From assembly GCA_965223705.1 (NCBI GenBank), contig OZ245015.1:992001-1056000 (forward strand): a stretch of DNA of 64,000 nt, read 5' to 3'. Made by a program: the position numbers and the translations under genes. Positions 1-64,000 of the stretch are shown one piece after another; positions within the stretch are counted from its first letter, which is position 1; every line of letters starts with the position of its first letter. Source of the stretch: Myxococcota bacterium (GTDB lineage Bacteria > Myxococcota_A > UBA9160 > UBA6930). The notes under the pieces are model-generated. The model was not told the origin of the DNA and did not search any database. It saw only the letters and a program-made list of their open reading frames with translations.

Positions 1-1224
1 GATCGCGTCCCGCCGGTGCGCCGCACGCTGTTCGAGCGAGCGCGTGTCGCTCAGATGAACGGTCGCGCGGCTGGTGATCTGCAGGGCCGTGTACGGGTTG
101 TTGAGTTCGAGGGCCATCGCGCTGTTGCCGAAGACGTCCTCATACTCGGTGCCAAACACCGCCGGGGAGATGGCGATCTGGAAGTCGCGGAGCTCCTGAT
201 ATCGATCCTCGACCGGGTGCAGGAGAATGCGGTGTGTGCTGCGGTCCACTGGCTGGTCATAGGTATACGCGGTTTCGTGGGTGACCTGCAGTGTCCGCGG
301 TAGCACGTTGCCGCTCGGTTGCGCGCTCGTCGAAGAGGGCAGGGGGTGAGCCGCGGCCGCCTGCTGACCGGTCTCGATCTGACCCACGCCGACGGGCGGC
401 AGCGTCGACGTCAATTCAGCACCGACGAGGTGACCGTCGGGCTCACTGCTCCACAAGATCGACCCGCGTCGCGCGAGCAGCAGCTCGCCGGGGGTGGCTG
501 CCTTCCAAGGCGTTGCGTCGATGGGAACACTCGAGAAAACGAGCGCGGTCCGGTTCGAATCCTCCGGGGTGTCGAACGAGATCTGGACGGCCGGGGACCA
601 GAGCTCGGTGGAGACGTGGGGCGGGATGCGTCGCGTCCAGTGGAGCGAGCCCTGGCCCCGGGCGTCGCGGTAGACCGCGATCTGTTCACCGTCGCAGAGG
701 ATCGCGTTGAGCTGACCGTCCGCGTTGAGCTCGAGCATCCACTCCCGCAGCTCCTCGGGACGGACGTCGGCGAGCGACCGGATGCGGGCCGCATGCAAGC
801 GCGAAAGCAGGAGGCAGAAAGCGTGCTCGCTATCGGTATGGCCGAGCGGATCGAAAGCCGGATCGTCGGGAAGCGGAAAGCGCTCGGCCCAGTTGGTCGC
901 GAGGTCGCCGTCATGGGCGAAGATCCACTGGTGTCCGCCGTAGCTGCGCACAAAGGGCTGCGCGTCTTCCTGATTGCGGGCTCGCTCGTGTCCGCGCAGG
1001 TGACAAACGAAAAGGGTGGACCGGAACCGGTTCCACTCACGCAGCGCATCGTTGACACCGGGTTCCCCCCACGAGGTGGGGTCCTTGATGACCGATGCGC
1101 CGCGCTCGCTCGAGGGGTACCAGCCGACCCCCCAGCCGTAGAGGTTCGGATCCGCCGCCGGCCGCGCGAAGCGGATGGACGGCGATGTGTTCGCGTCGAC
1201 GCACAGGGCAACTAGCTCACTCAC
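1..1224 (-). CDS. Class II glutamine amidotransferase-like (Ntn, YafJ/EgtC-like) domain fused to a bacterial transglutaminase N-terminal domain; runs off the left edge and is absent from the ORF track
   Basis: Manual translation from GTG at 1224 (GTGA overlap with the upstream stop): [19 protein letters not shown]...YGWGVGWYP...STLFVCHLRGH...QPFVRSYGGHQWIFAHDGDL...GHTDSEHAFCLLL...NAILCDGE, then a linker, then LQVTHETAYTYDQPVDRSAHRILLHP...EYEDVFGNSA. The frame is open to base 1. Confidence 0.85.
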   Translation of the reverse strand, partial: MSELVALCVDANTSPSIRFARPAADPNLYGWGVGWYPSSERGASVIKDPTSWGEPGVNDALREWNRFRSTLFVCHLRGHERARNQEDAQPFVRSYGGHQWIFAHDGDLATNWAERFPLPDDPAFDPLGHTDSEHAFCLLLSRLHAARIRSLADVRPEELREWMLELNADGQLNAILCDGEQIAVYRDARGQGSLHWTRRIPPHVSTELWSPAVQISFDTPEDSNRTALVFSSVPIDATPWKAATPGELLLARRGSILWSSEPDGHLVGAELTSTLPPVGVGQIETGQQAAAAHPLPSSTSAQPSGNVLPRTLQVTHETAYTYDQPVDRSTHRILLHPVEDRYQELRDFQIAISPAVFGTEYEDVFGNSAMALELNNPYTALQITSRATVHLSDTRSLEQRAAHRRDAI

Positions 1225-4200
1225 GTTGGGTACTTTCGCAGATCGAGCGTCATCGGAAAATCGCGATCCGGTTCGGACGGCACAAGAGGCGTCGAACCCG
1301 GCGAGTGGCCGTAGGCGAAGAAGCGCGCCAGGCGCCGGCCCTCCGCCTCGTACGCATTGACGGGAAAGGTCTCGAAGTTGCGGCCGCCGGGGTGTGCCAC
1401 GTGATAGCGGCAGCCTGCGACGGCGCGGCCGGACCAGGTGTCGACCAGGTCGACGGTGAGCGGGGCGTGGGGCGGGATCGTCGGATGGAGGGCGCGGGCC
1501 GGTTGCCAAGCGCGATACCTGATGCCCGCAACGGCTTCCCCCTGCGTTTCGGTGCGGTGGAGCGGAAGGTGCACACCGTTGCACGCGAGCTCGTAGCGTC
1601 GCTCGGTGAGCCCCGTCGCGCGCACCTCGAGTCGTTCGAGCGAAGAATCCACGTAGCGGGCCGTTCCGCCGACCGCGCCTTCTTCGCCGAGAACGTGCCA
1701 GGGCTCGAGCGCCTGGCGGAGCGAAACCTCCACATCACCCGACCGGAAGCTGCCGTAGCGCGGAAACCGGAACTCGTGATGCGCGCGGAACCACTCTGGG
1801 TCGAAGGAGAACCCCGCATCGTCGAGCTCCGCGAGGACTTCGCGGAAGTCACCCCACACGAAGTGCGGAAGCATGAACCGGTCGTGGAGCGCCGTCCCCC
1901 AACGCGCGAGCGGCGCGCGGTAGGGATCGTTCCAGAAGCGCGCGATCAGCGCGCGGAGCAGCAGCTGCTGCACGAGGCTCATCCGAGCATGGGGCGGCAT
2001 TTCGAACGCGCGAAATTCGACGAGGCCGAGCCGGCCGGTCGCGGAATCCGGAGAGTAGAGCTTGTCGATGCAGATCTCGGCGCGGTGGGTGTTGCCCGTC
2101 ACGTCCACCAGCAGGTGCCGGAAGATGCGATCGACGAGCCAGGGAGGGCACGGCTCCCCGTCCTCTGGGATCTGTTCAAACGCGATCTCCAGTTCGTAGA
2201 GCGCGTCGTGGCGGGCCTCGTCGACGCGAGGCGCCTGGCTCGTGGGGCCGATGAAAAGACCGGAGAAGAGATACGAGAGAGACGGGTGGTTCAACCAGTA
2301 GGCCACCAGGCTTCGGAGGAGGTGGGGGCGTCGCAGGAAGGGGCTGTCGGAAGGTGTCGGTCCCCCCACGACGATGTGGTTGCCGCCGCCGGTTCCCGTG
2401 TGACGACCGTCGAGTAGGAACTTCTCGGTCCCGAGGCGCGAGAGTCGCGCTTGTTCGTAGAGCGTGGTCGTGTTCTCGACGAGCGCTGTCCAACTGCGGG
2501 CGGGTTGGATATTGACCTCGATCACGCCGGGGTCCGGGGTCACGCGAAAGACGTCGAGCCGCGCGTCTGGCGGGGGCGGGTAGCCCTCGATCCGAACCGG
2601 GGTCTCACCGGCCGCGGCGGTGTCCTCGATCGCGGCCACGAGATCGACGAAATCGTCGGCCGTCTCGACCGGCGGGAGGAACACGCAGAGCTGTCCGTTT
2701 CGCGGTTCGACGACCAGGGCCGTGCGAACGGGGTGGCCGCCGGTCGGCGCGGTCGACGACTCCGGCGCGTCCTCGGCCGCACCGGAAACCGTGCCGGACG
2801 CGTGACGGAAGGGCTGGCGCCGCGGGTCCGGGGCGGCGAAGGGAGGCCGCTCGAGGGTCGGGTCGGCCGCGATCACGTGGGGATACTCGAGGGGCGGAAG
2901 TCCGGGCAGCGAGCCCAGGGGCAGCCGATATCCCGCGGGCGAGTCACCCGCTGCGAGCAGGAGCTTCCCGCCGCGGAAGCTCCACTTCTCGGTTCTCCAG
3001 CGCCGCCGTCCGTCTCGCGCGTTCCAAACCTGGACCGGTAGAACGAAGGCGGCGGGCTGCGAAGTATCTCGGAACGAGGGGCCGTCGGCCGAGCTCGGGG
3101 CGTGCGGATCCTCGTACGCCGCAATCCGCACGTCCGGGTCGATCCCGAGGCGCTCCGCGACGCCGCGCATGAACTGCTCGGCCTTCCCGACGTCCGCTCC
3201 GCCCGGTTCCTCGTCCCGAGCCACCAGGTCGACATCGTTCCAGAGGGGCTCCCCGTCGACCCGCCAATAAACGGAAAGCGCCCACCGCGGAAGCGGCTCG
3301 CCCGGGTACCACTTGCCCTGACCGAAGTGGAGGAGGCCACCCGGGGCAAAGCGCTCGTGCAGTCGTTTCGTCAGGTCCGCGGCGAGCGCCCACTTGGTCG
3401 GCCCGACCGCTTCGGTGTTCCACTCGTCCGCTTCCATGTCGTCGATCGACACGAAGGTCGGCTCTCCCCCCATGGTGAGACGGACGTCATCCGCCTCGAG
3501 TCTCCGGTCGACTTCTCGCCCCAACGCGTCGACGCGGTTCCAGGCCTCGTCGGAATATGGCTTGGTGACGCGGGGCGACTCGGCGACGCGCTCGACGCGC
3601 ATTTCGTGCTCGAACGCGACCTCGCAGGGCTCGAGTTCGCCGGTGACAGGCGCGGCGCTCTGCGGCTTGGGGCTGCAGGCCAGCGGAATGTGACCCTCGC
3701 CGGCGAGCAGGCCCGACGTGGGATCGAGACCGATCCAACCCGCGCCCGGGACAAAGGCCTCGGCCCAGGCGTGAAGGTCGGTGAAGTCTTCCGTCGCGCC
3801 GGACGGCCCGTCGAGGGACGGGACATCGGGAACGAGCTGGATGAGGTAACCCGACGCAAAACGCGCCGCGATCCCGAGGTTGCGCAGGATGTGGACCAGC
3901 AGCCAAGCACTGTCCCGGCAGGAGCCGCGCCCCGACCCGAGCGTTTCTTCCGGCGTCTGGACGCCGGGCTCGAGACGGATCACGTACTCGATGTCGCGTT
4001 CGAGCCGCTGGTTCAGCGCCACGAGAAAGTCGATGGTCGCGGTGGCATCTCGCGGCACCGATGCAAGCCAGGCAGCGAGCCCCGGGCCCGGCCGCTCGAC
4101 CTCGAGGAACGGCTCGAGTTCCTCCGCGAGCCAGGGCTCGTATTCGAACGGCCAGCGCTCTGCACTCTCTTCGAGGAAGAAATCGAAGGGGTTGATCACC

Positions 4201-4457
4201 ACCATCTCGGCGACCAGATCCACCGTCACGCGCAGCTCGCGCGCGGGCTCGGGCACGACCACGCGGGCGAGAAAATTCCCCTGAGGATCCTGCTGCCAGT
4301 TCAGGAAATGTTCTTCGGGTTCGATGCGGAGCGAGTAGCTGGCTACGGGCGTCCGACAATGGGGGGCCGGTCGCAGCCGGATGGTCTGCGGCCCCAACCG
4401 CACGGCTCGGTCGTAGCGGTAGCGGGTCTCGTGATGAAGGGCGACGCGTAGGGTCAT
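1221..4457 (-). CDS. Transglutaminase-like protein fused to a DUF2126 putative amidoligase (COOH-NH2 ligase) domain, 1078 aa
   Basis: N-terminal [25 protein letters not shown]; triad motifs [16 protein letters not shown] and WIGLDPT; DUF2126 motifs [50 protein letters not shown] and [13 protein letters not shown]. Confidence 0.92.
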
Positions 4458-4617
4458 GTCGGTGTCGTACTCGCTTGCAGAGGACTTAGCACGCCGGCGG
4501 GAAAGAGCATGCTTCGCGGAAGATTGCCACGGTGACGAGTCCTTGGGTCACGGCGATATACTTGGGAACCACAGGGGGAGGTGAGCTTTACAGACGCGCG
4601 GGCGTCTGGAGGTCTCG

Positions 4618-5199
4618 GTGGTGGCAGATCCGAAAGATGTGATGAGTCGAACGCGATTGTTCCTGATCGACGCCGCGCTGGTCGTGGGGGGCGTGGTTCT
4701 CCTCGCCTGTGGGCTCATGAAGATCGGCGAGTGGTCGTTGGGTCACCCCGCTTCGTCATGGGGGATCCCCGTCCAAGATTGGGCGCTCGCCGCACTTTGC
4801 CTCCTCGTTTTCGCCGGAGTCCTCTGCGTGCGGGCACTCGTCGCGCGGGGAGCTGACGAGAGCGTCGGAGACGAGATCCCGGTTGAGCCGCCGGCCGCGC
4901 GTCCCAGCCCCGTTCCGATCCCGCCTCAGGCCCCCGAACCTCCGGCTCGCGTTGCCGAGGTTGTGACGGGTCCGCGGCCTCCGGTTCGCCGAGGGAACGC
5001 GCTCGAACGGGCAGCAGCGGCGGAAGAACGGCGTCAGGCCCGCTTGCGGGCGGAGCGCGAGCGCCAGTCCACGCCGGACGAGCCGGTTCGCTACGTGGAC
5101 GACGTCGCCATCGCACCGGACGAGCCTGCCCAGGCAGAAGCGAGCAGGCCGAAGCCGCCGCGCTTGCGCGCTGTCGATCCGGGTGGGAACTTCCTCTAG
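4618..5199 (+). CDS. Hypothetical membrane protein with two TM helices and a Pro/charged low-complexity tail (start may be ATG 4642)
   Basis: Hydrophobic segments LFLIDAALVVGGVVLLACGLM and WALAALCLLVFAGVLCV; fills the gap between neighbouring genes; host-like codon usage. Confidence 0.65.
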   Translation: MVADPKDVMSRTRLFLIDAALVVGGVVLLACGLMKIGEWSLGHPASSWGIPVQDWALAALCLLVFAGVLCVRALVARGADESVGDEIPVEPPAARPSPVPIPPQAPEPPARVAEVVTGPRPPVRRGNALERAAAAEERRQARLRAERERQSTPDEPVRYVDDVAIAPDEPAQAEASRPKPPRLRAVDPGGNFL

Positions 5200-5248
5200 T
5201 CGATGAGCAACCACCGGGTGGGAACTTCCTCTAACTGATGAGCAACCC
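5179..5248 (+). repeat. 35-bp tandem duplication (2 copies) spanning a stop/start junction
   Basis: ccgggtgggaacttcctctagtcgatgagcaacca (5179-5213) and ccgggtgggaacttcctctaactgatgagcaaccc (5214-5248). Confidence 0.9.
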
Positions 5249-6206
5249 GTCGCCGACCGAACGCACCATCTGGATCGATGGAGAGTTCGTGCCGTGGAGC
5301 CAAGCGACGGTTCACGTGCTTTCGCACAGCCACCAGCGCGGCTCTCTCGTCTTCGACTACATGAGTGTGTACGAGACGCCAGAGGGACCGGCGGTCTTCC
5401 GCTTGAACGACCACGTCGAGCGCTTCTACGCGTCTATCGCGTTGGTCCGCTTGCCGTTCACGTGGGAGCGCCACGAAGTGCGCGCCGCGATTCGGGATGC
5501 CGTGCGCGCGAATCCAGGTGCGAAGGCGGTGAAGGTCTCGGCCTACCTCGCGTCGGTGGAAGTCGATGTGGTGCCGATCGACACGCACGTCACGCTGGCC
5601 GTCGCGGCCTACGACCCGCTCGAAGACGTGATACGACCGGCGGGCGGCGATCGACCCGCTGTGCGCAAGCCCCTCAAGATCTGGCTCGAGAAGGAGCTTC
5701 GCAATCGCCGCAAGGACATCCTGTCTCCCCAGGCGAAGGTCGCGGCGAACTACGCGTCGCCGATGGCGGCGAAGTGGGCGGCGCGGGAGCTCGGGTTCGA
5801 CGAAATCCTGCTCATCGACAGCGACGGCTATCTGGCCGAAGGGCCCACGACGAACGTCTTCCTCGTGGATCCCGAGGGCGTCGTCTGCACCCCGCCCGAG
5901 GAAGGCGTGCTCCTCGGGGTGACCCGGAAAGCGATCATCGAGCTCGCCCGGGCCGAGGGCTTCACCGTAGTCGAGCGCGCGCTTCAACCCGATGAGCTCT
6001 TCGACGCCGCCGAGGCGTTTCTCACCGGGACGAGTGCTGGCGTCTGGCCCATCGGGTCGGTTGACGAACGGGCGATTGGCACCGAGGTTCCCGGGCCGGT
6101 GTCGCGCGCGCTGGCGGAGCGGTTTGCAAAGATCTCCGCCGGTGCCGATCTCGAGTTTCAGCACTGGCTTACGCCGGTCTCGCCCGCTGGCGCCCGCGAC
6201 TTCTGA
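5238..6206 (+). CDS. PLP-dependent fold-type IV aminotransferase (branched-chain aminotransferase IlvE-like, divergent)
   Basis: IWIDGEFVPWSQATVHVLSH, FRLNDHVERF, catalytic Lys in AKVAANY, EGPTTNVF, LLGVTR and EAFLTGT. Confidence 0.88.
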   Translation: MSNPSPTERTIWIDGEFVPWSQATVHVLSHSHQRGSLVFDYMSVYETPEGPAVFRLNDHVERFYASIALVRLPFTWERHEVRAAIRDAVRANPGAKAVKVSAYLASVEVDVVPIDTHVTLAVAAYDPLEDVIRPAGGDRPAVRKPLKIWLEKELRNRRKDILSPQAKVAANYASPMAAKWAARELGFDEILLIDSDGYLAEGPTTNVFLVDPEGVVCTPPEEGVLLGVTRKAIIELARAEGFTVVERALQPDELFDAAEAFLTGTSAGVWPIGSVDERAIGTEVPGPVSRALAERFAKISAGADLEFQHWLTPVSPAGARDF

Positions 6207-6215
6207 GGAGCCTCC

Positions 6216-7187
6216 ATGCGCATTCTCTCTGGGATCACCCCTTCGGGCGAACCCCACATCGGCAACTACTTCGGCGCGATCCGCCAATACGTTGAGCTGC
6301 AGGCGAAGGGTCAGGCGATCTACTTCATCGCCGACTACCACTCGATGAACAGCGTGCGCGACGCGAAGGAACGCCGGCGCCTGGTGCACGAGGTCGCGCT
6401 CGATTTTCTGGCGTGTGGCCTCGATCCCGAGAACGCCATTCTCTACCGGCAATCCGATCTTCCGGAGCTCTGCGAGCTGTGCTGGCTGCTCACGACGATC
6501 ACGCCGATGGGGCTTCTCGAACGCGGCCACGCTTACAAAGACAAAGTGGCACAGGGCCAGTCCGCGGATCACGGCCTGTTTGCGTACCCCGTACTGATGG
6601 CGGCGGATATTCTCATCTACCGCTCCGATCTCGTCCCGGTCGGGCAAGACCAGAAGCAGCACATCGAAATGACGCGCGATCTCGCGCAGCGCTTCAACAA
6701 CACGTACGGGGAAGAAGTGTTCGCGCTTCCCGAGCCCTATATCCTCGACGACGTCGCCGTCGTACCCGGGACCGACGGGCGCAAGATGAGCAAGAGCTAC
6801 GACAACACCCTGCGCCCATTTTGGTCGAAGGGGAAGCTCAAGAAAGCGGTGATGGGGATCGTCACGGATTCGACCCCGGTCGAAGAGCCGAAAGACACGT
6901 CATCCGCCGTGTTCCAGTTGTGGTCGTTGTTCGCCACCGAGGACGAGCGCGAATCGATGTTCGCCCGCGCGAAGGCTGGCGGCTTGGGCTACGGCGACGT
7001 CAAGAAGGACCTTCTCGCGCGCATTCTCGAGACGTTCGGGCCCATGCGCGAGCGGCGTGAAGAGCTCGCGAAAGACACCGATCTTGTCGAGGGCGTGCTG
7101 GCGGACGGTGCCGCGCGGGCGCGCGCGTTGGCCGCTCCGGTGATCGCTGCCGCGCGGGCGGCCGCCGGGGTCGGGTCGGCCGCTTAA
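6216..7187 (+). CDS. trpS: Tryptophan--tRNA ligase
   Basis: SGITPSGEPHIGNY (HIGH motif), YPVLMAADIL, VPVGQDQKQHIE and KMSKS. Confidence 0.97.
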   Translation: MRILSGITPSGEPHIGNYFGAIRQYVELQAKGQAIYFIADYHSMNSVRDAKERRRLVHEVALDFLACGLDPENAILYRQSDLPELCELCWLLTTITPMGLLERGHAYKDKVAQGQSADHGLFAYPVLMAADILIYRSDLVPVGQDQKQHIEMTRDLAQRFNNTYGEEVFALPEPYILDDVAVVPGTDGRKMSKSYDNTLRPFWSKGKLKKAVMGIVTDSTPVEEPKDTSSAVFQLWSLFATEDERESMFARAKAGGLGYGDVKKDLLARILETFGPMRERREELAKDTDLVEGVLADGAARARALAAPVIAAARAAAGVGSAA

Positions 7188-7369
7188 GCGGCTTGCGACC
7201 GCGCCTCGTTCCCGGGAATCGGAAGCGTCGTGAGCTTCGCCGGTCCGTCGGAAGCGGGGTCGAATCGCGCGCACGGCTGGGCCGCCGCGCGGAGCAGGCC
7301 GGCCACGGCGACGACGGTTAGGGCAACGAAAACGGTCGAAAGAGGGGTCAAAGCCAGAGCCTCATCCAT
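7184..7369 (-). CDS. Small single-TM hypothetical protein (61 aa)
   Basis: MDEALALTPLSTVFVALTVVAVAGLLRAAAQ...; its stop overlaps the trpS stop in TTAA. Confidence 0.4.
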   Translation of the reverse strand: MDEALALTPLSTVFVALTVVAVAGLLRAAAQPCARFDPASDGPAKLTTLPIPGNEARSQAA

Positions 7370-7508
7370 CTGCGTGGGGCGTTGCGGGTAGCGAGTGCGT
7401 CTCGTCCGCGCGGGGGCCCCAGTGGGTCGTGCAAGGTTCCTTCGGCAGACGCGACCGCGAGCGATAGCGACAAACTCCCGACATCCGGAAATTTCTGCGG
7501 AAGCGGCT

Positions 7509-9971
7509 CTAGTCGACGATTGCCAAGAGTTCCTGCGCAATTTCCGTCGCACTTTGCGGGCGTCTTGCCGGATCTTTTTCGAGCGTGCGCAGCAACAACG
7601 CAGCCAGCCGCGGATCGAAGTCTGCCGCGATCGACCGCGGATCCGGGGCCTGCGTGTTTCGGTGGTGCCACATGATGTCGCCTTCTTTGAAGGGGACGAT
7701 CCCGGTGCCGAGTTCAAACAACGTGACGCCTAGGGAATACAAGTCCGCGCGGTGGTCGACGCCTTTGCCGGTGACCTGCTCGGGGGACATGTAGTAGGGC
7801 GTCCCGCCGACCAAGGTCTTCGCGCGGCGCACTTCTTCGAGCATCTTGGCGAGACCGAAGTCCATGATCTTGAGGACTTTGTCGCGCGTGAAGAGCAGGT
7901 TCGCCGTCTTGACATCGCGGTGAATGATGCGCCGATCGTGCGCGTATTGCAGGCCGGCCGCCGCTTGAACGCCGAGACGCGCTACATCCGCTGTCGACAA
8001 GCGTCCTCGCTTACGGAGGATCTGACTCAGCGTGAGCCCTTCGAGAAACTCCATCGTGAGAAAGAACACACCGTTCTCTTCGTCGACGTCGTGGAGCGTA
8101 ACGATGTTCGGGTGGTTCAGCGCCGCTGCGCTCCGCGCCTCGCGCAAGAAGAGTTGTACGGCCTTGGGGTTCTCTTTCAGGTTGTCCGGGAGCTGCTTGA
8201 GCGCCACCACCCGACCGAGGCGGGTATCCAAGGCGCGGTACACGACGCCCATACCGCCGCGCCCGATTTCGGCCTGGAGCTCGTAGCGATGCCCCTGACC
8301 GACGCCTTGACCTTTCGAGAACGAACCGCCCAGGGCGCGCGTAATCGATTGCCGTTTGCGCAGCGCGTCGATGCGTTCCGTGAGGCCTTCGCGCTCGGGA
8401 TCGTCCGCGGCGACGCGCTCCCAAGCGAGGAGGGCGCGATCGGTCTGGCCGGAGCGCTCCAAGATCTCTCCGAACCACGCGAAGGTGTCGGCGGACGCCT
8501 TTGCGTTCGGTTCGAGCGACACGATTTCCTCCGCGCGCTGGAGGCCCAGCTCGATCTTGTCCTCTTCGATGTAGAGATCGGCCAGCATGCGGCACGCACG
8601 ATCGTACGAGGGGTGGCGCGCATTCACCTGCTGCAGATTGCGGATGGCGCGGCTCTTGTCGTTGCGGGTGATGCAAAGCTCTCCCGCTTCAAAACAGTCC
8701 CCGCGCTTCTCGAGCACGTCGATGAGCTTCGGAATGGCCTCGCAGTCGCGGTAGCAGATCTCGGCACTCTCGAGGTCGCCCGCTTCTTCATAGGCACGCC
8801 CGGCGCGCAGCAGGTCGCCGGCGGCGTTGTAGAGCTCGGCCGCCTGCGCGGAATCGCCGGCCTGCTCGTAGAGCGCCGCCGCGCGCTCGAAAGCGCCGAC
8901 ATCGGCGTAACACTGAGCCGCCTCGAAAAGCCTCCCGGCTGCGACAAACTGCGTCGCCGCGGTTTCGTGATCTCCCTTGGCGAGCAGACTTCGCGCGGAG
9001 AGAACGCGGCCTCGCTTGAGGTCGCCCGCGCGTTCGAGTGCCGTGCCCGCGGCTTCGAAATCGCCTTGCAGGTACGGCTCGACGGCTTCCGGACAGCCAT
9101 CGAACACCAGCTCGAGATCGTTTTCTACGTCGAGCGTGATTTGACGCGCCTCGAGGGATTCGATTTCGAGGGTGTGTTCGAGCACGACGCCATCACCACC
9201 GACGATCAACGTGTGCGCGCCTTTCTCGAGCTCCAAGCGGAAAACACCGGCACGCGCGTAGCGGAGCGCGTCGCTACTTCCAGTGACGGCGAGGCGCACG
9301 TCGGAGAGCGGAATAGCGCCGCGCATCACCCGCAACTCGATCATGCACTCCGTCGGCGCTAGATCGAACGCCAAGCGCGCGACGCGACCCCGTTCGACAC
9401 TCGCCTGCTGCTCGAGGGCAACGTGCCGGCACTCGCCCGTCCTCGTGTCTTCGAGCTGCCCCTCGACGAGCACGAAGTAGTGCCGCGAAGGAATGGCGTG
9501 AAACTGCGTTTCTCGCGACACACTGTTGTGTTCGAACCGACTCGACGCGCGGTCGATCGCCGCCGTTTCTTCCGCTGCCGTGCGGCGCGTCAGCCGCTGG
9601 CGCGAGACGCGGACGCTGAAGGTGCCGCGGAACTCGTTGGGGTATTCGAGCGAGATCGCGATGTCGCCTTTCGAGCGAAGCGATTTCGCGACGAGCGACA
9701 GGACGAGGGCCGCCGTCAGGACGAGGGCTGCGACCACCGCGCCGATCGAATCCGCGTTCGCGGAAGCGTCGGCGGTCGTCCGGGCGAGAGCGGGCGCCGC
9801 GGCTGCTCCACAGATCGCGGTCGAGAGCCCTAAGCCTTTGGGAACCCAGGGTCTTTCCCGGGAAAAGGACTCCCTCGTTATGTGTTTGGCGCGCAGCAAA
9901 CCGTCTTCTCGAATCGGCCGTTCGGAGCGCTCGATTGAGGGCGACCACGAGTCGCGGTGCTCTCGCACCAA
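7509..9971 (-). CDS. Membrane-anchored Hanks-type Ser/Thr protein kinase with TPR-like repeats (true start probably later, ~9850)
   Basis: C-terminal kinase motifs IGRGGMGVVY, VALK, HRDVKTAN, DFG, GTPYYMSPEQ and DLYSLG; central AAxxYExAGD repeats; N-terminal TM IGAVVAALVLTAALVLSLVA. Confidence 0.92.
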   Translation of the reverse strand: MVREHRDSWSPSIERSERPIREDGLLRAKHITRESFSRERPWVPKGLGLSTAICGAAAAPALARTTADASANADSIGAVVAALVLTAALVLSLVAKSLRSKGDIAISLEYPNEFRGTFSVRVSRQRLTRRTAAEETAAIDRASSRFEHNSVSRETQFHAIPSRHYFVLVEGQLEDTRTGECRHVALEQQASVERGRVARLAFDLAPTECMIELRVMRGAIPLSDVRLAVTGSSDALRYARAGVFRLELEKGAHTLIVGGDGVVLEHTLEIESLEARQITLDVENDLELVFDGCPEAVEPYLQGDFEAAGTALERAGDLKRGRVLSARSLLAKGDHETAATQFVAAGRLFEAAQCYADVGAFERAAALYEQAGDSAQAAELYNAAGDLLRAGRAYEEAGDLESAEICYRDCEAIPKLIDVLEKRGDCFEAGELCITRNDKSRAIRNLQQVNARHPSYDRACRMLADLYIEEDKIELGLQRAEEIVSLEPNAKASADTFAWFGEILERSGQTDRALLAWERVAADDPEREGLTERIDALRKRQSITRALGGSFSKGQGVGQGHRYELQAEIGRGGMGVVYRALDTRLGRVVALKQLPDNLKENPKAVQLFLREARSAAALNHPNIVTLHDVDEENGVFFLTMEFLEGLTLSQILRKRGRLSTADVARLGVQAAAGLQYAHDRRIIHRDVKTANLLFTRDKVLKIMDFGLAKMLEEVRRAKTLVGGTPYYMSPEQVTGKGVDHRADLYSLGVTLFELGTGIVPFKEGDIMWHHRNTQAPDPRSIAADFDPRLAALLLRTLEKDPARRPQSATEIAQELLAIVD

Positions 9972-11294
9972 GCGGGCTCCGGCGCGCTAGTCTCGGGTGC
10001 TCGCTGCTCGAAGGAGCACCTCGTCGAAAGCCGTCACCACGCGTTACCGCCCTTGGCGGGGCTATTTCCCAGCACCTATTACGGTTGGGTCATCGCCGGC
10101 GCTACGGGCGTCATCATGTTCGCCACGGTCGGCGTCGGCTTCTACGCGATGGCGGTCCTCATCGACGGCCTACCCGAGGCCAAAGGCTTTACGCGCGCCC
10201 AAGTGGCCGGCCCCACGAGCTTCTACTTCGTTCTGCAGGGGCTTCTCGGACCCTTGGTGGGTCGCGTCGTCGATCGTCACGGTTCCCGCGGCGTCATCAT
10301 TTGCGGGACCGTGCTCCTCTCGGCGGGCCTGCTGCTCCTTGGCGGCGTGGACGAGGCCTGGCAGCTCTGGCCGACCTACTGCGCGATGTCGCTCGGTTTC
10401 TCGCTGTGCGCCGCGATTCCGACGAACGCTCTCTTGGCGCGTTGGTTCATCGGATTGCGCGCCCGTGCGCTGGCATTTGCGCACTCCGGCGTCTCCCTGG
10501 GCGGGATCTTGGTGACGCCCATCGCGACGTGGGTGCTCCACCAGCACGGCGTGGGAGCGGCGACTTCACTTCTCTCGGGCATTGCCCTGGGCGTGGCGGT
10601 TCCCGCCGCTTGGTTTGCGCTGTCGCAGGACCCGCGTGATCACGGGCTCGAGCCCGACGGCGGCGCCACCCGCCCACGCGAAAGCGAGCTCCTGTCCGAG
10701 TCCTACCAACGCGCCGCGTGGAGCACACGCGAAGCACTAGGCACCCACGCGTTCTGGATCGTCGCACTCGCTTTCTCCCTGGTCCTCTTCGGCCAGCAAG
10801 GCCTGTTGATCCACGAAGTCGCTCTCGTTCACGAACGCACCGGAAGCTCCCAGGCCGGTGCGTTTGCGGTTTCGCTGACGGCGCTGGGAAGCGTCACCGG
10901 TCGACTCATCGTCGGGATGTTCGCGGATCGCTTCCCGAAGCAGCGCGTCGCGTTCGGCGTGATGATGTTTCAGGCGCTCGCCCTCTGGATCTTCGCGCAA
11001 GCGACGGGTTTGCCGGGGCTCTACGCGTCCGCCCTGATGTTCGGCATCACCATCGGCAACGTCTTCATGCTGCAGTCGCTGATCGTCGGCGAGTTCTACG
11101 GCATGACCTCATTCGGCGCCGTCTTCGGCGCGCTGATCTTCGTGACGCAAATCGCCGGCGGCCTCGGCCCCTGGGGCTTGGCCCAAATGAACGAACTCCT
11201 GGGCGGCTACGGCGAAACCCTGCAGACCCTCGCGCTAGTCGCCGCTGCGGGCGCCTGCGTGATCGCCTTTGCGACCCCCCCGTCTCGCGAGTAG
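9957..11294 (+). CDS. MFS transporter (OFA/MCT-like); start uncertain
   Basis: YYGWVI start, motif A GRVVDRHGSR, RWFIGLRARA, GMFADRF and about 12 hydrophobic segments. Confidence 0.92.
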   Translation: MLSHQAGSGALVSGARCSKEHLVESRHHALPPLAGLFPSTYYGWVIAGATGVIMFATVGVGFYAMAVLIDGLPEAKGFTRAQVAGPTSFYFVLQGLLGPLVGRVVDRHGSRGVIICGTVLLSAGLLLLGGVDEAWQLWPTYCAMSLGFSLCAAIPTNALLARWFIGLRARALAFAHSGVSLGGILVTPIATWVLHQHGVGAATSLLSGIALGVAVPAAWFALSQDPRDHGLEPDGGATRPRESELLSESYQRAAWSTREALGTHAFWIVALAFSLVLFGQQGLLIHEVALVHERTGSSQAGAFAVSLTALGSVTGRLIVGMFADRFPKQRVAFGVMMFQALALWIFAQATGLPGLYASALMFGITIGNVFMLQSLIVGEFYGMTSFGAVFGALIFVTQIAGGLGPWGLAQMNELLGGYGETLQTLALVAAAGACVIAFATPPSRE

Positions 11295-11319
11295 AGCGCG
11301 CGTCAGCTGAGCGTTGCGA

Positions 11320-11438
11320 GGCCGTGGGGGTGGGGGGTACCGCGCGCAGTTCCGCAGCGCCGCAACCAAGCGCGAATGATCTCGTCACGCCCCGCGGCGC
11401 GAGGATGTTTGAGCACGGTACCCCCCACCGCCACGGCC
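11320..11438. repeat. 119-bp element with 26-bp terminal inverted repeats (REP/REPIN- or MITE-like) between convergent genes
   Basis: Left arm ggccgtgggggtggggggtaccgcgc (11320-11345); right arm gcacggtaccccccaccgccacggcc (11413-11438); 2 mismatches. Confidence 0.75.
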
Positions 11439-11448
11439 CGACCCCGGT

Positions 11449-12255
11449 CTACGTCATGACGGCGAGCTGCCGACACTCCGCGAGGAGCACCCCGTCCTCG
11501 CTCCAAACCTCCCCGTCCTCGACGAGGCAACCGTCGCGCACCGTCTGCGTGACGAGTCGGATGAGGACGAACGCGTCGGCGCCGAAGGGAAGGCTGCGCG
11601 GATCACATCGGAAGTGGATCGTCAGGTCGACCGTCGAAACGCCGGCGACGGGCCCGTCCCGGTGGGCCCAGGCCAGGAGAGCGGGGGGCCACACATCGCA
11701 GTACGCGGCGAGAAGCGGAGCGTCGATGACGCCCGGCGGGTCGACGAGCCGAATCCAACCGCCGGCCTCCGCGTGCGGCAAGCCTTCCCACGGTTCGCCG
11801 CCAAAGACGGGTCGGCGCTCGAAGTGCGCGCGCAGTGGCGGATGCTCGGGGCGTACCGAAATGGTACGCACGTCGCTTGAAGGCGGCGCCTGAGGCGCTT
11901 CGCGGTGCGCGAGCTCGAGCCCGCCTCGCGGCGTCCCGCACGCGAGAACCCCCAGCACACACAGTTTCTCGCCCTGCATCATTCGCATCGTCGCGGTCGA
12001 GAAACGCCGGCCGGTTCGTTCGATCGCGACGTGAATCGCCACTTTGGCCGCCGTCGGCGGACGCAAGTAGTGCAGTGTGAGAGAACGCGGCGTCCGCTCG
12101 TCGTCACCGAGCTCTGCGAGAGCGGCGCGCAAGGTAATCGCCGCGAGGAAGCCGCCATTCGGTCCCGCATCGATCCACCAGGAGCGATGGATGAACGCTT
12201 CGTAGACACCATCGCCGATCGGAGTGACGGCCGTGTCGCGTTCGAAGCGGGTCAT
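11449..12255 (-). CDS. Acyl-CoA thioesterase (TesB-like double hotdog family)
   Basis: MTRFERDTAV..., WWIDAGPNGGFLAA, SLTLHYLRP, YCDVWPP, STVDLTIHF and EDGEVWSEDGVLLAECRQ; ATGA overlap with the upstream stop. Confidence 0.88.
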   Translation of the reverse strand: MTRFERDTAVTPIGDGVYEAFIHRSWWIDAGPNGGFLAAITLRAALAELGDDERTPRSLTLHYLRPPTAAKVAIHVAIERTGRRFSTATMRMMQGEKLCVLGVLACGTPRGGLELAHREAPQAPPSSDVRTISVRPEHPPLRAHFERRPVFGGEPWEGLPHAEAGGWIRLVDPPGVIDAPLLAAYCDVWPPALLAWAHRDGPVAGVSTVDLTIHFRCDPRSLPFGADAFVLIRLVTQTVRDGCLVEDGEVWSEDGVLLAECRQLAVMT

Positions 12256-12995
12256 CGAGGGTTCCTTCTTTGATCGATCTGCCTCATTCGCTCTCCTACC
12301 ACCATGGCCATGGCGGCTTGCAAGTTGTAGGACGGAATGAATCCGTGCATCGGGAGACGCAACACGCGGTCTGCCCGGGCGAGGTGATCTTCCGGGACGC
12401 CGTGCTTTTCGCCGCCGACGATCAGTAGCACGGGCCCCGAGAGATCGATCTCCCAGGGCGCGACGTCTCCGGAATCTTCTACGGCAAAGATCTGCCGGCC
12501 GGCGCGGCGCGCAGCATCGATGACGCCGAGGCCATCGTCCCAGAAGACGGGCATGAAGCGGTCGGCGCGCATCGAGGCGCGCAACGCTTCGCGTTTTCCT
12601 TCGTGGGCCATCCGGTTGTCTACGAAACAGGCGTCGGCGCCCGAGACTTCCGCACAGCGGATCCCGAAACCCGCGTTTCCAGGGTAGGCGACGTTCACGA
12701 GGAGCCACGCGGCACCGCCGCGGGCGAGGGCCGCTTCGCGGTCGACATCGGCGTCGGCACCCACCAGGCCCAGCACTTCGGCCGGCGGATCGGATTTCGA
12801 CAGGCGCCACAGGGAGGCTTCACTCGTCTCGCGAACCGCGATCGATTCCGCGCGGGCCCGCGCGAGGAGGGCCGGCACGCGTGGGTCGCGGGGCTCGCGG
12901 TGGGTCAACAACAAGCGGATCGGCTCACCGCGATCGAGCGCGGCCGAGATCGCCTCGGGGCCCGCCAGTTGGCGGCGCGCGGGAGCGTCACCCAT
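12252..12995 (-). CDS. TrmH/SpoU (SPOUT) RNA 2'-O-methyltransferase with an N-terminal substrate-binding domain
   Basis: SPOUT motifs YPGNAGFGIRCA, IVGGEKHGV and LPMHGFIPSYNLQAA. Confidence 0.9.
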   Translation of the reverse strand: MGDAPARRQLAGPEAISAALDRGEPIRLLLTHREPRDPRVPALLARARAESIAVRETSEASLWRLSKSDPPAEVLGLVGADADVDREAALARGGAAWLLVNVAYPGNAGFGIRCAEVSGADACFVDNRMAHEGKREALRASMRADRFMPVFWDDGLGVIDAARRAGRQIFAVEDSGDVAPWEIDLSGPVLLIVGGEKHGVPEDHLARADRVLRLPMHGFIPSYNLQAAMAMVVGERMRQIDQRRNPR

Positions 12996-13752
12996 CGCGA
13001 CGAAAGACCAAGTATTCGTTCAAGTCGCCCGACGCACCGTCGGCGGAGAAGCGCAGGGCGAGCGGCCAAGGCAGGGCGCCGATCCAGTGCTCGCGCTCCG
13101 CTTTCGAAACTTGATGGCAGTAGCGCACCTGATCCTCTCCCCAGCGCAACAAGTGATCCCCATCCTCCACGCCGTGCTCGTCGATCGCGGGAAACCCGTA
13201 ACGCGGAAGCTCGTGCCACGGTACTCGCCGGTCGCGGAAGCGCGCTCGCTCGCCGAAATCCCACACCGAAACCGCGAGTTGTCCGCCCGGCGCGAGAAGC
13301 TCGCCGGATCGCTCGAGCAAAGCGAGGCGCCGGTCGCGGCCCGGGAGGTGATGCAACAAACCGAAGACGACGACGAGATCGAAGCGCTCGCCGTGCAGAG
13401 CCGCGAGACCGTCGGACGCGAGATCGAGGCAGACGACGCTCGCTTCGGCGCCGACCTGGCGCGCCGCGTCCCGAGCTTCGCGGAGAAGTGGGGCGCTCGC
13501 GTCGACACCGACGTAGGTCAGCGGCCGCAAGCCGGCGTCGGCTGCGGCGCGCACCCATCGGCCGTTGCCGCAGCCCAAGTCGAGGACCCGCAAGCCCCTG
13601 CGCGGGAGGGTCGCTAGGATGCGTTCCCAGCCGGGCCATCCGCGGCGACGCGTGCGGCTAAACGACGCCGCTTGGTCGCGGTAGAACGCGCGATTGATGG
13701 CGACGAGCGCCCGGGCGGTGGGCGAATCGGACGAGTCGGACAGATCGGACAT
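12988..13752 (-). CDS. Class I SAM-dependent methyltransferase, Trm9/ALKBH8-like (candidate tRNA cm5U34 methyltransferase)
   Basis: FYRDQAASFSRTRRRGWP, VLDLGCGNGRW and FDLVVVFGLLHHLPGRDRRLALL...LAPGGQLAVSVW match the Trm9 pattern Y..IA.HFS.TR..PWP / D.GCGNGKY / HH.ST..RR...L..GG..LI..W. Confidence 0.8.
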   Translation of the reverse strand: MSDLSDSSDSPTARALVAINRAFYRDQAASFSRTRRRGWPGWERILATLPRRGLRVLDLGCGNGRWVRAAADAGLRPLTYVGVDASAPLLREARDAARQVGAEASVVCLDLASDGLAALHGERFDLVVVFGLLHHLPGRDRRLALLERSGELLAPGGQLAVSVWDFGERARFRDRRVPWHELPRYGFPAIDEHGVEDGDHLLRWGEDQVRYCHQVSKAEREHWIGALPWPLALRFSADGASGDLNEYLVFRRDG

Positions 13753-15454
13753 GCAAACGGCCTGTGCAGGAAACCCCGAAGGGGATCTCGACGCGATCAT
13801 AGACGAGATCCTGGCGAGCCCGTCCTGGAGCGATGCCTCCCTCGACCGCATCCAACGACGTCACCCGAAAGATGGCCGCGGCTTCTACAACAAGCGCGAA
13901 ATCTTGGCCCGCTTTCGCACGCGGGGTTCGGACGCGGATGAGGCACGGTTCACCGAGCGACTCCGCACGTGTCCGACGCGCTCGGTCTCGGGCGTCCTGC
14001 CCGTCACCGTCCTCACGAAACCGTTTCCCTGCCCCGGCCGTTGCGTCTTCTGCCCGAGCGACGTGCGGATGCCGAAAAGCTATGTGTCGAACGAACCCGG
14101 CTGCCAACGGGCGGAATCGAACGCGTTCGATCCCTATCTGCAAGCGCTGAGTCGACTCACCGCCTACCGCGACATGGGTCATCCGACCGACAAGGTCGAG
14201 CTCATCGTGCTAGGCGGCACCTGGTCGCACTACCCGAAGTCCTATCGGCGCTGGTTCGTCGGCCGCTTGTTCGATGCGCTGAACGATTTCGGCGACGGCG
14301 CACGCCGAAGCGATTGCGGCGGTCCGCGCAGGCCCGAGGTCGCCGCGGAACCGAGCGCCACCGATGTTCGCGGTCGATACAATCGCTACGTCGCCGCCTC
14401 TCTCTACGAATCGGACGATTTCTCGCCGACCGCGTTCGTAGAAACGACGCATCGCAACGAATCGGCCGCGACGCGGTGTGTCGGTTTGTCGATCGAAACG
14501 CGCCCCGATTGCATCGACCGGGATGAGCTCCGCACGCTCCGAGAGCTCGGCGTGACGAAGGTCCAGCTGGGCATTCAGAGCACGTCCGACGACGTGCTGC
14601 GCAAAAACCAGCGAGGACACGATGTCGCCGCCACGCGCCACGCCATGTGTCTCTTGCGTTCGGCGGGTTTCAAGCTGCACGGGCACTGGATGGCGAACCT
14701 GCTGGGAAGCGATCCCGAAGCGGACGTGGCCGACTTCGAGAAGCTCTTTTTCGACCCGGCGCTTCGCCCGGACGAGCTCAAGGTCTATCCCTGCAGCTTG
14801 CTCGACACCGCCGAGTTGGTTGCGCACCACCGTCGGGGCGATTGGCATCCCTACGACCACGAGACCTTGACGGGTGTTCTCGTGCGCTGCCTCGCCGCCG
14901 TTCCTCGCAGCTGTCGGGTCACGCGGATGATTCGCGATATTCCGTCGACCGACATCTTGGTCGGTAACCGCCGGACGAACCTACGAGAAGACGTCGAGAA
15001 GCGTGCGCGTCGCGAGCGGGTGCCGCTTCGGGAAATCCGCGGACGCGAGATCCGCGGCGACGCGATCGATGCGCGTGCGCTCACCCTCAAGGAGACGCGC
15101 TACACGGCCGGGCGCGGCGACGAGATCTTTCTCGAATGGACGGACGAAGGCGATCGGATCGCCGGGTTTCTCCGCCTTCACTGCCCGCGTGAGGAAGCCC
15201 CTCTCCCCGAGCTCGTCGGTGAGGCGATCATCCGGGAGGTCCACGTCTACGGACAGACGGCGCGCCTCGGCTCCCGAGAAAAACGAGAAGCCCAACACGG
15301 CGGGTTGGGCGCTGCGCTCATCGAACGAGCCGTATCGCTCGCGCGGTCCGCGGGTTACCGGTCGCTGGCGGTGATCTCGGCGGTCGGTACGCGGGGCTAC
15401 TACCGGCGATTGGGATTTGTCGACGGGGAGCTCTACCAACATCGCGCGCTCTAG
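13751..15454 (+). CDS. elp3: Elongator protein 3 (radical SAM + KAT/GNAT) tRNA U34 carboxymethyltransferase
   Basis: RSVSGVLPVTVLTKPFPCPGRCVFCP (Fe-S Cys motif), PKSY..EP, GHPTDKVELIVLGGTW, ETRPD, QLGIQS, PDELKVYP, RMIRDIP, IIREVHVYG, QHGGLG and ISAVGTRGYYRRLGF. Confidence 0.95.
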   Translation: MQTACAGNPEGDLDAIIDEILASPSWSDASLDRIQRRHPKDGRGFYNKREILARFRTRGSDADEARFTERLRTCPTRSVSGVLPVTVLTKPFPCPGRCVFCPSDVRMPKSYVSNEPGCQRAESNAFDPYLQALSRLTAYRDMGHPTDKVELIVLGGTWSHYPKSYRRWFVGRLFDALNDFGDGARRSDCGGPRRPEVAAEPSATDVRGRYNRYVAASLYESDDFSPTAFVETTHRNESAATRCVGLSIETRPDCIDRDELRTLRELGVTKVQLGIQSTSDDVLRKNQRGHDVAATRHAMCLLRSAGFKLHGHWMANLLGSDPEADVADFEKLFFDPALRPDELKVYPCSLLDTAELVAHHRRGDWHPYDHETLTGVLVRCLAAVPRSCRVTRMIRDIPSTDILVGNRRTNLREDVEKRARRERVPLREIRGREIRGDAIDARALTLKETRYTAGRGDEIFLEWTDEGDRIAGFLRLHCPREEAPLPELVGEAIIREVHVYGQTARLGSREKREAQHGGLGAALIERAVSLARSAGYRSLAVISAVGTRGYYRRLGFVDGELYQHRAL

Positions 15455-15519
15455 AGGCCCTTTCAGATTTCCCCACACGACAGCTCAGTCGTGGTATACG
15501 CCACCCAGGAGGAAACTGT

Positions 15520-16671
15520 ATGTCTCGCCGCGCAATTCAAGCTCTGGTCCTGGCTGTGTCCTGCCTGTGGGCGACAACGGCCACCGCCCAACTCTCCGTG
15601 ATGACGCGCAATTTGTACCTCGGTGCGGATCTCACGCCAGTCTTCGCGTCGGACGCTGCGACCTTCCCGGCGGAAGCGGCCGCGGCGCTCAATCAGGTCG
15701 CTCAAAACAACTTTCCGAGACGCGCGCGGGCCCTCGCCCGGGAAGTCGCTCGCACGCGACCCCACGTGATCGGTCTCCAAGAAGCCTTCCGATTTAGCGT
15801 CGGTGGTGCGACGCTCGGCGTGCCCTTCGTCGACATGTTGGAGGTGTTCGAACAAGCACTCGCTGCGCGCGGGCTCAACTACGTGCGCGTCGCCGTCGTT
15901 CCGAACATCGATCTCAATATCCCGGCGGCGGCGGTTCCAGGGCTCGGAGGTGATCTCGGGGTACTGGACCGTGACGTCATCCTGGTGCGCGGCGATGTCG
16001 CCGGATCCGCTGAGCCTCTTCCGCCCGGCTCGGGTACGTATGATTGCATTCAGCCGGTGGGAGACGGCTGCCGTCTGACGCCCGGCGTTCCATTGCCGGC
16101 GACCCTGATCCCGTTCTCCGCCGATCCGTTCCTCGGTCGCGGCATCGTGGTGGTCGAGTTGAGCGTCGCGGGCGAACTCTACCGCGTGGCGAACACGCAC
16201 CTCGAGGTGCGGCTACCCGATCCGACCAACCCCGCGTCCGCCGGCGTCCAGAGTTTCCAGGCGCAGGCCGTGGCTATGGCAATGGGTCAGCTCGCCGGGC
16301 CGAATCACGAGACGATTCTCATCGGCGATATCAACTCAGCGCCCGATGACGCACCCATCGAAGCCACCGATCCAATGACCGGTGATCCGATACGGATCAT
16401 TCCGCCGTACCAGATCCTCGCGAGCTCCAACCTTATCGACGCCTGGACCCGGAACTTCCTGATCTTCTTCAACCCGGACGGCGCGACGTGTTGCCAGCAG
16501 CCCGACCTCGCGAACTTCCAGTCCCAGCTCGACGAGCGGATCGATCAGATCTGGGTCCACAATCGGCGGTTCGCCGCGCTGGCGATCGTCACCGGGGAGA
16601 GGCGCCTGTTCGGCGTGCCGCGCTGGTCATCGGACCACGGCGGTGTGTTCGGCCTGCTCTTCTTCCCGTAG
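15520..16671 (+). CDS. Secreted endonuclease/exonuclease/phosphatase (EEP) family protein
   Basis: Signal peptide ending ATA; VMTRNLYLGAD, IGLQE, NTHLE, IGDINS, ERIDQIW and SDHGGV; AGGAGG RBS. Confidence 0.9.
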   Translation: MSRRAIQALVLAVSCLWATTATAQLSVMTRNLYLGADLTPVFASDAATFPAEAAAALNQVAQNNFPRRARALAREVARTRPHVIGLQEAFRFSVGGATLGVPFVDMLEVFEQALAARGLNYVRVAVVPNIDLNIPAAAVPGLGGDLGVLDRDVILVRGDVAGSAEPLPPGSGTYDCIQPVGDGCRLTPGVPLPATLIPFSADPFLGRGIVVVELSVAGELYRVANTHLEVRLPDPTNPASAGVQSFQAQAVAMAMGQLAGPNHETILIGDINSAPDDAPIEATDPMTGDPIRIIPPYQILASSNLIDAWTRNFLIFFNPDGATCCQQPDLANFQSQLDERIDQIWVHNRRFAALAIVTGERRLFGVPRWSSDHGGVFGLLFFP

Positions 16672-16686
16672 GCCCCGCACGGCCCT

Positions 16687-16736
16687 GGGCCGCCGCCGTT
16701 TCTCGCTAGATCGAGAAGGGGGGGTGGCGGCGGCCC
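16687..16736. terminator. GC-rich hairpin between convergent EEP and clpB genes (possible bidirectional terminator)
   Basis: gggccgccgcc (16687-16697) pairs with ggcggcggccc (16726-16736); inner stem ttctcg/cgagaa; no U-tract. Confidence 0.45.
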
Positions 16737-16761
16737 GGGCACTGCCGGGCGAGCGCGACGG

Positions 16762-19353
16762 TCAGTCGCGCCGGCGGAACTCCAGAGCGTCGCCCGAGAC
16801 GCGCGCGTCGACCAGAACCTTCGCGCCTTCCGGGAACTCGCCCTCGAGGATCTTCATGGCCAGCGGGTCCTGCACCAGGCGCTGGATGACGCGCTTCAGC
16901 GGGCGCGCACCGTACGCGGGGTCGTAACCCTTCTCGGCGAGGAGGGTCTTCGCCTCGTCCGTGAGCTCGATGTCGATTCGGCGATCCGCCAACAGCTTGC
17001 GAACGCGCTCGATCTGCAGATCGACGATGTGGTCGATGTGCTCCCGAGCGAGCTGGTGGAAGATGATCGTGTCGTCGATTCGGTTCAGGAATTCGGGCTT
17101 GAAGTGCGCGCGTAACGCTTCGGTGACACGCGTCTCCATGAGCGCGTGGTCCTGTTCGCCGAGGCTCGTGATGTGTTCGCTCCCGATGTTCGATGTCATG
17201 ATGAGTACAGCGTTCCGGAAGTCGACCGTGCGCCCTTGACCGTCGGTGAGTCGGCCGTCGTCCAGGATCTGGAGGAGGGCGTTGAAGACGTCGGGATGCG
17301 CTTTCTCGATTTCGTCGAAGAGCACCACGCTGTAGGGTCGGCGGCGAACGGCTTCGGTCAGGTAGCCGCCTTCTTCGTAACCGACGTATCCCGGGGGCGC
17401 TCCGATGAGGCGCGACACCGAGTGCTTCTCCATGAACTCACTCATGTCGATGCGCACCATGGCGTGCTCGTCGTCGAAGAGGAACTCCGCCAACGTGCGC
17501 GCCGTCTCGGTCTTCCCGACGCCGGTCGGGCCCAAGAAGATGAACGAACCGATCGGTCGGTTCGGATCCTGCAGGCCCGCCCGGGCGCGGCGCACGGCGT
17601 TCGACACCGCGGTGAGCGCTTCTTCCTGGCCGACCACGCGACTGCCGAGGACGTCCTCCATGCGGAGGAGCTTCTCCTGCTCACCTTCGAGCATCTTCGA
17701 GACCGGGATGCCCGTCCACTTCGAGACGATCTCGGCGACTTCTTCCGCCGTGACTTCCTCGGAAAGGAGTGAGCCTTCCTTCTGGAGGCTGTCGAGCTTC
17801 TCCTGCTCGGCCGCGAGGTCCTTCTCGAGCTCGACCAATAGGCCGTACTGAATTTCGGCGGCGCGTTCGAGCTGACCCTGGCGCTGGGTGCGCTCGAGCT
17901 CCGCAGTCAGCGCTTCGCGGCGTTCCTTGAGCTCGCGCACGTGGGCGATCGTGTCTTTCTCGTGGCTCCAACGCGCGGAAAGCGCGGCGCCGGAATCGTT
18001 GAGATCCGCGATCTCGGCACTCACGCGCTCGAGGCGTTCGCGGCTCGCGTCGTCGCTCTCTTTCTTGAGCGCCTCGCGCTCGATCTCGAGCTGGGTGCGC
18101 TTGCGCTCGAGGGCGTCGAGCTCTTCGGGCATCGAGTCGATCTGGACGCGCACGCGACTCGCGGCCTCATCGACCAGGTCGATGGCCTTGTCGGGCAAGA
18201 ACCGGTCGGTGATGTAGCGGTTGGACAGGGTCGCCGCGGAGACGAGCGCAGCGTCCTGGATCCGCACACCGTGGTGCACTTCGTAGCGCTCCTTCAGGCC
18301 GCGCAAGATCGAGATCGTGTCTTCCAAGCTGGGCTCGCCCACGAAAACCGGCTGGAACCGGCGTTCGAGCGCCGCGTCCTTTTCGACGTGCTTGCGGTAT
18401 TCGTCCAAGGTCGTCGCCCCGACGCAGCGAAGCTCGCCGCGCGCGAGCGCGGGCTTGAGCAGGTTGGCCGCGTCGGCCGCGCCTTCCGCGGCTCCGGCAC
18501 CGACGATCGTGTGCAGCTCGTCGATAAAGAGAATGACTTCACCGTTGGCTTCCGTGACTTCTCGGAGGACCGCCTTCAAGCGGTCTTCGAACTCGCCGCG
18601 GTACTTGGCACCGGCGATGAGGGCGCCGACGTCCAAGGTGATGACGCGGCGGTCGGCGAGCGATTCCGGCACGTCGCCGGCGACGACCCGCTGCGCCAAG
18701 CCCTCGGCGATGGCTGTCTTACCGACGCCCGGCTCCCCGATCAATACCGGGTTGTTCTTCGTCCGCCGCGAAAGCACCTGGACGACGCGCCGGATCTCTT
18801 CGTCGCGGCCGATGACCGGGTCGAGCTTTCCGTCGCGCGCAGCTTCCGTGAGATCGCGACCGAATTTCGATAGCGCTTGGTACTTGCTCTCCGGATCCTG
18901 ATCCGTGACACGGGCGGAACCGCGCACGGAGGCGAGCGCCTTCTCGATCGCTTCGTGGGTCGCACCTTGATCGATGAGGAGACGCGCGGTCGCTTCCGAC
19001 GGGTTCTTGACCAAGCCGAGCAGCAAGTGCTCCGTCGATGTGTATTCGTCCCCGCGCTCGCTGGCGTCGGTCTCGGCCGCTTCGAGGGCGTTCGCGAGAT
19101 CCGGCGAGAGCGTGGGTTGTGAGCCGCCCGACACTTTCGGGAGTGCCGTCAGCAGTTCTTCGGCGTTCGCCTGGAGCGGAGGCAGGGCGACCCCGATTTT
19201 TTGCAGGATCGGGATCGTGCTGCCCTCGGGCTGGGCGAGAAGCGCTTGCAGCAGATGGGCGGGCGTAATTTGGCTGTGGCCGCGCGCAGTCGCGAGCGAC
19301 TGCGCTTCGGAAAGAGCTTCTTGGCTTTTAATCGTGAGCTTGTCGAATCGCAT
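16762..19353 (-). CDS. clpB: ATP-dependent chaperone ClpB
   Basis: Two Walker A motifs ([16 protein letters not shown]), long middle coiled coil, [25 protein letters not shown] and GARPLKR; 863 aa. Confidence 0.98.
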
Positions 19354-19420
19354 GCCAGGAACCTATGCACCGAAGGACGCATGGCAAGCGACGTTGCGCG
19401 GGGGCCCCAAGGGGTTTGCG

Positions 19421-20842
19421 CTAGAGCTGCGTTTCGATCTCGGGTTCGATCTCACAGTCGCGGATCTTGCTCAGCAACGTCTTGTAACTGACCTCGAGAA
19501 GCTCGGCCGCGCGTCGTCGGTTCCAATCCGTTTGGTAGAGCGCGCGTTGAATGGCTTCGCGTTCGGCGGCGAGTGCCGCGCGGCGGCCGACTTCCTTGAG
19601 CGGCACCTCACCCGCGGTGGCTTCGAGCTCTTCGAGAACGCGGTCGAGCTCGCTGATACCGCCGCCCGACGGACGGCTCGCCCGGGCCAGGAGATCCTGG
19701 ATCACGCTTTCTTCGCTCTCCAACACGACGATTCGCTTGATCAGGTTCTCGAGTTCTCGAACGTTGCCGGGGAAGGGGTGACGATCGAAGAGCGATACGA
19801 GCTGCTTCGAAAGCTCGCGCCGTGGCTTGTCGTAGCGCGCTGAGAAGCGCGCGAGAAACACGTCGACGAGGCTGTCGATCTCATCGCGTCGCTCGCGGAG
19901 CGGCGGAATGCGGACATTGACCACGTTGAGGCGGAAGAAGAGATCTTCCCGGAACGTTCCCTCGCGCACCATGTCTTCCAGTTGGCGATGGGTCGCCGTC
20001 ACGACGCGCGCTTCCGCCGCGAGCTCCTCATTGCCGCCCAGGTGCGAGAAGGTCCCGTCCTGCAACACGTGAAGGAGCTTCGCCTGAAGGGCGGCGCTCA
20101 TCTCCCCGATCTCGTCGAGGAAAATCGTCCCGCGTCCCGCCTGTTCGAACTTCCCCGGCTTGCGCCGCACCGCTCCGGTGAACGCGCCCGCTTCGTAGCC
20201 GAACAACTCGCTTTCGAGGAGTTCGCCCGGGAGCGCCGCGCAGTTCACCTTGACGAAGGGCTGGTCGCGCCGCGGCGAAATCGCATGCAGTTCGCGGGCG
20301 ACGACTTCCTTGCCCGTGCCGCTCTCACCTTGGATCAACACCGTGACGTCGGTCGACGCAATTTGCTCGAGGAGCCCGCGGATCTGCGAGAGCGCCGGAC
20401 TCTCCCAGAAGGGTTCGTCCGACGGCGGTGCGATGTCGTCCTCGGGACGGCGCGTGAGATCGCCGAGCAAGCGCTCGAGGTGGCCGGGCGGAGCGGGTTT
20501 CTCGACGTAGTCGGTCGCCCCGAGGCGGAGTGCGTCGACCACGGTTCGCGGTTCGCTCACCGAAGAGAGCATGACCACCGGAACATCCTCGTCGAGCTGG
20601 CGGATTTTTTCGAGGGTCGTCAGGCCGTCGTCCCCGGGCATGATGACATCGAGCACGATCGCGTCGGGAGCCGCGCCGGACTCGAGGAGCGTCACCGCGC
20701 GACGCCCGTCTTCGGCGGTGTCGACGTCGAAGTCGGCGGCCTCCAGCGCGTCCGCCAGGAGGGTCCGGAGGCCGTCCGAATCGTCGACCACCATGATGCG
20801 CGGCCGCGCCGGGCTTTCGGAGACGGTGCGGGGTTTTCTCAT
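19421..20842 (-). CDS. Sigma-54-dependent response regulator (NtrC family: receiver-AAA-HTH)
   Basis: VVDD, phospho-Asp in VLDVIMP, EKP; GESGTGKE, GAFTGA, FPGNVRELEN; C-terminal Fis-type HTH. Confidence 0.95.
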   Translation of the reverse strand: MRKPRTVSESPARPRIMVVDDSDGLRTLLADALEAADFDVDTAEDGRRAVTLLESGAAPDAIVLDVIMPGDDGLTTLEKIRQLDEDVPVVMLSSVSEPRTVVDALRLGATDYVEKPAPPGHLERLLGDLTRRPEDDIAPPSDEPFWESPALSQIRGLLEQIASTDVTVLIQGESGTGKEVVARELHAISPRRDQPFVKVNCAALPGELLESELFGYEAGAFTGAVRRKPGKFEQAGRGTIFLDEIGEMSAALQAKLLHVLQDGTFSHLGGNEELAAEARVVTATHRQLEDMVREGTFREDLFFRLNVVNVRIPPLRERRDEIDSLVDVFLARFSARYDKPRRELSKQLVSLFDRHPFPGNVRELENLIKRIVVLESEESVIQDLLARASRPSGGGISELDRVLEELEATAGEVPLKEVGRRAALAAEREAIQRALYQTDWNRRRAAELLEVSYKTLLSKIRDCEIEPEIETQL

Positions 20843-20859
20843 CTCCCCCTATGTATCGC

Positions 20860-22966
<2,107 letters not shown>

Positions 22967-22967
22967 G

Positions 22968-24506
22968 CTAGCTCTCGCGCTTCACGGCGACGAAGACCTC
23001 GGCCTCTCCACGTCGGACGAGGAGCAGCGCGCCTTTCTCGGCACCTTTGACGGCCTTCTCGAAAGCGTTCGCGTCGGAAACCGGCTTCTGGTTCACCTCG
23101 AGGATGACATCGCCGCGGCGAAGCCCGGCTTCGGAAGCCGCGCTGTCCTCTTCGATGTCGGTGATCAGCACACCGTCCGGCTCGTCGAGGCCGAGTTGCT
23201 CCGCGGTCCGGGAATCGAGGTCTTTCACGACGACGCCGAAGGCGCCTCGCTCGTCTGCCTCGGCACTTGCGAGCACGACGTCATCGTCGCGATCGAGCTC
23301 GCCGAGCTGCACCTTGAGCGACTTCTTCTTGCCCTTGCGAAGCACCTTCACGTCGACGCCGCTTCCGACGGGCGTTCGCGCGACCACCCGCGGCAGGGTC
23401 GACATCTTGTCGATGTCTTCGCCGTTGAACGAAACGATGACGTCACCGCGTCGGATCCCCGCCTTGTCGGCGGGCCCGCCGGGCTCGACCTTGGACACGA
23501 GGGCTCCCACTTCTTCGTCGAGGTCCATGAGCTCGGCCGTCGTCTCGTCGATCTCCTGGATGTAGACGCCGAGCCAACCGCGTGAAACGCGGCCCGCGGT
23601 GCGCAGCTGGGGCAGGATGTCTTTGGCAATGTTCACCGGCACCGCGAACCCGATGGTGTTCGCACGCGGGTTGATCGCCGTGTTGATCCCGATCACCTCG
23701 CCGGCGAGGTTGAGCAGCGGCCCGCCGGAATTGCCGGGGTTGATCGCCGCGTCGGTCTGGATGAAGTCGTCGAAACGGCGCGCTTCCGGATCCGGGTTGA
23801 TGACCCGGCTCTTCGCCGAGACGATGCCCGCCGTGACGGTATGCCCCAGACCAAAGGGGTTGCCGATGGCGACGACCCAGTCGCCCGGATCGACGTCGTC
23901 CGAGTCGCCGAGCGCGAGAGACGGAAGCGGGCGGTCGGGTTCGACCTTGATCAACGCGATATCGGTCTTGGGGTCGCGGCCGATGACTTTCGCTTCGAGG
24001 GATTTTTCGCCTTCGAAGAAGAGCACTTCGATTTTGTCGACGTCTTCGACGACGTGGTTGTTCGTGACGATATAGCCGTCTTCGGAGATCACGAAGCCGG
24101 TGCCCAAGCTCGGCACGTTTCGCTCACCGCCGAACATGTCGGGGAACGGGCCGCCGAAGAATTCTTCGAGCGGATGTCGCGGGCGGCCGCGATCGCCGCC
24201 TCGCCGTCGGTTGACGAGCTTCTTCGACGTTTGGATGTTGACCACGGCGGGGGACGTCGCTTCCGCCAAGTTCGCGAAACTCGCCGGAGCGCCGCGGGGC
24301 GGGCTGTAGACCGTCTCCCCCTCGCCGTCCTTCCAGAACGCCTCGTTGTCGGCGGTCTTCGTTTCACTCTTGCCAAACAGGTCGATGGCTTCCGCAGTGG
24401 GCGCTTCGACCGAAAAATCGATGTTTACGACGCCAGAAGCGAGCAGTAGTGCGCCGATCGCGGCGGCCATGACGACCACTCGAAGCGAGCGAAGGGAGTT
24501 ACTCAA
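22968..24506 (-). CDS. DegP/DegQ (HtrA) periplasmic serine protease with 2 PDZ domains
   Basis: TTG start at 24506 preceded by AAGGAG; TNNHVV, DPKTDIAL and TDAAINPGNSGGPL. Confidence 0.93.
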   Translation of the reverse strand: MSNSLRSLRVVVMAAAIGALLLASGVVNIDFSVEAPTAEAIDLFGKSETKTADNEAFWKDGEGETVYSPPRGAPASFANLAEATSPAVVNIQTSKKLVNRRRGGDRGRPRHPLEEFFGGPFPDMFGGERNVPSLGTGFVISEDGYIVTNNHVVEDVDKIEVLFFEGEKSLEAKVIGRDPKTDIALIKVEPDRPLPSLALGDSDDVDPGDWVVAIGNPFGLGHTVTAGIVSAKSRVINPDPEARRFDDFIQTDAAINPGNSGGPLLNLAGEVIGINTAINPRANTIGFAVPVNIAKDILPQLRTAGRVSRGWLGVYIQEIDETTAELMDLDEEVGALVSKVEPGGPADKAGIRRGDVIVSFNGEDIDKMSTLPRVVARTPVGSGVDVKVLRKGKKKSLKVQLGELDRDDDVVLASAEADERGAFGVVVKDLDSRTAEQLGLDEPDGVLITDIEEDSAASEAGLRRGDVILEVNQKPVSDANAFEKAVKGAEKGALLLVRRGEAEVFVAVKRES

Positions 24507-24591
24507 GGTAGGTTCTCCTTGTCTGGGACTCAGCCCTGGGAGTTCAGTCGCCGATTGAGACGCCCCGGGCGGGACGTGAGTTCCCCAGGAA

Positions 24592-25932
24592 TCAGCCCAG
24601 AGGGACTCGCAAATGGTACCGGCCGCGTCCCCGCCGGACCACGAGGAGCGCGCCATCGCGGCCGCGCAGCCCCAATATGGCCCGGCGCAACGCTTCATCG
24701 TCCGAAAGCCCCTGACCGTTGATCCCCAAAACGAGGTCGCCGGGTTCGAGACCGGTTCGGGCCGCTCCACTTCCGCGTACGACCCGCACCACCGCGAACC
24801 CGCCCTGCGGGTTCGGTTCGAGTTCCATGCCGAGGCGCTGCACGCCCATGGCGTCGATCTCGTCGGCGCTGATCTCGCGTGCCGTCACCGGCACCTCGCG
24901 GGAGACGCCGTTCGCGGCGACGGTGAGCGAGACCCGTTGCCCCGCCGTGACGCGAACGAGCAGATCGTAGAATTCGCGGGAGGAGGAGACCGGAACACCG
25001 TCAAACGCGGTGATGAGCTCTCCGCGGCTGAGCGCCGCCTCCGCCGCGCTACTGCCTTCGTGCACCCGGGAGATCAAAGCGCCGCGCGCTCCCGGCCCGA
25101 GCTCCATCACTTCTTGCATCGTGGCGTCGACGTCTTGAAGCTCGAGACCGAGCCACACCGGTGCGATCGCACCCCGCGTGATCAACTCGTCGACGATTCG
25201 GCGCGCCGCGTCGATCGGAATCGCGAAGCCGATTCCCTGGGCGTTGCCGTAAATCGCGGTGTTGATCCCGATGAGCTCGCCTTCGGCGTTGAGCAGGGGC
25301 CCGCCGGAATTTCCGGGGTTGATCGAAGCGTCGGTCTGCAGGAACCCGTGATAGACGCGGCCTTCCGCGCGGATCGAGCGGTCGACCGCGGACAACACGC
25401 CGGTCGTCACCGTGTTCGAGAGCCCGAACGGATTGCCGATGGCGATCACCGGCTCGCCGACCAGGACATCGTCCGAGGATCCGGGAGGCGTCCAGGGAAC
25501 CGGCTCGTCGGTCTCGAGCCGCAGGACGGCGAGGTCGTTGTTCGGGTCGGCACCCACCAAGGTCGCTTCGAATTCGCGCCCATCGCCGATCGTCACCCGA
25601 ATGCTCTCCGCCCGCGCGACGACGTGCTCGTTCGTCACCACGTGGAGTTCATCATCGATGACCACGCCGGAGCCCAGGCTCGTGCGCCGCTGCTGTTGTT
25701 GCGGAAAGAAATCGCGGAAAAAGCGGTCGAAGGTCGGGTTGTTGAAGGGCCCGCGGAACGGTCGGTTCGGCTGCACGAGCGACGTGGTGATGTTGACGAC
25801 GGACGGGCCGACCTTCTCCACGACGCGCACCGTGGCGGTGCGCCGCAGGAAGGGATCGTCGGCGCGCGCGTCACAGGCGAGCAGGGCGACCCAGACGAAG
25901 AGGGCGAGGACAGCGAGCAGCGAGACCTTCAT
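24592..25932 (-). CDS. HtrA-family serine protease with PDZ domains
   Basis: Signal peptide; TNEHVV, DPNNDLAV and TDASINPGNSGGPL. Confidence 0.93.
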   Translation of the reverse strand: MKVSLLAVLALFVWVALLACDARADDPFLRRTATVRVVEKVGPSVVNITTSLVQPNRPFRGPFNNPTFDRFFRDFFPQQQQRRTSLGSGVVIDDELHVVTNEHVVARAESIRVTIGDGREFEATLVGADPNNDLAVLRLETDEPVPWTPPGSSDDVLVGEPVIAIGNPFGLSNTVTTGVLSAVDRSIRAEGRVYHGFLQTDASINPGNSGGPLLNAEGELIGINTAIYGNAQGIGFAIPIDAARRIVDELITRGAIAPVWLGLELQDVDATMQEVMELGPGARGALISRVHEGSSAAEAALSRGELITAFDGVPVSSSREFYDLLVRVTAGQRVSLTVAANGVSREVPVTAREISADEIDAMGVQRLGMELEPNPQGGFAVVRVVRGSGAARTGLEPGDLVLGINGQGLSDDEALRRAILGLRGRDGALLVVRRGRGRYHLRVPLG

Positions 25933-25949
25933 TGCGCGGAACTTAACAA

Positions 25950-27317
25950 CTAGTCGCGGATCGCCTCACCGGTCTCTTCCGAGTCCTTGAAGCTCGCGGG
26001 CTGCGAAGGTACCCGCCCCCGCTTGATCAGCAGAAACTTCAGGTCGCCGCCCCGGCGCGCGGTGATGAGGAACCGATCGCGGCCTTCGACGTCGGCCAGG
26101 CCGCGATCGAAATCATCGAGGTCTCCGATTCGCCGATCTTCGATGTTCTCCACGATGTCACCGGGAAAGAGCCCCGCTTCCGAGGCCGGCGAGCCCCGCG
26201 CGACAAACGACACGTAGGCGCCGCGACGAGAATCGAGGCGCTGCTCGCGAAAGAGCCGCTCGGTGATTTCCTGGACGTGGAAGCCCAGGTCGCTCTCCCG
26301 CTCCGCGGGCTCCACCTTCGGCTGCGTCGCGAGCTTGAGGGTGACGTCGCGAGCCTTGCCGTCGCGCAGGAAGGCCACCCGGACTTTCTCACCGGGCGGC
26401 ACGGCCGCGACGCGGCGCTGCAAGGTTCCCAGGTCTTCGTCTTTCTCGGCTTCGACGGCTTCCCCCGCGAAGTGCGTGATGATGTCGCCCGGCCGCAGCT
26501 TCGCGCGCTTCGCCGGCGAGTCTTCCGAAACGCCACTCACGATCACGCCCGTCGCGTCGGGTACGGCGAAGTACGTCGCGAGATCTCGCGAAAGGGGCTG
26601 CATCGTGATCCCGAGCCAGCCGCGTTCGATGCCGCCCCGCTCGATCTGACGCTTGACGCCGAGCACGGTGTCGATGGGGATCGTAAACCCGATGCCGCGA
26701 CCTTGGCCGCGCGAGTTCAAGCCGATGACCCGACCCTCGAGATCGAACAGCGGCCCGCCCGACGAGCCCCGATCGATCATCGCGTCGGTCTGGATGAACT
26801 CGTTGATCAAATCGGGGACCTCGAGGTTGCGGCCCATCGCCGAGACGATTCCGAAGGACACGGTGCCCTGGAGGCCGTAGGGGTTGCCGACGGCGAGGAC
26901 CCATTGCCCGACGCGGACGTCGCTGTTGCGACCGAAGGTCGGAACCGGCAGCGGCTCGTTGGGATCGATCTTGAGGAGGGCGACGTCGGTCTGTTTGTCC
27001 GTTCCGAGGACCTCGGCGCGGTATCTCGCCCGCCGCCCGGGAACCGTGACTTCTACTTTCTGCGCTTTCTCGACGACGTGATGGTTCGTCAGGATGAGCC
27101 CGTCCGCCGACGCGATGAGGCCCGAGCCGGTGACCTGGTTCCGCCGATCGTTCACACGGACGATCGCTTCGATGTGGACGACCAACGGTTTCACTTGTTC
27201 GGAAACGGCGATCACCCGGCGCTGGAGCTCGTCCATCGGCGCAGCGCCTTCGGCGCTCGCGAGCTCGGGGGACAACGCGAGGAGGAGCGGTAGTAGAAAA
27301 CGCAACGGAGCGGCCAT
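25950..27317 (-). CDS. HtrA-family serine protease with PDZ domains and an atypical active-site loop
   Basis: MAAPLRFLLPLLLAL signal peptide; TNHHVV, DKQTDVAL and TDAMIDRGSSGGPL. Confidence 0.9.
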   Translation of the reverse strand: MAAPLRFLLPLLLALSPELASAEGAAPMDELQRRVIAVSEQVKPLVVHIEAIVRVNDRRNQVTGSGLIASADGLILTNHHVVEKAQKVEVTVPGRRARYRAEVLGTDKQTDVALLKIDPNEPLPVPTFGRNSDVRVGQWVLAVGNPYGLQGTVSFGIVSAMGRNLEVPDLINEFIQTDAMIDRGSSGGPLFDLEGRVIGLNSRGQGRGIGFTIPIDTVLGVKRQIERGGIERGWLGITMQPLSRDLATYFAVPDATGVIVSGVSEDSPAKRAKLRPGDIITHFAGEAVEAEKDEDLGTLQRRVAAVPPGEKVRVAFLRDGKARDVTLKLATQPKVEPAERESDLGFHVQEITERLFREQRLDSRRGAYVSFVARGSPASEAGLFPGDIVENIEDRRIGDLDDFDRGLADVEGRDRFLITARRGGDLKFLLIKRGRVPSQPASFKDSEETGEAIRD

Positions 27318-27328
27318 CCGGGCTGAGC

Positions 27329-27979
27329 TTAGCCGCCCGAGTCGACGGGGTGAACGGCGTCGAGTGCGCGGCGGAACGCTCGCGCCGCGTCGCAGGGCGA
27401 ATCGGCGAGGAGGAGGGCGCCCGTCACCGCTACGCCGACCGCCCCCGCGGCGATGCACGTCGCGGCGCGCGGCGGGTCGATCCCTCCCTGGGCAATCACC
27501 GGCGGGCCGCCCGCCGCGCCGGCGATCGCCTGGGGTCCGAGGGGCGGTCGCGTCGAGGCCTTCGAGCGCGGCGCGTAGATCGGCGCGAGCTGCGCCTGGT
27601 CCACCACGTTCGCCGGGAGTTTCAGGATCTCGTCCGTCCCGTGGCATGCGACGGTCACGATCTTCTCGGCGCCCACCAGGGCACGCGCGTCGGCCGGCGC
27701 GATCGCGTCGAAGCCCAGGTGCACGCCGTCGGCGCCCGCGGCCAGCGCGACATCGATGAAACGGTTGACGAGGATCTCGACCGAGCCGCCGCGTCGCGCG
27801 GCGCCGCGTCGGCTGGCCGCAGCGATGTCTTCGACATGCCGAAGCAGCGCGGCTCCGGGGAGGCCGCGCTCTCGTACCTGCACGCGATCGACGCCGCCGG
27901 CGACGGCGTCTTCGACGGCGCGCAGTAAATGCGAGCCACCGACTTCGCGGTCGGTGACCAGCACGAGGAGCGGGGTCAC
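27329..27979 (-). CDS. thiE: Thiamine-phosphate synthase (ThiE/TenI family)
   Basis: LVTDR, VQVRER, ADGVHLG, AQGGI and GAVGVAV; follows thiG. Confidence 0.82.
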   Translation of the reverse strand: MTPLLVLVTDREVGGSHLLRAVEDAVAGGVDRVQVRERGLPGAALLRHVEDIAAASRRGAARRGGSVEILVNRFIDVALAAGADGVHLGFDAIAPADARALVGAEKIVTVACHGTDEILKLPANVVDQAQLAPIYAPRSKASTRPPLGPQAIAGAAGGPPVIAQGGIDPPRAATCIAAGAVGVAVTGALLLADSPCDAARAFRRALDAVHPVDSGG

Positions 27980-27983
27980 GGCG

Positions 27984-28760
27984 TTAGAAAGTGGCCAGCC
28001 CGTCGAGGGGGCTCGACGCCGTGGCGTAGAGGCGCCGCGGAATACGCCCCGCTTCGTAGGCGAGCCGCCCGGCGGAGACGCCTTCGCGCATGGCGCGGGC
28101 CATCTTGACGGGGTCTTTCGCGCCCGCGATGCCCGTGTTCATCAGCACGCCGGCCGCTCCGAGCTCCATCGCCACGGCGGCGTCACTCGCCGTGCCGACC
28201 CCGGCGTCGACGATCACCGGCACTTCGACGGTCTCGAGGATGATCCGAAGGTTGGCGGGATTGCGGATCCCCAGACCCGAACCGATCGGTGCGGCAAGGG
28301 GCATGACGGCGGGGCAGCCGAGCTCGGCGAGCTGTTGGCACGCCACCGGATCGTCGGTGATGTAGGGGAGCACCGTGAAGCCGTCTTCGACGAGGATCCG
28401 ACACGTCTCGAGGGTCTTCGCGACGTCGGGAAAGAGCGTTCGCTCGTCGCCGATGACTTCGATTTTTACCAGGCCGTGGCCCACGAGCTCGCGCCCGAGC
28501 TGCGCGGTGGTCACCGCATCGTCGATCGTGTAGCAGCCGGCGGTGTTCGGGAGAATCTCGACGCCTTCGGGAAGGTAGGCGAGGACGTTCGATTCTTTCG
28601 GGGCCTTCAGGTCGACGCGCCGCAGCGCGACCGTCGCCAGATCGGCGCCGCTCTCGCGCGTCGCTTCGAGCTGAAGCGGCAACGATTCGTACTTCCCCGT
28701 TCCGACGATGAGCCGGGACTGAAACGTGAATTCGCCCAGAGTGAGCGCGGGTTCAGACAT
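27984..28760 (-). CDS. thiG: Thiazole synthase
   Basis: [30 protein letters not shown] and [11 protein letters not shown]. Confidence 0.97.
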
Positions 28761-28997
28761 CTAACCTCCTCCCACGGCCTCGAGGATCTCGACGCGATCC
28801 CCGGATTGCAGGGCCAGGTGCTCGTAATTCGCGCGGGGGACGACCGCGCGGTTGACCGCCACAGCGACCTTTCGATCCCCCAGCGAGAGCTCGGCGAGCA
28901 GCGTCGCGACGCTCGCGCCTTCCGCGAGTTTGCACGCTTCGCCGTTGACCTGGATCTCGAGCGTGGGGGCCTGTTGGTCGATGTGGGGACCGTACAT
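28761..28997 (-). CDS. thiS: Sulfur carrier protein ThiS
   Basis: IQVNGE, VAVAVN and GDRVEILEAVGGG C-terminus; directly upstream of thiG. Confidence 0.93.
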   Translation of the reverse strand: MYGPHIDQQAPTLEIQVNGEACKLAEGASVATLLAELSLGDRKVAVAVNRAVVPRANYEHLALQSGDRVEILEAVGGG

Positions 28998-29061
28998 CGC
29001 GCGCGCCCGCGATGCACACCGCCCTCACGAAGAACCTCCGCGATTCCGATACCTTCGCACG

Positions 29062-30195
29062 ATGCCTCGCGGAAGGCCGAGCTACGCCGAAATCGATCTC
29101 GAAGCGCTCGCGGACAACTACGCCCTGGCGAGTCGCCTGGCTTCGGGCCGCGAAGTGATCGGGGTCGTGAAGGCCAACGCCTACGGGCACGGCGCGCCGG
29201 CGATCGCACGGCACCTCGAGTCGATCGGCTGCCGCACGCTCGCCGTCGTCACCGTCGCCGAAGCGCGAGTGTTGCGGGACGCGGGTGTCAGCGCGGCGCT
29301 TCTCGTGATGGGCGGCGTCCACGACGCCGCCGAAGCCGCCGAGGCGGTGAAGCTCGAGACGACGCCCGTCATCCAACGCAAAGCGGACATCGACCGGTTG
29401 GCCAAAGCCGCCGGCGCGCGCCGCCGGCGACTCCCGGTGCAGCTCGAAGTCGACACCGGCATGTGTCGTATGGGCGCGGCGCCCGAGGAGGTGGTGCCGC
29501 TCGTCTCGCGCATTGCGGAACGCGAAGCGCTCGCGTTGGACGGCCTCTACACGCATTTCGCGCGGGCGGATGAGCCGGATCCCGAACCGACCCGCGAGCA
29601 GCAGCGCCGCTTCGCCGGCGTCCTCGCCGCAGTTCGCGAGCGCTTCGGCTTGCCGCGTTCGGTGCACGCCGCCGCGTCGGCAGCGCTACTCGCCGGCTTG
29701 GCCACGTCGGAGCTGTTGCCCGAACTGAACGCCGTTCGCCCTGGGCTGATGCTCTACGGGATCGCACCGAGCCCCGAGCTCGAAACCGCGCCCAACACGC
29801 TGCGTCCGGTCATGCGGCTCGCCGCCCGGATCGTCGCGTTGCGGCGTGTGCCGCCGGGGCAGGGCGTGGGCTACGGCGCGACGTTCCGACCGGCAGTCGA
29901 GACCACGATCGCGACCCTCCCCGTGGGCTACGCCGACGGCATTCCGCGCCACTTGACCGACACCGCTTTTGTCTCTCACCGAGGCCGGAACGTGCCGATA
30001 GTGGGACGGGTTTCGATGGACTTCGTCACGGTCGACCTCGGGGACCACCCCGCGGCGATCGGCGACGAAGTGGTGGTTTTTGGTCCCGGTCAATCGGTCA
30101 CCCGACTGGCCGCAGCGTCTGACACCATCGCCTACGAGCTCCTGGTGAGAGTCGGCGAACGCGTCCCGCGCGCCGTCCTGGCCGAGGAGGCGTAG
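29062..30195 (+). CDS. alr: Alanine racemase
   Basis: AEIDL, VVKANAYGHG, VDTGMCRMG, GYADG, GRVSMD and TIAYE. Confidence 0.96.
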   Translation: MPRGRPSYAEIDLEALADNYALASRLASGREVIGVVKANAYGHGAPAIARHLESIGCRTLAVVTVAEARVLRDAGVSAALLVMGGVHDAAEAAEAVKLETTPVIQRKADIDRLAKAAGARRRRLPVQLEVDTGMCRMGAAPEEVVPLVSRIAEREALALDGLYTHFARADEPDPEPTREQQRRFAGVLAAVRERFGLPRSVHAAASAALLAGLATSELLPELNAVRPGLMLYGIAPSPELETAPNTLRPVMRLAARIVALRRVPPGQGVGYGATFRPAVETTIATLPVGYADGIPRHLTDTAFVSHRGRNVPIVGRVSMDFVTVDLGDHPAAIGDEVVVFGPGQSVTRLAAASDTIAYELLVRVGERVPRAVLAEEA

Positions 30196-30215
30196 CCCCG
30201 AAACCGGTTTCGGGG
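30196..30215. other. Perfect 20-bp palindrome directly after the alr stop (hairpin or operator)
   Basis: ccccgaaaccggtttcgggg; a second palindrome aaccgatcggtt lies at 30229-30240. Confidence 0.5.
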
Positions 30216-30246
30216 GGGCGAGCTTGCACAACCGATCGGTTCTGAG

Positions 30247-31035
30247 ATGAGCGCCGCGCGGGTTCTCGCGCCGTTCGCCTGGGTCGGCGGCGCGTCGATC
30301 GGTGCGGTCCGCCACGTGGGTGCGGCGACGTCACTCCTCGCCGAGGCGCTTTTCGCCGGGCTGCGACCGCCGTTCCTTTCGCCGCGCTTGCTCCTCGCGC
30401 AGGCCTACCAGATCGGCGTCGCCTCGATTCCCGTCGTGGTGATCACGGGCCTCTTCACCGGCATGGTCCTGGCCCTTCAGTCGCTCGACGCCTTCGGGCG
30501 GTTCGGTGCCGAGGAGCTGGTCGCGACCGTGGTCTCACTCGCGATGATGCGCGAGCTCGGCCCGGTCCTCACCGGCCTGATGGTCGCCGGGCGCGTCGGC
30601 AGCGCGATGGCCGCGGAACTCGGCACCATGCGGATCAGCGAGCAGATCGATGCATTGGTAACGCTCGGGACGAATCCCGTTCGCTATCTCGTGCTGCCGC
30701 GGATCCTCGCATCGGTCTTGATGATGCCGGTACTCGTCGTTTTCGCGAACGCCATCGGAATCTTCGGCGGATTCGTCGTCGCCGTTCACCTGTTCGGTCA
30801 GAACCCCGCGCTCTACGAACGACGCGCCATTCAGTACCTGGGAACCGGGGATCTCACGATGAGCTTGGCCAAAGCCGTCGTCTTCGGCGCCGTGTTCTCG
30901 TTGGTGAGCTGCTATCAGGGCTTTCACGTCGCGGGCGGTGCGCGGGAAGTCGGGCTGGCGGTCACGCGCTCGGTGGTGATCTCGCTAATGGGCATCCTCG
31001 CGTTCAACTACATGCTGACGGCGTGGCTCTCGTGA
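30247..31035 (+). CDS. mlaE: MlaE family lipid-asymmetry ABC permease
   Basis: RELGPVLTGLMVAGRVGSAMAAELGTMRISEQIDAL and GGAREVGLAVTRSVV. Confidence 0.95.
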   Translation: MSAARVLAPFAWVGGASIGAVRHVGAATSLLAEALFAGLRPPFLSPRLLLAQAYQIGVASIPVVVITGLFTGMVLALQSLDAFGRFGAEELVATVVSLAMMRELGPVLTGLMVAGRVGSAMAAELGTMRISEQIDALVTLGTNPVRYLVLPRILASVLMMPVLVVFANAIGIFGGFVVAVHLFGQNPALYERRAIQYLGTGDLTMSLAKAVVFGAVFSLVSCYQGFHVAGGAREVGLAVTRSVVISLMGILAFNYMLTAWLS

Positions 31036-31808
31036 AAAACGACGAGCTGCCGCCGATCGGCGCGCTTTCCGAAGCGCGCGCCGTTCGCAAATCGTTCGGC
31101 GAGCGAACCGTTCTCGACGGCGTCGACCTCTCGGTTTGCGAGGAAGAGATCACCGTCGTGCTCGGCGGAAGCGGTAGCGGCAAGTCGACGTTGCTGCGCT
31201 GTTTGATGGGTCTCGAGCAACCCGACAGCGGAACGGTCCGGCTACTCGGACAGGACCTCGACGCGTGCTCGCCCGACACGCGGACAAAGCTCATGCTGCG
31301 CACCGGGATGTTGTTTCAGTTCGGTGCGCTCTTCGATTCGATGACCGTCGAGCAAAACGTCGCGTTCGCGTTGCGGCACGTGCTGAAGCGCCCGGAAGAC
31401 GAGATCGCGCAGAAGGTTCGCGAGAAGCTCCTCATGGTCGGGCTCAAGGACGTCGGACATCTCTTCCCGTCGCAACTGTCGGGTGGCATGCGCAAACGCG
31501 TCGCCCTCGCGCGCGCCATCGCGCACCGCCCGAAGATTCTCTTCGTCGATGAGCCCACCACCGGTCTCGACCCGATCATGTCCGACACGATCCACCAGCT
31601 CATTCTCCAGCTGCGGGATCGTCTGGGGATGACCGTGTTCTGCATTACGCACGACTTGCGCGCCGCGTTCTTTCTGGCCGACCGCATTTCGATGCTCTAC
31701 CGCGGCCGGATCATCGCGTCCGGGACTCCGGACGAAATGCGACGTGCGGCGGACCCTGTGGTCCAACAGTTCGTGACGGCCTCGACGCACGGTCCGATTC
31801 TCCCGTAA
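31023..31808 (+). CDS. mlaF: MlaF family ABC ATPase
   Basis: GGSGSGKS, FQFGALFDSMTV, LSGGMRKRVALARA and DEPTTGLDP. Confidence 0.95.
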   Translation: MALVKNDELPPIGALSEARAVRKSFGERTVLDGVDLSVCEEEITVVLGGSGSGKSTLLRCLMGLEQPDSGTVRLLGQDLDACSPDTRTKLMLRTGMLFQFGALFDSMTVEQNVAFALRHVLKRPEDEIAQKVREKLLMVGLKDVGHLFPSQLSGGMRKRVALARAIAHRPKILFVDEPTTGLDPIMSDTIHQLILQLRDRLGMTVFCITHDLRAAFFLADRISMLYRGRIIASGTPDEMRRAADPVVQQFVTASTHGPILP

Positions 31809-31913
31809 TTCCCAAAACAGCGGGGCTCTTTGCCCCCTCTTTCCGTCTCATACAACCGAGACGCAAGTCGAGCCCCGAAACGGCCGAAACCGAGGGTGAT
31901 AGGAGGGCGACGA

Positions 31914-32849
31914 ATGGGTCAGCACCGGAAGGATGTGGGCGTCGGGATCGCGGTCATCGCCGCGCTCGGGATGCTCTTCGCGTCGACGATGCGGATCGGG
32001 GCGTGCGACGTCGCGTCGCCTGAGTCGACGCGCATCTTCGCGACGTTCGACAACGCCGCGGGTGTCGAACGACGCACCGATATCCTCGTCGCCGGCGTGA
32101 AGGTCGGCGAAGTCGACGGCGTGACGTTGGACGACGGCCGTGCCCGCCTGACGTTGCGCATCGACGAACCGATCGCACTCCCCGCGGATTCCGTCGTGGC
32201 CATTCGCTCGCGCGGCTTGCTCGGCGAACGGGTTGTCGAGATCTCCCAGGGCGACAGCCGACAACGCCTCGCGAACGGCGACACCCTGACGCGAAGCATC
32301 GAAGCGCCGAGCATCGACGATCTGCTCGACGATCTTGCGGCCGTGTCATCGGACGTCCGCCAAGTCACCCGCGCCGTGCGGCTCGTGTTGGGCGGCGAAC
32401 GGGGTGAAGAAACTATCGCTGCGATCGTCGACGACGTGCGTTCGGTGGCGAGTGGTCTCCGCGAGTTCCTCGAGGAGAGCGGCCCGACGTTGGCGAAGAC
32501 ACTGACCAACTTCGACGAAGTGTCGGAGAACCTGACCTACTTCTCGAGCGACATCGCGAGAATCACGGCCGACAATGAACAGACCGTCGGCGAGATGCTC
32601 GAGAACTTCGCCGATGCGTCCGAGCAGATGTCGGGAGCCCTCGAGAACTTGAAGAACGTGAGCGACAAGATCGAACAGGGCGAAGGCACACTCGGCAAAC
32701 TCGTCGCGGACGACGAGATCTACACCAAGGTCGACGGGTCGCTCGAGGAGCTCCAGCAGACGCTGACCGAGGTGCGACGCGCTGCCGAAGACGCGCAAGA
32801 ACAGCTGCCCGTCACCGTTCTCGGCTCGCTCGTCGGGTCGCTCTTCTAG
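31914..32849 (+). CDS. mlaD: MlaD/MCE-domain protein with a long helical extension
   Basis: N-terminal TM, FDNAAG, AGVKVGEV, GLLGERVVEI and GEGTLGKLV. Confidence 0.9.
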   Translation: MGQHRKDVGVGIAVIAALGMLFASTMRIGACDVASPESTRIFATFDNAAGVERRTDILVAGVKVGEVDGVTLDDGRARLTLRIDEPIALPADSVVAIRSRGLLGERVVEISQGDSRQRLANGDTLTRSIEAPSIDDLLDDLAAVSSDVRQVTRAVRLVLGGERGEETIAAIVDDVRSVASGLREFLEESGPTLAKTLTNFDEVSENLTYFSSDIARITADNEQTVGEMLENFADASEQMSGALENLKNVSDKIEQGEGTLGKLVADDEIYTKVDGSLEELQQTLTEVRRAAEDAQEQLPVTVLGSLVGSLF

Positions 32850-32853
32850 CGCG

Positions 32854-34260
32854 ATGCGATCGAATCGTTCGCTGCGTTCTTGGCTCCTGCCCCTCGGCTT
32901 GTGGCTCGCGGTCGTATCGACACCGAGTCACGCGATCGATGTCTGGCCGTTCTACGTCGCGGACCGCGAGCCCGTCGCCGGCGTCATGTCGCGGCGCGCG
33001 CTCGGGCCGCTGTTCGAATCGTGGTCTTTCGAGCACGACGCCGAGAATTGGCGGCGTATTTCCGACGGCGCGGAGTTCACCGTCCGGCCGTTCTTCGCGA
33101 AAGGGCAGCGCGACGGCTTCGCTCGCACTGAGTTCCTCTACCCGCTGGGTCGCGTCCAGGGGCAGGACTACGGAACGCGCGGTCGTCTGACACCCCTGGC
33201 GAGTTGGGGTGCGAAGGGCACCGAGGACCGACATCGCTACTGGACCGTCGGGCCGTTCTTCGGCGGCCGCACCGAAGAAGGCGCGCGCTATGGCGGCGTC
33301 TTCCCGTTGCTCGGCCGCGGCGAATCGCGCTTCGGCAAAGAAGACTTCGCCTTCGCCATGTTTCCCGTCTTCGGCCGCAGCCGAGACCATCGGGCGTTCG
33401 ATCGAACGACCGTCGCCTGGCCGTTCTACTCGAGCGGCGAGGGCGGCGGCCGAGAGCTGTTCCGCTTGTGGCCCTTCTACGGCTACGACCGCCGGGAAGG
33501 CGAATACGAACGCAATTTCGCGCTGTGGCCGTTCGTCTTCTGGCGCCGGGATCGCGCGGGTCAAGAGACGGAACGCCGCGCGCGCTTCGTGTTGCCCATT
33601 TGGGGCGAGAGCGAATCGGCGGAGGCGCGCTCGGTCTTCTACGGCGGCCCGCTCTACATGCGGACGGAACACCTCGCGACGGGCGCATTCTCGACCGACG
33701 CTCCCTGGCCGCTTTTCCGTCACGCGGTATCCCCCGGACCGGACGGAGAAGAGCCCACGCGTCTGTGGCGCTTCTGGCCCTTCGTTCAGTGGAGGCGCGG
33801 CCCGGGCTTTCGCGAAACCGCGCTCCTCCTCGGGCTCGTTTCGTGGCGGAGTGGAGAGAGCGCCGGATCGCAGCTGCGCTCGCGCCGGTTTCTCTTCGTA
33901 TCGCGCTTCGAAGATCGCTTCGATCCGGAAACCGGGTCGCGGTACCGCGTGCGCGACCTGTGGCCGCTCTTCCGGAAGAGCGAACGAACCGACGCGTCGG
34001 GACGAACCTTCGGACGCATCGTTGCGCCCTGGCCGATCCCGCTCCGCGGCGAGGGCTTTCACCGGCATCTTCTCGGACTCTTCACACTCTTCGAAAAGAC
34101 GTACACCGAGAACGAAGAGCGGACCGACATCGCTTGGGGCTTCGCGAGAAAGCGCCGCAAACCGGGCTACCGGTTCACCGCCCTCGGGTGGTGGACGAGC
34201 GAAGTCCACCTGCCGACCCTGACCGCCGGGCGCGCTTCTCGCGCCGGGTCGGGTCGCTAA
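32854..34260 (+). CDS. Exported hypothetical protein with about 17 aromatic-Pro-aromatic (WPFY-like) repeats
   Basis: Signal peptide ending SHA; repeats VWPFY, LGPLF, VRPFF, LYPLG, VGPFF, VFPLL, MFPVF, AWPFY, LWPFY, LWPFV, PWPLF, FWPFV and LWPLF; starts 4 bp after mlaD. Confidence 0.8.
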   Translation: MRSNRSLRSWLLPLGLWLAVVSTPSHAIDVWPFYVADREPVAGVMSRRALGPLFESWSFEHDAENWRRISDGAEFTVRPFFAKGQRDGFARTEFLYPLGRVQGQDYGTRGRLTPLASWGAKGTEDRHRYWTVGPFFGGRTEEGARYGGVFPLLGRGESRFGKEDFAFAMFPVFGRSRDHRAFDRTTVAWPFYSSGEGGGRELFRLWPFYGYDRREGEYERNFALWPFVFWRRDRAGQETERRARFVLPIWGESESAEARSVFYGGPLYMRTEHLATGAFSTDAPWPLFRHAVSPGPDGEEPTRLWRFWPFVQWRRGPGFRETALLLGLVSWRSGESAGSQLRSRRFLFVSRFEDRFDPETGSRYRVRDLWPLFRKSERTDASGRTFGRIVAPWPIPLRGEGFHRHLLGLFTLFEKTYTENEERTDIAWGFARKRRKPGYRFTALGWWTSEVHLPTLTAGRASRAGSGR

Positions 34261-34269
34261 GCTCGCCAC

Positions 34270-35739
34270 GTGGTTCGCGTCGGACTTGCACGCACGACTC
34301 CTTCCTACGCCGGCTTGCGGCCGCCTTACGGCCCGGGCAAGAGCTTTCCCGAATGCGCGCAACTCTTTCCCGAGAGCGGAAGCGGCGATCCGAATCACGT
34401 CTATGCGGCGGTTCGCGCGGCACTCTTGGGAGCCGGGCTCGATGTCGCGAACTTCGGTCGCCCCGAGTGGAACCCTCTCGGCGATCTCGTCGGGCGCGGC
34501 AGGCGCATCGTCCTGAAGCCGAACTTCATCCGCCACTGGAACCCGAATGAGGAAGCCACGCTCGAAAGCGTGATCACCCACGGCTCCGTCCTTCGCGCCA
34601 TCGCCGACTACGCATTCATCGCCGCGGGGCCCGAGGGATCGGTCGCCATTGCCGAAGCACCGCAACACGATTGCGATTGGGACCGCGTCGCGGACGCCGT
34701 GGGCTTGCGCGCATTGGTGGCGTTCTACGACGATGCGCTCGGTCGCGAGCTCGAGACGATCGACTTGCGTCGCGAAGCCGTGACGTACACCGACGGCGTG
34801 ATCACCGAACGCCGCACGCTCCCCGGCGACCCCGCCGGCTACCGCGTCGTCGATCTGGGGGCGCAGAGCGCCTTCGCTTCGAGTGATCTCGACCCGCAGC
34901 GCTTTCGCGGAGCGGACTACGACCCCGGTCCGACGGTGTCGCACCACACGGGCGGGCGGCACGAGTATCTGCTGAGCGAGACGGTGCTCTCCGCCGATCT
35001 CGTCGTGAACCTCCCGAAACTGAAGACGCACAAGAAGACCGGTGTCACCTTGGCGCTCAAGAATCTGGTCGGGATCAACGGCGACAAGAACTACCTGCCG
35101 CACCATTGCGTCGGCGGCGCGAGCGACGGCGGAGACGAGTTTCCCGGAGGTGCCGCGGTCGACCGCTGGCGGAGCCGCGCCACCGAGGTCGCGCGCAGCA
35201 TCATGAAGCGCGGTCTCGGGCAGCGCCTCGTGCGCATCGTCCGCAAAGCGGAATGGGCGGTGCGCGGTGACGACTTCATCCGCAGCGGCAACTGGTACGG
35301 CAACCGCACCACTTGGCGCATGTGCCACGATCTCAACAAGTGCCTTTACTACAGCGACGCAAAGGGCTTCTACCCCGACCGCGACACGCCGGTGCGCCGC
35401 GTGCTCACCGTGCTCGACGGCGTCGTGGCCGGCGAAGGTGAGGGACCGCTCGCGCCGCGCGACGTGCCGCTCGGCGCCGTGCTCGCGAGCGCGGATCCCG
35501 TGGCCCTCGATGTCGCGGCGGTACACCTCATGGGTTTTGCGCCTGCGAAGTTGCCGAAGCTTGCCGAAGCGATGGCCGACCGCGCGTTGCGGATCACGTC
35601 GATTCGGAGCTCGGAAGACGTCGAGGTGACGGAAGTCGATCCGGCGAGCTTCGCGGGCGATTCTGTGGCGCTAGATCAACTCGTTCCGGCGGAGCCCTTT
35701 GTTGCGCATCCCGGTTGGCGAGGGCACGTCGAACGATGA
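34270..35739 (+). CDS. DUF362 domain-containing protein
   Basis: IVLKPNFIRH, ITHGSVLRA, VNLPKLKTHKKTGVTLALKNLVGI, DGVVAGEGEGP and DPVALD. Confidence 0.88.
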   Translation: MVRVGLARTTPSYAGLRPPYGPGKSFPECAQLFPESGSGDPNHVYAAVRAALLGAGLDVANFGRPEWNPLGDLVGRGRRIVLKPNFIRHWNPNEEATLESVITHGSVLRAIADYAFIAAGPEGSVAIAEAPQHDCDWDRVADAVGLRALVAFYDDALGRELETIDLRREAVTYTDGVITERRTLPGDPAGYRVVDLGAQSAFASSDLDPQRFRGADYDPGPTVSHHTGGRHEYLLSETVLSADLVVNLPKLKTHKKTGVTLALKNLVGINGDKNYLPHHCVGGASDGGDEFPGGAAVDRWRSRATEVARSIMKRGLGQRLVRIVRKAEWAVRGDDFIRSGNWYGNRTTWRMCHDLNKCLYYSDAKGFYPDRDTPVRRVLTVLDGVVAGEGEGPLAPRDVPLGAVLASADPVALDVAAVHLMGFAPAKLPKLAEAMADRALRITSIRSSEDVEVTEVDPASFAGDSVALDQLVPAEPFVAHPGWRGHVER

Positions 35740-37880
35740 AACAGATCGTCCAGAATCCGAAGAGCGGGAAGCTCGCGCTGCAGGACGTCCCCGCACCGAC
35801 GCCCGGGCGCGGCGAAGTCTTGGTGCGCACGCATTTCTCGGTGGTGTCGCCCGGCACGGAAAAGATGGCGATCGACTTCGCCCGGAAGTCAATGCTCGGA
35901 AAAGCGCGCAGTCGGCCCGACCTCGTGTCGCAAGTGCTCAAGAAAGTTCGCCAAGAAGGCCCGCTCCCGACGTACCGCGCCGTGATGAATCGCCTCGATG
36001 CGCCGCAGCCGCTCGGCTACGCGGCTTCGGGGGTCGTCGAGCAGGCAGGTGCCGAAGTCGGTTCGTTCGCACCCGGCGACCGCGTCGCGTGCGCGGGCGC
36101 CGGTTACGCGAACCACGCGGAATGGATCGTCGTCCCCGAAAATTTGGTCGCCCGGGTGCCGGACGAGCTGGCGCTCGACAAGGCGGCGTTCGCGACGCTC
36201 GGGGCGATCGCCTTGCAGGGGCTCCGGGTCGGTGAGCCACAGCTCGGCGACGTCGTTGCCGTCATCGGGTTGGGTCTACTCGGGCAGCTGACGGTCCAGC
36301 TCTTGGTCGCTGCGGGTTGCCAGGTGCTCGGCATCGACCTCGATCCGGCGCGGGTCAAGCAAGCGCGGGGACTCGGCGCGCAGTTCGGCGCGGCGCCGGG
36401 CGACGATCACGAACCGTGGAAACGCGCTGTGACCGAAGGGCACGGCGCCGATCTCGCGATCGTCACCGCGGCGTCGGACAGCTCGGCTCCGATCGAGCTC
36501 GCGGCGGCGCTGTGTCGCGCGAAAGGTCGCGTGGTCGCGGTGGGCGCCACTGCGATGGAGCTCGACCGCCGCGCTTTCTACGACAAAGAGCTCGAGTTGC
36601 GGATGAGCATGTCCTACGGGCCGGGTCGCTACGACCGCCGCTACGAAGAAGAAGGGCTCGACTACCCGCGCAGCTACGTCCGCTGGACCGAGAACCGAAA
36701 CCTGCAGGCGTTCCTCGACCTGGCGGCGCGAGACCGCATCGATCCCAAGAAGATGGAGATCGGCGAAGTTCCTTTCGCCGAGGCGCTGCCTTCCTACGAA
36801 GCCCTGGCGCGCGGCGAGCGCGGAGGGCTCGCCGTGGTGTTCCGCTACGCCGCGAGCGCGACCGCGGAACGCACGCTGCCCCTCGCGAAACCCGCGGCGC
36901 CGCGCGGGACCGGCATCGCGTTCCTCGGCGCCGGCAACTACGCGAAAGCCGTCTTGCTGCCGGCGCTCGCCGCCGTCGGGGGCGCCGACGGCCGTCACAT
37001 CGTCACGGCGACTGGGCCCTCGGCCAAGCACACCGCCGAGAAGTTCGGCTTTGCGAGCTGTGGGACCGATCCGGCCGTGGTGCTCGCCGACCCGGAGGTC
37101 GGCCTCGTCTTCGTGGCGACTCAGCACGACAGCCACGCGGAGCTCGCGCGCCGCGCGCTCGAGGAAGGCAAAGCGGTCTGGCTCGAAAAGCCGGTGGCCC
37201 TCGACGAGGCCTCTCTGACCTCGGTTCTCGAAGTCGCGGCAGAGACCGGCGGCTTCCTCACCGTCGGGTACAACCGACGCTTCTCGCCCCACGCGCGCGC
37301 GGTCCGCGAAGTGTTCGCCGATCGCGACGGGCCGATCTCGATCCACTACGCGATTGCCGCCGGACCGACGCCGACGGGGACGTGGCTCCTCGATCCGCGC
37401 GCCGGAGGCGGGCGCATCGTTGGTGAAGCGTGTCACTTCGTCGATCTCTGCAGCTATTTCGTGGGAGCGCCGCCGAGTAGCGTCTATGCCCGCGCCTTGT
37501 CGCGGAGCCCAGAGCTCGACGATTCCCACGTGCTGGTGCTCGGCTACGACGACGGCTCTACGGCGACCATCGAGTATTTGGCGTTCGCTTCGAGCGCGCT
37601 TCCAAAGGAGCGGTTCGAAGTCTCCGGTGTCGGGTTGACGGCGCGTTGCGATAATTTTCGCGCCACCGAGCTGCCCGGACGCAAGCCGCTTCGCACGATG
37701 AATCAGGACAAAGGCCAGCAAACCGCCGTTCGAGAAGTGCTCGCCGCGCTTGCGCGCGGCGACGCGTCGCCGTTCAGTCTCGCCGAGTTGCGCGCGACTT
37801 CGCTCGCCACGTTGCGCGTCGCGGAGTCGGTCGCGACCGGGCGTGCGATTTCGCTCGGCGCCTCGTCTCGAACCCCGTAG
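35736..37880 (+). CDS. Bi-domain oxidoreductase (Zn-binding ADH-like + Gfo/Idh/MocA), polysaccharide-pathway type
   Basis: SVVSPGTE, PLGYAASG, GLGLLGQL, SYGPGRYD, YVRWTENRN, WLEKP, VGYNRRFSP and GGRIVGEACHFVD. Confidence 0.92.
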   Translation: MKQIVQNPKSGKLALQDVPAPTPGRGEVLVRTHFSVVSPGTEKMAIDFARKSMLGKARSRPDLVSQVLKKVRQEGPLPTYRAVMNRLDAPQPLGYAASGVVEQAGAEVGSFAPGDRVACAGAGYANHAEWIVVPENLVARVPDELALDKAAFATLGAIALQGLRVGEPQLGDVVAVIGLGLLGQLTVQLLVAAGCQVLGIDLDPARVKQARGLGAQFGAAPGDDHEPWKRAVTEGHGADLAIVTAASDSSAPIELAAALCRAKGRVVAVGATAMELDRRAFYDKELELRMSMSYGPGRYDRRYEEEGLDYPRSYVRWTENRNLQAFLDLAARDRIDPKKMEIGEVPFAEALPSYEALARGERGGLAVVFRYAASATAERTLPLAKPAAPRGTGIAFLGAGNYAKAVLLPALAAVGGADGRHIVTATGPSAKHTAEKFGFASCGTDPAVVLADPEVGLVFVATQHDSHAELARRALEEGKAVWLEKPVALDEASLTSVLEVAAETGGFLTVGYNRRFSPHARAVREVFADRDGPISIHYAIAAGPTPTGTWLLDPRAGGGRIVGEACHFVDLCSYFVGAPPSSVYARALSRSPELDDSHVLVLGYDDGSTATIEYLAFASSALPKERFEVSGVGLTARCDNFRATELPGRKPLRTMNQDKGQQTAVREVLAALARGDASPFSLAELRATSLATLRVAESVATGRAISLGASSRTP

Positions 37881-37918
37881 CCTGCGCTAGCTTCGCTGGC
37901 ACGGGAGGCCCCCCAAGC

Positions 37919-39208
37919 ATGTCAGAATCGTTGCGTGTGCTCGTCGTGGGCGGAGGCGGCCGTGAGCACGCCCTCGCGTGGAAGATCGCGCAGAGCCCGC
38001 GCGTCGCGCGCGTGCTGGCCGCGCCGGGAAGCGACGCGATCCGCGAAATCGCGGACGCGTTCCCCGAGGTGTCGGCCGGCGATCTCGACGCCGTCGTTCG
38101 CCTGGCGCGCAGCGAAGCCGTCGATCTGGTGGTCGTAGGCCCGGAAGATCCGCTGGCGGCGGGTCTCACCGATCGGTTGCGGGCCGAGGGCATCGCGTGT
38201 TTCGGCCCGAGCGCCGCCGCGGCGAGGCTCGAAGCGAGCAAAGCGTTCGCGCGGGAGTTCATGGCCCGGCACGGCGTGCCGCACCCCGAGTTCGCGCGGT
38301 TCACCGAGTTCGACGCCGCCCGGGCCTACGTCGCCGAGCGCGACGCGTGCGTCGTGAAGGCGGACGGCCTCTGCGCCGGCAAGGGCGTTTTCGTTTGCGA
38401 CGACAAAGAGCAGGCGCTCGCCGCTCTGGACGAAATCATGAACGATCGTCGCTTCGGCGAAGCCGGCGATTCCGTGTTGGTCGAACAGCGACTCACGGGG
38501 GAAGAGGCGTCCTACTACGTCATCACCGACGGAGAGAAGATCGTCACGCTTCCGGCGGCGCAAGATCACAAGCGCGCGCTCGATGGCGATCGCGGCGAGA
38601 ACACCGGCGGTATGGGCGCGTACGCGCCGGCGCCGATCGTCGACGACGCGACGGAGAAACGGATCCTCGAAGAAGTCGTCTACCCGACGCTTCGGGGCAT
38701 GCGCGACGAGGGTCACCCCTACACCGGTGTGCTCTACGTCGGCCTGATGATCGACGAGGCTGGCACGCCCTGGGTCATCGAGTTCAACGTGCGCTTCGGC
38801 GACCCCGAAACGCAGCCCATCATGCTCGCGCTAGAAGCCGATCTCGTCCCGTACCTCGAGGGCGCGGCCAAGGGGCGCCTCGACGGAGACACGCGGCTGC
38901 CTCAACACGGAACGGCGCTCACGGTCGTCATGGCTTCGGAAGGCTATCCCCGCGCTTACGAGAAGGGGCGCGTCATTCGCGGGCTCGACGCTGCGGCGGA
39001 AGACCCGGACGTCGCCGTCTTTCACGCGGGCACGCGGCGGCGCGGCGGACAGTGGGAGACCGCCGGTGGCCGGGTGCTCGGCGTGACCGCCCGCGGCGAC
39101 ACGACGCGCGAAGCGCGCGATCGCGCCTACGCCGCCGTCGAGAAGATCGCGTTCGACGGCGCCCAGTTCCGCCGCGACATCGCAGCGCGCGCGCTACCCG
39201 ACGCGTGA
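37919..39208 (+). CDS. purD: Phosphoribosylamine--glycine ligase
   Basis: GGGGREHALAW, GPEDPL, KADGLCAGKGV, QDHKR, NTGGMGAY, EFNVRFGDPE and GGRVL. Confidence 0.98.
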   Translation: MSESLRVLVVGGGGREHALAWKIAQSPRVARVLAAPGSDAIREIADAFPEVSAGDLDAVVRLARSEAVDLVVVGPEDPLAAGLTDRLRAEGIACFGPSAAAARLEASKAFAREFMARHGVPHPEFARFTEFDAARAYVAERDACVVKADGLCAGKGVFVCDDKEQALAALDEIMNDRRFGEAGDSVLVEQRLTGEEASYYVITDGEKIVTLPAAQDHKRALDGDRGENTGGMGAYAPAPIVDDATEKRILEEVVYPTLRGMRDEGHPYTGVLYVGLMIDEAGTPWVIEFNVRFGDPETQPIMLALEADLVPYLEGAAKGRLDGDTRLPQHGTALTVVMASEGYPRAYEKGRVIRGLDAAAEDPDVAVFHAGTRRRGGQWETAGGRVLGVTARGDTTREARDRAYAAVEKIAFDGAQFRRDIAARALPDA

Positions 39209-39876
39209 GCGACCACGCCGAGGACGTCAAGCACCTGGCCGCCGACGGTGTGCTCGCCTACCCGACGGAAACCGTCTGGGGGCTCGGCGCGGACGCGACG
39301 CGGCCGGCGGCGGTCGAGCGCCTTCTGGCGTTCAAGGGCCAGCGCGCCGGCGCACCGATTTCCGTGCTCGTCCCCGACGCAGCAGCCCTCGCGGAGTGGG
39401 GCGCCCACCCCGGCGCCGTCGCACAGCGCCTCATCGAAGCCTTCTGGCCCGGGCCGCTGACCCTCGTCCTACGGGCCGATGGCGCGTTTGCGCCGGGAAT
39501 CGCACGGGAGGACGGCTCCGTCGGCTTTCGCTGCTCGCCTCACCCTGTGGCAGGCGCTCTCGCGCGCGCCGCCCGGGAGCAGGGCCTCGGGCCTCTCACG
39601 GCGACGAGCTGCAACCGCAGCGGGGAGCCGCCGGCCAGGAATCGCGCCGAAGCGGCGGAAGTTTGCGCCGGGGGCTCTGCGTGCGAAGCTCCGCGCCGAA
39701 CCGACGTGTCCGCGTGCGAAGCTCCGCGCCTCACCGCAGCAGTCGAACCGGACGCCAGCGGAGAGCCGCCGAGTAGCGTCGTCGACGCGAGCGGCGAGAA
39801 ACCGAAACTTCTGCGCGAAGGAGCGCTTTCGGCGGCCGCGCTCAGCGAAGCCGCCGGACCCGGAGTCCTGTTTTGA
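39205..39876 (+). CDS. tsaC: L-threonylcarbamoyladenylate synthase (YrdC/Sua5)
   Basis: GTG start overlapping the purD stop; AYPTETVWGLG, FWPGPLTLVL, TSCNRSGEPP, SSVVD and LREGA. Confidence 0.9.
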   Translation: MSDHAEDVKHLAADGVLAYPTETVWGLGADATRPAAVERLLAFKGQRAGAPISVLVPDAAALAEWGAHPGAVAQRLIEAFWPGPLTLVLRADGAFAPGIAREDGSVGFRCSPHPVAGALARAAREQGLGPLTATSCNRSGEPPARNRAEAAEVCAGGSACEAPRRTDVSACEAPRLTAAVEPDASGEPPSSVVDASGEKPKLLREGALSAAALSEAAGPGVLF

Positions 39877-41150
39877 CCGACGTCATGCCGTTTCGAGGCC
39901 TGCGTTTCGATTCCAAGAAGGTCGCGCTCGCCGAGGCTTTGGTGCCGCCTTACGACGTGGTCCAGCCGAGCGAGCGCGCGATGTATTACGAGCGGAGCCC
40001 CTACAACGCGATCCGCCTCGAACTCACGCGAGAAGCCGGCGACGAAGCGCACACCGACTACCGTGAAGTCGCCGAGACCCTGGCCGTTTGGCGCCGCGAA
40101 GGCGCGCTGCGCCTAGACGACGAACCGAGCTTCTACGTGCTTCGCCAGCGCTTCGCCGGCCCCGGCGGCGAGATGCTCGAACGCACCGGCTTCTTCGGAG
40201 CGCTTCGGCTCGAAGCGTACGAGAACCGCGTCGTGCTGCCCCACGAGCGAACCATGTCGGGCCCGAAAGCGGATCGGCTCAAGATCTTGCGCGCGACGGA
40301 AGCGAACCTGTCGAGCGTCTTCATGCTCTACGAGGACAAGAGCGAGACGCTTTCCGCGGCCCTCACCGAAGGTATCCGCGACGCGAGCGCGATCAGCGCG
40401 ACGGACGAGCAGGGCGTCGAGCACACCCTGGCGCGAATGACCGACCCCGGCGCCATCAGTCTCATCCGCGCTTTTCTGGGGGACCGCCCCGTGGTGATCG
40501 CCGACGGACACCACCGCTACGAGACGGCGCTCAACTACCGGGAAGAGCGGCTCGGGAGCGGCGCGCGACGCGCGGGCGCCGAAATCCCCGCCGACCGCAC
40601 GCTCGCTTATTTCACGAACGCGTACGCGCCGGGCAGCTTGCTCCTCCCGATCCATCGCGTGATCCCGGCCGGGCCCGCTCCGAGCGCTGCCGAGTGGCGT
40701 GCGCGGCTCCCGAACTGGTCGATGCACGAATTTCCCGCGGTCTCGCCGGACGAGCTCGACGCCTGGCTCACCGAGCATTTACAGCCGCATCGGGCGCGCC
40801 CCTCATTTGTAGCCGACGCGTCGGACGGGGTGTTGCGCCTCTTCACGCGCCCCGACGGCGAAGAGCTCACCATCCGCCTCGTGCACAGCGAAGTCATCGG
40901 CGGCGTGTTCGGGATCGACGACGAAGCCGTGCGAGACGGAGCGGTGGTGTTCAAGAAATCCGCCGAAGTCGCGGCGCGGGCGGTGCGCGAAGAAGGCGCC
41001 TCCGTGGCGCTCTACCTGAACCCGCTCACACCCGACGATGTCTTTCGCGTGACGGGTGCGGGCGAGGTCTTGCCCCAGAAGTCGACGTTCTTCTTTCCCA
41101 AGCTTCCCTCGGGTCTCGTATTCCGCGTCCACAACGAGGACCTGACGTGA
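39873..41150 (+). CDS. DUF1015 family protein
   Basis: PFRGLRF, PPYDVV, LPHERT, IADGHHRYETA and LPQKSTFFFPKLPSGL. Confidence 0.93.
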   Translation: MTDVMPFRGLRFDSKKVALAEALVPPYDVVQPSERAMYYERSPYNAIRLELTREAGDEAHTDYREVAETLAVWRREGALRLDDEPSFYVLRQRFAGPGGEMLERTGFFGALRLEAYENRVVLPHERTMSGPKADRLKILRATEANLSSVFMLYEDKSETLSAALTEGIRDASAISATDEQGVEHTLARMTDPGAISLIRAFLGDRPVVIADGHHRYETALNYREERLGSGARRAGAEIPADRTLAYFTNAYAPGSLLLPIHRVIPAGPAPSAAEWRARLPNWSMHEFPAVSPDELDAWLTEHLQPHRARPSFVADASDGVLRLFTRPDGEELTIRLVHSEVIGGVFGIDDEAVRDGAVVFKKSAEVAARAVREEGASVALYLNPLTPDDVFRVTGAGEVLPQKSTFFFPKLPSGLVFRVHNEDLT

Positions 41151-41461
41151 CGCGACCGAAGCGCGATCCCGTCGAGGCGCGGTCGATGATCCCGCGGGTG
41201 CTGTCCGAGTTGGGGTTTGGCGGCGCGTCCCGCTCACTCCGCATTCTCGATACGTGGGCCGCGGCCCTGCCGCCCGACGTCGTCGCCCACGCCGAGCCCG
41301 GAACCCTGCGCGGCGACACCCTCGAAGTGCTGGTGGACTCACCGGCGTGGGCGCAGCACATTCGGTTGCGCGGCCCGGAGTTGCTCGCGGCACTCGAAGA
41401 AGTGCTCGGGGAAGACGCGCCGCAGTCGTTGCGCACCCACGTCGGTCGGGAGGGGAATTGA
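41147..41461 (+). CDS. DUF721/DciA-like protein
   Basis: W.......VAHAEPGTLRGDTLEVLVDSPAWAQHIR pattern; GTG start overlapping the upstream stop. Confidence 0.82.
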   Translation: MTRPKRDPVEARSMIPRVLSELGFGGASRSLRILDTWAAALPPDVVAHAEPGTLRGDTLEVLVDSPAWAQHIRLRGPELLAALEEVLGEDAPQSLRTHVGREGN

Positions 41462-41805
41462 TGGAGCTCGTCGCTCTGGGCGAAGTCGTACACATCATCG
41501 AGCGCCGGGCGTTTCCCGGCGACGTGCGTCGTCACTTCATCGGCCACGTCGAGGCGGCGACGGCGGCGGCCATTCGGGTCCGGGGCTGGCTGTTCGTCTA
41601 CGACGCCGGTGCGCGCGAGTTCGTGAAGAAGCCCGAACAGCGGACGCGCCTCATCCCCGTCGACAACCACGTCATTGTGAACCTTCTCCCCGCCACGGTG
41701 AACGTCGATGCGGTCCACTACTTCCGGGACGCCGAGGGCAACCTCTCGCTGACCGACGGCGCGGATTTCGAGCTCGACGTGAGCGAGTTCAGCCCGACCG
41801 ATTGA
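41461..41805 (+). CDS. Conserved-looking hypothetical protein (114 aa)
   Basis: MELVALGEVVHIIERRAFPGDVRRHFIG...; TGATG coupling to the upstream gene; host-like codon usage. Confidence 0.7.
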   Translation: MELVALGEVVHIIERRAFPGDVRRHFIGHVEAATAAAIRVRGWLFVYDAGAREFVKKPEQRTRLIPVDNHVIVNLLPATVNVDAVHYFRDAEGNLSLTDGADFELDVSEFSPTD

Positions 41806-41811
41806 AGGCAG

Positions 41812-41839
41812 TTGACCCGACCCCCCGGTCTCCTACCCT
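41812..41839 (+). promoter_or_regulatory. Putative sigma-70 promoter of the rpsP operon
   Basis: TTGACC (41812-41817), 16-bp spacer, TACCCT (41834-41839), upstream of rpsP. Confidence 0.5.
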
Positions 41840-41893
41840 TAGCTGCCTTCCCGGGCCCCCTTCGCCCGGCGAACCAAGAGGACACAGACTTCC

Positions 41894-42181
41894 ATGGTGA
41901 AGATTCGTCTCAAGCGCGCCGGCGCGAAAAAGCGCCCGTTCTACCGGGTGATCGCCATCGATTCGAGAAAGCCGCGAGACGGCCGCGCCCTCGAATACTT
42001 GGGCACGTACGACCCGATGGGCGAGCCCTCGAAGATCAAGCTCGAAACGGCGCGGATCGAACACTGGGTGTCGCAAGGCGCTCAGATGAGCAGCCAGGTC
42101 AAGACGCTGATGAAGCACGCCAAGAACCAACCGGCGGCGCCGCCCGCGCCCGCGGCTCCCGCCGCGCCGAGCGAGGCGTAG
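41894..42181 (+). CDS. rpsP: 30S ribosomal protein S16
   Basis: MVKIRLKRAGAKKRPFYRVIAIDSRKPRDGR. Confidence 0.98.
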   Translation: MVKIRLKRAGAKKRPFYRVIAIDSRKPRDGRALEYLGTYDPMGEPSKIKLETARIEHWVSQGAQMSSQVKTLMKHAKNQPAAPPAPAAPAAPSEA

Positions 42182-42184
42182 CTC

Positions 42185-42418
42185 GTGGCCGAAGAAAAGA
42201 GCCCCGAAGGCCTGATCGAGTTCATCGCGAAGGGCATCGTCGACAACCCCGACGACATCCAGGTCAACGTTCGCGACGACTCGCTGATCGAGCTCGAGAG
42301 CCACGCCGAAGATCGGGGCCGGGTGATCGGACGGCAGGGCCGCGTCGCGAAGGCCATGCGCGCGGTACTCGCCGCTTCCCGCAACGGCGGGGGCTACCGC
42401 CTCGATATCGTTGACTGA
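42185..42418 (+). CDS. khpA: KH-domain RNA-binding protein KhpA
   Basis: LIEFIAKGIVDNPD and DRGRVIGRQGRVAKAMR; canonical position after rpsP. Confidence 0.93.
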   Translation: MAEEKSPEGLIEFIAKGIVDNPDDIQVNVRDDSLIELESHAEDRGRVIGRQGRVAKAMRAVLAASRNGGGYRLDIVD

Positions 42419-42980
42419 CGCCGCCCGCGTCACCCTCGGGCGCGTGCTCGGCGCCCACGGCGTGCGCGGCGGCGTTCGGGTCCGCTTTTTCGGCGACGGC
42501 CCGAGCCACCTTCTCGAAGCAGAAACCCTCATCGTGACGCCCGCGGAAGGGCGTCCACGCAGCCACGAAGTCTCCCGCGCGTCGGCCGGGCGCCCCGGCG
42601 AGGTGCGGGTGTTCTTCGCGGACGTGACCTCGCGCGAAGCCGCCGAGGCGCTTCGGGGCGCCACGGTGGAGATCGCCCAGGCCGCGCTCGATGCGCTTCC
42701 CGAGGGCGAGTTCTACTGGTTCGAGCTCGTCGGCTGCGCGGTCCACACCGAATCCGGCGAAGCCGTCGGCACCGTGCGCGAATTGTGGGAGACCGGCCCC
42801 CAGGATCTTCTCGTCGTCGAAGGCGGAGACGGCCGCGATCGCCTCATTCCGACGAACCGCGATCTCGTACCCGAGATCGATCTCGCGGCCCGACGGGTCG
42901 TCGTGGTGGATCTCCCCGGGCTCCTCGAGCCGGCCGAGCCTCGGCGCGGCGAGGGGGCCTCGACGTCCCCGACGCGCTGA
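42411..42980 (+). CDS. rimM: Ribosome maturation factor RimM
   Basis: LGRVLGAHGVRG, REAAEALRG and LPEGEFYWFELVG. Confidence 0.95.
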   Translation: MTDAARVTLGRVLGAHGVRGGVRVRFFGDGPSHLLEAETLIVTPAEGRPRSHEVSRASAGRPGEVRVFFADVTSREAAEALRGATVEIAQAALDALPEGEFYWFELVGCAVHTESGEAVGTVRELWETGPQDLLVVEGGDGRDRLIPTNRDLVPEIDLAARRVVVVDLPGLLEPAEPRRGEGASTSPTR

Positions 42981-42989
42981 GCCGCGCCG

Positions 42990-43709
42990 ATGCCGCCGCC
43001 CCGGATCGACGTCCTGACCCTCTTCCCGGGCCTGTTCGATGCGTTTTTGAAGCTCGGTGTGCTCGGGGCCGGGGTCGAGGCGGGCCTCCTGGCCGTTCAG
43101 ACGCACGATCTCCGGGAGTACACCACCGATCGCCACCGGACCGTGGATGACGAGCCCTACGGCGGCGGACCGGGCATGGTGATGAAGCCCGAGCCCCTGG
43201 TTACCGCGATCGAAGACATCGCCGGTCCCAAGGGCGAAGGGCGCGAAAAGCGCGTGGTTTTACTCACACCTCGCGGTCGGCGCTTCGACGGCGCGCTGGC
43301 CTCCGACTTCGCGCGGCACATCCAGTCCGGCCGGGGGCTCGTCCTCGTCTGCGGTCGATACGAAGGCGTCGACGAGCGCGTATGCGAGCTCGCTATCGAC
43401 GAAGAGGTCTCGATCGGCGATTTCGTCCTGTCGGGCGGGGAGGTCGCCGCCATGGTCGTCGTCGAGGCGGTCTCGCGCTTTGTGCCCGGTGTGCTAGGTA
43501 ACCCAGCCTCACTCGAAACCGAATCGTTCGAGGGAGAACTCCTCGAAGGGCCCCAGTACACGAGGCCAGCGGAGTTCCGGGGCTTGACCGTCCCCGAGGT
43601 GCTTCGCTCCGGAAACCACGCCGCTATCGCGAGCTGGCGTTCGGAGCAAGCGGAAGCGCTGACGCGACGACGTCGGCCGGATTTGCAGGGCAAGGAGAAA
43701 GCGCGATGA
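42990..43709 (+). CDS. trmD: tRNA (guanosine(37)-N1)-methyltransferase
   Basis: [39 protein letters not shown] and PQYTRP. Confidence 0.98.
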
Positions 43710-44212
43710 GTCTGGTCGATTACGTCGAGAGCAAAGTGGGTCGTCGCGATCTTCCGCCCTTCCGCCCCGGCGACACCGTTCGCGTGAGCGTCCGGGTGAG
43801 CGAAGGCGACAAAGAGCGCACCCAGGTCTTCGAAGGCGTCGTCATCCGGCGTCGTGGCGGTGGCGCTTCGGCGACCTTCACCGTCCGCAAAATCTCCTAC
43901 GGCGTCGGCGTCGAACGGATCTTTCCCGTCGAATCGCCCTCGGTTCAGAAAATCGAGATCAAGAGCCGCGGCCACGTGCGGCGGTCGCGCCTCTACTACC
44001 TGCGAGAGCTCCGCGGCAAGAAAGCGCGCCTGCGCACCAAGCTCCGCGATCTGTCGGCGCTCGTTCCGCCCGAGCCCGAGGAGATCGAGGAGCAGATCGC
44101 CGAAACCATCGACGAAGTGCCGCCGGAGCCCGAAGCCGAGACGGAAGCCTCTGCTGAGGGCGAGGCGCCTGCCGAAGACGCCGCACCCGCCGAAGGCGAA
44201 GACAAAGCCTGA
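43706..44212 (+). CDS. rplS: 50S ribosomal protein L19 with an acidic C-terminal extension
   Basis: [34 protein letters not shown] and [10 protein letters not shown]. Confidence 0.98.
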
Positions 44213-44214
44213 CG

Positions 44215-44598
44215 CTAGTCGCCCGCTTCGAACGCACCCGGCAGGTGCGTGATCTGCCACGCGCCGTCGCGACCCCGCAAGCACGTGATGACATCGAACC
44301 GCACCGACGGTATGTGAGTCGGCGCACCCGCAAGCCAAGCCGCCGCGCCGCGCACAAGGCGGGCCCGTTTCCGAAAATCCACCGCTTCTTCGGCCGCAAA
44401 CCCCGCCGGCGCGGCGCGCGACTTCACCTCGATGAACACCACCGTCCGCTTCACCGCGGCCACCAAGTCGATCTCGACGCCGCCCGCGCGTACGTTGCGG
44501 GCGAGGATCCGATAGCCTTGACGCTCGAGGTAGGACGCCGCGCGCGCTTCCCCCGCCGCGCCGAGAGCACGGCGCGAGTCCGGTTGTTTTGCTTGCAA
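44215..44598 (-). CDS. yraN: YraN (UPF0102) family protein; start uncertain
   Basis: LGAAGEARAASYL..QGYRILARN.R...EIDLV, VFIEVKSR and RFDVI. Confidence 0.9.
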   Translation of the reverse strand: MQAKQPDSRRALGAAGEARAASYLERQGYRILARNVRAGGVEIDLVAAVKRTVVFIEVKSRAAPAGFAAEEAVDFRKRARLVRGAAAWLAGAPTHIPSVRFDVITCLRGRDGAWQITHLPGAFEAGD

Positions 44599-44664
44599 GG
44601 GGTCATCCGACGGGACCGTCGGGGCTGAGCCCGAACCTAGCGCAAGCCGAGCCCAGGAGAGCAG

Positions 44665-45498
44665 GTGGCCAAGCTCTACATCACCGCGACTCCCATCGGA
44701 AACATGGACGACATCACCCTCCGCGCGTTGCGCGTGCTCGCCGAAGTGAACATCGTGCTTGCGGAAGACACGCGACACACCGGCAAGCTCCTCGCGCGCC
44801 ACAACATCAAGCGCCCGATGGTCTCCTTCCACGAGCACAACGAGAAAGCGCGCGAGGAGCGGGTGCTGCTCGCGCTCGAGGCCGGCAAGGACGTGGCCCT
44901 CGTGACCGACGCCGGCACGCCGCTGATCTCCGACCCGGGCCAGCGCCTCGTCGCCGCGGTGCACGAGGCGGGGCATGAGGTGGTGGTTTTGCCGGGGGCG
45001 TCGGCGGTGATCGCGGCGGTTGTGGGATCGGGACTGCCGGCCACGCCGTTCACTTTCGTGGGGTTCTTGCCTCGGAAGAAGGGGGAGCGGCGAAGGGTGC
45101 TCGAGAGGCTCGCTGGGAGGGAGGAGACGCTGGTTTTTTTTGAGTCTCCGAAGCGGGTTGCGGCGACGCTTGGGGAGCTTGCCGAGTCTTTCGGAGAGAG
45201 TCGTCTCGGCTGCATCGCGAGGGAGTTGACGAAAGTTCACGAGGAGTTTCGAAAAGGAACCCTGGGTGCGCTTGCGGAGAGCCTACGGGAGACCCCGGTC
45301 CGCGGTGAGATCACGCTTCTCGTCGAGGGCAACGAGGATCGGCGGGTGCCGACGGATGAATTCGTCGATCGAGCTATTCAGCGAGCACTCGACGAAGGGC
45401 ACACAGCGCGCGACGCCGCACGGCTCGTCAGCGAAGAGACGAGCATCCCCAAGCGGGAAGTGTATTCGCGGATTATCGAGCGCGAGGAGTCAAGCTGA
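44665..45498 (+). CDS. rsmI: 16S rRNA (cytidine(1402)-2'-O)-methyltransferase
   Basis: LYITATPIGNMDDIT, AEDTR, DAGTPLISDPG, FESPKR and RELTKVHEE. Confidence 0.97.
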   Translation: MAKLYITATPIGNMDDITLRALRVLAEVNIVLAEDTRHTGKLLARHNIKRPMVSFHEHNEKAREERVLLALEAGKDVALVTDAGTPLISDPGQRLVAAVHEAGHEVVVLPGASAVIAAVVGSGLPATPFTFVGFLPRKKGERRRVLERLAGREETLVFFESPKRVAATLGELAESFGESRLGCIARELTKVHEEFRKGTLGALAESLRETPVRGEITLLVEGNEDRRVPTDEFVDRAIQRALDEGHTARDAARLVSEETSIPKREVYSRIIEREESS

Positions 45499-46221
45499 CG
45501 GCTTCCGTATCGTCGCTATCAACAGTATTCGGAAGGCTTCTAGCCAAGGCGTCGCGTTGACCGTCCGTTCGTAGGCAGCCCCGAACAAATAGGTGAGCCC
45601 CGAGATTCGCATGTACTCCGGGCGACCTTCGATTCGTTCGATGGCATCGATTTCGAAACCTGTAGACCGCGCGAGCTTCTCGACGGCCCTCCGTGAGTTC
45701 GCGCGGTATCGCGTCGGGAAGGTGTCGGCCTCCGGACGACCCCGGAGACGGTTGAACCACTGGTGAAACGCGGTGGGGGTTGCCGAGGCAATCAACGGCA
45801 TGTAGTGCCATCGGTTGGGAGTCTTGAAGAGGAACCGGCCCCCTGGGCGCAGAACACGATGGACTTCACGAAACACCACTCCTGGCTCTTCTAGATGCTC
45901 GGCGACGTTGTCCGAAAACACCACGTCGAATGCGCCGGATTCGAAGGGGAGAGAGTCTCCCAACCCGATGTGCGCCTCATCTAGGAAGGGATTCTCAACA
46001 ACTCGGGGGTCCGGATCGATGCCTACAACCCGCGCGGCAAGGCCTCGGAAGTTCATTTCTGGGATACGCCCGATACCGGCCCCGAGGTCAAGGACCTGGG
46101 ACTCCGAGTCAACGGACTTGAGGATCCGGTCTCGGAATAGGCGGTCATCCCAACGGTCGGAGTGGTTCCCGTAAAGCCGCTGGTCGATCCAGCCGACGAG
46201 AGTTCGTGACTTGCCGTTCAC
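45490..46221 (-). CDS. Class I SAM-dependent methyltransferase (polysaccharide-cluster type)
   Basis: VLDLGAGIG, LPFESGAFDVV, EHLEEP, RVLRPGG, KTPNRWHY and DTFPTRYRAN. Confidence 0.88.
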   Translation of the reverse strand: MNGKSRTLVGWIDQRLYGNHSDRWDDRLFRDRILKSVDSESQVLDLGAGIGRIPEMNFRGLAARVVGIDPDPRVVENPFLDEAHIGLGDSLPFESGAFDVVFSDNVAEHLEEPGVVFREVHRVLRPGGRFLFKTPNRWHYMPLIASATPTAFHQWFNRLRGRPEADTFPTRYRANSRRAVEKLARSTGFEIDAIERIEGRPEYMRISGLTYLFGAAYERTVNATPWLEAFRILLIATIRKPSA

Positions 46222-46274
46222 GGCCCGGGAGCGTAACGCACGGTGCAAGCCAGGAGTCGTTAGACTCCTCCGCC

Positions 46275-47378
46275 GTGAAAGAAATTGTCCTCGTTGCGGG
46301 CGCTCGACCCAACTTCATGAAGATTGGACCGATTGCGCACGCCCTGTCGAACCACACTCGGTTGTCGGGCTATTTGGTGCACACGGGCCAGCACTACGAC
46401 ACAGCTATGTCGGATCAGTTCTTTAAAGAACTCGGGATACCGGAGCCGGACGTAAACCTCGGGGTTGGCGGTGGCACGCACGGTGCTATGACGGCGCGAG
46501 TCCTAGAGAAGATGGAAGAACTCCTCATGGAACGTCGACCCGCGGCCGTTCTCGTTGTCGGGGACGTAAATTCCACGATTGCTGCGGCTCTGGCGGCCGC
46601 AAAGCTCGGTATTCCTATCGCGCACGTCGAAGCAGGGCTTCGGTCTTTCGATCGCGAAATGCCCGAAGAAATCAACCGGGTGCTGACCGATCGCATTTCC
46701 GACTGGCTTTTCACGACAGAGCCCGAAGGTGATGCGAATCTGTTGCGCGAAGGGGTCGACCGCTCAAGGATCTTCCGTGTCGGCAACGTGATGATCGATA
46801 GCCTGCTCGGGAACCTCGAGAAAGCTAAGTCACGAAGGACACCGTCCCGATTCGGGCTACGCGAAGGAGCATACGGCCTGGTCACATTGCACAGGCCGAG
46901 CAACGTCGATGATCCGGTTCAGCTCCGCGCTCTATTCGATGTCCTCGATGAGATTCACCGGGAACTCCCGCTACTTTTCCCGATGCACCCACGTACGCGA
47001 CAAGCCGTACGTGACAAGATGGGCGGACATTCGCCCGAACTGCGCGTCGTTAATCCTCTCGGCTATCACGAATTTCTCGGCCTCATGTCGGACGCCAAGC
47101 TCGTCTTGACCGATTCCGGCGGCGTGCAAGAAGAGACCACGGCCTTGGGTGTTCCCTGTATCACGTTGCGGGAGAACACGGAGCGCCCTGTTACAGTGAC
47201 GCATGGGACGAACGTGATCGCGGGGCGAGATCCAGAAACGATTCGCATGGAGGCGCGAACGGTGCTTGACGGCGGCGGAAAGGCGGGGAGGGTTCCGGAG
47301 CTTTGGGATGGGAACGCGGCCCCTCGAATTGTTGATATTCTGGCAGCAGAGCTCGACTGCCAGCAACGGCCGTACTAA
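46275..47378 (+). CDS. wecB: UDP-N-acetylglucosamine 2-epimerase (non-hydrolysing)
   Basis: GARPNFMK, HTGQHYD, GDVNST, HVEAGLRS, MPEEINR, TDSGGVQEE and RENTERP. Confidence 0.96.
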   Translation: MKEIVLVAGARPNFMKIGPIAHALSNHTRLSGYLVHTGQHYDTAMSDQFFKELGIPEPDVNLGVGGGTHGAMTARVLEKMEELLMERRPAAVLVVGDVNSTIAAALAAAKLGIPIAHVEAGLRSFDREMPEEINRVLTDRISDWLFTTEPEGDANLLREGVDRSRIFRVGNVMIDSLLGNLEKAKSRRTPSRFGLREGAYGLVTLHRPSNVDDPVQLRALFDVLDEIHRELPLLFPMHPRTRQAVRDKMGGHSPELRVVNPLGYHEFLGLMSDAKLVLTDSGGVQEETTALGVPCITLRENTERPVTVTHGTNVIAGRDPETIRMEARTVLDGGGKAGRVPELWDGNAAPRIVDILAAELDCQQRPY

Positions 47379-48634
47379 GGGCTCCGACGGGACCAATCGC
47401 GGCTGTGCGTCCGGTCTTTGCGGATACTGAGAACGGCTTCGAGCATTTGCCGAGCGAGGTCACGCCTTCGGAAACGCGTCGTCACGGCTCGATAGCCGGA
47501 TTCGCCCAAGTCGCATCTTAAAGACGCGTCATCGCGAAGAGTTCGGAGAGCAGAGACAAGTCCCTCCGCATCCCCTGGCTGAAAAGCTATTCCACAACGA
47601 GCCTCGTCTACCACGATCCGCTTGCTTTCCCCTCGCACTCCGATGACGATTGGTTTCTTGAGTGCCATCGCTTCGAAGATCTTTGAGGGTATGACTGTCT
47701 CGAACAATGGGTCATCTTTCAGGAGGACCATTGAAACATCGCACGCATTCAATACTTGCAGTGCCTCGGTCCGCGTACGACCGTCGAGCAACGAGACGCT
47801 ACGGAGCTTCAGCCGGTCGACCTCGCTCCGTAGGGCATCCTTATCAGCGCCTTCACCCATCACGAGAAAACGAATCTGAGGGTCTGTCTCAGTCAAGATC
47901 GCGGCTGCCCTCAGGATCGTTTCGAGACCGTGCGCAAGACCGAGCGTGCCAATGTAGGCACAGACGAACTCATCTTCGGACAGCCCGAGGCATCTCCGCA
48001 CAGAGGCTGGGGCGGCTATTTTGAGATGGTCGGGGTCAATTCCGTTGGTGACCACGCATATCCGGCTTTCCGCGGTACCGAGCCGGCGCAGGTGGGCTGC
48101 GAAGGAGTCCGTTACGGGCACCACGAGATCCGCTCTTCGATACAAGAACCTCGCGAGAGCCTCAAAGGGGCGAAGCCACTTCAAATCGAGAGCGCCCACC
48201 GCGGCTATAGACTCAGGCCACAGATCCCGTACTTCAAACACGAAAGGCACTCGCCGGAGCTTCGCGACGCCGAATCCGGCTAGGGCCGTGAAGAATTGTG
48301 GAGACGTAGCAATCACGACGTCTGGTTTTGGCAGGAACAACGACCGGAGAGCGCCGTTGATCGCAAAGCTGACGAAATCAAGCGTCCTTCGAAACATCCC
48401 TTGGTTCGGCGCTATATAGCTCCATACACGGGTTGTGCGGATTCCACCTTCTTCTTCAGTGCTCAATCGGTTGCGGTAGCCCTCAAACAATTTTCCCTTC
48501 GGAAAGTTTGGCGCACACGTAACAACATCAATAGTGTGACCGAGCCTTGCCCACTCCCGAACGTGCTCGCTCGTTCGGATGGCAGGGGCGTTCGTCTCCG
48601 GCGGGTAGTTGTCTGAGAGGAAAAGTATTCGCAT
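47375..48634 (-). CDS. Glycosyltransferase family 4 (WbuB-like)
   Basis: NYPPETNAPA, CAPNFPKG, ATSPQFF, FEVRDLWPES and IPSKIFEAMA. Confidence 0.93.
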   Translation of the reverse strand: MRILFLSDNYPPETNAPAIRTSEHVREWARLGHTIDVVTCAPNFPKGKLFEGYRNRLSTEEEGGIRTTRVWSYIAPNQGMFRRTLDFVSFAINGALRSLFLPKPDVVIATSPQFFTALAGFGVAKLRRVPFVFEVRDLWPESIAAVGALDLKWLRPFEALARFLYRRADLVVPVTDSFAAHLRRLGTAESRICVVTNGIDPDHLKIAAPASVRRCLGLSEDEFVCAYIGTLGLAHGLETILRAAAILTETDPQIRFLVMGEGADKDALRSEVDRLKLRSVSLLDGRTRTEALQVLNACDVSMVLLKDDPLFETVIPSKIFEAMALKKPIVIGVRGESKRIVVDEARCGIAFQPGDAEGLVSALRTLRDDASLRCDLGESGYRAVTTRFRRRDLARQMLEAVLSIRKDRTHSRDWSRRSP

Positions 48635-48700
48635 CAGAGGTGACGCCTACGCGAGGCGATCTGGACCATCGTTCTGTTGCGGGGGTAACAATGAGAGTTT

Positions 48701-48808
48701 GCCGCCCGCATGCATACCCGGCTTCGTACCCCCAAGGCTTAACCCACTTCGAGTTCCGTAATCGGTTGGATGCCCGATCCGCTGGACTCAGTCCCCTCCG
48801 GGGGCGGC
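48701..48808. ncRNA. Candidate structured RNA of unknown family in a divergent intergenic region
   Basis: Closing stem gccgccc (48701-48707) / gggcggc (48802-48808), inner ccgg/ccgg, and internal hairpins atcgg..ccgat, ggac-tca-gtcc and act-tcg-agt. Confidence 0.3.
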
Positions 48809-48991
48809 TGCGCCCATGATCCTTCTCTACTGTTTAGTCAGAAGATGGCAACCCCCCAAAGTTATTTCTTGGCCTTTTGATTTGAGAGAACCGTTTCGGA
48901 TGAGTTCGTCGGAGAGCGCGGGGCTTGAACGACGAACTCGCGCTACGTTCGGCGCGGCCCGGTCTCGGTCGCCGATACGCAAGGAGGTTTG

Positions 48992-49879
48992 ATGGCAAAG
49001 CTCAACTCGATGGGAAAGCTGGGAGTTTGGACATGGTTTGACCACCTCGCGATGTCCGAAGCGGCGGAGCTCGTCGAGAGAATAGAAAACTGGGGATACT
49101 CCGCCCTCTGGATCCCAGAGGCCGTTGGTAAGGAACCGTTTTGCCAAATCGGCTACTTCGCGGCGAAGACAACAAAGCTGATCTTTGCGACGGGCATCGC
49201 GAACATCTACGCCCGGGACCCGATGAACATGAGGTCCATCCAAAAAACCCTATCCGGAGCCGCTCCTGGTCGCTTCGTCCTCGGGCTCGGAGTGTCACAT
49301 GGCCACCTCGTAAAAGGGCAGCGAGGTCACGAATACAGCAACAAACCGGTCAGCATGATGCGCGACTACCTGGAGAGAATGGAAAAATCCCTGTACATGG
49401 GTTTCGAGCCGGAAGAAGACGCTCCCATCGTCCTCGCGGCGCTGCGCAAGAACATGCTCAAGCTGTCGGCTGCGCAAACGCGTGGAGCGCACCCGTATCT
49501 CGTTCCGCCCGAGCACACCGCAAAGGCTCGGGAGATCTTGGGCAAGGACGCTTGGCTTTGCCCCGAACAAATGGTTCTCTGCGAGAGCGACGCCACGAAG
49601 GCGCGAGACATTTGTCGCGCGAACCTCAAAATCTACTTGGGGTTGCCTAACTACCAGAACAATCTGATCGATTTGGGCTTTTCCGAAGATGATTTCAAAA
49701 GCGGCGGTAGCGACCGCCTCGTGGATGCGATCGTTGCCTGGGGAGACGAGGAAGCGATTCAGGACCGGATTCAGGCGCACTGGGACGCGGGAGCCGACCA
49801 CGTTTGTATTCAGGCCTTCAGGCCCGATGGCAAGCCGGGTCCCGATGAGCGGCTCTTGGAGACTCTGGCCCCGGCCTAG
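48992..49879 (+). CDS. Luciferase-like monooxygenase (LLM) class oxidoreductase, probable F420-dependent type
   Basis: AGGAGG RBS; GYSALWIPEA, ATGIANIYARDP, GRFVLGLGVSH, GAHPYLVPPEHT and AGADHVCIQ. Confidence 0.88.
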   Translation: MAKLNSMGKLGVWTWFDHLAMSEAAELVERIENWGYSALWIPEAVGKEPFCQIGYFAAKTTKLIFATGIANIYARDPMNMRSIQKTLSGAAPGRFVLGLGVSHGHLVKGQRGHEYSNKPVSMMRDYLERMEKSLYMGFEPEEDAPIVLAALRKNMLKLSAAQTRGAHPYLVPPEHTAKAREILGKDAWLCPEQMVLCESDATKARDICRANLKIYLGLPNYQNNLIDLGFSEDDFKSGGSDRLVDAIVAWGDEEAIQDRIQAHWDAGADHVCIQAFRPDGKPGPDERLLETLAPA

Positions 49880-51417
49880 TGGCCAAAAGGACTCTGTCTC
49901 GCCTTCGCGCCTTTGCTGAAAAGGGCCGAGGCTCAGGGCTCGGAGCAAACGCAATTGCCAATCTGCTCGGAACGGGCGGATTTTTCCTGGCGGTCGCAGT
50001 TGCCACGCCATTCGCCATCTCTGCGCTGGGTCAGACTCTTTGGGGCGTTTGGCAAGTTGCGGGCGCAGTCGCAGCGTACGCGACCCTTCTTAACCTCGGT
50101 CTGAACTCGGCAATCTCGTATGAAGTTTCTAGTACGCTTTCGCGAGAAGACGAGCTGGGTCTGGCGCAGACCATCGTCTCGGCACAGGTGTACCTACTCG
50201 TTGTTGGGTGCTTGCTAGCGGCGGCTGTCCTGCTGATCGGGCGCCCGCTAACGAATCACCTGGTACCAGAGAGGCTTCGAGAAAGTGCCTACGGTGTCCT
50301 CGCGGTGACCGTCGGATTGACCGGCCTCACGCTCAATCTGAGGATGCTTCCGTCGGTTCTCTCGGGCCTGCAGCGATACGACGCGCTGGCATGGGCGAGA
50401 ATTATCGCCGCCGCTTTTCTCGTGGTCCTTGTTTGGCAAGGGTTCGAACATGGTATGGGCATTATCGGGTTCGCCGTCGTGATGACCCTAGCGCCCGTCA
50501 TTCCAGGCTTTGTGTCTCTCTGGATGTGCCAGAGGCTACTCGGAAACTTGCGATGGTTGTGGAGTCTTGAGTTCTTCGATGGTTCCCGGCTCAGGCGGAT
50601 GGTCGCGTATAGCATCAACACGCTGATTTACACAGTCGGAACCGTTTTCCTGTATCAGACGATGAAGCTTGTTGCGGCTGCTCGCGGCGGTGCAATCGAC
50701 GCGGGACACATAGGGCTCGTGGTCAGTCTGGCTCAAGTACTCAATGTTGGCTTCCTCCCCCTCGCAGGCGTAATTCATACACGCATCGCGGATCTTCAAG
50801 GGCGAGGCGAGTACGCCGAAGTTCGTGAGACCTTTCGTAACGCATCTTCGCTGTATTTTGTGGTGGCGGTTGCTGGAATTTTGTTTGTGGGCATTGAAAC
50901 GCGAACAATCCTCAGCGCTTGGCTCGGGACCGCGCTCGACGCGAGATCGCTCGACCTGCTCGCCGATACGACACGATGGATGCTCCCTGGACAAGCCGCG
51001 TACGTTCTAACGCTGCCGAGCTATTACGGCCTCCTCGGACTGGGACGGCACCGCTTTTTCGCTGCCACGATGATCGCGGCAGCGGCAGTTTATGTCGCTC
51101 TCGCGATGGACGCCGGGTTCGAGTTCTCGGTGGGGGCATTGGCTCTCCGATTCTCGTTTGCTGTTGTGCCTCTTCTCCTCGTCGCGGGAGTATTTGCCTC
51201 GGTGCGCCATCTCCACGTTGGCCCAACAGCCCTCGCGACTGACGCGATTGCTCGTCCAGTGGCCGTCAGCCTGCCGGCCGTTGCCCTGGTTCTCGCGCGA
51301 CCGACGTCGATCTCCCCGGCATTGGACCTCTTGCTAGCAGTGTCCTTTTTCGTCTTAGGCTTGGCACCCGGCTTGTTCTGGACGTACCGAAAGTCTGGAA
51401 ACGTTCGGTTGCGCTAA
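49879..51417 (+). CDS. wzx: Wzx-type oligosaccharide flippase
   Basis: Many TM segments; TPFAISALG...GVW, LNLGLNSA and VLSGLQRYD; polysaccharide context. Confidence 0.8.
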   Translation: MAKRTLSRLRAFAEKGRGSGLGANAIANLLGTGGFFLAVAVATPFAISALGQTLWGVWQVAGAVAAYATLLNLGLNSAISYEVSSTLSREDELGLAQTIVSAQVYLLVVGCLLAAAVLLIGRPLTNHLVPERLRESAYGVLAVTVGLTGLTLNLRMLPSVLSGLQRYDALAWARIIAAAFLVVLVWQGFEHGMGIIGFAVVMTLAPVIPGFVSLWMCQRLLGNLRWLWSLEFFDGSRLRRMVAYSINTLIYTVGTVFLYQTMKLVAAARGGAIDAGHIGLVVSLAQVLNVGFLPLAGVIHTRIADLQGRGEYAEVRETFRNASSLYFVVAVAGILFVGIETRTILSAWLGTALDARSLDLLADTTRWMLPGQAAYVLTLPSYYGLLGLGRHRFFAATMIAAAAVYVALAMDAGFEFSVGALALRFSFAVVPLLLVAGVFASVRHLHVGPTALATDAIARPVAVSLPAVALVLARPTSISPALDLLLAVSFFVLGLAPGLFWTYRKSGNVRLR

Positions 51418-52556
51418 GTTGCTTGCGATTCCAAGTAAACAGCCGACAGGAATCGTAGTGTTTCATCCGCGCACCGCTCCCACGAAAATGTTTCTGCTCG
51501 CGTCCACGCGGACGCAGCGCACCGTTCTCGTAGCTCCCGGCACACGACGAGCCGCTCGATTGCTGCGACGACAGAGTCCACATTTTCCGGGTCAAAGTAG
51601 ACCCCAGCATCCCCCAGGACCTCGGGCATAGGACCGCGATTCGAACAAGCGATCGGGTAGCCCTGTGCCATACCTTCGAGCAAGATGTTGGGCATGTTCT
51701 CGCAACTGGATGCGAACACAAAGATGTCGGAACGATCGACGACTTCGTGTAGCCGATCGAAGGGTAAGGGCCCGTCGTACGAGGCGAATTCCCCGTTCGG
51801 GTCAACGCGAGCCAGGGTAGCGCGCAGACGGGCAAGAGCAGCAGGATACGCAGGACCAACGAATTCGATAGCTACCGGATACCCCCTGAGTCTGAGTTCG
51901 CTAACGGCCTCAGCAACGATCCATTGGTGCTTGTAGACGTCGACTATTGAAACATAGACCAGTCGCATCGGGTTCTCGCGAGAGAACTCCACAAGGTCTC
52001 GTTGGGGTCGCGGCTCTATTCGAAACCGATCCTCAACCCCATGGGGTATCACGACAGTTCGCTTGGGCGAGCCGACGACGCCAGTCACAACCTCGCGAGA
52101 ATATTGCGTGAGAAAGACAACTCCGTCGGCGGAGCGAAGGGTTCGGCTCTGCCCAAAGCGCAGAAGAAAGACGCGTAGGCCCATCAAGGAGATCCCGTAG
52201 CGTCGCATCTCCTTCCACTCGAAGGGAAGGAGGTTTCTCGACATTGTTACGAGCGGGAAGACTTGTGTTGGCGAATTTCCGCCGGGCGCGAAGAGCAAGT
52301 CACATTGTTGGCTTGCCAACTTTGGAAGGCGTCTCCATTGCCACAAAAGGCGGAACGGCAAAGGCCGGTCTAGTTCGGGTTCGTGGACCTTTTGTAGCCA
52401 AGGGTGCGCCGGAAGCCGGTTGAGAGTCTCTTTGCCAGCCCAAACAACGACTTCCGAAATATTGTAGTTGTCTGGCTGGGCAACTCTGAGAAGGTTCGTA
52501 AGGTGTGTTAGACCACCTCCCGCCCTAAGGTTCGAAGCATCGATTCCAAGAATCAA
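51414..52556 (-). CDS. Glycosyltransferase family 4
   Basis: GIDASNLRAGGGLTHL, IPHGV, YKHQ, FASSCENMPNILLEGMA and YFDP. Confidence 0.92.
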   Translation of the reverse strand: MILGIDASNLRAGGGLTHLTNLLRVAQPDNYNISEVVVWAGKETLNRLPAHPWLQKVHEPELDRPLPFRLLWQWRRLPKLASQQCDLLFAPGGNSPTQVFPLVTMSRNLLPFEWKEMRRYGISLMGLRVFLLRFGQSRTLRSADGVVFLTQYSREVVTGVVGSPKRTVVIPHGVEDRFRIEPRPQRDLVEFSRENPMRLVYVSIVDVYKHQWIVAEAVSELRLRGYPVAIEFVGPAYPAALARLRATLARVDPNGEFASYDGPLPFDRLHEVVDRSDIFVFASSCENMPNILLEGMAQGYPIACSNRGPMPEVLGDAGVYFDPENVDSVVAAIERLVVCRELRERCAASAWTRAETFSWERCADETLRFLSAVYLESQAT

Positions 52557-53653
52557 AGATGCGATCCAGATACGGCAAGCTCGTACACCCGCAGAAAGCT
52601 CTCCGCACTAGCCTCGATCGACCAGCGTCGGGCTTTGCACGCGGCCGCCTCGGTTCGCCGAAGGTTGTCCTGCGGATTTCGCAGTACTTGCGAAATGGCG
52701 TCGGCTGCCGGGGCGGAGCTACCAGTTTCCACGAAAAACGCCTCTTCTTCGGAGAACAGTTCCCGATGCGCGGGGATGTCGGAAAGGACGAGCGGACACT
52801 CGGAGGCAGCGGCCTCCATCACCGTGTTCGGCATCCCTTCGTAGTGGCTAAGCGAAACAAAGGCCCGCGCCCGTTTGAGCAACGAGATGCCCTGGTCGGT
52901 GTAATCACAAAACCGAATCCGATCTTCGAGTCTTCGCTCTCTTACAAGAGCCATCAGTCGGCCGGTCTCGGATCCCGATCCGCAAAACAACCCGATTGCG
53001 CCGTGACTCGCAACATTCTTTCCCATAGCGTCAAGTACAAGGGCGGGGTTCTTAAACGGTTCGATGCGGCCGATAAACAAGATCAGGGGCCCATCTCTAT
53101 CGAATCCAAACTCCGAGAGTGATGCCGCCGAAGCTCGATCAATCTCGTCGAAGCAAAGGCCATTGCGAATGGTCGACCGACCTACTCGCGGGGGAAGCTG
53201 GGTCTTCCAGTAGGCGTTTCCAGCCTCTGAGTTTGAGACGACGAAAGCCGCCCTTGTGGCGAGACAAGCCCGAACCCGTAGTTTCGCCGTTTGAGCGATG
53301 GAACCTGGGGCCGTTCGCTCCGTGAGAATCCATGGGATCTTGCGGCGCCATGCAGCTAGACCTCCGAGGATATCCATCATTGGAAGCCAGGTCTGAACGA
53401 TATCAGGGTGGAGTTCACGCAGGAGCGAGCAGATGGCGACGGGAATTCTTGCGTCGTAGCTGGACTTCGAAGCGATACAGTGGACCTCAGCTTTGGCGGC
53501 CACCGCGCGGTCCAAATTTGGGCCTCCCTTCAGCACAGCAATATGAACTTCGACCCCGAGTTGGTGAAACGCACCGCAGAGGTTCGCGAGCTGACGTTCT
53601 GCACCGCCAGGCCCGAGACTGGGAATGAGATGAAGGACCTTCAGGGCATGCAT
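52553..53653 (-). CDS. Glycosyltransferase family 4
   Basis: LIPSLGPGGAERQL, SNSEAG, IGRIEPFKN, SHYEGMPNTVMEA and SDIPAH. Confidence 0.92.
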   Translation of the reverse strand: MHALKVLHLIPSLGPGGAERQLANLCGAFHQLGVEVHIAVLKGGPNLDRAVAAKAEVHCIASKSSYDARIPVAICSLLRELHPDIVQTWLPMMDILGGLAAWRRKIPWILTERTAPGSIAQTAKLRVRACLATRAAFVVSNSEAGNAYWKTQLPPRVGRSTIRNGLCFDEIDRASAASLSEFGFDRDGPLILFIGRIEPFKNPALVLDAMGKNVASHGAIGLFCGSGSETGRLMALVRERRLEDRIRFCDYTDQGISLLKRARAFVSLSHYEGMPNTVMEAAASECPLVLSDIPAHRELFSEEEAFFVETGSSAPAADAISQVLRNPQDNLRRTEAAACKARRWSIEASAESFLRVYELAVSGSHL

Positions 53654-54882
53654 TTTTTACGGAGGTCAGGATATCCGCCGAGCTCTGCGGGATTGTCTCT
53701 CACTGTGGCTCTCTTGCCGGTCTGTCCGGTCACCTGGAGCAATAGGCTCTGGTCGAGAGAGTCGCGGCACGGTTTCGTGGCACCGGCTTCTCGGACCGTC
53801 TCCTGAAGAACATCGCGGTCGGTCTCAAGATACAGATCGACCCCCACCGGCCGTTTCATGAGAAATCCAGCATCTCTAGTCACCCTGTCGATTCCGCCTT
53901 TCGTTCGGTCCGAGACGAACTCATGTTGTTGGTGGTTTCCGGAGTAAAACCGGTTGGTGCTTAGAAACAGACCTACTGTGCCGACACCAATCCTCTGCAC
54001 CGGCGGTGGGATCCTGTTGCTTCCTGAGAGGTATACATTGCGCACAAAATCTGCATAGACGTGCCAACCCTGGGAAAATGAGCCAACTATGGAGCCGATC
54101 TGGTAGTTGTGAATAACGTTTTCTTCGACAGTGAAAATTGCAACTCCGCGCTCCGGAGAGCCATGATCGGAACCCGGGGTGAGTTGCGGATTCCTGGAAT
54201 ACTGGTGGGCGAACACGTTCCTCACCCAACTCCCGAGCGATACGTCGCCAGCGACGAGTGTGCCGTAGGTGTGGTTTCGCGACTGGGGAAGAGTCTGGGC
54301 GATGATCGAATATTGAATCGTGAAGTTGCGCAGAGAGCGGCCCTCGTAGGCAACAGCCGAGATGCATTCATCCGTGCCCCACTGACACGAGACATGGTCG
54401 ATCAGGTAGTTTGAACCATCCTCCAGGGTCAGCCCATCGTCATAGGCCTTGCGGTTTCCGTTCCGGAACCGCATATGAGTGACGATGGTGTTGCCACCGC
54501 GAAGGCTCACCTGCGCGTCGGCAATTTGCACGCCCGCGTCCGGCGCATCAGAACCGTCAATCGTGAGATTGCCGGCGAAGATAGTCAGTGGACGCCTCAG
54601 CCGGATCGTTCCAGAAACGCGAAAACGGACGATGCGCCCCGGTTGCGCCACGGCTGCCCGTAAAGGGCAGTCACCATCGATATCCGATGAGCAGGCGCCT
54701 GTTGAGCTGTCCTCCAGCGTGTCAACCCAAACGGTTTCTCCACCCGTCCCTCCCGTCGTAGCCATGCCGAACCCGTGGGCGGTGATCGCGACGGCGCTAG
54801 CGGCCAGGGTGGAGACAAAGAGCGAAATCGCTAGCGTCCACGGGCATCCACGAAGCAGCGAGACACGGGTGATTCGGACCAC
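53641..54882 (-). CDS. Secreted pectate-lyase-like (PL1-type beta-helix) protein; start approximate
   Basis: Signal-like LAISLFVSTLAASAVA; AHGFG..TTGG.GG, LRAAV, VRFRVSGTI, NLTIDG, IDHVSCQWGTDE and SRNP. Confidence 0.82.
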   Translation of the reverse strand: MVRITRVSLLRGCPWTLAISLFVSTLAASAVAITAHGFGMATTGGTGGETVWVDTLEDSSTGACSSDIDGDCPLRAAVAQPGRIVRFRVSGTIRLRRPLTIFAGNLTIDGSDAPDAGVQIADAQVSLRGGNTIVTHMRFRNGNRKAYDDGLTLEDGSNYLIDHVSCQWGTDECISAVAYEGRSLRNFTIQYSIIAQTLPQSRNHTYGTLVAGDVSLGSWVRNVFAHQYSRNPQLTPGSDHGSPERGVAIFTVEENVIHNYQIGSIVGSFSQGWHVYADFVRNVYLSGSNRIPPPVQRIGVGTVGLFLSTNRFYSGNHQQHEFVSDRTKGGIDRVTRDAGFLMKRPVGVDLYLETDRDVLQETVREAGATKPCRDSLDQSLLLQVTGQTGKRATVRDNPAELGGYPDLRKKCMP

Positions 54883-56311
54883 ACTCCGGCGCGTCGGCTC
54901 CTCGACAGGACTGTTTACGCTCTCGACAGTGCTGGCGGCTTTGTGCCTCGCCTCGGGACTCATCGGTTCAGGTATCTCTCCGTCCGTTTCCGCTCTCCTC
55001 GGCATCGGCGGCTTGGCGCTGTACGCCTTCGTTTGGTTCAGCCGCTTCAATAGCGTGGATCCGCTCCTATGGATCCCGGCCATGATGGTTCTTTTTTACT
55101 TTGGGATGCCCGTTGCGGAGTGGCTGTTCCCTTCGGGAAGCCAAGTGACTTACGACAGTTGGGGGCTTAAGCCCGACCCTCGTGACGTGTCCAGTGGCTT
55201 CGCCGTGGCCTCGCTCACTTTGGTCTCGTTTATCGCAGGGGCGAGCATCCACGGTATCGAGCGGCCGGAAACGAGGCCAGATTTCCCTCAGAACCAGTTC
55301 CTGAGTGTCTCCGGCGCAAGCGTCGCGGCGCTGGGGCTTGCGATGCTCGCTTTGGGAATCGCCATCGCGGGACCGAGTTCTTTGTTCTCAAACTATGGCG
55401 CTCTGAAGGAAGCGGAGGCTTGGGGGGCTGTTGATGCTCGTTTCGTTCACGTCGGGGCCCTGTTTAGCATCATCGGGGTGCTCGCTGCGCTCAGCGGCGC
55501 GGGTCGAGCGCGATGGGCAATCGTCCTCGCAGTGATCGCGCTAGGCAGCGTTTCTGCCGTCTACTTTCTCCTGGGAGATCGCAGCGCCATCATGGCAATG
55601 GCCGTCGCCGTTTCCTGGGTTTACACGATCCGAGTGAAACGCATTGGTTGGCCTATCGCTTTCGTCGCTTTTGGCCTGGCTCTGGTCGTCGCGCCGTTGC
55701 TCGCCGAATACCGTGTCTTCAAGGACGTCGTTCACACTTCGAACCTGAGTATTGTGGAGCTTGTGCGAGCTAGTTTCTACGAGACGGGTTCTAGCGCCCA
55801 GGTGTTTGTCCATACCCTTGCGAACATCCCGGAAACGAAGGGGTACGACTGGGGGGTTAGCGTTGTTTACGCGATCGCGGAGTTGATTCCAAACCTTGGT
55901 TTGAACCCGGCCGGACAGAGACTTCTTGACCCTCTTCAGCATCAGCCGAGTATTTGGTTGGTTCACAGCATCAATCCGATTAAGTACTTTGACGGGGGTG
56001 GGTATGGGTTCGCGCTCGGCGCCGAATGGTATTTCAATTTCGGCGTTCCCGGCGTCTGGATCGGATGCCTGGCAACAGGTTGGCTGACGGCGAGGGTCCG
56101 GCGTTGGTCGCTTTCCGGTGGGCTCGCCCTGGTAGTATCTGCCCAGTTCGCATCCATGGTGGCACTGCTCGTCAGAAACTCCCTCTCGGCACCTCTTCGT
56201 GGTTTCGTCTGGTCTGCTATCGCTTTGTGTGGCGTTTATTTCGCTCTTAGGCTGTTCGCGGCGAAACCGGTTTCGGATCCCACTCTCATCGGTCAAGAGT
56301 CGGGATCCTAG
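54869..56311 (+). CDS. Wzy-like polysaccharide polymerase / O-antigen ligase family membrane protein; start approximate
   Basis: About 10-11 TM segments; LLGDRS, periplasmic loop and GYGFALGAEWYFNFG. Confidence 0.78.
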   Translation: MIRTTLRRVGSSTGLFTLSTVLAALCLASGLIGSGISPSVSALLGIGGLALYAFVWFSRFNSVDPLLWIPAMMVLFYFGMPVAEWLFPSGSQVTYDSWGLKPDPRDVSSGFAVASLTLVSFIAGASIHGIERPETRPDFPQNQFLSVSGASVAALGLAMLALGIAIAGPSSLFSNYGALKEAEAWGAVDARFVHVGALFSIIGVLAALSGAGRARWAIVLAVIALGSVSAVYFLLGDRSAIMAMAVAVSWVYTIRVKRIGWPIAFVAFGLALVVAPLLAEYRVFKDVVHTSNLSIVELVRASFYETGSSAQVFVHTLANIPETKGYDWGVSVVYAIAELIPNLGLNPAGQRLLDPLQHQPSIWLVHSINPIKYFDGGGYGFALGAEWYFNFGVPGVWIGCLATGWLTARVRRWSLSGGLALVVSAQFASMVALLVRNSLSAPLRGFVWSAIALCGVYFALRLFAAKPVSDPTLIGQESGS

Positions 56312-57925
56312 TTGTCGATTCTCGCTGCTGTGGGGCGAGTCGCTAGGACCGTCAGACACCTCCGGTACGACCAAATATTGGGCCAGTTGAAGGTTCGTTT
56401 AGTAGGCCCAGTTCGGCTCCAGAAGGCCACAGAGCCTCTCGCGCTCGGTGGCGTCGGCAGCCTCGTCGCTTTTTGTCCCCCGCCAGAACACATCGAGCTA
56501 CCGACGAAGACAACGCTGGTACTACTAAACGAGACAATGCAGATAGAGGATCCAGTCGATTGGTGCGCCGCTTCCGCGAGCCCCCTGCGAATGTTTCATC
56601 TTCACTACCACCAGTGGTTGCGACATCCCTCGCTTCCTTTGGATCGAAGAGGGGATCTACTCCTAGGTTGGCTCCGTCAGCCTTCTGGAGGTGTTGGTTG
56701 GAACGTTGGGCCAATTACAAACCGCGCGATCGAGTGGGCAAAGCTCCTCGCGCAGGCCGGTAGCCTTCCGGACGACGGAAACCTACGACAAGCCCTGCTC
56801 CAAAGTCTGGCAGATCAATTGGCAACCTTGGCAGTCAGCTTGGAGACCCATCTCTCGGGGAATCACTACCTGCACAACCTCATTGCGCTCGTGCTGGCGG
56901 GGGTCGCCTTTAGGAGTCGCCAGGCCGACGAGCTCCTTCGCAACCAGGGGAAACTCGAGTACGAGCTTCGCGAGCAAATCAACCCCGACGGGGGCTTCTA
57001 CGAGAGGAGCCCGATGTACCACGGCATCATCCTTGAGTCACTTCTCGACCTCCTTAACTTCGCAAGGGCGAATCCCGGACGCACCGAACACGGGTTCGAG
57101 GAGTTTTTGGTGCGGGTGATCGAAAGAATGGTCGAAGCTGTCTTCGTTTGGACTCACCCGAATGGTCAAGCCGCCCTGATCGGGGATACAGCGCGCCGCG
57201 CGTTCGCGTCCACGAAAGAAATCACCGATTACGCCTCTCGCCTACAAATCCAGCCGAAGCGCTCTCGATCGATTCTTGAAAATACCGGAATAGCGCGGTT
57301 CACGTCTGGTTCCTTCGTCGCGATCGCGAGTCTGTGCGGGCCATCACCACCTCACCAGCCGGGACACGCGCATTGTGACGCACTCTCGTTCGAGCTCTCA
57401 GTCGATCGGGAAGAAATCGTCGTCGACACCGGGGTGTTCGAGTACACGTCGGGTGCACGACGTGACATCTCGCGAAGCGTCGTGTCCCACGCAACGGCTT
57501 CCATCGATGGGAACGAACAATCGGAGATGTGGGGCCGACACCGCGTCGGCGGTCGGGCGCGCGTCTCAATACAGGAACTCGGTCCTTCCGGATTCGTTGC
57601 GTCATGCACCGGGTGGCAGGGCGGTACACATCGACGTCGCTTCGAGATGAGCTCCGACACCATCCGCATTCTCGACACGTTTGAGGGGGTGCGCAAAAGC
57701 GCAGTGGTCCGGTTTCCACTAGCGCCCGGAGTTAACGTAAGTCGTCGGGGCAACGACCTGGCCCTTTGCAAGACTGGGCGCGCTCTTCTGTTGCGAAGCC
57801 CAGTACGTACGCGTGTCGTCGAGCAGCCTTACTTTCCAGAATTCGCGCGCGAAGAGCTGAGAGCCGTGGTTGAGATTCATGGCAATGGCCGAACGCCCAT
57901 CGCGACGGAACTCACATTGAGCTAG
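56312..57925 (+). CDS. Heparinase II/III family protein
   Basis: LHYHQWL, LETHLSGNHYLHN, EQINPDGGFYERSPMYH, GHAHCDALSFEL, VDTG and HRRRF. Confidence 0.9.
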   Translation: MSILAAVGRVARTVRHLRYDQILGQLKVRLVGPVRLQKATEPLALGGVGSLVAFCPPPEHIELPTKTTLVLLNETMQIEDPVDWCAASASPLRMFHLHYHQWLRHPSLPLDRRGDLLLGWLRQPSGGVGWNVGPITNRAIEWAKLLAQAGSLPDDGNLRQALLQSLADQLATLAVSLETHLSGNHYLHNLIALVLAGVAFRSRQADELLRNQGKLEYELREQINPDGGFYERSPMYHGIILESLLDLLNFARANPGRTEHGFEEFLVRVIERMVEAVFVWTHPNGQAALIGDTARRAFASTKEITDYASRLQIQPKRSRSILENTGIARFTSGSFVAIASLCGPSPPHQPGHAHCDALSFELSVDREEIVVDTGVFEYTSGARRDISRSVVSHATASIDGNEQSEMWGRHRVGGRARVSIQELGPSGFVASCTGWQGGTHRRRFEMSSDTIRILDTFEGVRKSAVVRFPLAPGVNVSRRGNDLALCKTGRALLLRSPVRTRVVEQPYFPEFAREELRAVVEIHGNGRTPIATELTLS

Positions 57926-60498
57926 CTGGTCTGACGGAGGAAGGCCTCAGAAAACGGCTCGACCGTAACCTCCTCGGCTAGGTCGAGGGACTCCTTTGCG
58001 CGTAAAAAGAGCTCCCCAGTCTCCCACAAGTATTTGACAAGGTGGCCTCTCTCTTCTGTCAACTTCCTCGTCAGGCCGTAGCTAGCAGCAACGCATTGCC
58101 GATGGCCGTGGTCGCGAAAGAGCGGACGATGATTTTCGACCTGGCCCGCTGTTTCGATTCGGAGGCGGTTAAAGTCGTCCAGCATGATCAGGGTGTCACC
58201 GGACTGGGCGGTGAGACGCTCCCGCACCCCCTCCAGAGAGTAACCCTTCGCAGTGAATGTGATCGAACAGAGAGACCCATCCCCGAAGTGCAAGCTGACA
58301 ACAATGTCTGAATCACGCTCAGATCCCGTGTGACTACGGAGCGTGATCGGGTAGCGCGCCTCCTCGGGTACGCACAAGTAGATGAAGTCGGTCCAGTGAC
58401 AGAGGTTTCCAAAGATTCGACCTCCCTCCTCGGGCCTGGCATACCAATGCCCTTTTCCAAGGTGGTGGCCGACAATCGACCAGTGAACGGCTTTCGGGCC
58501 CCGCGCAGCCCGGAGCGACTCGATTGTTCGCCGTCCTAGGTTGCTTTTGGGACGATTGAAGCCGAGACCGATTCCAGCAGTTGAGTCGCGGACGGCAGAG
58601 CACAAGCGAACCAATTGATCCCGGTTGACTACGTGCGGCTTTTCGACATGGACGTTTTTATTTCGGCGCAAGGCTTCTATGGCGTAGTCGGCGTGAGTCG
58701 AGTGTGTAGACGCGACGAAGACTAAATCGATGTTCGGGTCTTCAAAAATGTCGTTAGCGTCCGTCGTGCAGTGAACACACCGGTAGGCTTGTGCTAGCGA
58801 CGCTGCTCGATCGGGATTCAGGTCCATCGCGGTTCGCATCACGTCGCCAAAATCTCGTCGCAGGTAATATGCGAGGCTCGAGAATGCGAAACTACCGCAC
58901 CCGATGAGGCCCACGTGTTTGCCGGGGCTCGGTCCTTTCTCGAGGGCCGGTGGGCCATCGAAGTGCTTCTTCAGATGGTATCGGCCCCGGATCTTCGCGA
59001 CGGTACGTGAGGGTCCATAGAGGCGGACATAACGGAAAACCTTGCGAACCTTCGCTTCCATCGGTGCATCGAGATAGTCCGCAAGGCCAGTGTCGTCTTC
59101 TGGCTCGTGTATGTCCGCAGGCGAGGCGGGCGCTTCGGATACGACGAATCGTTGCTTGCCGCCCGGTCCGAGGGGAATCCTGTCAACACAGGTGACGGAA
59201 ACCGCAAGCCCCGAACCCAAACGTTCCCTTATAGAGGCAGTAAGCTTCTTGAGCGAAGCCGGCGTCCAGTCGTCACCGACAACCACCAAGACGTCTAGTT
59301 GCGAAGATTGTGTCTGACGAAGTTGGGCTTCTCGGACTCCGTCGATGCCCTTGAATATGTGGTCGAGTCGTCCAAACGTGCGGCCGTCCGGGGTTCGGAT
59401 TTCGTCTTCAATCCGGCCGTCAATTCGGGAAAAGACCTGACCGCATCGAATCGGACTCTCGGGATTCTTTAGCAGCGTGCCGATATCTCCGATTCGGTAG
59501 CGGATGAGCGGCATGGCATGGTTTGCGAGGCCTGTGAGAAGAATCGGACCGCGGATGTAATCGTCGGTTTCTTCGAGAGGCTCAACCTCGACAATGCAAA
59601 ATTCGCCGTCGGGGTAGAGGCGCGCGTCTGCCTCGGAGGACATCGAAGCAGCGAGCTCCGAACAGCCATAACGTTCAATCACAGGAGCGCCAAACGCCTC
59701 CTCGATCGCATCTCTCTGGAACGGGAGAAGAGTTTCCGACGAGGAGAAAACAGCTTTCATCCTACCAGGCTGAAGGGGCTCTCCTGTCTCAAGAAGTGCG
59801 CACGCGACGCGGTACAGGAAAGACGGGTAGCCCTGCGCGTAACTCGCGTCGGATGCGCGAATTTCTGTCGCATACTCGTGGAGGTTTCTGTGGTTTAGGT
59901 GATAGGCCGAGAACAGGGTTTGACCCTGGGATCGATCGTATCGCCAGAAGGGGCCGGACTTTTGATCAACGGGTACGATCACCTGACCGCTGAACGTAAG
60001 GTGTGGGTCGCCCAACGCTACGCCTGCTCGCATCCTGCGTCGCCAGACGATCGCGTACTCCTCCGCAATCGCGTTGCGCGTTGCAGCGATTTGTAGAGGC
60101 GTTCCAGTAGTCCCGCTGGTCGCTAGAAAAATCAGATCTCGAGACGGAATATGTCGCGCTTGTAGTTTCTTGGGCTGGTCCCGGACACTCGCTTTTTCCA
60201 GCGGCTCGATCTGGGCGAGTGTTCGCTCAATACCTTCTTGAGGGTCCGCGGATACGAATGCTGGTGGAAGGTCTGCATAGAACGCGGTGTGCCTGCGAGC
60301 GATATCGACGAGTGTCCTAAGTCGCTCATACTGAATCGAACGCAATTCGAACTCTGAGCACGATTCGGAGGATTGCAATGATGCAAGCGCTTGGCTGAAG
60401 CGCGCACCGAAGCGCAATCGCTTGCGAGCCAGCCCGCCGAGCGTGCAAGCTACGTTTTGAGCGTAGATCGGAAGGCGATTGTAAAGCGCGCTCGACAT
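57922..60498 (-). CDS. CapK/phenylacetate-CoA-ligase-like adenylate-forming enzyme fused to a Gfo/Idh/MocA oxidoreductase
   Basis: N-terminal half: TSGTTG, GYPS, SSETL, ERYGCSE, PLIRYRIGD and DGR. C-terminal half: GLIGCGSFA, HVEKP, GFNRP and GGRIFGNLCHWTD. Confidence 0.88.
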   Translation of the reverse strand: MSSALYNRLPIYAQNVACTLGGLARKRLRFGARFSQALASLQSSESCSEFELRSIQYERLRTLVDIARRHTAFYADLPPAFVSADPQEGIERTLAQIEPLEKASVRDQPKKLQARHIPSRDLIFLATSGTTGTPLQIAATRNAIAEEYAIVWRRRMRAGVALGDPHLTFSGQVIVPVDQKSGPFWRYDRSQGQTLFSAYHLNHRNLHEYATEIRASDASYAQGYPSFLYRVACALLETGEPLQPGRMKAVFSSSETLLPFQRDAIEEAFGAPVIERYGCSELAASMSSEADARLYPDGEFCIVEVEPLEETDDYIRGPILLTGLANHAMPLIRYRIGDIGTLLKNPESPIRCGQVFSRIDGRIEDEIRTPDGRTFGRLDHIFKGIDGVREAQLRQTQSSQLDVLVVVGDDWTPASLKKLTASIRERLGSGLAVSVTCVDRIPLGPGGKQRFVVSEAPASPADIHEPEDDTGLADYLDAPMEAKVRKVFRYVRLYGPSRTVAKIRGRYHLKKHFDGPPALEKGPSPGKHVGLIGCGSFAFSSLAYYLRRDFGDVMRTAMDLNPDRAASLAQAYRCVHCTTDANDIFEDPNIDLVFVASTHSTHADYAIEALRRNKNVHVEKPHVVNRDQLVRLCSAVRDSTAGIGLGFNRPKSNLGRRTIESLRAARGPKAVHWSIVGHHLGKGHWYARPEEGGRIFGNLCHWTDFIYLCVPEEARYPITLRSHTGSERDSDIVVSLHFGDGSLCSITFTAKGYSLEGVRERLTAQSGDTLIMLDDFNRLRIETAGQVENHRPLFRDHGHRQCVAASYGLTRKLTEERGHLVKYLWETGELFLRAKESLDLAEEVTVEPFSEAFLRQTS

Positions 60499-60499
60499 C

Positions 60500-61165
60500 T
60501 TAGTTCGGGACGAACTTTGGGAGCTCGCGCATCAGGGGTTCAGCGATCTCGAAGAAGACCTGATCTGCACTTTCGATTTCGTCCCGAACGATCGGAATCG
60601 TGAATCGCACCAGAGATCCATCGGTCCGGCCTGTCATCCCGCGATCCCAGGTCAGTGCCACGATCTTTTTCCAATCATCGGCAATGACGCGGCCGCGAGA
60701 TTGATACCAGTAGTACACCAGACGCCGAGCGTTCCCTTTGGCGATAACGAGTCGGTTCACCCGGGCGGGCTGCTCGGGGAGTCCTGGGAGCGACACGGCT
60801 GGTTTTTCATGCTCGATGATGTTCCAGCCAGATCCAGGCAGACAATGTTTGGGCGGATGTATCGCCTTGACACCGGTACCTCCGCCGTCCACGCGAGCTT
60901 GGACTTCGTGATATCCGATATAGACATTCACAAACTGGGAGCGGTCCACGCTCTGGAAATCACACAAGAGATAGTCTGTGACGCCCAGGTTGTTCTCAAT
61001 TTTTTCGCTCATGACTTGGTTCGTTGCGCAGGAAAAGGGTCCGAGCTCTTTCGGAAAGGCTACGAATTGTTCTCGCTCCGGAACTACGGAATGCTTCGCG
61101 AGGTGGTAGTACGCGTAGTAGTTAGTTGCTAGGAACATCAGCGCTGCGAGGATCTTGAGAGTCAC
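60500..61165 (-). CDS. epsI: Exosortase-associated EpsI family protein
   Basis: GTG start overlapping the exosortase stop; N-terminal TM, YIGYH, IHPPKHCLPGSGW, YYWYQSRGR and DGSLVR. Confidence 0.9.
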   Translation of the reverse strand: MTLKILAALMFLATNYYAYYHLAKHSVVPEREQFVAFPKELGPFSCATNQVMSEKIENNLGVTDYLLCDFQSVDRSQFVNVYIGYHEVQARVDGGGTGVKAIHPPKHCLPGSGWNIIEHEKPAVSLPGLPEQPARVNRLVIAKGNARRLVYYWYQSRGRVIADDWKKIVALTWDRGMTGRTDGSLVRFTIPIVRDEIESADQVFFEIAEPLMRELPKFVPN

Positions 61166-62037
61166 GACGACACCCGCTTTTGCGGCCGCCAAGACGCAGG
61201 CCAGAGTTTTTCCAACGCCCATGCTTCGAGTAACAACAACACGAAAGCGATCGCGAACGTGAATAGGCCCTCGGTTTGATGGATCCAGCCTCCAGCGGCC
61301 TCCTTCCCAAAGTAGTGCGTTAGCACTCCTGTGAGACCAACTCGGAAGGCGTTCACGAGGATCGCGATAGGTATCGCGGAGAGAACGATGATGACTCGCT
61401 CGCCCCAACTCTTCCTAAAGAAGTAAGCAAAGATCACTCCTAACGTGACCAAAGCCATAAGGGACCGGAGCCCACTGCACGCTTCTTCGACGAAGAGCTG
61501 CGTGTTCGCGAGGTGAATAATGTTCCCTTCGAGCAGGGCAGGGATGCCGAGCGCGTAGAGCGCGTTGGCGGCCGCGTCGGCCGCGATCAGCTGCAGGGGA
61601 AACGCGACCACATTTACCAGCGATTGTGGCAGCGGAATCATCAAGAACAGAAACCAGAGCGGAAACGCAAGAGCCTTGTAGATTCGACGCCCCGCGAATA
61701 GGAGGATCAACCCGTGAACCGCCAGCACGAAGGACACTCGCATGTTCATCAGCTCGACACCGAGCCGGCCAATCGCAAGGGTGATTGAGCTGAGGGCAAG
61801 CGGTGCGAGCCCCAGCCAGGAAGGCTGCATCGCCAGCCTCCGTACGATGGGTTTGCGCTGCCAGGCGAAGTAGGCCGCGAGCGGTGCGACAATAAAACCG
61901 TGCGAATAGTCAGGCACCGCCTGCCAGTGCTTCACCATGAAAAACAGGATGGGGCCATAGAGGACAGTGGCAGCGGCGAGGAGGAACCAAAGCGCCGTGC
62001 TTTCAATTGGCCGAACTTGGGCTGTTTCTTCCGGCAA
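61162..62037 (-). CDS. Exosortase (EpsH/Xrt family); start approximate
   Basis: YSHGFIV, FLFLMIPLP, catalytic Cys in VEEACSGLRSL, NAFR and IHQTEG. Confidence 0.94.
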   Translation of the reverse strand: MPEETAQVRPIESTALWFLLAAATVLYGPILFFMVKHWQAVPDYSHGFIVAPLAAYFAWQRKPIVRRLAMQPSWLGLAPLALSSITLAIGRLGVELMNMRVSFVLAVHGLILLFAGRRIYKALAFPLWFLFLMIPLPQSLVNVVAFPLQLIAADAAANALYALGIPALLEGNIIHLANTQLFVEEACSGLRSLMALVTLGVIFAYFFRKSWGERVIIVLSAIPIAILVNAFRVGLTGVLTHYFGKEAAGGWIHQTEGLFTFAIAFVLLLLEAWALEKLWPASWRPQKRVSS

Positions 62038-62202
62038 GATTGATCCCTACGCTTACTAGCGGCGGACATCGGCTGTTCCCGAAGCATGAATTAACCCTAC
62101 AGCGGGGGCCTCTGCACGCGAGGGAAAGCGGATTCTCAAAATAGGAAAACCTTTTCCACGAAAAGCTCAAAATCTGCCCGCGGTCTGCCGATCGGCCCAT
62201 TA

Positions 62203-63564
62203 ATGAACTCTGCGTCCGGCAAACGCGTGTTGGTGGTCGAAGCGGCGCGGGACGTCGTCGCGGCTATCGAGTCCTGGGCCGCCGTTCACAACATCGTCGT
62301 AGTTCAAAATCCCCGAGGGGGTCTGGCCGAACTACCTCTTGCCGCGATCTGCTCGATCGACGGTGAAGCCGATGACCGCCTTGCCGAATTTCGCGTGCGC
62401 TGGCCGGACACAACAGTTGTCGCAGTTGGCACCGATTGCGCAACGGCGGACATCGTCGCGTCCTTTCGAGCCGGCGCAGATGACTTTCTGGCAAATCCAA
62501 TCGACCCCACAACGTTGGCGCAGGTGATTGAACGCTCCAGTCGGTCCCGCGTTGCGCCAGTTTGCATAGACGTCAAGCCTGGCGAGGCACTCGAGCTACT
62601 CCGAAGTTCAACGAACTCGGAGATGATTCGAATCACCCAACTGGTCGAAAAAGTGGCGGCGACGGACATCGCAGTTCTGATCCGGGGCGAGAGTGGTACC
62701 GGGAAAGAGCTGGTCGCCCGCGCGCTCCACGAGCGATCCGACCGCGCTGCCGGACCCTTTGTCAAAGTCAATTGCGCAGCTCTTCCTTCAGAACTTCTCG
62801 AGAGCGAACTCTTCGGATTCGAGCGGGGTGCGTTCACGGGAGCCCAGAAGCGGAAACTAGGAAAATTCGAGCACGCCGAGGGTGGCACCATATTTCTCGA
62901 CGAGATCGGAGAGATGGCACCGCAACTCCAAGCGAAGTTGCTCCAAGTCTTACAGGATGGGGAGTTTTCGAGACTGGGGGGCCAACAAGATGTCCGAGTC
63001 GACAGCCGAATTATCACCGCCACCAATCGCGATCTCGAAATGGCCGTTTCGCGCGGCGAGTTTCGCGAGGACCTCTACTACCGCGTCAACGTCGTAACGC
63101 TGTCGCTTCCGCCCCTCCGCTCAAGGCGCGAGGACATTCTGCCTCTCGCCAGGAGTTTCGGGGAGAGGTTTGCGATCGAGTACAACCAGGACGAATGGAC
63201 GCTCTCTGCCGAGGACCTCGCCTTGCTTGAGAACCATTCTTGGCCAGGGAATGTCAGGGAACTAGAGAACGTCCTTCGGAGACTGGTCGTCCTGGGCGGT
63301 AGCCTCGACCTTAAGGCGGAGCTTCGGCCCGCGGAGACGGACTCCGCGTTGCACAAAGCGTTGCCCGAAACACCCATTGAGGGTGAGGCGCTCGATCTTA
63401 AAGCGATCGGACGGGCGGCCGCGCGGGGCGCTGAGCGCGCCGTGATGGAGCGGGTGCTCGACCAAACGCGCTGGAACCGCAAGGAAGCCGCGAAACGCCT
63501 ATCAATCAGCTACAAGGCACTTCTCTATAAGATACGGGAGACGGGGCTTCGTGAGGCACATTGA
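62203..63564 (+). CDS. Sigma-54-dependent transcriptional activator with a degenerate receiver domain
   Basis: GESGTGKE, GAFTGA, WPGNVRELEN and Fis-type HTH; the receiver lacks the canonical DD and KP (VVEAA, FLANP). Confidence 0.93.
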   Translation: MNSASGKRVLVVEAARDVVAAIESWAAVHNIVVVQNPRGGLAELPLAAICSIDGEADDRLAEFRVRWPDTTVVAVGTDCATADIVASFRAGADDFLANPIDPTTLAQVIERSSRSRVAPVCIDVKPGEALELLRSSTNSEMIRITQLVEKVAATDIAVLIRGESGTGKELVARALHERSDRAAGPFVKVNCAALPSELLESELFGFERGAFTGAQKRKLGKFEHAEGGTIFLDEIGEMAPQLQAKLLQVLQDGEFSRLGGQQDVRVDSRIITATNRDLEMAVSRGEFREDLYYRVNVVTLSLPPLRSRREDILPLARSFGERFAIEYNQDEWTLSAEDLALLENHSWPGNVRELENVLRRLVVLGGSLDLKAELRPAETDSALHKALPETPIEGEALDLKAIGRAAARGAERAVMERVLDQTRWNRKEAAKRLSISYKALLYKIRETGLREAH

Positions 63565-63588
63565 CCCCGCGGGGGTCCGGAGGGGGAC

Positions 63589-64000
63589 ATGAGGAAGGCA
63601 CACGAAAGGATCCGAGGTCAGCTTGGACTTCTACTGGCACAGTTGCTCGTCGCCGGGTGTTTCGGTTGCGCTCAGTCGCCGCCCAACTTGACGCCGCCGC
63701 CAGAACCGACTGCACCTCCTGGAGAATACGTCATCGGCGCAGCCGACCTACTCAGAGTAACTGTGTGGCGAAACCCCGAACTCTCCGCAGACGTTCCGGT
63801 ACGCCCCGACGGCATGATCTCTGTGCCCCTCGTAAACGAAGTTCAGGCGGAGGGCAGGACCCCGACGGCACTCAAGGAAGATTTGACCGTTCGGATGACC
63901 GAGTACGTATCGAATCCTGAGATCACAGTTGTTGTTCTCCAGGTCAACAGCAAGAAAGCGCATGTTCTTGGTGAAGTCATCCGGTCTGGTCCCGTTAGTC
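63589..64000 (+). CDS. wza: Polysaccharide export outer-membrane lipoprotein (Wza/Poly_export), truncated by the window edge and absent from the ORF track
   Basis: Manual translation: MRKAHERIRGQLGLLLAQLLVAGCFGC (lipobox) ...EYVIGAADLLRVTVWRNPELSADVPVRPDGMISVPLVNEVQAEGRT...VLGEV. Confidence 0.9.
   Translation, partial: MRKAHERIRGQLGLLLAQLLVAGCFGCAQSPPNLTPPPEPTAPPGEYVIGAADLLRVTVWRNPELSADVPVRPDGMISVPLVNEVQAEGRTPTALKEDLTVRMTEYVSNPEITVVVLQVNSKKAHVLGEVIRSGPVS

Follow-up and report, generated by a model that had tools for sequence, protein, structure and literature searches.

The window, the whole stretch of 64,000 nucleotides of myxococcotal DNA that was analysed, carries a gene for Elp3 and a gene for a class I SAM-dependent methyltransferase (MTase) arranged divergently and head to head (Table 1). 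Their likely start codons overlap with zero intergenic DNA, and therefore the promoter of each gene would sit within the opposite gene. A sigma-70 scan of positions 11200–15700 returned no full promoter. The in-frame overlap of the two ATG codons is also present at 6/6 same-family loci, and at the loci L179 and L078. A public contig covers positions 11397–14075, including the junction, with 0 differences from the window, although it is not independent confirmation, as the window may itself stem from that run. An earlier, sequence-only reading had placed a complete Elp3 head to head with a class I MTase, and the layout, both open reading frames (ORFs) and all of the motifs it quoted are present. 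The span 11449–15454 also carries two genes that this reading omitted, encoding a SpoU-family methyltransferase, which overlaps the stop codon of the MTase gene by 8 nt, and an acyl-CoA thioesterase.

Table 1. Features of the locus (window positions) and the candidate Trm112-like gene elsewhere in the genome.
Feature	Position	Strand	Length	Description
Elp3	13751..15454	+	567 aa	predicted cm5U34 former on tRNA
Trm9-like class I SAM methyltransferase (clade A)	12988..13752	-	254 aa	predicted cm5U34 carboxyl methyltransferase
Start-codon overlap CATG	13750..13753			Elp3 ATG at 13751; MTase ATG at 13752 on the minus strand; seen directly
SpoU-family 2'-O-methyltransferase	12252..12995	-		Pfam PF00588 + PF08032
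Acyl-CoA thioesterase (double hot-dog)	11449..12255	-		Pfam PF13622 + PF20789
Trm112-like gene (Trm112/YcaR family candidate)	G000:C1:854954-855202		82 aa	outside the window; unlinked to the pair; central insertion

From SAM and acetyl-CoA, Elp3 builds the C5 carboxymethyl group of U34, giving cm5U. The window protein comprises an N-terminal extension of approximately 75 amino acids, a radical SAM domain (CPGRCVFC at residue 94 of 567) and a KAT domain. As a whole protein it scores 424 bits against TIGR01211 (curated cut-off of 350), and its best solved relative in a PDB search is the Elp3 of Dehalococcoides mccartyi (5L7J, E = 1.2e-95). Residues K148, K308, E496, H498 and Y550 align to K77, K193, E386, H388 and Y441 of the latter, and by this alignment the acetyl-CoA site is intact. 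There are no cysteines at the aligned positions of the CxCxxC zinc linker; a CxCxxCxE motif occurs in 34/79 long Elp3 ORFs, some loci being counted twice. The gene is, by sequence, a true Elp3, as had been claimed, and formation of cm5U34 is predicted.

Trm9 moves a methyl group from SAM to the carboxylate of cm5U, yielding mcm5U. The window MTase contains the motifs FYRDQAASFSRTRRRGWP, DLGCGNGRW and LLHHLPGRDRR...LAPGG...SVW. When its family profile was searched against the PDB, the top match was the Trm9 of Yarrowia (5CM2_Z, 1.3e-14; next match 2.3e-11). A single-sequence search placed Trm9 third (6.4e-7). In the reverse direction, a profile built from the Trm9s of giant viruses (17 sequences, of which one matches 5CM2 over its length at 2.5e-26) ranks the window MTase first among the ORFs of its genome (1.8e-14 versus 2.6e-6), and the two align end to end (hhalign, 99.5%). 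Profile A3, built on a second Trm9-like clade (clade B), places it only fifth in the genome. Automatic labels in IMG name 8/120 listed relatives of the MTase as TRM9.

Eight residues have been described whose loss disables yeast Trm9 (PMC4678810). Seven have a counterpart in the window MTase: R35, D84, H135, W164, W204, R210 and N245 correspond to yeast R29, D72, H116, W145, W168, R241 and N271, the last three, which are C-terminal, being mapped indirectly via a viral Trm9. In an alignment of 351 clade A rows, duplicates included, these are kept in 351, 347, 339, 349, 301, 351 and 341 rows, respectively, and the residues dispensable in yeast (H24, K31 and D270) vary. The position of the eighth, Y243, is Cys in 328/351 clade A rows and Tyr in 0, and Tyr predominates there in clade B and in the viral proteins. 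An insertion of approximately 20 residues, specific to clade A, follows W164. As Y243 is not kept, the protein is filed as a Trm9-like variant on its sequence. The parallel with Trm9 drawn in the sequence-only reading is borne out by the best profile match and the seven residues.

The predicted structure of the MTase (pLDDT of 94) is a class I fold. The structure search that had been proposed did not single out Trm9, which came at rank 10 with Foldseek and at rank 40 in a wide fold search (Z of 15.3, rmsd of 2.8, 170 aligned residues); class I folds are tied in these rankings, and the Trm9 chain is N-terminally truncated. A careful 38-row tree, made after removal of 26 rows that included 11 long outgroups, separated a group of clade A, clade B and viral Trm9s from other methyltransferases with support of 97/96; it is free of eukaryotic and archaeal sequences, the viral proteins standing in for eukaryotic Trm9s. 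A quick 64-row tree did not resolve this union. The clade B MTase groups with the viral Trm9s.

The pairing with Elp3 is far beyond chance, since among 61 genomes of the class the same 34 hold both Elp3 and a full-length MTase, head to head in 32; the remaining 27 have no full-length MTase match. Across a wider set from many phyla, Elp3 is found in 77/80 MTase genomes, with no Elp3 match in 3/80. Related genomes do not count as independent observations, and some genomes may belong to more than one sample. The MTase accompanies Elp3 in 4/4 Elp3 genomes of an Acidobacteriota sample, and a Trm9-like MTase does so in 22/22 of a Chloroflexota sample, counting clade B. An apparent set of nine Chloroflexota with Elp3 but no Trm9 was rejected: their partner is clade B, which profile A1 misses, and for this reason the Elp3-negative genomes were tested for clade A only. 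A clade A search found no such MTase in two Elp3 genomes, G409 and G427 (100% and 97% complete). Clade B adjoins the Elp3 of Dehalococcoides, and two viral contigs, L127 and L133, pair Elp3 with a canonical Trm9. The co-occurrence envisaged in the sequence-only reading is thus near-complete.

The SpoU-family protein has an RlmB/TsnR-type substrate-binding domain and falls below every NCBIfam cut-off. Its gene lies near that of the Trm9-like MTase in 8/20 class loci and 1/80 wider loci, and the thioesterase gene in 7/20 and 2/80; the former is a lineage-limited neighbour and the latter a local one, both outside the core. A 503-amino acid MTase-SpoU fusion (P0303) is probably a frameshift artefact, as the other members of its 15-member cluster are separate proteins. 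No fusion of the MTase with Elp3 or Trm112 was present among 8 long matches (551–2000 amino acids searched), which is weak evidence. The idea of a further gene conserved within or next to the pair was also rejected: the intervening ORFs, identified by eye as kinases, a short-chain dehydrogenase and others, bear no relation to one another across loci. A first clustering of neighbours had been confounded by antisense ORFs.

In bacteria, C5 of U34 is also the target of MnmE/MnmG (xm5U34). Neither mnmE nor mnmG was found in the window's genome (95% complete), a check that the earlier reading had proposed; the only strong GidA-like match is TrmFO. The genome does contain mnmA and the U34 tRNAs. The search for mnmE covered this genome, and elsewhere mnmG served as the proxy for the pathway. 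It was detected in 0/61 class genomes and in 0/50 MTase genomes tested. The counts are 0/4 versus 50/59 in Acidobacteriota (including the unpublished G148; 49/58 without it) and 0/3 versus 46/63 in the window's own phylum outside the class. The proposal that the pair supplements MnmEG has no instance here, as no tested Elp3-bearing genome holds mnmG. The proposal that it replaces MnmEG is too strong, because none of the 61 class genomes has mnmG, and 27 of them lack the pair as well. A tie to the tRNA-Arg GCG/UCG/CCG set of this genome was discarded, as the set also occurs in two genomes without the pair.

Eukaryotic Trm9 works with Trm112, and a first Pfam scan suggested that the genome has none. 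This was overturned by a relaxed tblastn with the Trm112 proteins of two relatives, which found the 82-amino acid gene of Table 1. It scores 18 bits against PF03966 (cut-off of 22), and 2/4 scanned close relatives pass. Its PDB matches, split by the central insertion, are 2K5R (2.7e-8), 2JNY (2.5e-5) and 2KPI (0.2), the last of which has been named as a bacterial Trm112 (PMC5372719). Within the order, 37/38 genomes contain the gene whether or not they carry the Elp3-MTase pair, and thus its distribution gives no tie to the pair; in the other order, the same query did not find it in any of 23 genomes. A complex model of the MTase with the Trm112-like protein scored 0.81 (best control 0.00; contact agreement of at least 92%, partner pLDDT of at least 91), a mark reached by 116/157 solved pairs against 2/215 mismatched pairs. 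The modelled contact involves strand beta3 of the MTase and the following loop; two of six hydrophobic Trm112-contact positions (V59 and F78 of the Yarrowia lipolytica protein) are mostly polar in clade A. The model supports binding, although the pass possibly draws on memory of the solved complex 5CM2. The compact two-enzyme module put forward earlier may thus be a pathway of three proteins: Elp3, the MTase and a candidate Trm112-like helper encoded elsewhere.

The reading that we consider likely is a bacterial Elp3-Trm9 pathway in which Elp3 makes cm5U34 and the MTase esterifies it to mcm5U. The stand-alone Elp3 would use SAM and acetyl-CoA to carboxymethylate C5 of U34, and the divergent Trm9-type enzyme would then transfer a methyl group from SAM to the cm5U carboxylate. 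Where MnmA also thiolates C2, in the Lys, Glu and Gln tRNAs, the product would be mcm5s2U. This route would supply the C5 modification in lineages without MnmE/MnmG. We infer the use of cm5U-tRNA by the MTase and the choice of tRNAs modified; the Trm112-like protein may be the activator of the MTase. More tentative, and somewhat doubtful as a whole, is the broader view that bacteria run the full archaeal and eukaryotic three-protein route, Elp3 followed by Trm9-Trm112, to mcm5(s2)U34. It would exist as a mobile head-to-head pair with at least two Trm9 clades, in MnmEG-less lineages of many phyla, with the host's unlinked Trm112-like protein as activator.

It is unlikely, though worth weighing, that a Trm9-derived MTase acts with Elp3 on U34 but that the end product is another cm5U derivative (ncm5U, or a form 2'-O-methylated through SpoU), by changed specificity or a downstream step. 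The replacement of Y243 throughout clade A and the clade-specific insertion would fit such a change, and Haloferax volcanii lacking Trm9 shows no build-up of cm5U, which is instead turned into an unidentified product (PMC6144793). Yet R29, H116, W145, R241 and N271, the proposed holders of the carboxylate and base, are kept, and yeast Y243A retains approximately 10% activity (PMC4678810). The stop-codon overlap and the class loci speak for SpoU, but it was rejected as a core U34 2'-O-methylase on its single occurrence in the 80 wider loci, and its domain layout is of the rRNA type.

It is quite improbable that the MTase is functionally tied to Elp3 with a substrate other than tRNA, such as a carboxylate of Elp3 or another protein, or a side product arising from the radical chemistry. 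Linkage alone names no substrate, many non-tRNA enzymes rank above Trm9 in the fold searches, and the Arg/His carboxylate-binding dyad of Trm9 is common to protein carboxyl methyltransferases (PMC4678810). Besides the dyad, however, the MTase keeps the Trm9-specific base-contacting W145, W168 and N271, two separate Trm9-like clades each adjoin Elp3, and the two viral contigs pair Elp3 with a canonical Trm9. An unrelated small-molecule or CmoM-like enzyme hitchhiking beside Elp3 is largely refuted and scarcely credible: its Pfam and NCBIfam matches are generic class I (all NCBIfam below cut-off) and two unrelated enzymes top its single-sequence PDB search, but Elp3 and the MTase are jointly present or absent in 61/61 class genomes, the co-occurrence holds in 23/26 genomes where the genes are unlinked, the Trm9 signature is kept, the CmoM score is 27 against a cut-off of 366, and cmoB is found in 0/5 genomes.

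The proposed Elp3-Trm9 pathway resembles several known systems. With eukaryotic Trm9-Trm112 (Saccharomyces cerevisiae; Y. lipolytica 5CM2), the MTase shares the class I fold, best profile match, seven of eight essential residues and modelled Trm112 contact; it differs in being bacterial and Elp3-linked, in the change of Tyr243 to Cys, in its insertion and in the two polar contact positions. The ALKBH8 methyltransferase domain is grouped with Trm9 as closest known, the sequence comparison having been made with Trm9 only. The minimal archaeal pathway, known from H. volcanii (HVO_1032), in the tRNA of which mcm5U has been measured (PMC6144793), and from clustered genes in Sulfolobus solfataricus, likewise has a one-subunit Elp3 and a Trm9, with a small unlinked Trm112 to which the Trm112-like candidate would correspond. 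The bacterial system differs from it, as compared by published description, in its domain of life, its conserved head-to-head layout and the predicted role of MnmA in place of the archaeal enzyme for 2-thiolation. The MnmE/MnmG route shares the target and MnmA, whereas its enzymes and chemistry are unrelated. The D. mccartyi Elp3 (5L7J, 5L7L, 6IA6) is of the same family, keeps the acetyl-CoA site and has a divergent Trm9-like neighbour too; 187/450 aligned residues are identical in the comparison with its close relative at L091. The window Elp3 differs in its long N-terminal extension, in lacking the zinc linker and in having a clade A rather than a clade B partner.

A 2020 review credits bacteria only with cmnm5U, mnm5U and nm5U in this modification group (PMC7694415). 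A 2017 review reported that relatives of the Trm112-dependent methyltransferases were undetected in bacterial genomes and that nothing was known of bacterial Trm112 (PMC5372719). Titles and abstract openings, with supplements and most subscription papers outside this scope, yielded no literature on bacterial Trm9 or bacterial mcm5U. The novelty is limited in that the chemistry of Elp3 and Trm9 is already known and some relatives already carry the TRM9 label in IMG.

The organism, an uncultured bacterium, probably runs a wobble-uridine pathway that neither review credits to bacteria. If so, three questions would become testable together: the final product of bacterial Elp3, U34 modification without MnmE/MnmG and the role of bacterial Trm112. 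The three-protein reading, if true, would give bacterial Trm112 its first function and bacterial Elp3 a final product. As the crystallised Elp3 of D. mccartyi belongs to such a pair, a cultured organism is available in which the reading could be put to the test. With two or three genes, the route would also offer a compact means of producing mcm5U-bearing tRNA in E. coli.

The sequence-only reading proposed that an Elp3 and a Trm9/ALKBH8-like methyltransferase act as a pair that makes mcm5U34, and the motifs that it quoted for the two proteins are all present in the open reading frames (ORFs) of the window. Sequence comparison indicates that the pair is real and widespread and that it very probably forms a bacterial mcm5U pathway. 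Two further genes fill the remainder of the reported span, one for a SpoU-family methyltransferase and one for an acyl-CoA thioesterase. The SpoU-family gene (12252-12995) is one of only two such genes found in the genome and scores below all NCBIfam cut-offs.

Features of the gene pair and of the unlinked Trm112-like gene
Feature	Position	Strand	Remarks
Elp3, 567 aa	13751-15454	+	ORF in window
Class I methyltransferase, 254 aa	12988-13752	-	ORF in window, head to head with Elp3
Overlapping likely start codons, CATG	13750-13753	both genes	No intergenic DNA between the divergent pair
Trm112/YcaR-like gene, 82 aa	G000:C1:854954-855202 (= L193:2955-3203), outside window	-	Matches solved structures; Pfam score just below cut-off

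The in-frame CATG start overlap recurs in all six same-family loci (L171-L176), and likewise in L179 and L078. A TANNNT hexamer is located 10 nt ahead of the methyltransferase ATG in six same-family loci and in L179, while in the window it occurs only further upstream of this ATG. A scan of species representatives confirmed at least 506 relatives of the methyltransferase, the best 80 of which were used as a wider set. Across 76 of these wider loci, the hexamer was counted 20 times at 5-10 nt ahead of the methyltransferase start, where positions further upstream predict approximately 8. A Shine–Dalgarno-like word is present in only 10 of the 76, and the gap between the two genes is below 70 nt in many of the wider loci. 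The start overlap, the hexamer and the short gaps suggest joint, near-leaderless divergent transcription of the pair. Further along the window (46000-64000), the GC content, about 67% before, falls to about 58%, and the ORFs are what we take, by eye, to be glycosyltransferases, a sugar epimerase, a flippase and an exosortase-like protein. This stretch is probably a polysaccharide island.

The larger protein is, by its sequence, a member of the Elp3 family, scoring 424 bits against the curated TIGR01211 cut-off of 350. Its best solved relative is the Elp3 of Dehalococcoides mccartyi (5L7J, E 1.2e-95). When the two are aligned, K148, K308, E496, H498 and Y550 line up with the acetyl-CoA-site residues that the accessible text of PMC6367351 names for the D. 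mccartyi enzyme. The window protein is extended by a long stretch at its N-terminus, and the three-cysteine zinc linker is missing from it. In a related genome, Elp3 is in two pieces (G013:C117:3685-5262), with decay or assembly error as candidate causes.

For the methyltransferase, METHYLTRANSFERASE, family libraries return generic matches only on the question of Trm9, and its nearest named relatives are labelled Myxococcota, Deltaproteobacteria or Thermoanaerobaculia. A single-sequence search of the PDB places Yarrowia Trm9 (5CM2_Z) third, where it nevertheless has a longer alignment than any other top match. The proposed kinship with Trm9 emerges from the profile of 121 relatives (alignment A1), which ranks Trm9 first among structures at 1.3e-14, versus 2.3e-11 for the next. 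Scanning viral contigs yielded 44 loci, mostly canonical Trm9s, one of which covers 5CM2 over its length (2.5e-26). The profile of 17 viral Trm9s aligns end to end with A1 (hhalign 99.5%, E 1e-22) and ranks the window gene first among the ORFs of its genome, at 1.8e-14 versus 2.6e-6. The predicted structure has a pLDDT of 94, and fold searches with it are non-discriminating, placing Trm9 at ranks 10 and 40. A 64-row quick tree, with eukaryotic and archaeal sequences absent, gave no decision on the grouping. A more careful tree of 38 of these rows, likewise with no eukaryotic or archaeal sequence (11 long outgroups dropped, and 15 rows dropped to thin the ingroup, 26 in all), unites the window clade (clade A) with a second bacterial clade and with the viral Trm9s, setting them apart from nine other methyltransferases with support of 97/96.

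The accessible text of PMC4678810 reports that yeast Trm9 is disabled by loss of R29, D72, H116, W145, W168, R241, Y243 or N271. The counterparts in the window are R35, D84, H135, W164, W204, R210, C212 and N245, the first four being read straight off the 5CM2 alignment and the other four placed via viral sequences, with the numbering offset being our own count. Among 351 aligned rows, duplicates included, the positions of R29, D72, H116, W145, W168, R241 and N271 are kept in 351, 347, 339, 349, 301, 351 and 341, respectively, and that of Y243 is Cys in 328 and Tyr in none. At positions dispensable in yeast, H24, K31 and D270 vary, and H115 and R122 are kept. The protein is a Trm9-like variant that fails one of the eight residues, with its activity predicted. 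In one relative, the match contains a single TGA (G024:C28:23882-24637), for which decay or assembly error are candidate causes.

Elp3-family enzymes carboxymethylate C5 of U34 from SAM and acetyl-CoA, and MnmA provides the 2-thio group on Lys, Glu and Gln tRNAs. It is likely, judging from the sequences, that the pair follows this chemistry. Elp3 would use SAM and acetyl-CoA to carboxymethylate C5 of U34, yielding cm5U34, and the Trm9-like enzyme would methylate the cm5U carboxylate using SAM as the methyl donor, yielding mcm5U. MnmA would thiolate C2 on the Lys, Glu and Gln tRNAs, yielding mcm5s2U. On the yeast Trm9 model (PMC4678810, accessible text), R35/H135/R210 would grip the carboxylate and W164/N245 the base. 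An end product that is some other cm5U derivative, in favour of which the Cys in place of Y243 speaks and against which the kept contact positions speak, is unlikely. A substrate other than tRNA is very unlikely.

The expected co-occurrence of the two genes is borne out in other genomes. In the class of the window (61 genomes), Elp3 is present in 34 and the full-length methyltransferase (E below 1e-67) in exactly the same 34. Of the 27 Elp3-negative genomes, three hold partial matches only, near 1e-16 to 1e-18. The pair is adjacent and divergent in 32 of the 34, and in the remaining two, Elp3 is found at the edge of a contig. The best 80 of the at least 506 relatives are labelled Myxococcota, Acidobacteriota, Chloroflexota, Patescibacteria, Spirochaetota, Planctomycetota, Verrucomicrobiota and others, although some of the phylum labels on short contigs may stem from mistaken binning. 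Of these 80, 54 have Elp3 inside the locus, divergent in 53, and 23 of the other 26 carry it somewhere else in their genome, for a total of 77. Among 151 Acidobacteriota (phylum of L071), Elp3 occurs in four, each with a divergent methyltransferase neighbour. Among 101 Chloroflexota (phylum of L015), it occurs in 22, with clade A in 13 of these versus none of 58 Elp3-negative genomes tested (79 in all). An unrelated methyltransferase hitchhiking beside Elp3 is extremely unlikely. In the window's own phylum outside the class, the methyltransferase is near Elp3 in one of three Elp3 genomes, and profile A1 finds none in the other two (G409 and G427). These are possibly Elp3-only lineages, the methyltransferase having been sought genome-wide with the clade A profile only. 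Both are near-complete genomes (loci L224/L232) with Elp3 present, in which mnmG and a clade A gene were not found.

The other nine Elp3-bearing Chloroflexota have a short Dehalococcoides-type Elp3 and the second Trm9-like clade (clade B), divergent beside Elp3 in eight; in the ninth it sits on a different contig. The clade B profile ranks 5CM2 first (1e-20), with an alignment running through the VPW and RYYHLY motifs, and the clade falls with viral Trm9s and not with that of the window. This head-to-head arrangement is seen in L087 and L089-L095, and one of these Elp3s is closely related to the D. mccartyi enzyme that was crystallised. The Elp3 of L091 matches 5L7J almost identically (3.8e-296), and its neighbour falls in a D. 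mccartyi protein cluster whose database label is a generic methyltransferase only (e.g., WP_010936386.1). Two viral contigs with giant-virus bin labels (L127, L133) carry Elp3 and a canonical Trm9 on one strand, Elp3 being just upstream; in many other viral contigs, Trm9 is present without Elp3 in the stretch examined.

The pair had been suggested to replace or supplement MnmEG. In the window's genome (2 contigs, 95.2% complete), neither mnmE nor mnmG exceeds its cut-off, and the GidA-like match is TrmFO. No mnmG was found in the 61 class genomes, in 50 tested from the wider set (best 80 of at least 506) or in five Dehalococcoides-type genomes. In Acidobacteriota (63 of 151 tested), mnmG is found in 0/4 Elp3 genomes versus 50/59 others (49/58 without the unpublished G148), and in the window's own phylum outside the class in 0/3 versus 46/63. 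No P-value accompanies these counts, since the genomes share ancestry, are incomplete in part and may turn up in more than one sample. Supplementation was thus never seen, as no tested genome with the pair had mnmG. Replacement goes too far as a description: the 27 Elp3-less class genomes (e.g., family f4, Elp3 in 0/5) have neither mnmG nor the pair. The pair is therefore optional in an MnmEG-less background and not a one-for-one swap. mnmA is present in the window's genome, as are tRNAs with U34 for Lys, Glu, Gln, Arg, Gly and others. Its Arg CGN codons are served by GCG, UCG and CCG tRNAs, an ACG (inosine) tRNA was not found, and tRNA-Sec is present. Genomes lacking the pair show the same Arg pattern as well. 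cmoB was found in none of five genomes.

A search of the genome for a Trm112-like activator did yield a candidate, the unlinked 82-aa protein, which matches solved bacterial members (2K5R, 2.7e-8; 2JNY, 2.5e-5). It falls just below the Pfam Trm112p cut-off, with two of four relatives above it. As a central insertion causes the Pfam model to miss the gene, claims of "no Trm112" resting on PF03966 alone need caution. The gene is near-universal in the order (37 of 38 genomes), whether or not the pair is present. A complex model with the methyltransferase scores 0.81 versus 0.00 for the best control, no control being another class I methyltransferase; the mark is reached by 116/157 solved complexes and 2/215 mismatched pairs. 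The runs share at least 92% of contacts, with a partner pLDDT of at least 91. Methyltransferase residues 79-123, centred on 105-110, contact partner residues 68-76, coinciding within a residue or two with the beta3 zipper described for Trm9-Trm112. As that complex is already solved, the high score may reflect prior exposure of the model to it. Two of the six hydrophobic Trm112-contact positions are mostly polar in clade A, which counts against a strict need. Dependence of the clade A enzyme on Trm112 has a little less than an even chance.

By analogy, the pair would work like the archaeal minimal pathway of Haloferax, as covered in the accessible text of PMC6144793. In the accessible portions of each source, PMC5372719 reports that such methyltransferases went undetected in bacterial genomes, mcm5U is not credited to bacteria in PMC7694415, PMC6367351 and PMC13315578 treat bacterial Elp3 but bring in no Trm9 from bacteria, and 10.64898/2026.05.18.725915 contains nothing relevant. 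A search of the published literature, supplements aside, found no description of a bacterial Elp3-Trm9 pair, and the automatic labels of IMG give TRM9 for 8 of 120 relatives among the matches listed. The pair would place a known chemistry in a domain of life where it has so far been undescribed, and its activity can be directly tested in a cultured organism.
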